Shown: positions 1 to 41,928 of the stretch, one piece after another
Layout: each line of letters begins with the position of its first letter
Numbering within the stretch: the first letter of the stretch is position 1
Made by a program: the position numbers and the translations under genes
Notes under the pieces: model-generated
What the model was told of the DNA's origin: nothing
Databases searched by the model: none
Seen by the model: the letters and a program-made list of their open reading frames with translations, nothing else
Sequence record: DRR378314_35
DNA length: 41,928 nucleotides
Direction: 5' to 3' (one strand)

Positions 1-144
1 TATGCATTTGCCATGCAATGTATGAGTACGCTTGCCATTGTAAAAAGAGAGACCAATTCATGGAAATGGCCCATGATCCAATTGGGCTTTATGAGTGTTT
101 TTGCTTATATTATAGCTTTGATAGCATACCAAATCCTAAGTTAA
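1..144 (+). CDS. feoB: Ferrous iron transport protein B, C-terminal fragment (gene starts before window)
   Basis: Frame 1 reads [47 protein letters not shown], matching the FeoB C-terminal gate motif (CxsTla..krE..swkw). Not in ORF track. Confidence 0.92.
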
Positions 145-151
145 TACAAAG

Positions 152-295
152 ATGATTCAACAAATACTGGCATACGGAACCTTGCTTGTAGCAGCAGGCT
201 ATTTGGTTTGGAAATTCTTGCTTCCCAAATCACTCTTCAACAAAGGGAACAACAATTCCAATTCCTGTGGTCAGGACAATTGTGGCTGTGGTTAA
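152..295 (+). CDS. FeoB-associated Cys-rich small membrane protein (47 aa)
   Basis: Manual translation MIQQILAYGTLLVAAGYLVWKFLLPKSLFNKGNNNSNSCGQDNCGCG*: one TM helix plus C-terminal CxxxxCxC, 7 nt after feoB stop. Confidence 0.85.
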   Translation: MIQQILAYGTLLVAAGYLVWKFLLPKSLFNKGNNNSNSCGQDNCGCG

Positions 296-362
296 TTTAC
301 TAGCTGTTTTTCTATGCTATTATTCATCAAAAATCGATAGATTGTAGGATATTTTCATTCTG

Positions 363-761
363 ATGAAAAACCTTGCGATTATTTTCTTGCTAATATTTCT
401 TTCGATATTGGGTGGTTGCTCTTCAAGCAAAAACACCGTTTACAACAAGAATCTTTCCGAAGAAATATCCAAAAAAAACAACAAAACCATTCCGTTACTG
501 GACAGGATAAGGCGTTTGCCCGGAATCACCCTTAGAGGCGGCACACCTTATTTTATGAAGTCGGCAAACCAAATCTCCGGAACGGCGACCGAGCCATTAT
601 ATGTATTAAATGGTTTTATTTTGGGCAACTCATTTAAATCCCTTGATCAATTAGTGGATAGTGCCACCATTAAAAGTATTGATGCCCTAAGCGGTTCAGA
701 AGCTGCTTCTTATGGTTCAAGGGCCGCTAGTGGGGTTATTAAAATAACCACACATCAATAG
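363..761 (+). CDS. Lipoprotein with stand-alone TonB-dependent receptor plug-like domain
   Basis: Lipobox LGGC; plug signatures EPLYVLNG and IKSIDALSGSEAASYGSRAASGVIKITT; no beta-barrel. Confidence 0.8.
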   Translation: MKNLAIIFLLIFLSILGGCSSSKNTVYNKNLSEEISKKNNKTIPLLDRIRRLPGITLRGGTPYFMKSANQISGTATEPLYVLNGFILGNSFKSLDQLVDSATIKSIDALSGSEAASYGSRAASGVIKITTHQ

Positions 762-820
762 GCTTACAAACCCTCATTCTTTCCAAAAACTTAGAAAAAC
801 ACATTTTTTTTAATTCTTCG

Positions 821-846
821 TGTAACCTTTCTTAATTTCCTGACTA
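821..846 (+). promoter_or_regulatory. Putative ECF sigma autoregulatory promoter
   Basis: TGTAAC(821-826)-N14-TGACTA(841-846) upstream of an ECF gene; resembles ECF -35 AAC / -10 motifs, but the spacer is short. Confidence 0.4.
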
Positions 847-877
847 TATATAGTAAACGCCAACTAAAAAACAGCAT

Positions 878-1402
878 TTGGAAACACTTTCAGATGAAAT
901 GATCATGCAAAAAGTATCCGAGGGCAACTTGGATCTGCTCAAGGAACTTTTTGACCGACACCACAAACACGTGTACAATTTTCTGTACAAAATGTCGGGT
1001 GATCGTATGTTGGCCGAAGATCTTACACAGGATGTTTTTTACAAACTGATCAAGTATCGGAACTCATACAACAATGGGTCTTTCTTGTCCTGGATGTTCA
1101 CCATAGCACGGAACAACCTAAAAACACATTACACAAGAAACCAAAGACCGCATGACGATATCGAAGTTCTGGCATACAAAGCAGTGGAAGAGGAAAATGA
1201 CATTTCCGAAAACAATGCTCATTTACAATATGCCTTGAGCCAGTTGGACCCTTATGACCGTGAATTGGTGATATTGAACCGATACAAGGAAGTGAGGTAC
1301 GAAGACCTGGCAGAAATAATGGGAAGTACCCCAGGAGCTGTAAAAACCCGAGTGTGCAGGATTTTAAAGAAGTTGAAGAATATTTACTTAGAAAGTATAT
1401 AG
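878..1402 (+). CDS. ECF RNA polymerase sigma-70 factor
   Basis: Region 2 AEDLTQDVF / SWMFTIARN and region 4 YEDLAEIMGSTPGAVKTRVCR; TTG start. Confidence 0.93.
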   Translation: METLSDEMIMQKVSEGNLDLLKELFDRHHKHVYNFLYKMSGDRMLAEDLTQDVFYKLIKYRNSYNNGSFLSWMFTIARNNLKTHYTRNQRPHDDIEVLAYKAVEEENDISENNAHLQYALSQLDPYDRELVILNRYKEVRYEDLAEIMGSTPGAVKTRVCRILKKLKNIYLESI

Positions 1403-1404
1403 CC

Positions 1405-2190
1405 ATGGAAAAGAAACATGTTTTTGACCAAATACCGGATTATCTGGATGGCAGGTTGGACTCGTCGGAAAAGACCAAGTTCGAACAACACGTAGCACAA
1501 TGTGCCGAATGTCAAAAGGAATTGGAAGAGATGAAAACCTTTTTCAATGTTCTTGAAGAAGATGTTCCCGTACCAACCGATAGAATAAAAGCAAAATTTG
1601 ATTCAGTCCTTGAAGAAGAAAAAATGAATCAGGGAAAAGTGGTTCGCATGGAATCCAAACCTTCATTTAATTGGACTGGAAATGTGCTAAAAATTGCAGC
1701 CAGCATTGCCCTTTTGGTGGCAGCTTTTCAAATGGGAAGTGTATTTCAACAAAGAAAAGTGAACCAAGATATTGCTCAATTACAGGATGAAACAAATCAG
1801 ATGAAACAAACAGCCATGCTATCGCTCATGGAAAATCAATCCGCGAGCAAGCGAATCCAAGGGGTAAACTATATCGAGGAATTTGAACAACCCGATGAAG
1901 CCATCATCCAAGCACTCGCCAATAGATTGCTGTACGATGAAAACGACAACGTTCGGATGACGGCCTTCGAAGCATTGGTCAAGTTCACTTCCTCCGAAAC
2001 CGTAAAAAACACTTTTATCGAAGCCTTGGAACAAGAACAAAATCCAAGTATTCAGGTGGCCATTATTCAGGCATTGGTTCAGATTCAGGAGAAAAAAGCG
2101 GCCGAACCCATGAAGAAATTATTGGAAAAAGAAGATACACAACCCTTTATAAAAGATCAAATCAGGGCAGTATTGCCAAGTATATCATAA
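1405..2190 (+). CDS. Anti-sigma factor: zf-HC2 (ZAS) domain, TM helix, HEAT-repeat domain
   Basis: Start reassigned to ATG 1405 (MEKKHV...); HVAQCAEC = HxxxCxxC; TM KIAASIALLVAAF; HEAT-like DENDNVRMTAFEAL / NPSIQVAIIQAL. Confidence 0.88.
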   Translation: MEKKHVFDQIPDYLDGRLDSSEKTKFEQHVAQCAECQKELEEMKTFFNVLEEDVPVPTDRIKAKFDSVLEEEKMNQGKVVRMESKPSFNWTGNVLKIAASIALLVAAFQMGSVFQQRKVNQDIAQLQDETNQMKQTAMLSLMENQSASKRIQGVNYIEEFEQPDEAIIQALANRLLYDENDNVRMTAFEALVKFTSSETVKNTFIEALEQEQNPSIQVAIIQALVQIQEKKAAEPMKKLLEKEDTQPFIKDQIRAVLPSIS

Positions 2191-2210
2191 ACATCAAAAA
2201 AGCGAATATC

Positions 2211-2963
2211 ATGAGAAAATTCACATTTATTTTAATGGCCCTTTTTGTGGGCAGTATTGCCAAAGCGCAAAGCGATTACACCAAATCCCTAAGTGGCATC
2301 CAATGGGTAAAAATAGAGTCCAAAACGGACATTGTGGTAAAAACCCATAGTGCCAACGAACTTCTGATTAAGTCCGGGCCTGAGGTAAAAACACCGGAAA
2401 AGGCCAAAGGCTTAAAATTGGTCGGCGAAGGAGGCACGGACAACACCAACATCGGTTTTTCCGTAGTACAGGACGGAAACACGCTTATTGTTCACAACCT
2501 CCGAAAAAGCAAGGGGGCCGAAATTTATTTGCCCGCTTCACAAAATGTTGCTGTAAAAAGCACATGGAACGGTGATATTGAAATCGATGGCTTTTCTGGA
2601 GAAATTGAGGCAGATGCCCAGTTAAACGGCAGTGTAAAAATATGGAACGTAAACGGACCTGTTACGGCCAATTCTTTGAATGGTCAACTCGAAGTTGTTT
2701 TCGGAAAAGTGACTCAGGACTCTCCTATTTCCCTTTACTCCACCAACGGTGCAGTAGACGTAAGCCTTCCCGGCAGCACACCGGCCAATTTGGCCCTAAG
2801 TACCCTAAATGGGAATGTGTACACGGACTTTGACATAAAGGCCGAGGACAAAAACGGACTAAAATCAGTTTTGGGACGAGACATTAAAGCTTCCATTAAC
2901 GGTGGTGGTGTAAAAATTTCCATGAAATCCACCAACGGAAACATGTACCTCAGAAAAAAATAA
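2211..2963 (+). CDS. Secreted DUF4097-family beta-strand repeat (adhesin-like) protein
   Basis: Signal peptide AKA|Q; repeats SLNGQL, STNGAV, TLNGNV, STNGNM. Confidence 0.8.
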   Translation: MRKFTFILMALFVGSIAKAQSDYTKSLSGIQWVKIESKTDIVVKTHSANELLIKSGPEVKTPEKAKGLKLVGEGGTDNTNIGFSVVQDGNTLIVHNLRKSKGAEIYLPASQNVAVKSTWNGDIEIDGFSGEIEADAQLNGSVKIWNVNGPVTANSLNGQLEVVFGKVTQDSPISLYSTNGAVDVSLPGSTPANLALSTLNGNVYTDFDIKAEDKNGLKSVLGRDIKASINGGGVKISMKSTNGNMYLRKK

Positions 2964-2966
2964 AAC

Positions 2967-3048
2967 TGTCATATCGAGCGCAGTCGAGATGCGTTTCAAT
3001 CTTTTGATGGAGCTTGCCTTGAGCGAAGTCGAAAGGCTCAAGATGACA
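2967..3048. repeat. REP/REPIN-like palindromic element
   Basis: Terminal imperfect inverted repeat TGTCATATCGAGC (2967-2979) / GCTCAAGATGACA (3036-3048); internal direct repeat GAGCG(C/A)AGTCGA at 2976 and 3021; GC-rich within an AT-rich spacer. Confidence 0.7.
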
Positions 3049-3087
3049 ACACATCAATTCAATATTAAAATCAAAAATCGAACAGTC

Positions 3088-3798
3088 ATGAAAAAATTAA
3101 TCATCACCGTATTTGTGGGATTGGCAACACTATCCCTAACTGCACAAAAAATCATCGAGAAAAATTTCAATTACTCCGGACAATCCATCGATTTAGATGT
3201 AAAATTTGCCAACAACATCGAGGTAAAAACCTGGGATAAATCAACCGTTTATTTTAAGGCAGATATCACTATTGAAGACGAGAAGTATTTGGATAAATAC
3301 AAACTTGATATTGATGAAAGTTCCAGCTCCCTGAACATTGCTTCCAATGTTGAGGATGTTTTTGATGCTTTTAAGGAGGAATGGGACAAAACCAGACCCA
3401 ATAAAAAGGGGTACTATTTTTCGGATGACACCTACGAGTTCAATTATGTCCTATACGTTCCCAAAAACGCAACGTTCAAAGTGAGCAGCATAAACGGTGA
3501 CCTAAGGGCCGAAGTTATTGAAGGGGATTTTACCGCAGATTTAATCAATGGTGACATCGACATCAAAAAATATGACGGTGACATGGACCTACGGACCATC
3601 AATGGTGAAATAGATTTGGTATTAAAGAATACGAGACTGGTTGCCGAGACCATACATGGCAATATTTACGCTGATCAAGGTATGGACCTTAACGTAAGTG
3701 ACCGCTACGTTGGCCAAAAAGTAGAGGGCAGATTTGACAATGCAACCCATCGATTAAAACTCAACACGATAAACGGAAATATGTACCTCCGTCTCTAG
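3088..3798 (+). CDS. Secreted DUF4097-family beta-strand repeat protein
   Basis: Start reassigned to ATG 3088 (MKKLIITVFVGLATLSLTA|Q); repeats SINGDL, LINGDI, TINGEI, TINGNM. Confidence 0.8.
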   Translation: MKKLIITVFVGLATLSLTAQKIIEKNFNYSGQSIDLDVKFANNIEVKTWDKSTVYFKADITIEDEKYLDKYKLDIDESSSSLNIASNVEDVFDAFKEEWDKTRPNKKGYYFSDDTYEFNYVLYVPKNATFKVSSINGDLRAEVIEGDFTADLINGDIDIKKYDGDMDLRTINGEIDLVLKNTRLVAETIHGNIYADQGMDLNVSDRYVGQKVEGRFDNATHRLKLNTINGNMYLRL

Positions 3799-4187
3799 AT
3801 CAGATTGGAAACAAAAGAATAGAGCAATAAGGCCCAACCTGCGACCAAAAGCAGACCTCCAATTGGGGTAACTGGGCCTAAAAACCGTGGCTTATTGCCT
3901 TTTGCCGCACCCAAACAAAGGGCATAAATGCTAAAGGAGAACAATAAAGTTCCGAAAATAAAGCTATTCACTATCCAAGCATCCAATGGTTTGTCGAAGC
4001 TTAAATTAAAGCCCAGAACCAAAAGTACGATAGCGTGATACATTTGATATTTGACCCCTGTCTCAAAACTTTGTAACAGTTCGGGGGTCAATTTCTTTTT
4101 TAAGGCATGGGCTCCAAAAGCACCAAATATTACAGCCAATAATCCGTACAAGGCTCCCATAAGCTGGGCCATAAAAATTGTTCCCAT
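3795..4187 (-). CDS. DUF423 (YgdD/TMEM256-like) membrane protein
   Basis: GAFGAHAL, FETGVKYQMYHA, LFSFSIY, GPVTPIGG signatures. Confidence 0.9.
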   Translation of the reverse strand: MGTIFMAQLMGALYGLLAVIFGAFGAHALKKKLTPELLQSFETGVKYQMYHAIVLLVLGFNLSFDKPLDAWIVNSFIFGTLLFSFSIYALCLGAAKGNKPRFLGPVTPIGGLLLVAGWALLLYSFVSNLI

Positions 4188-4197
4188 CTTTTAACTT

Positions 4198-4605
4198 TTA
4201 AAGTTTAATGTTGATTTCGTAATCTGAGTGGATTTGGAATGCACACTCCTTGTATTTAGGAGGACCGAAGGTTTTCATCTTTCCTTTGGAAAAGGCCACC
4301 TTTTCTTTAGGTATACCCAACCAATTGGTGTCCAGTTGCCCATTTCCATTCTCATCATGGAAAACTGCCAGGGCATATTCCCCTTCAGGCAAATCTTCTA
4401 TCACTAATTGAACAATACCTTCATGAGCTACTTCTGTCCCAGCTTTAAACACTCCGTCAAAAGACAAAAAAGTGTCATCCGAATTATAGACAGCAACATT
4501 TACATGCCCCTTGTTGGATGGCACATTGTGCACATGAACCGAAATACTATTTTGTGAAAACATCGATAAAGGGGCTAAAAATAGAGCAAAAAGGAGTATT
4601 CTCAT
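4198..4605 (-). CDS. DUF2141-family secreted protein
   Basis: Signal MFS|Q; GEYALAVFHDENGNGQLDTNWLGIPKE..FS motif. Confidence 0.88.
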   Translation of the reverse strand: MRILLFALFLAPLSMFSQNSISVHVHNVPSNKGHVNVAVYNSDDTFLSFDGVFKAGTEVAHEGIVQLVIEDLPEGEYALAVFHDENGNGQLDTNWLGIPKEKVAFSKGKMKTFGPPKYKECAFQIHSDYEINIKL

Positions 4606-4629
4606 GATAATTCAGGACTATTTAGGAAA

Positions 4630-5064
4630 TTATTTGGGTTGCTCAGTATCACCCAGTAAATTACGCTGCAAAATAGCATATAATTTTTGGGTTTCCAGAC
4701 TGTCCTTAAGATTCAGGTACATTTTTAGGGAATCGTGGTGTACCACTTTAATTTTTTGTTGATACAGGTCATCCACAAAAACATAAACTTTGGTATTTGT
4801 GATGGAATCCTTGAAAACTCCTTTTTCCTTTTCCATCCAAGAAAATCCGCTCGAGCGCTCCATCTCGGGGAGTTTTTCCACCAATAACACACTGTCCAAT
4901 TCCGTCAACGGTACTTTTTGATAATAGATTCCTGAAAATATTTTGAGGTTGCCCTCTTCTATTTTGTACCAATTTTTATAATGCTCCACAAAAGCAAGCA
5001 CACAAAATATTACAGTCAGTACAATCAATACATTCCACAACCAATGTCTTTTTCTTTTGCTCAT
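4630..5064 (-). CDS. Hypothetical membrane-anchored protein
   Basis: 144 aa; basic N-terminus then one TM helix; first gene of a 3-gene minus-strand run. Confidence 0.7.
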   Translation of the reverse strand: MSKRKRHWLWNVLIVLTVIFCVLAFVEHYKNWYKIEEGNLKIFSGIYYQKVPLTELDSVLLVEKLPEMERSSGFSWMEKEKGVFKDSITNTKVYVFVDDLYQQKIKVVHHDSLKMYLNLKDSLETQKLYAILQRNLLGDTEQPK

Positions 5065-5169
5065 CTTCTTACAGCTAAGTGCTATTTGGTAAGATTTAAA
5101 GGTAGTTCAATTCTTTTTAAGGGTCAAGAACATGCAATCCTAGTATATTTGAAGTATTAAACATTGTTT

Positions 5170-5925
5170 ATGGATTTCACAGGAAAAAATGTACTAGTTA
5201 CCGGTGCCTCACGGGGCATCGGAAAAGCAACGGCCATGGCCTTCGCCAAAAAAGGGGCCAAAGTTGGCGTCAATTATAGAAGTAATGACAAAGTGGCCCA
5301 ACAAACCCTGGCAGAATTGCCAGGGAAAGGGCACCATCTTTTTAAAAGGGACATTTCCCAAAAGGCAGAAACACAGGCCTTGATCGATGATTTTATAAAA
5401 ACCTATGGCCAACTGGACATTTTGGTGAACAATGCCGGCATTTCTATTTTTCATGAAATAGACAAAGTCGACTTTGAACATTGGACCAACGCTTGGGAAA
5501 AGACTTTTGAATCCAATCTTTTTGCCGTGGCCAATTTGTGTTATTGGGGAGCCAAGGCCATGATGAAAACAGGGGGCGGACATATTGTGAACGTTTCCTC
5601 CCGTGGTGCTTTTCGCGGAGAGCCTACCAAACCAGCTTATGGGGCCAGCAAAGCGGCATTGAATTCCATGAGCCAATCCCTGGCCAAAAAGCTGGCCCCG
5701 CACAACATTTATGTTGGAGTTGTTGCGCCCGGGTTTACCGAAACGGAAATGGCCAAAGAGACCCTAACCCCTGCCGAGCGCGAAAACTTGCTCCGCGAAT
5801 CACCCTTTAAACGCATGGCACAACCCGAAGAAGTAGCCCATGCCATATTGTTCTTGGCATCTTCCGAAGCGGCCTATTCTTCAGGAACGATTATAGATGT
5901 GAACGGAGCTTCTTATTTAAGATAG
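5170..5925 (+). CDS. SDR family NAD(P)-dependent oxidoreductase
   Basis: TGASRGIG, NNAG, catalytic YGASK; TATATTTG -7 element at 5144-5151. Confidence 0.93.
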   Translation: MDFTGKNVLVTGASRGIGKATAMAFAKKGAKVGVNYRSNDKVAQQTLAELPGKGHHLFKRDISQKAETQALIDDFIKTYGQLDILVNNAGISIFHEIDKVDFEHWTNAWEKTFESNLFAVANLCYWGAKAMMKTGGGHIVNVSSRGAFRGEPTKPAYGASKAALNSMSQSLAKKLAPHNIYVGVVAPGFTETEMAKETLTPAERENLLRESPFKRMAQPEEVAHAILFLASSEAAYSSGTIIDVNGASYLR

Positions 5926-5931
5926 TTTATT

Positions 5932-6408
5932 ATGAAAGCTGCTACGGTTGCACAACTCAAAAAAGAACTGAAGTTTAAATCCCAGGAAGAGACCATGCAA
6001 CTTTGTTTGCGATTGGCAAGGTTCAAAAAAGAGAACAAGGAACTCCTCACCTATCTTCTTTTTGAATCCGAAAGCGAAGAAGGCTATATTGAAGCGGTAA
6101 AGGAAGAGGTCGACGCCATGTTTGACGACATCAACATCAATAGTTATTTCTATATCAAAAAAAGTGTTCGGAAAATACTACGAACCATCAAAAAATACAT
6201 TCGCTATTCAGGAAACAAAGCCACCGAGGTGGAACTGCTACTGTATTTCTGTGGGAAGCTAAAGTCCTTTCGTCCATCCATCAACAGAAATACTACGCTA
6301 AAAAACTTATACAACCGACAATTGGAGTACATCAACAAAAAAATCCCATTGCTTCATGAAGACTTGCAACACGATTATGGGGTTATTTTACAACAATTAA
6401 ACGACTAA
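5932..6408 (+). CDS. Conserved hypothetical helical protein
   Basis: 158 aa ORF tightly coupled to the SDR gene; LARFKKENKELLTYLLF segment. Confidence 0.75.
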   Translation: MKAATVAQLKKELKFKSQEETMQLCLRLARFKKENKELLTYLLFESESEEGYIEAVKEEVDAMFDDININSYFYIKKSVRKILRTIKKYIRYSGNKATEVELLLYFCGKLKSFRPSINRNTTLKNLYNRQLEYINKKIPLLHEDLQHDYGVILQQLND

Positions 6409-6414
6409 AAAAGC

Positions 6415-6906
6415 ATGTTTGAAGACGATGATGAGCCTGGCAAAGGCAGACGAGATATTGAAAAGATGCCCATTTACAAAAAGGGATGGGTCATTTTTGA
6501 TTTAGCAGATAAAATCGCATCGTTGGCAAATGATGAAGAGGAGTTTGCAGCTCTTGAAGAAACAGAGCTAGGTCTGTTGCGTCACCATGCCGACCAATTA
6601 CGTAACGATGCCATGCTTATTTGCCCTAAAATAGCAGGAGCTGAAGGAGGCGATCTTTATGCAATACGTATGGAAAATGCCACCATAATCAGAAAGGTCG
6701 CACGTGAAGTCCAAACTGGTTGTTCGGGGCTGGAATTATGGGGTTTCAAGCATTCCGAGTACCTTGAGTTGTTGCGAAAAGAAATTGAGGGGTTTAGGCT
6801 TCTTTTTGCAGAATGGGTGAAAACTTTCGACCCTTGGAACTACTCGTTGGACCGATGGGGACTCTTTAATCCACCAGGAATCAATTATGATGATTTGGAA
6901 CTATGA
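6415..6906 (+). CDS. Hypothetical protein, probable four-helix bundle
   Basis: 163 aa; amphipathic helices with ICPKIAGAEG and IRKVAREV motifs; operonic spacing of 6 nt. Confidence 0.7.
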   Translation: MFEDDDEPGKGRRDIEKMPIYKKGWVIFDLADKIASLANDEEEFAALEETELGLLRHHADQLRNDAMLICPKIAGAEGGDLYAIRMENATIIRKVAREVQTGCSGLELWGFKHSEYLELLRKEIEGFRLLFAEWVKTFDPWNYSLDRWGLFNPPGINYDDLEL

Positions 6907-6983
6907 TCGGAATACTTATCCAATTCAAAAAGTTTGATTAAATTGTAACTTTATTCTAACTACTCACAACCAACCTTGACATC

Positions 6984-9900
6984 ATGCGAATACCAACAAC
7001 CTCAACAAAGATATGGGTACTGCTTTCCATATTTTTTTCAACACTATTTATTTACGCACAAAATGCATCCCCCATTACCATTGATACAAGTTTTTACAGT
7101 GGTTTCGAATGGAGGAACATTGGTCCCAACCGAGGGGGGCGATCCTTAGGAGCAGCTGGAAGCCCCTCTAGGCCCAACGAATATTATTTTGGAGCCACAG
7201 GAGGTGGTCTTTGGAAAACCGTTGATGGTGGAAACACTTGGAAGTCTGTTACCGACGGCCAAATAACAAGCTCTTCCGTGGGAGCGGTCGCAGTAGCCGA
7301 AACCAATCCAGATGTGGTATATATCGGGATGGGGGAAACACAATTGCGAGGAAGCATTACCCAAGGTGATGGTGTTTACAAAACCACAGATGGTGGAAAA
7401 ACTTGGACACACCTAGGACTGGAAGAAACCCAGGCCATTTCCAGGGTTCGTGTAGACCCCACCAATGAAAATATTGTTTACGTTGCCGCGCTTGGCCATC
7501 CTTATGGCGAAAACGAAGAACGTGGTGTTTTTAAATCTGTGGACGGTGGCAAAACTTGGAAAAAAGTCCTCTATGTAAGCGACAAAGCAGGTGCCGCTGA
7601 TTTAATAATAGACCGAAACAATCCCAATATACTCTATGCCAGCACATGGCAAGTGTACCGTAAAGCGTGGAAAATGTGGGGCGGTGGCCCCGATAGTAAA
7701 CTGTGGAAATCCACGGATGGTGGAGAAACTTGGACAGACCTTACGCAAAACCAAGGTATGCCCGAAGGTCCCATTGGTAAAATAGGCGTGACCGTCTCTC
7801 CTGTGGACTCCAACCGTGTTTGGGCCATTGTAGAGGCCAACGAAGGGGGTGTTTTTCGTTCTGATGATGCGGGTAAAACTTGGGAATTGACCAATAACGA
7901 ACGTAAATTGAGACAACGAGCATTTTACTACTCCAGAATCTATGCCGACCCCAAAGACAAAGATGTAGTGTATGGTTTAAACGTTGGTTTCTTTAAATCT
8001 ACCGATGGTGGAAAAACATTTGACGAAAGAATAACTACTCCCCATAGTGACAACCACGATCTTTGGATAGATCCGAACAATCCCGACAGGATGATCAACG
8101 CTAACGACGGTGGAGGCGTGGTGAGCATTAATGGAGGTAAAACATGGACCGAGCAGGATTATCCTACATCGCAATTTTATCATGTAATGGCCACTAGTGA
8201 CGTTCCTTACCATGTGGCAGGTGCCCAGCAGGACAATTCTACCTTGGCCATGCCCAGCGATGGATGGGACTTTATGCAAGCGAGAGGTCCAAGTTCCGAA
8301 TGGTACTACGCCGTTGGAGGTGGCGAAAGCGGTTGGATCACCCAAAGCCCGACCAACCCCGATATTTTTTATGCAGGAAGCCAAGGCGCACTCTTAACAC
8401 GTTATGACAGAAGCAACGGTCAAACCCGTGACATTCAAGTGTATCCGCGATTTTTCTCTGGAGAGCCTGCAAGTGCGCTTCCTGAGCGCTGGCAATGGAC
8501 CTTCCCCATTATGTTCGCTCCCAAAGATCCCAACGTAATGTACACCTGTTCCCAACACGTTTGGAAAACCACCAACGATGGACAGACCTGGGAAAAGATA
8601 AGTCCAGACCTTACCTATGCCGACCCAGAAACCCTTGGCAAAACCGGCGGTGTCATCACTATGGACATGAACGGACCAGAGATTTATGCCACAGTGTTTG
8701 CTTTGGCACCATCCAATCACGATATCAACACCATTTGGGCCGGATCGGATGATGGAAAAATACACATTACAAGAGATGGTGGGGAAAACTGGGAAGATAT
8801 TACTCCAGAAGAGCTTCCTAAATACTCCCGAGTGAGCATCATCGAAGAATCCATCCATAACCCTGGAACTTTATATGTGGCCGCCAACAGATACCAAGTA
8901 GATGATAGGGCCCCGTATGTTTTTAAGACACATGATTACGGTAAAACTTGGACAAAAATCATTACCGGAATAAAAGATGGACATTTTGCCAGAGCAATTC
9001 GAGAAGACCACAAGAGAGAAGGTCTATTGTTCTTGGCTACCGAACATGGTGTTTATTTCTCCATCAATGATGGTGAAGAATGGCAGTCGCTTCAATTGAA
9101 CTTGCCCGACACCCCGATTCGGGACTTGGTGATCAAGGACAACGATGTGGTTTTGGGCTCTCACGGTAGAGGATTTTGGATTTTGGACGACATCCAACCT
9201 TTTCGGGAATATTCCGAAGACTTAAAAAGTCAAAAAAATGTGCTTTTTAAGCCCACAGATGCGATTAGAGGTATCTACAAAGCTAACTTTCAGTATTATT
9301 TGGAAGAGCAAGTGGATACGGTTACCTTTTCAGTTTTTGATGCTGACAATAATTTAATTGAGTCTTTTGGCGGTAACCAACCAGAATATGAAAAAGACGA
9401 TAATGCATCTTGGTGGAGTCGAGGGAACAGTACCAAACCAACCACGGCAAAAGGCATCAATACCTTTACCTGGAACCTAAGGTATCCAGGGCCAACCACT
9501 TTTGATGGCATCATAATTTGGGGAGCATCTGCAACCACCGGTCCAAAAGCACCTCTTGGCACTTATACAATTCAAATGAAAGTAGGTGAAGAAGTCATCA
9601 AAAGCTATCCATTTGAGATAGAAATGGATCCCAATTTGAAAGGAATCACTGCGGAAGACCTTCAAAAACAGTTTGAATTGGCTTCCAAAATAACCGACAA
9701 AGCTACCATTGCCAACGAAGCTGTGATTCAGATCAGAAGCATCCGCAAACAAATGGATAGTTTGGGCAAAGGCGTTTCCAGCAGAAAGTTCAAAAAGCTT
9801 TCAGAAGATTTTATGGGAACCCTTACAGAGATTGAGGAAGACCTTTATCAAACCAAGAACCAATCGGGACAAGATCCCTTGAACTTCCCTATAAAATTGA

Positions 9901-10100
9901 ACAACAGATTCAATGCATTGCAACGTAGCATTGAGAATGGGGATGCAAGACCAACTGATGCCGCCTATGTGGTGTTTGATGAGCTTACGGCAGAGTTGGA
10001 CAGTCATATGTCCAAACTGAACAGCACATTGGACAGAGAGCTTCCAAAAGTGAATGCTATTTTGAAAGATAATGGAATATCGACCATCGAGGCCAACTAG
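6984..10100 (+). CDS. Secreted VPS10/BNR (Asp-box) beta-propeller protein, putative glycosyl hydrolase
   Basis: Signal IYA|Q; WRNIGP; about 11 Asp-box motifs (e.g. KTVDGGNTW, KSTDGGETW, KTHDYGKTW); helical C-terminal tail. Confidence 0.88.
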   Translation: MRIPTTSTKIWVLLSIFFSTLFIYAQNASPITIDTSFYSGFEWRNIGPNRGGRSLGAAGSPSRPNEYYFGATGGGLWKTVDGGNTWKSVTDGQITSSSVGAVAVAETNPDVVYIGMGETQLRGSITQGDGVYKTTDGGKTWTHLGLEETQAISRVRVDPTNENIVYVAALGHPYGENEERGVFKSVDGGKTWKKVLYVSDKAGAADLIIDRNNPNILYASTWQVYRKAWKMWGGGPDSKLWKSTDGGETWTDLTQNQGMPEGPIGKIGVTVSPVDSNRVWAIVEANEGGVFRSDDAGKTWELTNNERKLRQRAFYYSRIYADPKDKDVVYGLNVGFFKSTDGGKTFDERITTPHSDNHDLWIDPNNPDRMINANDGGGVVSINGGKTWTEQDYPTSQFYHVMATSDVPYHVAGAQQDNSTLAMPSDGWDFMQARGPSSEWYYAVGGGESGWITQSPTNPDIFYAGSQGALLTRYDRSNGQTRDIQVYPRFFSGEPASALPERWQWTFPIMFAPKDPNVMYTCSQHVWKTTNDGQTWEKISPDLTYADPETLGKTGGVITMDMNGPEIYATVFALAPSNHDINTIWAGSDDGKIHITRDGGENWEDITPEELPKYSRVSIIEESIHNPGTLYVAANRYQVDDRAPYVFKTHDYGKTWTKIITGIKDGHFARAIREDHKREGLLFLATEHGVYFSINDGEEWQSLQLNLPDTPIRDLVIKDNDVVLGSHGRGFWILDDIQPFREYSEDLKSQKNVLFKPTDAIRGIYKANFQYYLEEQVDTVTFSVFDADNNLIESFGGNQPEYEKDDNASWWSRGNSTKPTTAKGINTFTWNLRYPGPTTFDGIIIWGASATTGPKAPLGTYTIQMKVGEEVIKSYPFEIEMDPNLKGITAEDLQKQFELASKITDKATIANEAVIQIRSIRKQMDSLGKGVSSRKFKKLSEDFMGTLTEIEEDLYQTKNQSGQDPLNFPIKLNNRFNALQRSIENGDARPTDAAYVVFDELTAELDSHMSKLNSTLDRELPKVNAILKDNGISTIEAN

Positions 10101-10117
10101 CCGCTCATGGTTTTTAA

Positions 10118-10138
10118 AAATGAGACTTATTCTAAATT
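10118..10138. promoter_or_regulatory. Possible Fur-family operator upstream of czc leader
   Basis: Imperfect 7-1-7 inverted repeat TGAGACT-T-ATTCTAA with AT-paired flanks, about 50 nt before the leader ORF. Confidence 0.4.
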
Positions 10139-10190
10139 AAGCCCTATTATTGATCCTGCTACGTAATATTCGTAACTTTACGTAGTTAGG

Positions 10191-10592
10191 ATGAATAAAA
10201 TAGTTATCATAGGGATATCCCTGCTGTTATTGCTTCAGAGCTCCAACGTCCATTTTAAGGATTTGGTGGAGCTTGGACAATTGGTGGAGCACTACCAATT
10301 CCACAATAAGGAATATGGTGATAACTTTATGGTTTTTGTATCCAAGCACTACGGAGAGCTCAAAGCTTCCCACAGTGAAAAACACCAAGAGGAGAAAAAA
10401 GAGCACGAAAAACTTCCATTTCAACATCATCAAGCCCCCTGCGCACAACCATTGGTCTTTGTGCTGGGGCAGGAAAACTTTATTAATTCTTATTCGGAAA
10501 TTCCTTTGGCCTCCAAAGGGAATTTTCACTATCAAATGTCTTACTCCCTCATTTGGGGAGACGACCCATTCCAACCGCCCAAAAACGCATAA
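10191..10592 (+). CDS. His-rich secreted/membrane leader protein upstream of czcA, ending FQPPKNA
   Basis: N-terminal hydrophobic signal; EHYQFH, KHYG, HSEKH, HEKLPFQHH; C-terminal QPP. Confidence 0.8.
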   Translation: MNKIVIIGISLLLLLQSSNVHFKDLVELGQLVEHYQFHNKEYGDNFMVFVSKHYGELKASHSEKHQEEKKEHEKLPFQHHQAPCAQPLVFVLGQENFINSYSEIPLASKGNFHYQMSYSLIWGDDPFQPPKNA

Positions 10593-10674
10593 TTCATAGT
10601 ATTTCGGGTTTGTTGAACACCTTTTAGCAAGCCTAACTCCATTTTAATAATGCTATCATTTTCTATGAATCATG
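10588..10674 (+). promoter_or_regulatory. Structured intercistronic RNA predicted to sequester the czcA AUG
   Basis: CATAATTCATAG (10588-10599) is complementary at 11/12 positions to CTATGAATCATG (10663-10674); nested 12-bp stem 10606-10617/10623-10634 with G-U pairs. Confidence 0.55.
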
Positions 10675-13600
10675 TTTTCAAAAATTATAAGTTTTAGTAT
10701 AAGGAACAAATTCATTGTTCTACTCTTTACAGCTGCTATAGCCCTGGTCGGGTTGTACTCGCTATCACAAATACCTATCGGGGCCGTTCCCGATGTTACC
10801 AACAACCAAGTTCAGGTTATTACAACCTCAAGGAGCCTCTCTACCCAGGATATGGAAAAATTTGTGACCTATCCAGTAGAATTGGAAATGGCAAATTTAC
10901 CGGGCGTTAAGGAAATCCGTTCCGTGTCCAAGTTTGGCCTTTCGGTGGTCACCATCGTTTTTGAGGACGATATGGGCACCTTTTTGCCACGGCAGCTCAT
11001 AGCCGAAAAAATAAAATCCGCATCCAGCCGAATCCCTGAAGGATTTGGAAGCCCTGAGATGGGACCCATCACAACGGGCTTGGGAGAAATCTATCAATAT
11101 ATTCTAGATGTAGTACCCGAATATAAAGATCAGTATTCCCCTATGGAGCTACGAACTATTCAAGACTGGATTGTAAAACGTCAGCTTTCAGGTATTCCTG
11201 GCGTGGTCGAGGTCAATACTTGGGGTGGACACTTAAAGCAATACGAGGTGGCTATCCAGACCCAAAAATTGAACGCCTTCAACATTACCGCTAAAGAAGT
11301 GTTCACCGCTTTAGAAAAAAACAATAGCGTTACCGGTGGTGGTTATATTGAAAAAGTAAACCAAGCCTATTTTATTCGTGGTGAAGGGTTGGTAAGCAGC
11401 CTAAAGGATATCGAAAATATAGTGGTAACTACCCGAAACAGTATCCCTATTTATATTAAGGATGTGGCCAAAGTTGGTTTTGGCAGTGCACCACGGTTTG
11501 GAGCCATTACTGGTAATGGAGAAGGCGAAAAAGTGCTCGGGCAGATTATGATGCTAAAAGATGCCGATTCCAAACGGGTAATAGAAGCCGTAAAAGAAAG
11601 GGTTGCCGCCATTTCCAAATCATTGCCCGAAGGCGTTTATATTAATCCGTTTTTGGACCGTAGTGAACTCATTGGAAGGACAACATTCACCGTAACCGAG
11701 AACTTGGTCTTGGGGTGCTTGATCGTCATTTTTGTGGTGGTCTTGCTCTTGGGCAACTGGCGTTCGGGCCTTGTAGTGGCATCGGTAATTCCACTATGTT
11801 TGCTGTTCGCACTGACCTTGATGAACCTTTTTGGTGTGGATGCCAACTTGTTGAGCCTTGGTGCGATTGATTTCGGTATCATTATAGATGGTGCGGTCAT
11901 TATTGTGGAATACATTGCTTTCCAAATTACCCAAAAGAAAGGACAGCTTGCCAATCTGGGAAAAAATGAAACGCAAGCCATCAAGGATACCATAACATTG
12001 GAAGGTGCCACGAAAATGATGAACTCCGCAGTCTTTGGGCAGCTTATCATCTTGATTGTCTTCATCCCTATTCTTTCACTGAGCGGTGTGGAGGGCAAAA
12101 TGTTTAAGCCTATGGCCTTGACGTTTAGCTTTGCCTTGTTAGGGGCAATTCTTTTGTGTTTTACTTATGTGCCCGTTGCATCGGCCATGTTCCTGAAGCC
12201 ATCCAAAGAATCTGCAAAAAGTATCTCCACACGTTTGGTCAACTGGATCAATAAGCAATATGGGCCTGTCATCGAATGGGCCATGAAGAGTAAAAAATTG
12301 GTGCTTTCATTAGCGGCCGCATTGTTGGTTGGAGCTGTTTTACTGTTCTCTTCCATGGGAGGTGAATTTGTACCCACATTGGATGAAGGTGACTTTGTAA
12401 TACAACCTGTATTGAAAACGGGCACCTCTTTGTCTAAAACAGTGGAAACTACCACGAAAATCGAACAGATATTAATAGATCAATTTCCCGAAGTAAAACA
12501 GGTAGTAAGTCGTATTGGTGCCGCGGAAGTACCAACGGACCCCATGTCCATGGAAGAAAGCGACGTAATCATTTCACTTATACCAAAAAGTGAATGGACA
12601 TCTGCCGAGACCAAGGACGAACTAGCGGATAAGTTCAAGCAAGCCCTATCAGTAATCCCAGGGATGGAGGTGGAATTTACCCAGCCCATTGAAATGCGAT
12701 TCAATGAATTGATTACCGGGGTAAGGGCCGATATTGCCATCAAAATCTTTGGTGAAAATCTGGAAACCTTGAACAAAAAGGCCAACGAAATCAAAGATCT
12801 CATCCAAAATGTGGAGGGAGCCTCCGATATTGTTGTGGAAAAAGTGGAAGGTCTTCCGCAAATGAACGTTTCCTTTGACAGGGCCAAAATTGCCCGCCAC
12901 GGACTCAACATAGCCGACCTCAACGAAATGATTTCCATGGGATTCGCAGGAAAAGTGGTTGGTAGTGTATTTGAGGGCGAGCGACAGTTTGATTTGGCCG
13001 TTCGTTTGGATTCCGAGAACCGTCAAGATATTTCTAACTTAAAAAACCTTTATGTGGATATTCCCAACGGTGGAAAAATTCCAATGAGCGAACTGGCCGA
13101 TATCACCTACCAAAAAGGTGCGGCAAAAATCTCTCGTGACGATACAAAAAGAAGAATCGTTATCGGTATCAACGTAAGGAACCGAGACCTTCAATCTGTG
13201 GTGGACGACGTGCAACTCTTGGTCAACGAAAACATCACATTACCCCCGGGCTACACCATCACCTATGGTGGTCAGTTTGAAAATCTTCAAAATGCGAAAG
13301 CCAGATTAATGGTTGCCGTACCCATTGCCTTGTTGCTCATCTTTATCATGCTCTATTTTGCTTTTGGTTCGGTGAAAGAAGCTTTGCTCATTTTCTCGGC
13401 CATTCCATTATCTGCCGTTGGAGGTGTGCTTTTGCTTTGGTTACGGGATATGCCATTTAGCATTTCTGCCGGGGTCGGCTTTATCGCCCTTTTTGGTATT
13501 GCAGTACTAAATGGAATTGTATTGATCGAACATTTCAAAGAACTCAAGGGAAATGATTTTGATTCGATGGAAAACCTCATCAAACAGGGAACCAAAGATA

Positions 13601-15018
13601 GGCTCCGTGCCGTATTACTGACCGCCTCTGCAGCTGCCCTAGGTTTCTTGCCCATGGCGGTATCCACAAACGCGGGTGCCGAAGTACAACGACCGCTTGC
13701 TACCGTCGTCATCGGTGGATTGGTAACGGCAACGATGCTCACCTTGGTGGTTTTGCCCGTGTTATATACGTATTCACACAATATTAAGTTTCGTGGGATG
13801 AGAAAAAGAAGAAAAGACCGTAAAGCGAACAAGAGCGCTTTGACCATTATGCTAATCTTGATGGCCACGCCAGGATTTTCGCAAACTAAATTGAATCTCG
13901 AAGATTTAATGGCGCTTGCCCTTGAAAACAATAAGGGAATCCAAGCAGAATCCTTACTGGTAGATCAGGCAGAAACCCTTAAAGGAACTGCTTTTGAGTT
14001 TGATAAAACAGATATTTACTACCAATATGATGAAAACAATTTGGCATTGAACGGAGAACCGCTCAAGGTTTTTGGTGCGCAACAACAGTTTGAGTTCCCT
14101 ACGGTGTATGGAGCAAAAAATAGGCTTCAAAAATCGAACTATGAGCTTCAAAAATCATCGTTCGAAATAAAAAAGAAGCAACTGTACCAAAGCTTGAGCA
14201 TGGCCTACTATCAATACCAGACCTTGAACCAAAAAGCAAGGCTTTACGCTTCGCTGGACAGTATTTACAGCAAATTTGCGCACGCAGCCGACCGACGTTT
14301 TGAACTCGGGGAGACCAATTATCTGGAAAAGGTGACAGCCACGGCCAAACAACGGCAAATTGCCAACACCTATTCCAAGATACAGCAGCAACTACTCACC
14401 ACCTATAATCAGATTGTGAGTTTGGTGCAAAGTGAGGACACCTTGGAAATTGTGGATGAAGAAACACAAAAACTTAGGGTGTTGAATGCGGAAGGAATGT
14501 TGGAAACGGAAACTTCCTTTTTGGACAACCGCCAAGAACTGAGCAATGCCCAAAAGAGTCTGGAGGAAAATAGATTGCTGCCCGACCTGAACCTGGAGTA
14601 TTTTCAAGGGACCAACAAGGGCTTGGGAACATCGCTCTACGGTATTCAGCTGGGTGTTCGTATTCCCCTTTTCTTCTTTGGGCACAGTAGCAAGGTGAAA
14701 TCGTCCAAGATCCAGACCAAGATCACGGAGATGCAGAATACCGAAATTACTGTTGCGATGAACCAGCGTTACAAAACCTTGTTGGGACAATTGGAACAAC
14801 AGGCCAAGGAACTGTCCTATTACGAAGATGAAGGCGGTCATCTTTCCGATCAAATTTTGAAAGCGGCCTCTGGAAACTTTCAAAATGGGGAAATCGACTT
14901 TTTCCAATACATTCAAAGTTTGGAAAATGCGTACGAGATCCAACTCAATTATCTGGATGTGCTCAACGAATACAATCAAACTGTAATCGCCATTAACTAC
15001 TTGACAATAACATTATAA
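10672..15018 (+). CDS. czcA: CusA/CzcA-family heavy-metal RND permease fused to C-terminal TolC-like outer-membrane factor
   Basis: AVPDVTNNQVQV, GPITTGLGEI, DFGIIIDGAVIIVE (CzcA-type), GAEVQRPLATVVIGG; residues ~1071-1448 have OEP repeats (RFELGETNYLE, FQNGEIDFFQY). Confidence 0.93.
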   Translation: MFSKIISFSIRNKFIVLLFTAAIALVGLYSLSQIPIGAVPDVTNNQVQVITTSRSLSTQDMEKFVTYPVELEMANLPGVKEIRSVSKFGLSVVTIVFEDDMGTFLPRQLIAEKIKSASSRIPEGFGSPEMGPITTGLGEIYQYILDVVPEYKDQYSPMELRTIQDWIVKRQLSGIPGVVEVNTWGGHLKQYEVAIQTQKLNAFNITAKEVFTALEKNNSVTGGGYIEKVNQAYFIRGEGLVSSLKDIENIVVTTRNSIPIYIKDVAKVGFGSAPRFGAITGNGEGEKVLGQIMMLKDADSKRVIEAVKERVAAISKSLPEGVYINPFLDRSELIGRTTFTVTENLVLGCLIVIFVVVLLLGNWRSGLVVASVIPLCLLFALTLMNLFGVDANLLSLGAIDFGIIIDGAVIIVEYIAFQITQKKGQLANLGKNETQAIKDTITLEGATKMMNSAVFGQLIILIVFIPILSLSGVEGKMFKPMALTFSFALLGAILLCFTYVPVASAMFLKPSKESAKSISTRLVNWINKQYGPVIEWAMKSKKLVLSLAAALLVGAVLLFSSMGGEFVPTLDEGDFVIQPVLKTGTSLSKTVETTTKIEQILIDQFPEVKQVVSRIGAAEVPTDPMSMEESDVIISLIPKSEWTSAETKDELADKFKQALSVIPGMEVEFTQPIEMRFNELITGVRADIAIKIFGENLETLNKKANEIKDLIQNVEGASDIVVEKVEGLPQMNVSFDRAKIARHGLNIADLNEMISMGFAGKVVGSVFEGERQFDLAVRLDSENRQDISNLKNLYVDIPNGGKIPMSELADITYQKGAAKISRDDTKRRIVIGINVRNRDLQSVVDDVQLLVNENITLPPGYTITYGGQFENLQNAKARLMVAVPIALLLIFIMLYFAFGSVKEALLIFSAIPLSAVGGVLLLWLRDMPFSISAGVGFIALFGIAVLNGIVLIEHFKELKGNDFDSMENLIKQGTKDRLRAVLLTASAAALGFLPMAVSTNAGAEVQRPLATVVIGGLVTATMLTLVVLPVLYTYSHNIKFRGMRKRRKDRKANKSALTIMLILMATPGFSQTKLNLEDLMALALENNKGIQAESLLVDQAETLKGTAFEFDKTDIYYQYDENNLALNGEPLKVFGAQQQFEFPTVYGAKNRLQKSNYELQKSSFEIKKKQLYQSLSMAYYQYQTLNQKARLYASLDSIYSKFAHAADRRFELGETNYLEKVTATAKQRQIANTYSKIQQQLLTTYNQIVSLVQSEDTLEIVDEETQKLRVLNAEGMLETETSFLDNRQELSNAQKSLEENRLLPDLNLEYFQGTNKGLGTSLYGIQLGVRIPLFFFGHSSKVKSSKIQTKITEMQNTEITVAMNQRYKTLLGQLEQQAKELSYYEDEGGHLSDQILKAASGNFQNGEIDFFQYIQSLENAYEIQLNYLDVLNEYNQTVIAINYLTITL

Positions 15019-15020
15019 CA

Positions 15021-16148
15021 ATGAAAAATATACTTCAAATAGCCGCTGTTTTCCTTCTATTGATGGGCTGTGGCAATAAAAACAACAAAGAATCAGCCTC
15101 TGAAGGGCAAGGAGAAGAAACAGGAATCGTGGTCACGCAAGAGCAATTCGACACCAATGATCTCACTGTTGGTCCAATGGAAAAAAGAACTTTCCCCAAA
15201 ATGGTGGAGACTTCTGGAATGATAGATGTGCCCCCCGAAAACCGAGCTAGCGTTATGGCCTTTATGGGCGGTTTTGTGAAACAGACGTCGCTGTTGGTTG
15301 GTGACAAAGTAAAAAAAGGACAGCTTTTGGTGGTTTTGGAAAATCAGGAGTTTTTGAAGATGCAGCAAGAATATATGGAGGTTTTCAATCAGTTGGATTA
15401 TTTAAAAGCAGAATTTGAACGAAACGAAACGCTTTTTGAAGAGAAAATAGCCTCGCAAAAGAACTTTCTTCAGGCCAAGAGCAATTATGAAACAGCCAAG
15501 GCACGTTACCAAGGCTTGCAGGAGCAATTGCAAATGCTTAACATTTCTCCTAGCAAGGTGGAACAAGGGAATATTTCGTCGCAAGCCGCCATTTATGCCC
15601 CTATTTCGGGAAGCATCACAAAAATGAACGTTGCCAAAGGAAGTTATGTTTCCTCCGCTACCGAGATTTTGGAGATTGTGAGCAATGAGCATGTGCACTT
15701 GGAACTCACCGTTTTTGAAAAGGATATCCTAAAGGTGAAGAAGGGACAAAAAATACAATTTAGGATTACTGAAGCCTCCGAAGAAGCATTTAATGGTGAA
15801 GTTTACTTGGTGGGCACCTCTATTGACGATGCCAAAAGATCTATTAAAGTACACGGGCATCTGGAACATGAGGAAGAGGCGAACTTCCTGCCCGGTATGT
15901 TCGTAGATGCCAAGATTATGACGGACACCATCAAAACCCTCTCTTTGCCGGAAGAAGCAGTAATTGAATCCGAGGGGACTTCCTACGTGTTGAAATTGGT
16001 AAATAAACAAGGTGCAGGCTATACTTTTGAACGTATCGCCGTTAAACAAGGTAATACCTATGATGGTTATACCGAAATCATCTCAACAGAATTGAACAAA
16101 ACCGATCAGTTTTTGACCAAAGGTGTTTTTGATTTGATCGGGGGATAG
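15021..16148 (+). CDS. Efflux RND periplasmic adaptor (CzcB-like lipoprotein)
   Basis: Lipobox LMGC; lipoyl halves GDKVKKGQLL and IYAPISG around a coiled-coil hairpin. Confidence 0.92.
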   Translation: MKNILQIAAVFLLLMGCGNKNNKESASEGQGEETGIVVTQEQFDTNDLTVGPMEKRTFPKMVETSGMIDVPPENRASVMAFMGGFVKQTSLLVGDKVKKGQLLVVLENQEFLKMQQEYMEVFNQLDYLKAEFERNETLFEEKIASQKNFLQAKSNYETAKARYQGLQEQLQMLNISPSKVEQGNISSQAAIYAPISGSITKMNVAKGSYVSSATEILEIVSNEHVHLELTVFEKDILKVKKGQKIQFRITEASEEAFNGEVYLVGTSIDDAKRSIKVHGHLEHEEEANFLPGMFVDAKIMTDTIKTLSLPEEAVIESEGTSYVLKLVNKQGAGYTFERIAVKQGNTYDGYTEIISTELNKTDQFLTKGVFDLIGG

Positions 16149-16151
16149 CAT

Positions 16152-16973
16152 TTACCCCAGTCCTACATCCAGTGTCATCATAATTATAAATCCACCGATA
16201 AAACCCATAGTGGCGATATCGGTGTATTTGTCTTGTTGGGTCTCGGGAATCACCTCCTCGACCACTACAAAAATCATGGCACCCGCGGCAAACGAAAGGG
16301 CATAAGGAAGAATGGGCTCAAAAGTAAGAACTGCCCAAGCCCCCAATACCCCTGCAATGGGTTCTACCAAGGCCGAGGCCTGACCGTACATCCAACTTTT
16401 TCTTCTACTGAGACCATGCCTACGCATAGGTACGGCAACGGCAAAACCTTCTGGAAAGTTTTGCAAACCGATACCCAAGGCCAAAGCTACAGCACCACCA
16501 ATGGTTGCGCCCTCAAAGCCAGAAGCTACACCCCCAAATAGGACACCTACCGCCAATCCTTCGGGAATATTGTGCAAGGTAATGGCCAAGACCAGTAGCG
16601 TGGTGCGGTGCCAGGGCGTCTTTACCCCTTCTGCTTCGTCCATTTTAAAATTGATGTGCAAATGGGGTAAAATTTTATCAAGCCCAAAAATAAAGGCAGC
16701 ACCCATTAAAAAGCCGACAGCTGCTGGAATCACCTTAACAAAACCGTCGCCGGGACTCATTTCAATGCCTGGTGCCAAAAGACTCCAAAAACTGGCGGCG
16801 ACCATAACACCTCCCGTAAAGCCCAACATTCCATCCAACAAGGCCCGATTTGGATTTTTGAACAAAAAAACCAGACCTGCCCCGGCAGCAGTCAACCCCC
16901 ATGTAAAAAGCGTCGCATACAACGCGGCCAATACCGGGTCTATTTCTTGAAAATAATGAATTACTTGTTCCAT
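16152..16973 (-). CDS. ZIP family (ZupT/GufA-like) divalent metal importer
   Basis: ITLHNIPEG and LQNFPEG metal-site motifs; AAGAMIFVVVEEVIPE. Confidence 0.93.
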   Translation of the reverse strand: MEQVIHYFQEIDPVLAALYATLFTWGLTAAGAGLVFLFKNPNRALLDGMLGFTGGVMVAASFWSLLAPGIEMSPGDGFVKVIPAAVGFLMGAAFIFGLDKILPHLHINFKMDEAEGVKTPWHRTTLLVLAITLHNIPEGLAVGVLFGGVASGFEGATIGGAVALALGIGLQNFPEGFAVAVPMRRHGLSRRKSWMYGQASALVEPIAGVLGAWAVLTFEPILPYALSFAAGAMIFVVVEEVIPETQQDKYTDIATMGFIGGFIIMMTLDVGLG

Positions 16974-17629
16974 TAATCGTTCTTTTTTACGTAAAGGTTA
17001 GACGCTATTTGATGTGATATCCGCATTTCCTTGCCCTCCATTTGAATACGCAGGGAATTATCAAAATCTTCTTTGTCCATTACTTTGATTGTGTTTCCCA
17101 AGGCAATATTGTTTTTATCCAAGAATTTGAGAAAGGGTACAGAGGAATCCTTAACCCCAACACATACTCCTTTGGAATTGATGGCCATTTCGCTGAGCAA
17201 TTTTTCATCACGCTCTTGGAACTTTCCATCCTTGGTGGGAATTGGATCGCCGTGAGGGTCATATTTGGGGAAATTCAGGAGTTCATCAATCTTGTCAACC
17301 AATTTTTCACTTTTAATGTGCTCCAATTGCTCGGCCACCTCATGTACCTCATCCCAGGTAAAATCTAATTTTTCCACTAAGAAAACCTCCCATAATCGGT
17401 GCTTTCTAATAATGGACAAAGCTGTTTTCACCCCTGCATCGGTCAATGAAATGCCTTGGTACCGGACATAATCCACCAATCCTTTTTCCGATAATTTCTT
17501 GGCCATGTCGGTTACGGAAGATGGTTTTGTTTCCATTTGCTCCGCAATAGCATTGGTAGTTATGGACTTGGAATCGCCACCACCTAAATGAAAAATTGTC
17601 TTTAAATAATTCTCCTCCGATCTAGTCAT
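16973..17629 (-). CDS. mntR: DtxR/MntR-family metal-dependent transcriptional regulator with C-terminal FeoA-like domain
   Basis: Start ATG 17629: MTRSEENYLKTIF; RKHRLWEVFL; EAEQLEH-like EVAEQLEH; DPHGDPIP; stop overlaps the ZIP start (TAATG). Confidence 0.9.
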   Translation of the reverse strand: MTRSEENYLKTIFHLGGGDSKSITTNAIAEQMETKPSSVTDMAKKLSEKGLVDYVRYQGISLTDAGVKTALSIIRKHRLWEVFLVEKLDFTWDEVHEVAEQLEHIKSEKLVDKIDELLNFPKYDPHGDPIPTKDGKFQERDEKLLSEMAINSKGVCVGVKDSSVPFLKFLDKNNIALGNTIKVMDKEDFDNSLRIQMEGKEMRISHQIASNLYVKKND

Positions 17630-17673
17630 CAAAAAATATTTTTCCAAAAATACATTTTTATTTAACAAAATCT

Positions 17674-17695
17674 ATTTTTAGTTTTGTCTAAATTT
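17674..17695. promoter_or_regulatory. Putative DtxR/MntR operator in divergent promoter
   Basis: TTTAG-N6-CTAAA palindrome (17677-17692) between mntR and the TonB receptor. Confidence 0.6.
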
Positions 17696-17708
17696 AATTT
17701 TACATACA

Positions 17709-19979
17709 TTGAAAATAATTTGTAGGCATATCGTCTTTTTGTTGCTTGGTTTTATAAGCATCTGTTCTTTTGGGCAAACAGCTTCCTTAAACGGGAAGGT
17801 TACGGACAATGGAGAACCATTGCCGCTGGCAAATATGCAGCTCAAAGGAACAGAAATGGGAGCCGCCACGGATATTGATGGTTTATTTGAGTTGAACAAC
17901 ATTCAGCCAGGCGACTATGTAGTATTGGTGACTTCTTTGGGGTATCAACCGTATCAAACCAAAATCAATATTGAGGCGGGAGCCAATAAAACCATCAATG
18001 TACAACTAGAGCCGTCCGCACAAAGTTTGGATGAAACCGTGGTCACGGGCACCCTAAAACCCGTGAGCCGATTGGAAAGTCCGGTTCCCGTGGAAGTCTA
18101 CTCCCCCACTTTTCTAAAAAAGAATCCTACGGCGAGTGTTTTTGATGCGCTCCAGAATGTGAACGGGGTGCGTCCGCAAATCAATTGCAATGTGTGCAAC
18201 ACGGGAGATATTCACATCAACGGATTAGAGGGACCATATACTTTGGTTCTTATCGACGGGATGCCGATTGTTAGTGGTTTGGGTACAGTCTATGGCCTCA
18301 CAGGGATTCCTAACTCTCTGATCGAACAGATTGAAATTGTAAAAGGTCCTGCATCCTCACTTTATGGTAGTGAAGCTGTGGGCGGTTTGATCAATATCAT
18401 TACCAAAAATGCTTTGAGCGCTCCCGAATTTTTTGCCGATGGCTTTGCCACGGGTTGGGGCGAGTACAATTTGGATGTGGGAAGCAAAATTTCGGTTGGA
18501 GACAAAACAAACCTGCTTTTGGGACTCAACTACTTTAATTATGACGTTCCCATAGACAATAATGACGACAATTTTACCGATTTGACGCTACAAGATCGTA
18601 TATCCATTTTTCAAAAGTGGGATTTTGAGCGAAGTAATAACCGTTTGTTCTCTTTGGCTGGACGCTTTTTTTATGAGGACCGTTGGGGTGGCGAAATGCA
18701 ATGGACACCGGAGTTTCGTGGTGGCGATGAAATTTATGGCGAAAGCATCTATACCCGAAGATGGGAAGTGCTCGGAAAATATCAGTTACCGTTTGAAGAA
18801 AAATTGCTCCTATCTTTTTCTTATAACGACCACAACCAAAACTCGGTATATGGTGACACCGAATATTTGGCCGACCAGCGTATTGGCTTTGCGCAATTGA
18901 CATGGGACAAAACCGCGGGCAATCACGATTTGCTGTTCGGGAGTGCGGTTCGTTATAATTATTATGACGACAACACCCCTGCGACCACTGAGGCCGATAA
19001 TATTTGGATTCCGAGCTTTTTTGCCCAGGATGAATACAAATTTGCCGCCAAACACTCCTTTTTGGCCGGGCTTCGGTATGATTACGATCAACGACACGGC
19101 AATATTTTAACTCCCCGGGCCGCTTACAAATGGAAGGTTTCCAAAAACGATATTTTTCGGGTGAACGCTGGAACGGGATTTCGCGTAGTCAATTTGTTTA
19201 CCGAAGATCACGCTGCCCTCACAGGTGCAAGGGATGTTGTGATTGCCGAAGAGCTGAAACCCGAACGGTCAGTTAATGTCAATATCAACTATTTGAAGAA
19301 GATTTATAGTGATAATGGCACCTTTATCGGACTCGATGCTTCGGCGTTCTACACTAGATTTTCCAACGTAATCTTGCCTGATTACGAAACCAATCCCAAC
19401 CAAATCATTTATGATAATCTGGATGGAAAATCAGTTTCGCAAGGGCTTAGTGCCAATTTGGATGTTGCTTTTCCCAGCAGTTTCAAGATTATGGTGGGCG
19501 CCACTTGGCAAGATGTGAGCAGCACTGAAAATGGGGTGACCCAGCAGCAAATCCTTACCGAAAGCATTACCGCTACGTGGAATTTGTCGTACACCTTTCA
19601 CTCGTTAAAATTGACAGCGGACTACACGGGAAATTTATATGGCCCTATGCGATTGCCGCTTTTAGGCGAACTGGACCCAAGACGGGAATATTCCCCTACG
19701 TGGAGTATTCAGAACATCCAGTTTACCTACAAAGGACTGAACAATTTTGAAGTGTACGGAGGAATCAAAAACCTGTTGGATTGGACGCCGAACCGGGGCA
19801 ATCCTTTTATCATCGCCAGAGCCAACGACCCTTTTGACAAAGACGTAACCTTTGACAGTTCTGGTAATGCCGTGGCTACACCGAACAATCCCTACGCCCT
19901 TACTTTTGACCCCGCCTACGTGTATGGGCCCAACCAAGGCATTCGAGGGTTCTTTGGGTTGCGGTATACGGTTTTTTAA
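17709..19979 (+). CDS. TonB-dependent receptor (probable metal uptake) with N-terminal CarboxypepD_reg-like domain
   Basis: Signal SFG|Q; LDETVVTG TonB-box-like; plug IEQIEIVKGPASSLYGSEAVGGLINIIT; CNVC motif; C-terminal Phe. Confidence 0.92.
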   Translation: MKIICRHIVFLLLGFISICSFGQTASLNGKVTDNGEPLPLANMQLKGTEMGAATDIDGLFELNNIQPGDYVVLVTSLGYQPYQTKINIEAGANKTINVQLEPSAQSLDETVVTGTLKPVSRLESPVPVEVYSPTFLKKNPTASVFDALQNVNGVRPQINCNVCNTGDIHINGLEGPYTLVLIDGMPIVSGLGTVYGLTGIPNSLIEQIEIVKGPASSLYGSEAVGGLINIITKNALSAPEFFADGFATGWGEYNLDVGSKISVGDKTNLLLGLNYFNYDVPIDNNDDNFTDLTLQDRISIFQKWDFERSNNRLFSLAGRFFYEDRWGGEMQWTPEFRGGDEIYGESIYTRRWEVLGKYQLPFEEKLLLSFSYNDHNQNSVYGDTEYLADQRIGFAQLTWDKTAGNHDLLFGSAVRYNYYDDNTPATTEADNIWIPSFFAQDEYKFAAKHSFLAGLRYDYDQRHGNILTPRAAYKWKVSKNDIFRVNAGTGFRVVNLFTEDHAALTGARDVVIAEELKPERSVNVNINYLKKIYSDNGTFIGLDASAFYTRFSNVILPDYETNPNQIIYDNLDGKSVSQGLSANLDVAFPSSFKIMVGATWQDVSSTENGVTQQQILTESITATWNLSYTFHSLKLTADYTGNLYGPMRLPLLGELDPRREYSPTWSIQNIQFTYKGLNNFEVYGGIKNLLDWTPNRGNPFIIARANDPFDKDVTFDSSGNAVATPNNPYALTFDPAYVYGPNQGIRGFFGLRYTVF

Positions 19980-20038
19980 GATGAGGAAAGTTGGTTATCT
20001 TGGGAAGATATAGTCTATTCTTTCCCATACATGATCAA

Positions 20039-20569
20039 ATGAATATTAGAGATTCGCTTAATTTCCACACTTATATTGAACATTCAAACAGTTTATTGAT
20101 TGCAGCTGATTGTAATTTGGAATTACTAAAAGAATCTTTCAATAGTAATCCCTATAGCAGATTAAAATCTTTAGGCCTATTCAGGTCTACAAAACTACTT
20201 TATGCAGTTAGTCTAGAACTAATTCTTAAAGCAAGAGGACTTTATGAAGAAAGGAATAATATAATGAGTGGGGAAATATCATCTTTTAATGGTTTTCTAA
20301 ATAAATGGAAAGGAAAAACCAACGGCCACGATTTTGTCAAAATCATTGAAACTTATAAAATTGAAATCAATGAAGATGATAAAAGGATGCTCAATGAAAT
20401 GTCAGAATTTACTAATTGGGCTGGCAGGTTTCCTTACCCAAAGAAAGAATCAATAGTTATTGAAATGGAAAAAAAAGGTCGGGATTTAGGCTCTATTGGC
20501 TTGAGATATAAGATGTGGGCGAATGAATTCCATAAACGACAGGTTAATATAATGGCAACTAATCTTTAG
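20039..20569 (+). CDS. Orphan HEPN-like domain protein (AT-rich)
   Basis: ATG 20039; LLYAVSLELILKA...GHDFVKI...WAGRFP resembles HEPN E.xLKA / HDL / RYP; sampled lines are ~27-30% GC vs ~43% in the flanking gene. Confidence 0.6.
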   Translation: MNIRDSLNFHTYIEHSNSLLIAADCNLELLKESFNSNPYSRLKSLGLFRSTKLLYAVSLELILKARGLYEERNNIMSGEISSFNGFLNKWKGKTNGHDFVKIIETYKIEINEDDKRMLNEMSEFTNWAGRFPYPKKESIVIEMEKKGRDLGSIGLRYKMWANEFHKRQVNIMATNL

Positions 20570-20612
20570 TCATACTTCAAAGTATCAAGTACCATACCCT
20601 ATCTTTGAAACC

Positions 20613-21755
20613 ATGCCCAACTACGATTACATCATTATAGGAGCAGGTGCCGCCGGCCTTTTGTTGGCGGATGCCTTGGGCAAGGATGAGTTCTTTGCTT
20701 CCAAATCCATTTTGGTAATTGACAAGAACGACAAGTCCAAAAATGACCGTACTTGGTGTTTTTGGGAACAGGGCCAAGGCCCGTTTGATGATTTGATCCA
20801 TAAAACTTGGGACAGCATTTATGTGGGCGGACAGCAACTTGAAAAATCCACCTCCATTGCACCCTACACCTACAAAATGCTCCGTGGTATTGACTTCTAC
20901 AACCACTTTTTACCAAAGGTAAAAGCCTATCCCAACATTACTTGGATTCAGGAAGAGGTTACCAATATTAAAGAGACTGAAAACCAAGTTTTAGTGACCA
21001 CTTCATCTCAAAAATTTATCGGACAAACGGTATTTTCTAGTCTATATAATGCTTCTATCCCTTTAAAGCAAAAGGATTTTCCCGTTTTACAACAGCATTT
21101 TGTAGGATGGCAAATAAAAACCGAACAGTCGGTATTTAAAAAAGAGGAGGCGACCTTTATGGACTTCTCCGTACCTCAAAAGGGTAATACATGCTTTATG
21201 TACGTACTTCCCCTTTCGGATACCGAAGCTTTGGTGGAATACACCTTGTTTTCGGAACATCTTTTGGAGAAAAGCGAATACGAAGAAGCCATCAAAACGT
21301 ACATCAAAGAGAAGTACCAGGATACCAAATACACCATTGAGGAAACGGAGTTTGGCAGTATTCCCATGACCTGCTATCCGTTTCATCAACACAATACAAA
21401 TCGTGTTTTTCATATTGGGATTGCTGGTGGATGGGCCAAACCAAGTACAGGTTATACTTTTTACAATACAAGTCAACAAGTGCCTAAGTTGGTGAGTCAC
21501 CTAAAAGCGGGAAAACCATTATCCGAGTTTCACCAAAGAAGCAGGTTTATGTTTTACGATATGCTTTTGCTGGACATTTTATATGAGAGCAATCATCTAG
21601 GACACGAAATCTTCGAGTCGATGTTCAAAAGAAGAAAGGCTTCCTTGATTTTGAAATTCCTAGAAAACGAAACCAATTTGTGGGAAGAATTAAAAATAGT
21701 GACAGCTCCCAAACCCATGCCGTTCATTAAAGCTTTGTTCAATCGGCTGTTCTAA
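20613..21755 (+). CDS. Lycopene cyclase family FAD-dependent protein (CrtY-like)
   Basis: GAGAAG dinucleotide motif; DRTWCFW, QHFVGW, FMDF, FMYVLP, KPSTGYTF. Confidence 0.85.
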   Translation: MPNYDYIIIGAGAAGLLLADALGKDEFFASKSILVIDKNDKSKNDRTWCFWEQGQGPFDDLIHKTWDSIYVGGQQLEKSTSIAPYTYKMLRGIDFYNHFLPKVKAYPNITWIQEEVTNIKETENQVLVTTSSQKFIGQTVFSSLYNASIPLKQKDFPVLQQHFVGWQIKTEQSVFKKEEATFMDFSVPQKGNTCFMYVLPLSDTEALVEYTLFSEHLLEKSEYEEAIKTYIKEKYQDTKYTIEETEFGSIPMTCYPFHQHNTNRVFHIGIAGGWAKPSTGYTFYNTSQQVPKLVSHLKAGKPLSEFHQRSRFMFYDMLLLDILYESNHLGHEIFESMFKRRKASLILKFLENETNLWEELKIVTAPKPMPFIKALFNRLF

Positions 21756-22735
21756 ACCGTCCGCTCCATCAAACTTTTACCAAACTGTTGTAGCAATTCC
21801 TTGTTTTTTTCGGGAAGACCAGTTTCAGCCAGTGCATCAAACGCTTTTTGAGTGAAGTTATGGATTGCTTTTTTGGTTTCCTCCACTGCCCCGCTTTCCT
21901 TAAAAATGGTTTTCACTGCCTCCACTTTGGCCGTAGAATCTTCTGGTTTAATAGAATACAGTTGCAATAAACCATCTTGATCATCTTTGGAAGCTTTTTC
22001 CAAGGATTTTAAGTACAAATACGTCTTTTTGTTCTCCATAATGTCTCCTCCAACCTGTTTACCAAAAGTTTTGGGGTCGCCAAAGGCGTCCAAATAATCA
22101 TCTTGCAACTGAAAGGCAATCCCGAGGTTACGTCCAAACTCGTAAATAGCGTCAGCATCCTTTTTAGAAGCCTTGGCCACAATGGCCCCCATCTTAATGG
22201 CGGCGGCAACCAAAACCGAGGTCTTGTATTCGATCATTTTAAGATATTCGGGAATGGTAACATCGTCACGGGTCTCAAAATCGACATCGTACTGTTGGCC
22301 TTCGCACACCTCAAGTGCCGTTTTACTGAACAACTTGGTCAGCTCAAAATAGGTCTCCGCAGGGTAATTTTCAAAAAATTGATAGGACAAAATCAACATG
22401 GCATCTCCTGAAAGGATTCCCGTATTTACATCCCACTTTTCGTGTACTGTGCCTTTTCCGCGCCGCAAAGGTGCATCGTCCATAATATCATCATGCACCA
22501 ACGAAAAATTGTGAAACATTTCCACGGCCAAAGCAGCATCCATGGCGTTTTCGATTTTTCCGCCAAAGGCTTCTGCGGTCATCAAAGTGAGTATGGGTCG
22601 CATCCGTTTGCCTCCTAATCCCAAAATATATTGAACGGGTTCGTAGAGGTTGTTGGGTTCTCCCAATTGGGTTCTTGCTTTTAGATACGTAACAAACTGC
22701 TCCCTATATTGACTAATGGTATCGATATCTGACAT
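21752..22735 (-). CDS. Polyprenyl (geranylgeranyl/farnesyl) diphosphate synthase
   Basis: Start reassigned to ATG 22735; GGKRMRP, HDDIMD..RRG, GQQYD, KT, FQLQDDYLD. Confidence 0.93.
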   Translation of the reverse strand: MSDIDTISQYREQFVTYLKARTQLGEPNNLYEPVQYILGLGGKRMRPILTLMTAEAFGGKIENAMDAALAVEMFHNFSLVHDDIMDDAPLRRGKGTVHEKWDVNTGILSGDAMLILSYQFFENYPAETYFELTKLFSKTALEVCEGQQYDVDFETRDDVTIPEYLKMIEYKTSVLVAAAIKMGAIVAKASKKDADAIYEFGRNLGIAFQLQDDYLDAFGDPKTFGKQVGGDIMENKKTYLYLKSLEKASKDDQDGLLQLYSIKPEDSTAKVEAVKTIFKESGAVEETKKAIHNFTQKAFDALAETGLPEKNKELLQQFGKSLMERTV

Positions 22736-22851
22736 GGGACCAAAAATACGTGCAAATATTGAATTTGAATAGAAGGCTCCGTCTGAAAACTTGGATACTT
22801 TGTATCCAAACCCTAAAAACTGCACTGTTTTTGAAAAAAATTCAGAAAAAC

Positions 22852-22877
22852 TGCAATAGAATGATTTTTCTTCGTCT
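22852..22877 (+). promoter_or_regulatory. Putative ECF autoregulatory promoter
   Basis: TGCAAT-N15-CGTCT ending 31 nt upstream of the ECF start codon. Confidence 0.55.
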
Positions 22878-22908
22878 CTATAAGTGAAAAGCAACCTTAT
22901 CCTGTTGA

Positions 22909-23457
22909 ATGGCAGCCAAAACCGATAACCGAAATAACCTGACCGACTTCTTTAATGAGGAGTATGGCTCATTGCGCTCCTATGTGCAGTCGAAAATCAG
23001 GGACACATCGGAACGGGATGCCGAGGATATTGTGCAGGATGTTGCTTTGCGAATGTTTTCAAGAGCGGATGATGCTTTACCCATAACCAATGTCGGTGGG
23101 TTTGTGTACAATGCCGTTCGCAATCGAATTATTGACATTATGCGGGGCAAGAAAGAAAGAAAACTCCCGAGCGAGGATATTGACCACCAATGGCGGGAGT
23201 TTGCTGAATTCTTTTATGGCGATGCGGACAACAGTTATTCACCAGAGCTGGAGCAAGCCCTAAAAAAGGCAGTGGAAAATCTTAAACCGGCCTATAGCGA
23301 TATCATAATCGCCATAGATTTTGAAGGATATAACTATAAACAGATAGCAGAAAGAACCGGAATACCAGCAGGTACGTTGATGTCCAGGAGGCACCGTGCC
23401 ATGTCGGAACTATCAAAAAAATTAGAAAATATAAAAGAGATGAGTTATGGAACATAA
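22909..23457 (+). CDS. ECF RNA polymerase sigma-70 factor
   Basis: DAEDIVQDV, VRNRIID, YKQIAERTGIPAGTLMSRRHRA. Confidence 0.9.
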   Translation: MAAKTDNRNNLTDFFNEEYGSLRSYVQSKIRDTSERDAEDIVQDVALRMFSRADDALPITNVGGFVYNAVRNRIIDIMRGKKERKLPSEDIDHQWREFAEFFYGDADNSYSPELEQALKKAVENLKPAYSDIIIAIDFEGYNYKQIAERTGIPAGTLMSRRHRAMSELSKKLENIKEMSYGT

Positions 23458-23884
23458 AAAAGAATTTGGGAAAGCCGTGGAAAAAAAAGTGGAGAGCACT
23501 GTAAAAAAAGTGGTTAAAATTACCGCTATGGTCATACTGGGAATCCTAGTCTTTCTATTGGCCAATTATTTATTGATGCGGTTATGGAACTGGCTCATGC
23601 CGGACCTTTTTGGCGTGGGAACGGTAACTTACTGGCAAGCCTTGGGCATTTTTGTTCTAGCAAAGCTGTTGTTCGGCTTTGGAGGCGGAGGTGGTGGAAA
23701 AAGCAAGGGCAGTTCCAGTCACAAAAAGAAGGTTAAATCGTCCAACAAGTGTTCGCCGTGGAGAAGGGATTTTGATGAGTGGAAACACTACGATCAATTT
23801 TGGAAAGAGGAAGGTGAGGAAGCCTTTAAAACATATGTGGAAAAAATCAAAAACGAAAATCATGATAAATCAGAAGAAAAATAG
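23447..23884 (+). CDS. Membrane protein coupled to ECF gene, candidate anti-sigma factor
   Basis: Overlaps the sigma stop; two TM segments around LWNWLMPDLFG / TYWQALG; Gly run; charged tail. Confidence 0.72.
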   Translation: MEHKKEFGKAVEKKVESTVKKVVKITAMVILGILVFLLANYLLMRLWNWLMPDLFGVGTVTYWQALGIFVLAKLLFGFGGGGGGKSKGSSSHKKKVKSSNKCSPWRRDFDEWKHYDQFWKEEGEEAFKTYVEKIKNENHDKSEEK

Positions 23885-24011
23885 AACAAAAAAGAAGTAT
23901 TCGCTCAAGTTCAGCCCTTTTTTTTGGCAGTTGGGAAACATTGATTCCGATAACTCCAGCAAAGATTTACAACTTCGGCCTGTTTTTGTGGACGGTAAAA
24001 AATCTATTTGA
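23862..24011 (+). CDS. Possible 49-aa small protein
   Basis: ATG 23862: MINQKKNRTKKKYSLKFSPFFWQLGNIDSDNSSKDLQLRPVFVDGKKSI*; overlaps the upstream gene end and fills the gap. Confidence 0.3.
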   Translation: MINQKKNRTKKKYSLKFSPFFWQLGNIDSDNSSKDLQLRPVFVDGKKSI

Positions 24012-24051
24012 CACAAAAAATCAATCCTTCGTTAAGAAATTGTAAAACCAC

Positions 24052-24092
24052 GGAAACTTTTTTTGTTTTTAAAGTTTCCATACTTACATTTG
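24052..24092 (+). promoter_or_regulatory. TetR operator overlapping a Bacteroidota sigma70 promoter
   Basis: Perfect 9-bp inverted repeat GGAAACTTT-N10-AAAGTTTCC (24052-24079) enclosing TTTG (24062-24065), then N19 to TACATTTG (24085-24092). Confidence 0.8.
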
Positions 24093-24102
24093 CTCCCTGA
24101 TT

Positions 24103-24708
24103 ATGAGGGAAAATATTATAAACAAAGCAACAGAAATGTTCTTAAACCTAGGGTTTAAAAGCATTACCATGGATGATTTAGCAAACGAACTAGGGATATC
24201 CAAAAAAACAATTTACTCACATTTTAGGAACAAAACGGACTTAGTGCAACAAACGGCAATGACAATGTCCGATTTTATTACCTGTGGCATAGACGATATT
24301 GTAGCATTACAAAAAAACCCTATTGAGGAGCTTTATGAGATCAAAAGATTTATAATGGTCCATTTAAAGGATGAAAAGTCGTCCCCACTTTACCAATTGC
24401 AAAAATATTATCCAAAAATCTATGCTTCTCTTAAAGATGTACAGTTTGAATGTACCCACAGATGCGTGGCCAAAAATGTAAAAAGAGGAATGGATTTGGG
24501 GATTTACCGCGATAACCTCAATGTGGAGTTTGTTTCCAGAATATACTTTACCGGGATTACCAGCATAAAGGACAATACTATGTTTCCTACGGAAATATTC
24601 AGCAAGCCCGAGCTTTTGGATTTTTACCTGGAATATCACCTAAGAGGCATCGTGACACCGAAAGGAAGAAAAATACTCAATTCAATCATCAATTCAAATC
24701 AAGAATAA
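24103..24708 (+). CDS. TetR/AcrR family transcriptional regulator
   Basis: HTH GFKSITMDDLANELGISKKTIYSHF. Confidence 0.93.
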   Translation: MRENIINKATEMFLNLGFKSITMDDLANELGISKKTIYSHFRNKTDLVQQTAMTMSDFITCGIDDIVALQKNPIEELYEIKRFIMVHLKDEKSSPLYQLQKYYPKIYASLKDVQFECTHRCVAKNVKRGMDLGIYRDNLNVEFVSRIYFTGITSIKDNTMFPTEIFSKPELLDFYLEYHLRGIVTPKGRKILNSIINSNQE

Positions 24709-26040
24709 ATGCGAAAAACGTTAATCAGTCTACTACTCATACTGCCTTGGTTGGCATCGGCACAAGACACCATACCCAGTTTTAGCTTGAACGAGGCCAT
24801 TACCTATGCTCTTGAACATAATTATAGCGCACTAAACGCAGACAGGGATATTTTGGATGCCGAAAAGCAAAAATGGGAGACCATTGCCACCGGACTACCT
24901 CAAATCAATGGCGGTGTTAGTTACCAAAATCAATTAAAACAACCTGTTTCCCAGATACCGGCCGATTTTTTTGGAGGCGAAAACGGGGATTTTGTTGAAG
25001 TGGTTTTTGGCCAGCCACAATCCATGACGGCCACCGCCACATTGACCCAACAGATTTTTGATGGATCCTACATCGTAGGCGTTCAAGCCACCAAAACATT
25101 TTTGGAGTACAGTCAAAACAATAAGGAAAAAACCGAATTGGACGTTCGTAAATCCGTTGTTGAGGCTTATGGCAATGTACTCTTGGCACAACAAAGTGTT
25201 TTAATATCCGAAAGGAACAAAGCTACATTGGAAGAGAACCTTTATGAAACCAAACTAACCTATGAAAACGGTTTAGGGGATGAAGAAAGTGTAGATCAAT
25301 TGCAAATTACACTCTCCTCGGTCGACAACTATCTCAAAAATGCGCGTCGCATGGAAGAAATTACGCTCCAAATGTTGAATCTGGTTTTAGGACTTCCCAT
25401 AGAAACGCCAACGGTATTAACCGAAAATTTGGATGACCTTACCCAAGAAAAAATAGACTTGGGCTTATTGGACGAAGAGTTCAATATTGAGAAAAACGTG
25501 GACTATAAAATGGCCGTCAACCTCAATGAGCAACGTTTCCTTGAGTTAAAATTGGCCAAAAGCCGTGCCCTGCCCACTTTGAACGCTTTTGTAAATTATG
25601 GGGGGAACTCCTTCAGCGATCGTTTCAACTTTTTGAGCAGCGGCCAGCAGTGGTTTGGCTCCTCCATTTTAGGTGTTGACCTTAATATACCCATTTTTAG
25701 TTCTTTGGGAAGGAGTGCAAGCACCCAACGTGCCAAAATTGCCTTGGAAAAAGCAAAGACCCAGTTTACCGAAACCCAAGCCCAGCTTCGTCTTCAATGG
25801 AAAAGAGCAAAGAGCGACTACACACTTGCCATCGAGGAGTACAGTACATCCAAGGATAATCTTGAACTGGCAGAGCGCATTGAAAAAAAGAATCAAATTA
25901 AATATTCCGAAGGTTTGGCCACAAGCTTTGAATTAAGACAGGCCCAAACCCAATTATATACCACTCAGCAAGAATATTTACAATCCATGGTCGATGTAAT
26001 CAATAGAAAAACCGAACTGGAAAATATTTTAAATCAATAA
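24709..26040 (+). CDS. TolC family outer membrane efflux protein
   Basis: Signal ASA|Q; LPQING/LPTLNA, YENG/YSEGLATSFE OEP repeats. Confidence 0.92.
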   Translation: MRKTLISLLLILPWLASAQDTIPSFSLNEAITYALEHNYSALNADRDILDAEKQKWETIATGLPQINGGVSYQNQLKQPVSQIPADFFGGENGDFVEVVFGQPQSMTATATLTQQIFDGSYIVGVQATKTFLEYSQNNKEKTELDVRKSVVEAYGNVLLAQQSVLISERNKATLEENLYETKLTYENGLGDEESVDQLQITLSSVDNYLKNARRMEEITLQMLNLVLGLPIETPTVLTENLDDLTQEKIDLGLLDEEFNIEKNVDYKMAVNLNEQRFLELKLAKSRALPTLNAFVNYGGNSFSDRFNFLSSGQQWFGSSILGVDLNIPIFSSLGRSASTQRAKIALEKAKTQFTETQAQLRLQWKRAKSDYTLAIEEYSTSKDNLELAERIEKKNQIKYSEGLATSFELRQAQTQLYTTQQEYLQSMVDVINRKTELENILNQ

Positions 26041-26062
26041 CAAAAGAGAAAACCATTCCATC

Positions 26063-27247
26063 ATGAAAAAAACTATATATATAATACTTACGGCTGCCGT
26101 TTTAGCGGCCTGTGGAGGCAGTGGCAACAACTCCTTGGAAGAAGTAATTGCAAGCAAGGACGTTGAGGCCATTAGGACAAAACGTAACGCCGTTACCCAA
26201 GAACTAAAAACGCTGGAAGAGCAAGTCAAAAAATTGGACGAGGCCATCTTGGAACTGGACGATAACTCCAAATTGCCTTTGGTTTCCACATTGACTGTGC
26301 AACTTAAGGAATTCCAACATTATTTGGAATTACAAGGTGACGTTGTTACCGACCAAAACGTGCTGGTGTATCCGGAAATGTCAGGTACATTGTACCGTGT
26401 TTACGTGAAAGAAGGTCAGCGAGTGTCCAAAGGTCAGCTGTTGGCCTCCATTGATGATGGTGGACTTTCCAGTCAGTTGGCACAATTAAAAACACAAGCG
26501 GAACTGGCCAAGACAACTTTTGAGCGTCAAAAAAGGCTTTGGGAACAAAATATTGGTTCAGAAATACAATATCTACAGGCCAAAACGCAATTTGAGGCAC
26601 AACAAAGTGCCGTAAAGCAATTGGAGAGCCAAGTTGGAAAATCGTCAATCCGTGCGCCTTTTTCCGGCATTGTGGACAATGTGATCAAAGATGAAGGAAC
26701 CGTGGTCAGTCCAGGTCCAGGATCCGAAGTGTTCCGAATTGTGAACCTTTCCGATATGTACATCGATGTAGAAGTGCCTGAATCCCACTTGCCCAATGTG
26801 ACCCCTGGCAAAGAGGTGGAAGCTTACTTCCCTGTATTGGGTGAAACCATCAAGACAAAAGTGCGCCAAACCGGAAACTTTATCAACCCCAGCAATCGCT
26901 CCTTTATAGCAGAGGTGCCCGTTCCCAACAAGAATGGACATATAAAACCAAACCTTACCGCTCAGGTAAAAATCAACGATTATACAAATAAAAATGCCAT
27001 TCTTATCCCACAAAGCGTTGTTTCGGAAAACGCAGAGGGCGAACAATATGTATACATTATCGACGATCAAGATGGAGAATTGATCGCAAAAAAATCCATT
27101 ATAAAACCTGGCTTGACACAAGGCGATTATTTAGAAGTCCTTGAAGGAATTTCAGCCGGGAGTCAAGTTATAGTTGAGGGAGCCCGAAGCATTAGGGACG
27201 GCCAAACCGTTAAGGTGTTGGACTCAACCACAACCGCTAAAAACTAA
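26063..27247 (+). CDS. Efflux RND periplasmic adaptor subunit
   Basis: Lipobox LAAC; VKEGQRVSKGQLL; IRAPFSGIV. Confidence 0.92.
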   Translation: MKKTIYIILTAAVLAACGGSGNNSLEEVIASKDVEAIRTKRNAVTQELKTLEEQVKKLDEAILELDDNSKLPLVSTLTVQLKEFQHYLELQGDVVTDQNVLVYPEMSGTLYRVYVKEGQRVSKGQLLASIDDGGLSSQLAQLKTQAELAKTTFERQKRLWEQNIGSEIQYLQAKTQFEAQQSAVKQLESQVGKSSIRAPFSGIVDNVIKDEGTVVSPGPGSEVFRIVNLSDMYIDVEVPESHLPNVTPGKEVEAYFPVLGETIKTKVRQTGNFINPSNRSFIAEVPVPNKNGHIKPNLTAQVKINDYTNKNAILIPQSVVSENAEGEQYVYIIDDQDGELIAKKSIIKPGLTQGDYLEVLEGISAGSQVIVEGARSIRDGQTVKVLDSTTTAKN

Positions 27248-27256
27248 CCGAGCCAA

Positions 27257-30200
27257 ATGGAAAAAGCTAAAAAGAACGCAAATAAAGAGTTTCGCCTATC
27301 ATCATGGGCCATAGACAATCCGTCCGTGGTCTATGTAATGATCGGCTTATTCTTCATAATAGGTTTATCCTCCTATTTTTCTATGCCCCGAGAGGACTTT
27401 CCGGAGGTAGAAGAAACCAAAATTTATGTGAGTTCCGTTTATCCGGGAAATACTGCCGAGGATATGGAGCGTTTGATCACCGACCCACTGGAAGATGTGC
27501 TGAAGAACATCAGCAACGTAGTGGAGATCACATCGACCTCACAAGAGGATTATTCCATGATCATTGTGGAGTTCGACGAAGAGATTGCTGTGGAGACGGC
27601 CAAGCAAAAGGTTAAGGACGAAGTGGACTCCGAAAAAGCCGGTGAAGATTGGCCTATTTTTAATGGGGCCAAAGTGGAGCCCAATGTTTTTGATTTAAAC
27701 TTGGCGGAATCTTTCCCCATTATGAACGTGAACCTTACCGGGGATTATCCGGTTGAGAGGCTAAAAGAGTTCGCCGAATACTTGGAAGATGAAATCGAAG
27801 ATCTTCCTCAAATTAAGGAGGTCGATATTAGAGGTGCGCAGGAAAAAGAAGTCGAAGTAGCTGTGGATGTCTACAAAATGATGGCTTCCCGAGTGAGTTT
27901 CGATGATGTTATCCAAGCTATATCCAATGGAAATATGACCATGTCCGCAGGCAACTTGATCACCAGTGGCCAACGAAGGACTATCCGTATTATCGGTGAG
28001 ATCGAAAAGCCATCGGAATTGGAAAATTTTGTGGTCAAATCCGAGAATGGGGCCATTTATCTGCGTGATATTGCCACCGTTTCTTATAGTGAAGAGGACA
28101 AGACCACCTATGCCCGGGAGCATGGTGCCCCGGTTGTAATGCTGGATATTAAGAAAAGATCTGGCAAAAACACCATTGAGGCATCCGACCGCATCAGGGA
28201 AGTGGTGGACGAAGCTAAGGAAAACTATCTTCCAAAAGACCTTGAGGTAACCATTGCCAACGATTCTTCCAGCAGAACACTGAACCAAGTAGATGACTTG
28301 GTAAACAACATCATTTTTGGGATCATACTTGTGGTAACCGTATTGATGTTCTTTTTGGGCTTTAGAAACGCACTGTTCGTTGGTTTCGCCATACCCATGT
28401 CCATGTTCATGTCCTTTATGATTTTGTCCGCAATCGGATATACCCTGAACACAATGATTCTTTTTGGTCTCATTATGGGATTGGGGATGTTGGTGGACAA
28501 TGGGGTCGTGGTCGTCGAAAACGTATACCGTCTTATGGAGCAAGAAGGCATGTCCCGTAAAGAAGCGGCCAAAAAAGGAATTGGGGAAATAGCCATACCC
28601 ATTATCATATCCACGGCTACCACCGTCGCTGCTTTTGTCCCATTGGGAACTTGGCCGGGCATTATGGGTGAGTTTATGATTTTCTTCCCAATCACATTAT
28701 CGGTAGTTCTTGGCTCCTCCTTGTTTGTGGCCATATTTATGAATTCCATGTTGGTTTCACAGTTTATGCAGATTGGAGAAAAAGAACTGACCAGAAAACA
28801 ATTGATCCGATTGAGTATAATTCTAGGCGTATTTGGACTGTTCATCTACTTTGTGGGAGGACCTGTTCGTGGACTCGGCACTTTACTGATCGTAGTTGCC
28901 GGTATGTTCTGGATCTACAAATACTTTTTAAAGCCTTCGGCACGTCGATTCCAGACCAAAAGTTTGGTAAGTCTGGAGAATTTTTACGAAGGCCAGTTAA
29001 AAAAGGCGCTCAGAGGCAAAAACGTTTATTGGTATTTCGGGCTCACTTCCCTCCTCTTGATATTGTCGTTTGTTTTCTTCGGGATGTCCTTAGGGTCACA
29101 GCGTACCAAAGTGGAGTTCTTCCCAGATAATACCCCTAATGAAATTTTTGTATACATAGAATATCCGCAGGGAACCGACATAGAAAAGACCAATGCCATT
29201 ACCAAGGATATCGAGGAAAGGGTTTATGGAGTAACCGGAAGGGACAAGTATACGAAAGGTGATTTTAACTATTTGGTAGAATCCAGTGTGTCACAAGTAG
29301 GAAAGGGTGCAGAAAACCCATTTACCGAGGGAGGTTCTGCCGCAGAAATGCCACATCGAGGTAAAATTACGCTATCGATGCGTGAATTTAAATATCGGAA
29401 CGGACTGGATACCGAGGAGCTGCGCCAACAAATTCAAGATACGCTCTCCGGAGTTTATCCCGGCGTAACCATTTCGGTTGAAAAAGATGCTGTGGGCCCA
29501 CCTGCAGGATATCCCATCAATATAGAAATCGAAGGTCAAAACTACGATACCCTGATAAGTACGGCCGAACGCATGCGCAACTACATCAACAGTAAAAACA
29601 TTGCGGGCATTGAAGAGCTCAAAGTGGATGTAAACAAAGGCAAACCCGGTATGCAGGTTGAAGTGGATAGAGCCAAGGCTGGAGAATTGGGTGTCTCCGT
29701 TGGCCAAGTGGGCCAGCAGCTGCGCAGGTCTATTTTTGGTGACAAGGCCGGTATTTATAAAAAGGATGGTGAAGATTATGACATCAATGTTCGGTTTAAT
29801 GAAGACATCCGATACAATACAAGTGCACTGTTCAATCAGAAAATCATCTTTAGAGATCCATCCAATGGGCAGATAAAGGAAATTCCGGTATCCGCCGTTG
29901 CAAACCAAAAGAACACCTCGTCTTTCAGTGCCATTAAGCACGTCGACTCTAAAAGGGTGGTGACCGTATACTCTGCTTTAAAACCAGGGTTTACCGATGC
30001 TGCGGCCATTGTTACGGAAATTCAGAACGAAATGCAGGAGTTTAAAGGTTTGCCAGAAGGAGTTAAAATTGATTATACAGGCCAGATAGAAGAACAGGAA
30101 AAACAAATGTCCTTTTTGATGAGTGCATTCTTTTTAGGGCTGGGTCTGATTATGTTACTGCTCATTTTCCAATTTGGGGGCATTTCCAAGCCAGCGATAA

Positions 30201-30751
30201 TCATGATGGCAATATTCCTGAGCTTTATTGGCGTATTTGGTGGATTGATCATTACAGGGTGGCCCTTTGTGATCATGATGACCATGATGGGAATTATTTC
30301 CTTGGCAGGTATTGTGGTGAACAATGGCGTGGTACTATTGGACTACACCCAAATCCTAATCGACCGTAAAAAAGTACAGCTTGGCCTTTCCGATGATGAG
30401 TTGTTGAACCGTGAAGATGTAAAAGAGGCCATAATTAAAGGAGGTAAAGCCCGTTTGCGCCCGGTACTGCTCACGGCAATTACAACCGTACTCGGTTTGA
30501 TTCCATTGGCCATAGGATTGAACATCAACTTTGTTAGCCTGTTCTCGGATTTTGATCCTCAAGTATATATGGGTGGTGACAATGTTATCTTCTGGGGACC
30601 ATTGGCCTGGACCGTTATTTTTGGTTTGATAGTCGCTACATTCTTAACATTGATCATTGTGCCCGTGCTTTTCAATATTAGCTACAGGCTTAAAATTAGA
30701 ATCCAAAAATGGAAGAGCAGGCATGAAACACCCGAAGTAATAACCGAATAA
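27257..30751 (+). CDS. AcrB/AcrD/AcrF-family efflux RND permease
   Basis: GMLVDNGVVVVEN, RLRPVLLTAITT, 12+ TM pattern with two large periplasmic loops. Confidence 0.93.
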   Translation: MEKAKKNANKEFRLSSWAIDNPSVVYVMIGLFFIIGLSSYFSMPREDFPEVEETKIYVSSVYPGNTAEDMERLITDPLEDVLKNISNVVEITSTSQEDYSMIIVEFDEEIAVETAKQKVKDEVDSEKAGEDWPIFNGAKVEPNVFDLNLAESFPIMNVNLTGDYPVERLKEFAEYLEDEIEDLPQIKEVDIRGAQEKEVEVAVDVYKMMASRVSFDDVIQAISNGNMTMSAGNLITSGQRRTIRIIGEIEKPSELENFVVKSENGAIYLRDIATVSYSEEDKTTYAREHGAPVVMLDIKKRSGKNTIEASDRIREVVDEAKENYLPKDLEVTIANDSSSRTLNQVDDLVNNIIFGIILVVTVLMFFLGFRNALFVGFAIPMSMFMSFMILSAIGYTLNTMILFGLIMGLGMLVDNGVVVVENVYRLMEQEGMSRKEAAKKGIGEIAIPIIISTATTVAAFVPLGTWPGIMGEFMIFFPITLSVVLGSSLFVAIFMNSMLVSQFMQIGEKELTRKQLIRLSIILGVFGLFIYFVGGPVRGLGTLLIVVAGMFWIYKYFLKPSARRFQTKSLVSLENFYEGQLKKALRGKNVYWYFGLTSLLLILSFVFFGMSLGSQRTKVEFFPDNTPNEIFVYIEYPQGTDIEKTNAITKDIEERVYGVTGRDKYTKGDFNYLVESSVSQVGKGAENPFTEGGSAAEMPHRGKITLSMREFKYRNGLDTEELRQQIQDTLSGVYPGVTISVEKDAVGPPAGYPINIEIEGQNYDTLISTAERMRNYINSKNIAGIEELKVDVNKGKPGMQVEVDRAKAGELGVSVGQVGQQLRRSIFGDKAGIYKKDGEDYDINVRFNEDIRYNTSALFNQKIIFRDPSNGQIKEIPVSAVANQKNTSSFSAIKHVDSKRVVTVYSALKPGFTDAAAIVTEIQNEMQEFKGLPEGVKIDYTGQIEEQEKQMSFLMSAFFLGLGLIMLLLIFQFGGISKPAIIMMAIFLSFIGVFGGLIITGWPFVIMMTMMGIISLAGIVVNNGVVLLDYTQILIDRKKVQLGLSDDELLNREDVKEAIIKGGKARLRPVLLTAITTVLGLIPLAIGLNINFVSLFSDFDPQVYMGGDNVIFWGPLAWTVIFGLIVATFLTLIIVPVLFNISYRLKIRIQKWKSRHETPEVITE

Positions 30752-30766
30752 AAAGTCTCAACAAAC

Positions 30767-30800
30767 AAAAAGCCCCGACCAAATTGGTCGGGGCTTTTTT
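30767..30800. terminator. Bidirectional rho-independent terminator
   Basis: AAAAAGCCCCGACCA-AAT-TGGTCGGGGCTTTTT between convergent genes. Confidence 0.92.
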
Positions 30801-30818
30801 ATTAAATACTGATTTTTA

Positions 30819-31169
30819 CTATTGATTTACCGTAACGGCATCACCTTGGTTCCAATTTTTTACTTGTACTATACGGTTATCCGTAAAGTCGACTTCACGT
30901 AATCCATCGTTCTTCCAAAAAAACCACTTACCGGTTTTTTCTCCATTTTCGTATTGGCCAGTGACAATTTTTTTACCTTCAACATTGAACATTACCCAAT
31001 CACCGTGTAATTTTCCGTTCAAAATATAACCTGTTTGGGCAATTTCGCCATTGTCATGAAAATAAGTGGCTTTCACCATTTTTCCCATTTTTTCAAAGGT
31101 CGGTTTTGCATCTTGAGCAGATACGCTAACCGCAAACATCACCGCCAAAAATAATATTGCTTTTTTCAT
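30819..31169 (-). CDS. Secreted MORN-variant repeat (YwqK-like) protein
   Basis: Signal VSA|Q; YFHDNGEIAQTG..NGKLHGDW..FNVEGKK..G.YENGEKTGKW. Confidence 0.82.
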   Translation of the reverse strand: MKKAILFLAVMFAVSVSAQDAKPTFEKMGKMVKATYFHDNGEIAQTGYILNGKLHGDWVMFNVEGKKIVTGQYENGEKTGKWFFWKNDGLREVDFTDNRIVQVKNWNQGDAVTVNQ

Positions 31170-31217
31170 TCTTTATGGGATTTAATATTGTTTATACTTA
31201 GTGATAACGTATCAAAG

Positions 31218-31413
31218 TTACTTAAATTTTACGTTAAATAAATACTTAGATAACATTTAGTTTACATTAAATTAACCTTAAAATTTTAATTAACTGTATT
31301 TCAATTAGTTAAATTTTACACAAATGATGGTTTGTCAACGTTTTATCGAAGATTTATGACCCTAATTCCTTCAAAGTTGCCAACAAATCAATATCAATGT
31401 TAATTTAATGTTA
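31218..31413. promoter_or_regulatory. Array of 11-bp-periodic TAACATT-like boxes (Pho-box/OmpR-type)
   Basis: TTACGTT 31229, TAACATT 31251, TTACATT 31262, TAACCTT 31273; reverse pair AATGTTA at 31396 and 31407; minus-strand -7 element TAACTTTG at 31213-31220. Confidence 0.55.
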
Positions 31414-31535
31414 CGTAAAAACTGTCTGTTTTGTGGGTGATTTAAAAGCAAAAAAGCTTATCAAGCTAGAAAAAGAACATATCTCCCTTAAAATATCTAC
31501 ATTCCTATTAAATTTGCGCTCTCATAACAAACATC

Positions 31536-33284
31536 ATGTACAGAAGCAATACTTGTGGTGCACTAAGGGCATCGGATATAGGTTCAGAAGTAGTTTTAAG
31601 CGGGTGGGTGCACAAGCTCCGGGACAAAGGTTTTGTGGCTTGGGTGGACCTGCGCGACCGTTACGGAATTACCCAATTGGTCTTTGACCAAGAGCGTACT
31701 TCCACAGCATTGTTGGAACAAGCCAGGGAATTGGGTCGCGAAACCGTTATCCAAGCCAAGGGACAGGTGATAGAACGCGCTTCCAAAAACCTAAATATCC
31801 CTACCGGAGAGATCGAGGTGCTGGTAACCGAGCTCACCATCTTGAACAAGTCCCTGCTTCCTCCTTTTACCATAGAAGATGAGACCGATGGTGGGGAAGA
31901 TATCCGAATGAAGTACCGCTACTTGGACATCCGAAGGAACCCGGTTAAGAACAAGCTCATTTTTAGGCACAAAGTGACCATGGAGGTTAGAAAATATCTA
32001 TCCGATCAAGGCTTTATCGATATTGAAACGCCATATTTAATCAAATCCACTCCCGAAGGTGCAAGAGATTTTTTGGTGCCCAGTCGCATGAACGAAGGGC
32101 AATTTTATGCCCTGCCCCAATCCCCACAGACTTTTAAGCAATTGCTGATGGTCGGTGGAATGGATAAGTATTTCCAGATCGTGAAATGTTTTAGGGATGA
32201 AGACCTCCGCGCCGATCGCCAACCCGAGTTTACACAGATTGACTGTGAAATGGCCTTTGTGGAGCAAGAGGACATCTTGAACACCTTTGAAGGCTTGACA
32301 AAACATCTTTTGAAGGAAATCAAAGGAGTCGAGGTGGAAGAATTCCCCAGAATGACCTATGACGATGCGATGCGCTTGTACGGAAACGACAAGCCCGACA
32401 TCAGGTTTGGAATGCAATTCGGCGAACTCAACCAAGTAGCCCAGCACAAAGATTTCAACGTGTTCAACTCCGCAGAATTGGTTGTGGGAATTGCTGTTCC
32501 GGGAGCAGCTTCGTACACCAGAAAAGAAATCGACAAATTGGTGGACTGGGTAAAACGTCCACAAATCGGTGCAAAGGGAATGGTCTATGTAAAATGTAAC
32601 GAAGACGGCACCTATAAATCTTCCGTGGACAAGTTTTACGACCAAGTAGATTTGGCCAAATGGGCCGAGGTAACCGGAGCCAAACCAGGAGACCTTATCT
32701 GTGTACTTTCCGGAAACACCAACGAAACCCGTGCACAATTGAGCGCTTTGCGCATGGAATTAGCAACTCGTTTGGGACTTAGAAAGGCTCATGAATTTGC
32801 ACCGTTATGGGTAGTGGATTTCCCATTATTGGAACTGGACGAAGAAACCGGCAAATACCACGCAATGCACCACCCATTTACCTCACCAAAACCTGGCCAA
32901 TTGGAATTGTTGGATTCAAAACCAGGGGAAGTAAAGGCCAACGCCTACGATTTGGTATTGAATGGAAACGAAATCGGTGGAGGCTCCATAAGAATTTATG
33001 ATAAAGAGACTCAAGCCACCATGTTTAAACATTTGGGCTTTACCCCAGAAGAAGCCAAAGCACAATTTGGCTTTTTAATGGATGCCTTCCAATACGGAGC
33101 GCCCCCCCATGGTGGAATTGCATTTGGCCTGGACAGACTGGTCGCCATTTTGGGAGGACAAGAAACCATTCGTGACTTTATCGCGTTTCCTAAAAACAAT
33201 AGTGGTAGGGATGTAATGATCGATGCCCCAGCAAACATTGACGAAGAGCAACTCAAAGAGCTCCATTTAAAATTGGATCTATGA
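31536..33284 (+). CDS. aspS: Aspartate--tRNA ligase
   Basis: [49 protein letters not shown]. Confidence 0.98.
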
Positions 33285-33290
33285 TAAATT

Positions 33291-33319
33291 AAAATCCCGC
33301 TAACAAAGCGGGATTTTTT
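33291..33319 (+). terminator. Rho-independent terminator after aspS
   Basis: AAAATCCCGCT-AACAA-AGCGGGATTTTTT. Confidence 0.88.
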
Positions 33320-33347
33320 AATACTTTTAATAGTATTATAGACCTCG

Positions 33348-35132
33348 ATGCCCTACAGTAACAAAAAACTGCTCACCCGTTTCCTTAAATGGCGATATAA
33401 AAATATCTCCAACAGGACCTTTATTCAAATAATGAGCCTGATTGTTGGGTTTTTAGCAGGACTGGTAGCCGTTACCCTTAAAAACACCACCTATTTCATA
33501 GAGTCCTTACTAAAAAAAGGAATCGTTTTTTCGGAGAACCAACTGTATTTTATATTGCCCACCATAGGACTGACACTCATCTATCTCTATGTAAAATTTG
33601 TGCACAAGGAACCTTTACAACACGCGGTTTCTTCCATCATATTTTCCCTTTCCAAAAAAAGGGGGCTGCTCAGGCTCAAGGACATCTACACACCCCTGAT
33701 CACGGCACCAATAACCGTTGGTTTTGGTGGTTCCGTAGGTTTGCTTGGCCCTGCCGTAAAATCAGGTGCTGCATTGAGCTCAAATTTGACCCGTTTGTTT
33801 CATATTGATGCCAAGACGAGAACACTCTTGGTGGCCTGTGCATCGGCAGGGGCCATTTCCTCCATTTTTCAATCGCCGATTGCCGCTATCATTTTTGCCG
33901 TGGAAGTGTTTACGTTGGACTTAACCATGCTGTCTATGCTGCCCTTGCTTTTGGCATCCATTTCCGGGGTGTTGACCTCTTATTTCTTTTTGGGAAACGA
34001 AGTATTGTTCAGTTTCTCCCTTTCCGAAGGTTTTAAACTGGAAGACACCGCCTTTTACATTTTATTGGGCGTGGGCACGGGATTTGCCTCGATTTATTTC
34101 ACCAAAATGTATTTTTACATCCTATCGCTTTTCAAACAACTGAAAAGTCCAAAATATAAACTTTTGGTAGGCGGAATTGCCATTGGGGTGATGCTTTATG
34201 CCATTCCCCCACTCTACGGTGAAGGATTTGGATTCATCAACAACCTATTGGATGGCGACCATTTAAAAGCGCTCGGCACCACTCCCTTTGATGACTATAC
34301 CCATAATATTTGGGTGGTAATCACCCTATTGTTCGGCATCACCATTTTTAAGGCCATTGCCATGACGGCCACAATAGGTGCAGGCGGTGCAGGTGGAGTG
34401 TTTATTCCTACCATGGTGATGGGAAGTGCACTGGGCAATGTAGTCGCCAAAGTAATCAACAATCTTGGGCTGGGCATTTCGGTCTCCGAAAGCAATTTCA
34501 CATTAATTGGAATGTCGGGTCTCATCGCAGGGGTAATCCATGCGCCGTTGACCGCCATCTTCCTAATAGCGGAAATTACTGGGGGTTACCAACTCTTTGT
34601 ACCTTTGATGATTACGGCAGCGATTTCCTATTTAATAACCAAAAATGCACTGGATTACACCATTTACACCAAAGAATTGGCCAAAATCGGGGCGCTATTA
34701 TCACACAACAAGGACCAAATGGTACTTGGGCTTATGGAAATGGACGACGTAATAGAAAAGAATTTTAGATCTGTACATCCAAAAATGTCCTTGGGAGAAA
34801 TGTTGCATCAATCCGTTTCCAAATCCAAAAGAAATCTTTTTCCAGTCTTGGATGATGACAAAAAATTGATTGGAATCATTGTATTGGACGATATTAGACC
34901 TATGATGTTCGATACCGAAATTTATGACACTGTTTTTGTTAAAAGTTTGATGCATGCCCCTCCAGAGGTTATCTTTTACGAAACGGACAATATGAAACAA
35001 GTCATGAAAAAATTTCAGGATAGCGGTGCTTGGAATTTACCTGTCATTAAAAATGGCAAATACGAAGGCTTTATATCCAAATCCAAACTATTGACGGCCT
35101 ACCGCAGAAAACTTATTAATTATTCGCAATGA
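33348..35132 (+). CDS. ClC chloride channel/transporter family protein with tandem CBS domains
   Basis: GFGGSVGLLGP, IIFAVEV, GGVFIP, HAPLTAIFLIAEITG; CBS pair at C-terminus. Confidence 0.9.
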   Translation: MPYSNKKLLTRFLKWRYKNISNRTFIQIMSLIVGFLAGLVAVTLKNTTYFIESLLKKGIVFSENQLYFILPTIGLTLIYLYVKFVHKEPLQHAVSSIIFSLSKKRGLLRLKDIYTPLITAPITVGFGGSVGLLGPAVKSGAALSSNLTRLFHIDAKTRTLLVACASAGAISSIFQSPIAAIIFAVEVFTLDLTMLSMLPLLLASISGVLTSYFFLGNEVLFSFSLSEGFKLEDTAFYILLGVGTGFASIYFTKMYFYILSLFKQLKSPKYKLLVGGIAIGVMLYAIPPLYGEGFGFINNLLDGDHLKALGTTPFDDYTHNIWVVITLLFGITIFKAIAMTATIGAGGAGGVFIPTMVMGSALGNVVAKVINNLGLGISVSESNFTLIGMSGLIAGVIHAPLTAIFLIAEITGGYQLFVPLMITAAISYLITKNALDYTIYTKELAKIGALLSHNKDQMVLGLMEMDDVIEKNFRSVHPKMSLGEMLHQSVSKSKRNLFPVLDDDKKLIGIIVLDDIRPMMFDTEIYDTVFVKSLMHAPPEVIFYETDNMKQVMKKFQDSGAWNLPVIKNGKYEGFISKSKLLTAYRRKLINYSQ

Positions 35133-35389
35133 AAATCAAATTGAAACATATCATTTTCCTAATCATGTTGGCATCCCTCGGCACCATTGGCTACGGACTT
35201 ACTTTGGACAACGAAAATCCCATGGCCCCAAAATATATTGGAGGAGGCACGGTGGGACTCTTTTTGGTGGCCATGCCGCTTTTTCTTTGGAAAGAGAGTA
35301 GATTCAAAAACATGAAAGATTATATGCTTACCCATGAAAACATTAAAAAAATGCAAGAAAAAGAGCGCGAAAAGACTGAAAATCAATAA
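35129..35389 (+). CDS. Small two-TM hypothetical protein
   Basis: 86 aa; ATGA overlap with the ClC stop; two hydrophobic helices. Confidence 0.72.
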   Translation: MKIKLKHIIFLIMLASLGTIGYGLTLDNENPMAPKYIGGGTVGLFLVAMPLFLWKESRFKNMKDYMLTHENIKKMQEKEREKTENQ

Positions 35390-35472
35390 TTTTCATAAAA
35401 TTTAAACTTCATTTTATCCAACCAGCCACAAAAAAAGTTACATTCGTGATTTAACATTTATTTATTTTTTTA

Positions 35473-35667
35473 ATGACTGGTACAGTAAAATTTTTCAATG
35501 AATCCAAAGGTTATGGGTTTATTACAAACGACGACACAGGTAAAGACATCTTTGTTCATGCTACGGCATTGAACGGTGTGGAACTGAACGAAGGCGACAA
35601 AGTAGAATACATTGAAGAAGAAGGAAGAAAAGGAGTGGTTGCTGCACGAGTGCAGGTAATCGGATAA
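35473..35667 (+). CDS. Cold-shock protein
   Basis: GTVKFFN, RNP1 KGYGFI, RNP2 DIFVH. Confidence 0.95.
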   Translation: MTGTVKFFNESKGYGFITNDDTGKDIFVHATALNGVELNEGDKVEYIEEEGRKGVVAARVQVIG

Positions 35668-35691
35668 CAATATTTTATTTTGATTTGATTT

Positions 35692-35719
35692 AAAAACCCC
35701 GGCTTTGCTGGGGTTTTTT
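35692..35719. terminator. Bidirectional rho-independent terminator
   Basis: AAAAACCCCGGC-TTT-GCTGGGGTTTTT between csp and tadA. Confidence 0.88.
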
Positions 35720-35721
35720 AT

Positions 35722-36192
35722 TTAGTTCAAGTTTCGTCTTTGTATGAAGAACCGTTTCAGCAGTTCAGCAGCCTCGTTTTCCATAACCCCTCCAACCACT
35801 TCGGTTTTCGGGTGCAAGTGTCCGCCCATTACGCTAAAACCGCGTTCTAGATCTGAAGCACCATAGACAACTCTCGAAATTTGGCTCCAATACAAGCCAC
35901 CCGCACACATTTGGCAGGGTTCCAAAGTAACGTACAACGTACAGTCCCGAAGATATTTGCCTCCCAAAAAATTGGAGGCTGCCGTAATCGCCTGCATTTC
36001 AGCATGGGCCGTAACATCCTTTAAGCGTTCTGTGAGGTTATGGGCCCGCCCAATAATTCTATTGTTCACCACAATGACGGCTCCAACGGGAACTTCGCCA
36101 TTTTCAAAGGCAATTTCCGCCTCTTGCATGGCTTTCTTCATAAAATAAGTGTCATCAAATGGGTTCTCCACGATTATTATGTCATTTTTCAA
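35722..36192 (-). CDS. tadA: tRNA-specific adenosine deaminase / nucleoside deaminase
   Basis: EVPVGAV, TAHAE, LYVTLEPCQMCAG. Confidence 0.88.
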   Translation of the reverse strand: MKNDIIIVENPFDDTYFMKKAMQEAEIAFENGEVPVGAVIVVNNRIIGRAHNLTERLKDVTAHAEMQAITAASNFLGGKYLRDCTLYVTLEPCQMCAGGLYWSQISRVVYGASDLERGFSVMGGHLHPKTEVVGGVMENEAAELLKRFFIQRRNLN

Positions 36193-36254
36193 GAGATTGC
36201 TAAGCTACACATAAAATAATTTTGGGGAGAATCGATACTTTTGTTTTTTATTCA

Positions 36255-38033
36255 TTGGAAACACTGTTAACACATATCGAATCCCCCGAAGACCTCAAAA
36301 ATATACCCTTGGATGAGTTGCCCCGACTTGCCCAAGAATTACGGGAGTTTATTATTGATATTGTTTCCACTAAAGAAGGACATTTAGGCGCAAGTTTAGG
36401 GGTTGTGGAACTCACCATTGCCCTGCACTATGTGTTCAATACCCCAGATGACAAATTTATTTGGGATGTGGGCCACCAAGCGTATGGACATAAAATTTTA
36501 ACAGGACGCAAGGAAATTTTTGAAACCAATCGTCAATTGGGCGGAATAAGTGGTTTTCCAAAACGAAGCGAAAGCAAATACGACGATTTTGGAACGGGTC
36601 ACAGTTCTACGGCCATATCAGCTATTTTGGGAATGGCAATGGCATCTAAATTAAAAGGTGATTTCTCCAGACAACATATTGCAGTGGTGGGCGATGCCTC
36701 CATTGCCAGCGGAATGGCCTTCGAAGGGCTTAACCATCTGGGGGTAACCAAGGTGAACGCACTCATTGTTTTAAACGACAATGCCATCGGAATAGATCCC
36801 AGTGTGGGGGCCTTGAAAAAGTATCTGACCAATGTTAAGGCCGGAACTGCCAAGGACGAGAATATTTTTGAATGTCTCAACCTCAACTACACCGGACCTA
36901 TCGATGGTCATGACGTAAAAGCGTTGGTTGCAGAATTAGAAAGACTAAAGAAAGTTGAAGGTCCGCGACTGCTCCATATCATCACCACAAAGGGAAAAGG
37001 GCTAAAACAGGCCGAAGAAGACCAAGTAGTATACCATGCCCCAGGAAAATTTGACAAAGCCACAGGAGAACGATTAAAAAAACCGGTACAGGTTGAACCA
37101 CCCAAATATCAAGATGTTTTTGGGCACACCATTGTGGAATTGGCCAAGAAAAATGAAAAAATTGTGGGAATCACCCCTGCAATGCCAAGTGGCAGCTCCC
37201 TCAAATTTATGATGGACCAAATGCCCGACCGTGCTTTTGACGTGGGCATAGCCGAGCAACACGCCGTTACTTTGGCCGCTGGGATGGCCACACAAGGCTT
37301 GGTTCCTTTTTGCAACATTTATTCCACCTTTTTACAAAGGGCCTACGATCAGGTAATCCATGATGTGGCCCTCCAAAAGCTTCCGGTAATTTTTTGTTTG
37401 GACCGTGCTGGTTTGGTGGGGCAAGATGGCCCTACGCACCATGGTGTTTTTGACATGGCGTTTTTGCGCTGCATCCCAAACCTTATCATTTTTGCCCCAA
37501 TGAACGAGATGGAACTGCGGAACATCATGTACACGGCCCAGCTGGGACTGGACAATCCCATTGCAATACGATATCCAAGGGGCCGGGGAGTGACCATTGA
37601 TTGGAAAAATGAGTTTGACCTTATTAAAATGGGTACTGGTCGATGCTTGAAGAAAGGTTCAAAAATTGCTGTGCTGAGCATTGGTCATATTGGCAACACT
37701 GTTTTAGAGCTTATCAAAAAATTGGATAGGCCCGAGGCGGTCGGACATTACGATATGCGTTTTGTAAAGCCATTGGACCACACCATACTTCGTACCATTT
37801 TTGTCGAATACGAACACATCATAACCATTGAGGATGGGGCGAAAATAGGAGGTTTTGGCACTGCCGTTCTCGAATTTGCCAACGCAGAAGGGCTATCAAA
37901 ACCCGTTAAAATTTTTGGAGTACCCGACCATTTTGTGCAACAGGGAACAATACCCGAGACCCATCAATTGGCTGGTATAGATTTTGATGCGCTACATTCA
38001 CACATACAATCAACCTTAGACCAATGCGAATAA
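36255..38033 (+). CDS. dxs: 1-deoxy-D-xylulose-5-phosphate synthase
   Basis: GHLGASLG, WDVGHQAY, GDA...NDN ThDP motif, IAEQHAV, DRAG, DGPTH; start set at TTG 36255, downstream of TACTTTTG (36236-36243). Confidence 0.95.
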   Translation: METLLTHIESPEDLKNIPLDELPRLAQELREFIIDIVSTKEGHLGASLGVVELTIALHYVFNTPDDKFIWDVGHQAYGHKILTGRKEIFETNRQLGGISGFPKRSESKYDDFGTGHSSTAISAILGMAMASKLKGDFSRQHIAVVGDASIASGMAFEGLNHLGVTKVNALIVLNDNAIGIDPSVGALKKYLTNVKAGTAKDENIFECLNLNYTGPIDGHDVKALVAELERLKKVEGPRLLHIITTKGKGLKQAEEDQVVYHAPGKFDKATGERLKKPVQVEPPKYQDVFGHTIVELAKKNEKIVGITPAMPSGSSLKFMMDQMPDRAFDVGIAEQHAVTLAAGMATQGLVPFCNIYSTFLQRAYDQVIHDVALQKLPVIFCLDRAGLVGQDGPTHHGVFDMAFLRCIPNLIIFAPMNEMELRNIMYTAQLGLDNPIAIRYPRGRGVTIDWKNEFDLIKMGTGRCLKKGSKIAVLSIGHIGNTVLELIKKLDRPEAVGHYDMRFVKPLDHTILRTIFVEYEHIITIEDGAKIGGFGTAVLEFANAEGLSKPVKIFGVPDHFVQQGTIPETHQLAGIDFDALHSHIQSTLDQCE

Positions 38034-39082
38034 ATTGTTTTTTAATTCTTTTTCTCACCGTTTTTCTATCTGCCAATGCACAGGTAACTCAATTAAAAGC
38101 CTTTGAAATTGATAGCACCAATGGCAACTTTAAAATAATTCGCATTAAAGATGTGAAATTGAAATATTTGACCAGAAATGCGAAACTAACCGACCCACGA
38201 ACGGTTTTGAACAAAGTTAAGCCCCTGAGCGTTTGGTACAAGCGGTTCAAGCCCACCTCTTTTTGGAAGAAGGTAAACAAATTTGGGCTTAACATTAGTG
38301 AAGTTGCTTTTGTAAACTGGAATGCCGGTGGCGATAATTCTGTTTCTGCACTGGCAAGCGCCGATTTTGTCAGAAATTACAAATTCCGATATTTAAGTTG
38401 GAACAACGAGGCTCAATTTCGATATGGTCTTAACGCACAAGAGGGGAGAAAGCTTCGGAAAACGGACGACCAGATTCGATTGTCCACCACCCTAAGTTTT
38501 AGAAGGGACACCATCACCAATTGGTACTATTCAGTAAAAGCAAATTTTAGGACACAATTTTCCAACGGTTATAAATATCCGGATAGGGAAAACCCGATTT
38601 CCAGATTTATGGCCCCGGGCTATTTATTTATGGGTGTCGGTACCTCTTACATTCCACCAAAGGACAAATTCAACCTTTATATCTCGCCTGCTACCATGAA
38701 ATCGACTTTTGTTTTGGATGAAGTGCTGTCCAATCAAGGTGCCTTTGGGGTCGAGGAAGGGGAAAATGTGTTTTTGGAACTTGGTTTTTTGATCACCAAT
38801 ACCTGGGAAACCGAAATTGCAAACAATGTGCTCATGAGCCATCGCCTCAACCTTTATACCGATTATTTACGGAGTTTCGGAAATATAGATGTGGATTGGG
38901 AATTGAATTTTAACCTAAAAGTAAACGAATATCTGAACGCCAACGTCGGCACCCACATCATCTATGATGATGACATTAAATTTGATGAGGAAATTGCTGA
39001 GGACGGAACGATAATAAGCCCTGGCGTCGCCAAAATCCAGTTTAAGCAGTTATTGGGAGTTGGGTTGCTCTATTCGTTTTAG
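38024..39082 (+). CDS. DUF3078-family outer membrane beta-barrel protein
   Basis: Signal ANA|Q; NWNAGG, RKTDD, RTQFSNGY, SRFMAPGY; C-terminal YSF. Confidence 0.85.
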   Translation: MRINCFLILFLTVFLSANAQVTQLKAFEIDSTNGNFKIIRIKDVKLKYLTRNAKLTDPRTVLNKVKPLSVWYKRFKPTSFWKKVNKFGLNISEVAFVNWNAGGDNSVSALASADFVRNYKFRYLSWNNEAQFRYGLNAQEGRKLRKTDDQIRLSTTLSFRRDTITNWYYSVKANFRTQFSNGYKYPDRENPISRFMAPGYLFMGVGTSYIPPKDKFNLYISPATMKSTFVLDEVLSNQGAFGVEEGENVFLELGFLITNTWETEIANNVLMSHRLNLYTDYLRSFGNIDVDWELNFNLKVNEYLNANVGTHIIYDDDIKFDEEIAEDGTIISPGVAKIQFKQLLGVGLLYSF

Positions 39083-40443
39083 ACCTTTCTTCCTGTAAGT
39101 TTATCGTGGATGTGCACCGCTGCACTATCGGACAAGCTGGCCACAAAACAACTCGTGTCCAACAATATTTTATAGATTGAGCTATCCGTGTTCCTATAAT
39201 TTTCCGGTAAACTTTTAATGAGCAATCGGTCATAATTGGTATCCTCTCCCTCCTTTACGTTGATTAGGGCCGTGGTGTACATATCCAACAAATCCGAAAT
39301 AATACGGTATCCCGCCAGTTCTTTGTCTACCACTTCGGTGGATTGATAGATTTTCTCCACACTCAACTTGATGATATCGGCCACCTGTGCTTTGTATTTA
39401 CCTTTGTCGAGCAGGGAAACATCAAACTCACCATTTAGGATTTGATCTTCATTTTTTACAAAAACATCCACGGCATCACCTATCAAAGTGCTAATGGCAA
39501 GTGCCCTCAAATAACTCAATCTGTCACTTGAGGTGGTCATGGCATTGTATTTTTTGGTGTTGATGTTATCCTTCACCAAATTGATGAGATACTCCAACGC
39601 ATATTCCTCCGGAATCAATCCCAAATTAATGCCGTCCTCAAAATCGATGATGGTATAGCAAATATCATCGGCTGCCTCTACCAAATACGTTAATGGATGT
39701 CTCAAAAACCCTGTTTTAGGATGATTTGGGTTGGGCAACAGACCAATTTCTTCCACGAGTTCATGGAAAAACTCCTTTTCGGATTGAAAATAGCCAAATT
39801 TTTTATCCGCAATGTTTTTCGACGGTTTCTTGGGTAACGATCCCTTTGGATATTTTATAAAGGCGCCCAAGGTGGCATAACTTAACCGGAGACCTCCCGG
39901 AACTCCTTCACGCGATTCGGTCAATAATTTAAAGCCGTTGGCATTCCCCTCAAAATCAATGAGATCTTGATATTCTTCAGGGCTCAGCTCATTCTTGTAT
40001 TGCTTTCCTTTGCCTTGTTTAAAATAATTGCCAATGGCTTTCTCCCCGCTATGTCCAAAGGGAGGGTTGCCAATATCGTGGGCAAGGGCCGCTGCGGCCA
40101 CAATAGCTCCAAAATCGTTAAAATGATGTCCGTGTACTTCGGACAAAAATGGGTATTTGGTCAAGATCTGCTGTCCCGCAATTCGTCCAAGACTTCTTCC
40201 CACCACCGAGACCTCCATGCTGTGGGTTAGACGTGTATGCACAAAGTTTTTTTGGGAACCTACCGCTATAGGCATGGGAAACACTTGGGTTTTGTCCTGC
40301 AAACTTCTAAAAGCGGATGAAAAAATGATTCGGTCATAATCTACCTCAAACCCCAAACGGGTCTCGTTCTGTTCCTTTCGTAATCGTTTTCCTGTATCTC
40401 CGTGTCGTTTTAAAGAGAGTAACTGCTCCCAGTTCATGGCCAT
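39079..40443 (-). CDS. dgt: Deoxyguanosinetriphosphate triphosphohydrolase (HD superfamily)
   Basis: FRSLQDKTQV, HTRLTHS, AHDIGNPPFGHSGE, FEGNA, EAADDICY; start at 40443 or 40437. Confidence 0.93.
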   Translation of the reverse strand: MAMNWEQLLSLKRHGDTGKRLRKEQNETRLGFEVDYDRIIFSSAFRSLQDKTQVFPMPIAVGSQKNFVHTRLTHSMEVSVVGRSLGRIAGQQILTKYPFLSEVHGHHFNDFGAIVAAAALAHDIGNPPFGHSGEKAIGNYFKQGKGKQYKNELSPEEYQDLIDFEGNANGFKLLTESREGVPGGLRLSYATLGAFIKYPKGSLPKKPSKNIADKKFGYFQSEKEFFHELVEEIGLLPNPNHPKTGFLRHPLTYLVEAADDICYTIIDFEDGINLGLIPEEYALEYLINLVKDNINTKKYNAMTTSSDRLSYLRALAISTLIGDAVDVFVKNEDQILNGEFDVSLLDKGKYKAQVADIIKLSVEKIYQSTEVVDKELAGYRIISDLLDMYTTALINVKEGEDTNYDRLLIKSLPENYRNTDSSIYKILLDTSCFVASLSDSAAVHIHDKLTGRKV

Positions 40444-40524
40444 TGATTTGCAGCGAAGATATAGGAAAAGAAGAACCTATTTCAAACCCAAGGAAAATAT
40501 TGATATTTTTGACACCGAATTTGG

Positions 40525-40542
40525 TAACATTTTATTAACCTT
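40525..40542 (+). promoter_or_regulatory. Putative Pho box upstream of phosphate transporter
   Basis: TAACATT-N4-TAACCTT (11-bp period). Confidence 0.6.
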
Positions 40543-40584
40543 ATTGCGGATTTATAATGTCATTTTTGTCATATTTCTGAAAGA

Positions 40585-41928
40585 ATGGGTGAGAATATCT
40601 ATATTTTTATGGTTATTGCCTTAGGCATTTTGGCAATTACTGATTTGGTAGTCGGTGTAAGCAATGATGCGGTCAATTTTTTGAATTCCGCTTTAGGGTC
40701 CAAGGCGATATCCTTTAAGACCATAATGATTGTTGCCAGTATTGGAATTGCTTTTGGCGCCATGTCCTCCAGTGGAATGATGGAAGTCGCACGAAAAGGT
40801 ATTTTTAACCCCTCAGAATTCGTGTTCGCCGAAATCATCATCATTTTTATGGCGGTGATGATTACGGATGTATTACTTCTAGATTTTTTCAACACTTTGG
40901 GAATGCCCACCTCCACCACCGTGTCCATTGTTTTTGAATTACTTGGGGCTGCTGTGGCCATTGCTTTAGTAAAAGTAGCGAATGATGGTGGAGGAATAGA
41001 TGCCTTAGGCAGTTATATCAATACTGGGAAAGCAACCGAGATTATTGTTGGAATATTGCTTTCGGTAGCAATTGCTTTCACTATCGGTGCAATTGTTCAG
41101 TTTTTATCAAGATTGCTGATTTCTTTTAAGTTCCAGGAACAACCCAAGTGGATAGGTTCCATTTTTGGAGGTTTCGCCATTACAGCCATTATTTATTTTA
41201 TTTTGGTAAAAGGCCTTAAAAGTGCTGAATTTTTGAACGGTGCAATCACGGAATATGCTGCTACAAAAACCGAACTCTTTCTTTTGGCAAATTTTGTTTT
41301 GTGGAGTCTGGTTTCATGGATTCTGACCTCAGTTTTCAAGAAAAATATTTATAGAATTATCATTGTTTTGGGGACGTTTGCCTTAGCTATGGCTTTTGCC
41401 GGAAACGACTTGGTCAATTTTATCGGAGTACCCATTGCTGCATTGCAATCGTTCCAAGATTGGCACGCATCAGGAGTAGCTGCAACAGATTATTCCATGG
41501 GCGGATTGGCTGAAGCAGTTCGTACACCTACCTATTTATTGCTTATCTCTGGTTTAGTTATGATCGTTACGCTTTGGCTATCCACTAAAGCGCGTTATGT
41601 CACCGAAACAGAAATTAATTTGGCACGCGAAGGTGATGGCGAGGAACGTTTTCAACCCAATTATTTGTCCCGTCAAATAGTTAAGTTTTCCATTGCAGCG
41701 TTTGATAGCATTTCCAACGTTTTCCCTGTCAATACGAAAGAAAAGTTCAACACTAGGTTCACAAAGCCCAACAACTATGTTCTTAAAGGAAAAACGCAAG
41801 ATCAACCTGCTTTTGATATGGTAAGGGCTTCCGTAAATCTAATGGTGGCGAGTGTCCTTATATCCATTGCCACTTCAATGAAGTTACCACTGTCCACTAC
41901 CTATGTAACCTTTATGGTGGCCATGGGT
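40585..41928 (+). CDS. Inorganic phosphate transporter (PiT/PHO4 family), runs off window end
   Basis: Manual translation from ATG 40585: MGENIYIF...VGVSNDAVNFLNSALGS; GMPTSTT; AFAGNDLVNFIG; LPLSTTY. Absent from the ORF track because it has no stop in the window. Confidence 0.92.
   Translation, partial: MGENIYIFMVIALGILAITDLVVGVSNDAVNFLNSALGSKAISFKTIMIVASIGIAFGAMSSSGMMEVARKGIFNPSEFVFAEIIIIFMAVMITDVLLLDFFNTLGMPTSTTVSIVFELLGAAVAIALVKVANDGGGIDALGSYINTGKATEIIVGILLSVAIAFTIGAIVQFLSRLLISFKFQEQPKWIGSIFGGFAITAIIYFILVKGLKSAEFLNGAITEYAATKTELFLLANFVLWSLVSWILTSVFKKNIYRIIIVLGTFALAMAFAGNDLVNFIGVPIAALQSFQDWHASGVAATDYSMGGLAEAVRTPTYLLLISGLVMIVTLWLSTKARYVTETEINLAREGDGEERFQPNYLSRQIVKFSIAAFDSISNVFPVNTKEKFNTRFTKPNNYVLKGKTQDQPAFDMVRASVNLMVASVLISIATSMKLPLSTTYVTFMVAMG

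Follow-up and report, generated by a model that had tools for sequence, protein, structure and literature searches.

Pump and channel in a single reading frame

Frame translation of a 41,928-nucleotide stretch of DNA from a marine flavobacterium (hereafter the window) revealed a single uninterrupted ORF of 1448 amino acids on the plus strand (10672-15018). The ORF comprises a CzcA/ZneA-type RND permease (residues 1-1042), a segment with the features of a Sec-type signal peptide (residues 1043-1070) and a 378-residue TolC-fold outer membrane factor, or OMF. When the translation was checked, the ORF, junction sequence and coordinates given in an initial annotation of the window all agreed with the DNA.

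Table 1. Features of the fusion gene and its operon neighbours, with window coordinates
Feature	Coordinates	Strand	Basis
133-aa ORF with hydrophobic N-terminus and His-rich stretches; possible CzcI-like accessory	10191..10592	+	synteny, ESM Atlas
CzcA/ZneA-type heavy-metal RND permease, residues 1-1033, to end of TM12	10672..13770	+	ACR_tran, TIGR00914
Cytoplasmic basic n-region, residues 1034-1055, YSHNIKFRGMRKRRKDRKANKS; in-frame ATG 13798 (M1043) inside	13771..13836	+	charge count
Hydrophobic core and c-region, residues 1056-1070, ALTIMLILMATPGFS; cut by signal peptidase I predicted after S1070	13837..13881	+	rule-based
Mature TolC-fold OMF, Q1071-L1448, 378 aa, 43.4 kDa; coordinates include stop codon	13882..15018	+	PF02321, AF2, Foldseek
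Periplasmic adaptor of the CzcB type, 375 aa; LMGC at residues 14-17 resembles a lipobox	15021..16148	+	HlyD_D23, TIGR01730

Several matches point to the identity of the pump part: firstly, Pfam ACR_tran covers residues 5-1033 (E 5.8e-273; model positions 1-1018 of 1021); secondly, TIGR00914 (CusA/CzcA; model length 1051) spans residues 1-1041 and scores 1147.6 bits, the cut-off being 701.45; thirdly, among solved structures ZneA (4k0e, E 2.9e-201) and CusA are the best relatives, with the alignment limited to residues 2-1034. The TM4 stretch beginning at residue 400, DFGIIIDGAVIIVEY, matches all but the final residue (Y, not N) of DFGx3DGAx3VEN, which we take to be the TM4 charge-relay motif of divalent-cation HME pumps. 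From its sequence, we would assign this part to the HME-RND permeases (CusA/CzcA; TC 2.A.6.1). A structure search with the pump returned no solved RND chain longer than ~1070 amino acids, and all fused homologues are annotated publicly as just 'CusA/CzcA family heavy metal efflux RND transporter'.

Two stretches of the OMF part match PF02321 (OEP; 70 bits, cut-off 22). An AlphaFold2 (AF2) model of residues 1034-1448 (pLDDT 84) contains two beta-hairpins, formed by four strands (80-91, 97-107, 272-281 and 289-297 in model numbering), and two helices of 69 residues each (110-178 and 303-371); the model and a count of residues from Q1071 bear out the earlier description of a 378-residue OMF with both hairpins. 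Foldseek searches with the OMF model returned SilC, TOprJ1, TolC, OprM and CusC at a probability of 1.00 (TM 0.62-0.74), and VceC likewise at 1.00. With its two repeats and its modelled TolC fold, the C-terminal part is an outer membrane factor (OEP/TolC; TC 1.B.17). Against the NodT lipoprotein model TIGR01845 it scored 21.7 bits, below the cut-off of 210.05, and a search for a lipobox cysteine near the cut site found none, the predicted mature end being Gln; it lies outside the NodT-type lipoprotein OMFs.

The genes on either side are widely retained. A homologue of the adaptor (HlyD_D23, E 7.6e-35; TIGR01730, 161.6 bits) lies directly downstream of the fusion in all 119 related loci having enough flank. 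The 133-residue ORF matches no Pfam or NCBIfam model; 91 of 117 related loci have a homologue of it immediately ahead of the pump gene. Among the named ESM Atlas clusters, CzcI (PF28244; score 0.92, 117 shared features) is the nearest to it, a weak lead towards a CzcI-like accessory protein. The fusion operon holds no separate czcC, as first reported. The window's second OMF gene (24709-26040) is an unrelated one that sits in a TetR-OMF-MFP-RND operon; BLASTP of the fused OMF against it (24709-26037) gave nothing significant (best E 0.078), and the two appear to be distant OMFs.

The pump-OMF fusion is genuine and common in Bacteroidota. Within the family, ~80 of 151 genomes hold a full-length match, and each of the 40 loci fetched is one open frame of 1435-1492 amino acids. 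Among named Flavobacteriaceae, the frame is at least 1400 amino acids long in 79 of 80 loci, the remaining one ending at a contig edge. A sample of 401 genomes from across the phylum yielded stop-free frames of at least 1437 amino acids at 148 of the 150 junction-spanning matches listed; by hand count among the matches listed, ~121 of these genomes, in at least 23 families, carry the fused form, and 51 of the ~121 fall outside the class of the window. Distant fused forms were labelled Stygiobacter, Mucilaginibacter, Chitinophagaceae, Cytophaga and Fulvivirga. We found no paper describing an RND-OMF fusion, the consulted sections of PMC8277102, PMC4827864 and PMC6281302 included.

An assembly or sequencing artefact, or a pseudo-fusion peculiar to one genome, was rejected as having next to no probability, the frame being open in 40/40 and 79/80 genomes and phylum-wide. 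Contigs from independent runs cover the junction without indels.

Signal peptide features at the junction

The junction (residues 1043-1070, MRKRRKDRKANKSALTIMLILMATPGFS) ends in ...TPGFS and is followed by Q1071 (codon CAA, 13882-13884), after which the predicted mature N-terminus continues TKLNLEDLMALALENNK. The n-region has ten K/R residues and one D/E; 16 uncharged residues lead from the last charge to the cut site, where the -3 residue is G and the -1 residue is S; and the AF2 model places a helix at 1054-1064, with low pLDDT. With its positive n-region, short uncharged h-region and small residues at -3 and -1, the linker is a candidate Sec signal peptide, the cut site having been predicted with crude signal peptidase I (SPase I) rules of our own rather than SignalP. 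A 156-nt metatranscriptome contig lies over 13829-13975 with one mismatch; its source may be RNA or carried-over DNA.

We looked up the processing machinery in the nearest genome (G001, with 80% of sampled words in common), which encodes signal peptidase I together with a glutaminyl cyclase of the plant type (PF05096, E 2.3e-92). Q1071 and this cyclase are what would be expected of a substrate of the Bacteroidetes Q-rule, as set out in the consulted part of PMC5837995. The supplement of that study includes Tanf_07615, an unfused 'OM efflux protein' from Tannerella forsythia, with a pyroglutamate N-terminus detected by mass spectrometry after ...CAMA/Q (the slash marking the cut); the supplement rows inspected contain N-terminal signal peptides only (PMC5837995). 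The initial annotation had counted at least eight secreted proteins with the same small residue/Q pattern in the window, and a rule-based scan recovered eight, in ORFs 2211, 3088, 4605(-), 6984, 17709, 24709, 31169(-) and 38024; the one at 3088 begins at an internal Met of ORF 2989-3798.

To examine the linker in homologues, we collected 155 junctions, 148 of them distinct, from four kinship tiers of Bacteroidota. An n/h/c pattern with A, S or G directly before Q, after the hydrophobic core, is kept in 152 of the 155; a lack of such conservation had been set beforehand as grounds for abandoning the idea of an internal cleavable signal. The three non-canonical junctions are those of L097 and L128 (T at -1) and of L139 (without Q). 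Of the 148 distinct junctions, 147 have an n-region with a net positive charge; the median length of the uncharged stretch is 17 residues, and position -1 is occupied by A 94 times, by S 40 times and by G 14 times. Pairwise identity averages 20-21% within the linker, as compared with 76% for TM12 and 32% for the OMF, yet the pattern persists: its physico-chemistry has been retained and its letters have not.

The Gln at +1 is specific to the junction and above chance. In 118 full-length homologues it occurs at 107 of 113 rule-positive junction sites; among the 2593 sites that pass the rule in other parts of these proteins, it occurs at 56 (2.2%). The strict SPase rule overlooked 11 of the 118 junctions, each with an evident A/Q or S/Q that looks cleavable by eye, and a 'first Q' heuristic took an earlier Q in 24 cases; the figures for the 155 junctions come from a refined rule. 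Six of 161 sequences were left out of the junction count, their anchor motifs being unmatched: five (L006, L023, L034, L037 and L040) have S/Q or A/Q in the alignment, and the sixth is the split L146. Q at +1 is also invariant in a 38-sequence alignment (A1), 17 members of which are ~400-residue proteins; such 'stand-alone' representatives (e.g. P0124, 62% identical) may be genuinely separate genes, or fused genes whose calls are truncated.

A split homologue offers a clue to the nature of the linker. At the DNA level, czcA of genome G278 ends ...TKK-TAG, and an ATG two codons on in the same frame opens an OMF with the signal peptide MKTKIIL...NIFG/Q; czcB is next. This layout indicates that the linker is a signal peptide belonging to the OMF itself.

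Proposed processing and its alternatives

We think it likely, from these sequence features, that signal peptidase I splits a 160-kDa precursor, giving a pump of 117 kDa and an OMF of 43 kDa. The 12-TM pump part would enter the inner membrane with its C-terminus left in the cytoplasm, and the basic stretch past TM12 would remain on that side. The segment ALTIMLILMA would then span the membrane N-in/C-out, passing the OMF via SecYEG to the periplasm, where a cut after ...PGFS(1070) would free it. The N-terminal Gln of the freed OMF would probably be cyclised to pyroglutamate under the Q-rule, and the OMF would move to the outer membrane and trimerise; the signal peptide, kept on the pump, would form a 13th helix. 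Pump, OMF and the separate lipoprotein adaptor could in this way assemble into an ordinary tripartite divalent-metal efflux pump. A 1:1 stoichiometry of the two products would be a consequence of the polyprotein; that it is the selective reason for the arrangement is speculation. A search for proteomic, western or N-terminal data on any fused member returned none.

The OMF could instead be translated separately, from the ATG at 13798, as a 46.7-kDa pre-OMF with an N-terminal signal peptide of its own. This ATG is in frame at the start of the n-region, 28 codons ahead of Q1071, and many close Flagellimonas/Allomuricauda relatives have one in the same place. Bacteroidota do without Shine-Dalgarno sequences, according to the part of PMC6847099 consulted, so that a ribosome-binding site cannot be demanded of it. 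Among the 148 distinct junctions, however, an ATG is missing upstream of the hydrophobic core in 88, and in 54 GTG and TTG are missing there as well; all of these junctions retain the cleavage pattern. Nor is the Met column conserved in the alignment. In Flavobacterium, A at -3 favours initiation (PMC6847099, in the part consulted); G precedes ATG 13798 at this position, whereas the starts at 10672 and 15021 have A. The 54 junctions without any of the three start codons argue that internal initiation, raised in the initial annotation as an alternative, fails as the general route, and we judge it improbable, although it may serve as a side route for the window's own gene. A corollary, that czcA lost its stop codon in a neutral change which created the fusion, with the full-length chain as a by-product, draws some support from G278, where the split layout differs little from the fused one; we hold it to be just as doubtful, and an internal start, even if used, would leave a full-length chain with a cleavable signal.

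Alternatively, the hydrophobic segment might go uncut, as a 13th transmembrane anchor tying an OMF-like domain to the pump in the periplasm. The homologue L139, which has no recognisable cut site, would fit such an arrangement. For an anchor, however, the 16 uncharged residues found here make a short stretch, one that ends in the helix-breaking TPG, and anchoring gives no reason for a small residue at -1 with a conserved Q at +1, nor is it readily squared with a complete beta-barrel-forming fold. The operon contains no other OMF gene, and the adaptor is present in 119/119 loci. Geometry speaks against a tether as well. In the AF2 model, the first OMF helix begins ~4 residues past the cut site and ~29 helical residues follow before strand 1, as compared with 69 in the long helices, which would place the OMF N-terminus in the half proximal to the outer membrane. 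In assembled AcrAB-TolC-type pumps, this half of the OMF lies far from the inner membrane. An N-terminus near the outer-membrane end and ~4 residues past an anchor would put the outer membrane out of reach. With the geometry against it and the invariant Q and small -1 residue unexplained, the tethered OMF that had been considered at the outset seems very unlikely.

A different protease, for instance an intramembrane or periplasmic one, might in principle make the separation. The small residues at -1 and -3 followed by Q at +1 are exactly the features of SPase I substrates in this phylum, and the same pattern is found on the eight ordinary N-terminal signal peptides of the window; we give this route very little weight. 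Cleavage by signal peptidase I is the reading that we carry forward.

Relation to known systems and implications

The CzcCBA, ZneCAB and CusCBA systems of Proteobacteria consist of the same trio, an RND permease, a CzcB-type adaptor and a TolC-fold OMF, and by analogy the expected function would be alike: proton-driven export of metal cations across both membranes. Those systems are encoded by three separate genes, usually in the order OMF-adaptor-pump; here, the order is pump-OMF followed by adaptor, with pump and OMF in one frame. Bacteroidota OMFs of the Tanf_07615 type likewise have a small residue before Q and their first OMF helix a few residues on, and the OMF of the split homologue in G278 has the form of these ordinary Q-rule OMFs. 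Their signal peptides are N-terminal, whereas 1042 residues of a polytopic membrane protein precede the one described here.

Internal signals behind membrane spans have precedents. In the cytochrome b-c1 polyprotein FbcH of Bradyrhizobium japonicum, an internal signal peptide is cut behind a polytopic inner-membrane protein to free a second subunit of the same complex, one that faces the periplasm; both products stay at the inner membrane, whereas the fused OMF would go to the outer membrane. Viral envelope polyproteins (e.g. bunyavirus glycoprotein precursors) share the logic of internal signal sequences behind membrane spans, cut by host signal peptidase to give equimolar products (consulted part of PMC7926653), but there eukaryotic ER machinery acts on viral proteins, whereas here the substrate would come from a cellular bacterial operon.

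We lean, if only somewhat, towards a broader view in which Bacteroidota routinely make the channel of a metal pump as the tail of the pump, bring it to SecYEG co-translationally by way of the membrane insertion of the pump itself, release it with signal peptidase I, cap it with pyroglutamate and leave a 13th helix behind. If true, this would be a polyprotein that occurs naturally in bacteria, with two products destined for different membranes at a fixed 1:1 ratio. To our knowledge, no earlier bacterial case is known in which an inner- and an outer-membrane protein of one machine are made as a single precursor and split by the general signal peptidase; if the cut occurs, this would be the first. 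RND and OMF stand at 3:3 in tripartite pumps, and cleavage here would bear on their stoichiometry. It would bear equally on co-translational Sec delivery of an outer-membrane beta-barrel protein behind a polytopic protein, and on a 13th helix in RND pumps. Annotated as CusA/CzcA transporters only, the fused genes cause OMFs to be under-counted in genome surveys of the phylum, and signal-peptide tools restricted to N-termini would overlook this class of internal-signal substrates.

The fused gene and its surroundings

The fused gene (10672..15018, +) is one open frame of 1448 amino acids, in which a CzcA-type RND permease is followed by an outer-membrane factor (OMF). Pfam ACR_tran matches residues 5-1033 (E 5.8e-273) and TIGR00914, the CusA/CzcA heavy-metal RND subfamily, matches residues 1-1041 (1147.6 bits against a cut-off of 701); the closest solved structures are ZneA (4k0e, E 2.9e-201) and CusA. 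None of the 60 PDB chains listed is a fused chain: the matches end by residue ~1052 and the chains are at most ~1070 aa long. The final pump helix (TM12) ends ...LPVLY at 1033 and leads into YSHNIKFRGMRKRRKDRKANK-SALTIMLILMATPGFS-QTKLNLEDL..., which contains firstly, an n-region with ten K/R and one D/E; secondly, 16 uncharged residues including a ten-residue hydrophobic core and a TPG break; thirdly, a predicted cut site with G at -3, S at -1 and Q1071 at +1 (codon 13882-13884). PF02321 (OEP) matches twice in the C-terminal 378 residues. An AlphaFold2 model of residues 1034-1448, built from our smaller homologue alignment (A2, 12 sequences; mean pLDDT 84), has two beta-hairpins and two 69-residue helices, and Foldseek matched it to SilC, TOprJ1, TolC, OprM, CusC, CmeC, VceC and MtrE (probability 1.00, TM 0.62-0.74). 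Every checkable detail in the initial annotation's description of fusion and junction (ORF, junction sequence, coordinates) was borne out. A 156-nt contig from sediment metatranscriptome run X5, which may be transcript or carried-over DNA, matches 13829-13975 with one mismatch.

Features around the fused gene
Feature	Position	Strand	Remarks
133-aa ORF	10191-10592	+	Upstream of fused gene; hydrophobic N-terminus, His-rich stretches
CzcB-type adaptor	15021-16148	+	TIGR01730, HlyD_D23; starts two bases past fusion stop
ZIP-family transporter; DtxR/MntR-type repressor with FeoA domain	within 16152-19979	-	Downstream of efflux operon
TonB-dependent receptor	within 16152-19979	+	N-terminal carboxypeptidase-regulatory-like domain; beyond ZIP and DtxR/MntR genes
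Second, unrelated RND operon	24103-30751	+	TetR-OMF-adaptor-RND; conventional split layout

The adaptor N-terminus MKNILQIAAVFLLLMGC... (15021-15075, +) resembles a lipoprotein signal with a lipobox-like LMGC; if this signal is real, the adaptor is probably lipid-anchored and the OMF is not. Pfam and NCBIfam profile searches placed the 133-aa ORF in no family; its nearest named ESM Atlas cluster, a weak match, is CzcI (PF28244; score 0.92, 117 shared features), and it may correspond to czcI, the small gene that precedes czcCBA. A ZIP transporter, a DtxR/MntR-type repressor and a TonB-dependent receptor, together a metal-uptake and regulation cluster, adjoin the efflux operon; the neighbourhood is one of metal homeostasis. 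The substrate is probably a divalent metal, given the likeness to ZneA/CzcA, the ZIP and DtxR-type neighbours, and the TM4 stretch DFGIIIDGAVIIVEY, which fits what we take to be the divalent-cation-pump consensus except at its last residue (Y, not N).

The claim that no separate czcC is present holds for the fused operon; the unrelated operon has an OMF of its own (443 aa, with an ordinary N-terminal signal peptide ...WLASA/Q, the slash marking the cut). The window encodes eight ordinary N-terminal signal peptides with a small residue directly before the cut and Q directly after it, in agreement with the at least eight secreted proteins first noticed. The second operon's permease is 1164 aa, ~100 aa above the usual length.

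Spread of the fusion

A protein search with the C-terminal 449 residues as query matched 5561 proteins, the best 120 of which are all fused (116 of about 1411-1452 aa and four shorter fragments). These 120 range from Flagellimonas/Muricauda/Allomuricauda out to Zobellia, Gillisia and Nonlabens, and those that are named carry the label 'CusA/CzcA family heavy metal efflux RND transporter'; an identical protein is recorded under an Allomuricauda MAG label. In a set of 151 family genomes with a single genome for each genus, a hand count gave at least about 80 full-length stop-free matches (query 1 to at least 1436). All 40 family loci retrieved are one open frame of 1435-1492 aa, and in two family rows flagged '1 TAA' the TAA is the terminal stop, with no stop inside the frame. 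In a species-representative collection, 79 of the 80 named loci, all Flavobacteriaceae by title, have a frame of at least 1400 aa; the remaining one ends at a contig end.

Using a junction-spanning query (residues 900-1250), we surveyed 401 genomes sampled across the phylum. All of the 150 matches listed span the junction; 148 fall in frames of 1437-1523 aa without a stop, another is limited by its contig, and the last contains a TAG. The matches listed come from at least about 121 genomes and at least 23 families (hand count), and by kinship they cover 24 of the 29 same-family genomes sampled, 3 further genomes in that order, 43 in that class and 51 outside it. A search started from a distant fused representative recovered fused forms labelled Stygiobacter, Mucilaginibacter, Chitinophagaceae, Cytophaga and Fulvivirga. 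Several genomes (for example G107, G127 and G071) carry two or three fused paralogues; the second one in G001, the nearest genome (L028, G001:C17:234847-239241), is 50% identical and has a longer linker ending ...GTVVA/Q. The operon layout is stable across relatives, with a CzcB homologue directly downstream in all 119 loci with enough flank and a small-ORF homologue directly upstream in 91 of 117 related loci.

Conservation of the linker

The junction set comprised 161 members, one from the window, 120 from family loci and 40 from other orders and classes. Six with unmatched anchor motifs were left out, five of which visibly end S/Q or A/Q, the sixth being the split form described below. Aligning homologous fusions had been proposed as a check for an n/h/c-Q linker, and the pattern proved to be kept: A, S or G followed by Q lies past the hydrophobic core in 152 of the 155 junctions. 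Three junctions depart from it: L097 (...NAFP-Q), L128 (with T at -1) and L139, the only junction without any Q. This last locus (L139/L162, G196:C1) encodes a fused 1457-aa homologue whose linker ...NLGIAISLLLLIPFFPLKSEIL... lacks a small-residue/Q cut site, and which may be uncleaved, cut elsewhere or decaying. At -1, the 148 distinct junctions carry A (94), S (40) or G (14). Their uncharged stretches span 11-31 residues (median 17), with 137 no longer than 22, and 147 of the n-regions carry a net positive charge.

Sequence conservation is lowest in the linker (20-21% mean pairwise identity, compared with 76% for TM12 and 32% for the OMF; 41 sequences), and a pattern kept while its sequence is lost is typical of signal peptides, not of a packed transmembrane helix. 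As a chance control, we ran one crude rule for signal peptidase I (SPase I) over 118 whole proteins: 107 of 113 positives at junctions have Q at +1, as compared to 56 of 2593 outside junctions (2.2%). In an alignment of 38 sequences, 17 of them proteins of ~400 aa, just three columns are invariant, and the Q column is among them.

A natural split form is found in G278, a genome of the same class and another family, where czcA ends ...YKTFTKK-TAG (L161, G278:C1:646300-653300, junction near locus base 4095) and, two codons past the TAG and in the same frame, an ATG opens MKTKIILSSIATIIIAIVFSPNIFG/QNTKISL.... This OMF frame has 419 codons and an N-terminal signal peptide ending FG/Q, and is followed by czcB. 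The linker is therefore the signal peptide that belongs to the OMF. One stop codon and one start codon are all that distinguishes the split layout from the fused one, and the persistence of both fits best if the mature products are the same.

Routes to a pump and an outer-membrane factor

The OMF could instead be translated from a start codon ahead of the hydrophobic core, and the window's gene does have the in-frame ATG 13798 that the initial annotation named for this. This ATG, however, has G at -3. The real starts 10672 and 15021 carry A at this position, which favours initiation in Flavobacterium johnsoniae (PMC6847099). No ATG lies ahead of the core in 88 of the 148 distinct junctions, and no ATG, GTG or TTG in 54, with the cut-site pattern still kept; the OMFs of start-codon-less junctions can be made only as part of the long chain. 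Internal initiation is thus retained only as a possible side route for the window's gene.

A permanent tether, the other alternative first raised, would leave the OMF joined to the pump, and fails on geometry in the AlphaFold2 model. The first OMF helix starts only ~4 residues past the predicted cut, and the chain reaches the first barrel strand ~29 helical residues further on, as compared to 69 in the long helices, so that the OMF N-terminus lies in the outer-membrane-proximal half of the channel. In assembled AcrAB-TolC-type pumps, entries for which are among the Foldseek matches, this point is kept away from the inner membrane by the remainder of the channel, by the adaptor ring and by the periplasmic head of the pump. 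A tether also gives no reason for keeping a small -1 residue and Q.

The most likely mechanism, and in our judgement a probable one, is that SPase I splits the precursor into pump and OMF. The cell would make a 160.3-kDa precursor, the pump would insert with its C-terminus in the cytoplasm, and the basic stretch would be kept inside while the OMF part passes through Sec behind the short hydrophobic core. Cutting after S1070 would leave the signal peptide on a 116.9-kDa pump as a 13th helix and free a 43.4-kDa OMF, which would be pyroGlu-capped, go to the outer membrane and trimerise; with the lipoprotein adaptor, the two would form a normal tripartite pump. What the analysis shows is architecture, fold and conservation; translocation, cleavage, the pyroGlu cap, the additional helix and the metal substrate are inferred. 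G001 encodes both SPase I (TIGR02227) and a plant-type glutaminyl cyclase (PF05096, E 2.3e-92). By the Q-rule, most SPase I substrates in Bacteroidota expose Gln, cyclised to pyroGlu (PMC5837995; also PMC10653852), and mass spectrometry of a stand-alone Tannerella forsythia 'OM efflux protein' found a pyroGlu N-terminus after ...CAMA/Q (PMC5837995 supplement).

The HME-RND pump, OMF and adaptor belong to well-known families shared with CzcCBA, ZneCAB and CusCBA; the fused gene departs from these systems in biogenesis and layout, which is pump::OMF-adaptor and includes an internal signal peptide. As the nearest precedent for a polyprotein that bacteria split at such a peptide, we can name FbcH, the cytochrome b-c1 precursor of Bradyrhizobium, although both of its products remain at the inner membrane, unlike the proposed pump/OMF pair. 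Viral envelope polyproteins follow the same logic and are cut by host ER signal peptidase (PMC7926653). A full-text literature search, whose coverage excludes subscription journals where a description may exist, returned no paper on an RND-OMF fusion, nor does one appear in the accessible portions of a large tripartite-pump review (PMC8277102), a survey of outer-membrane protein fusions (PMC4827864) or a Bacteroides transporter survey (PMC6281302). The comparative sequence evidence for the proposed pump-OMF polyprotein is strong, and its end product should work like CzcCBA, ZneCAB or CusCBA; such fused proteins are abundant in databases, labelled only as the pump.
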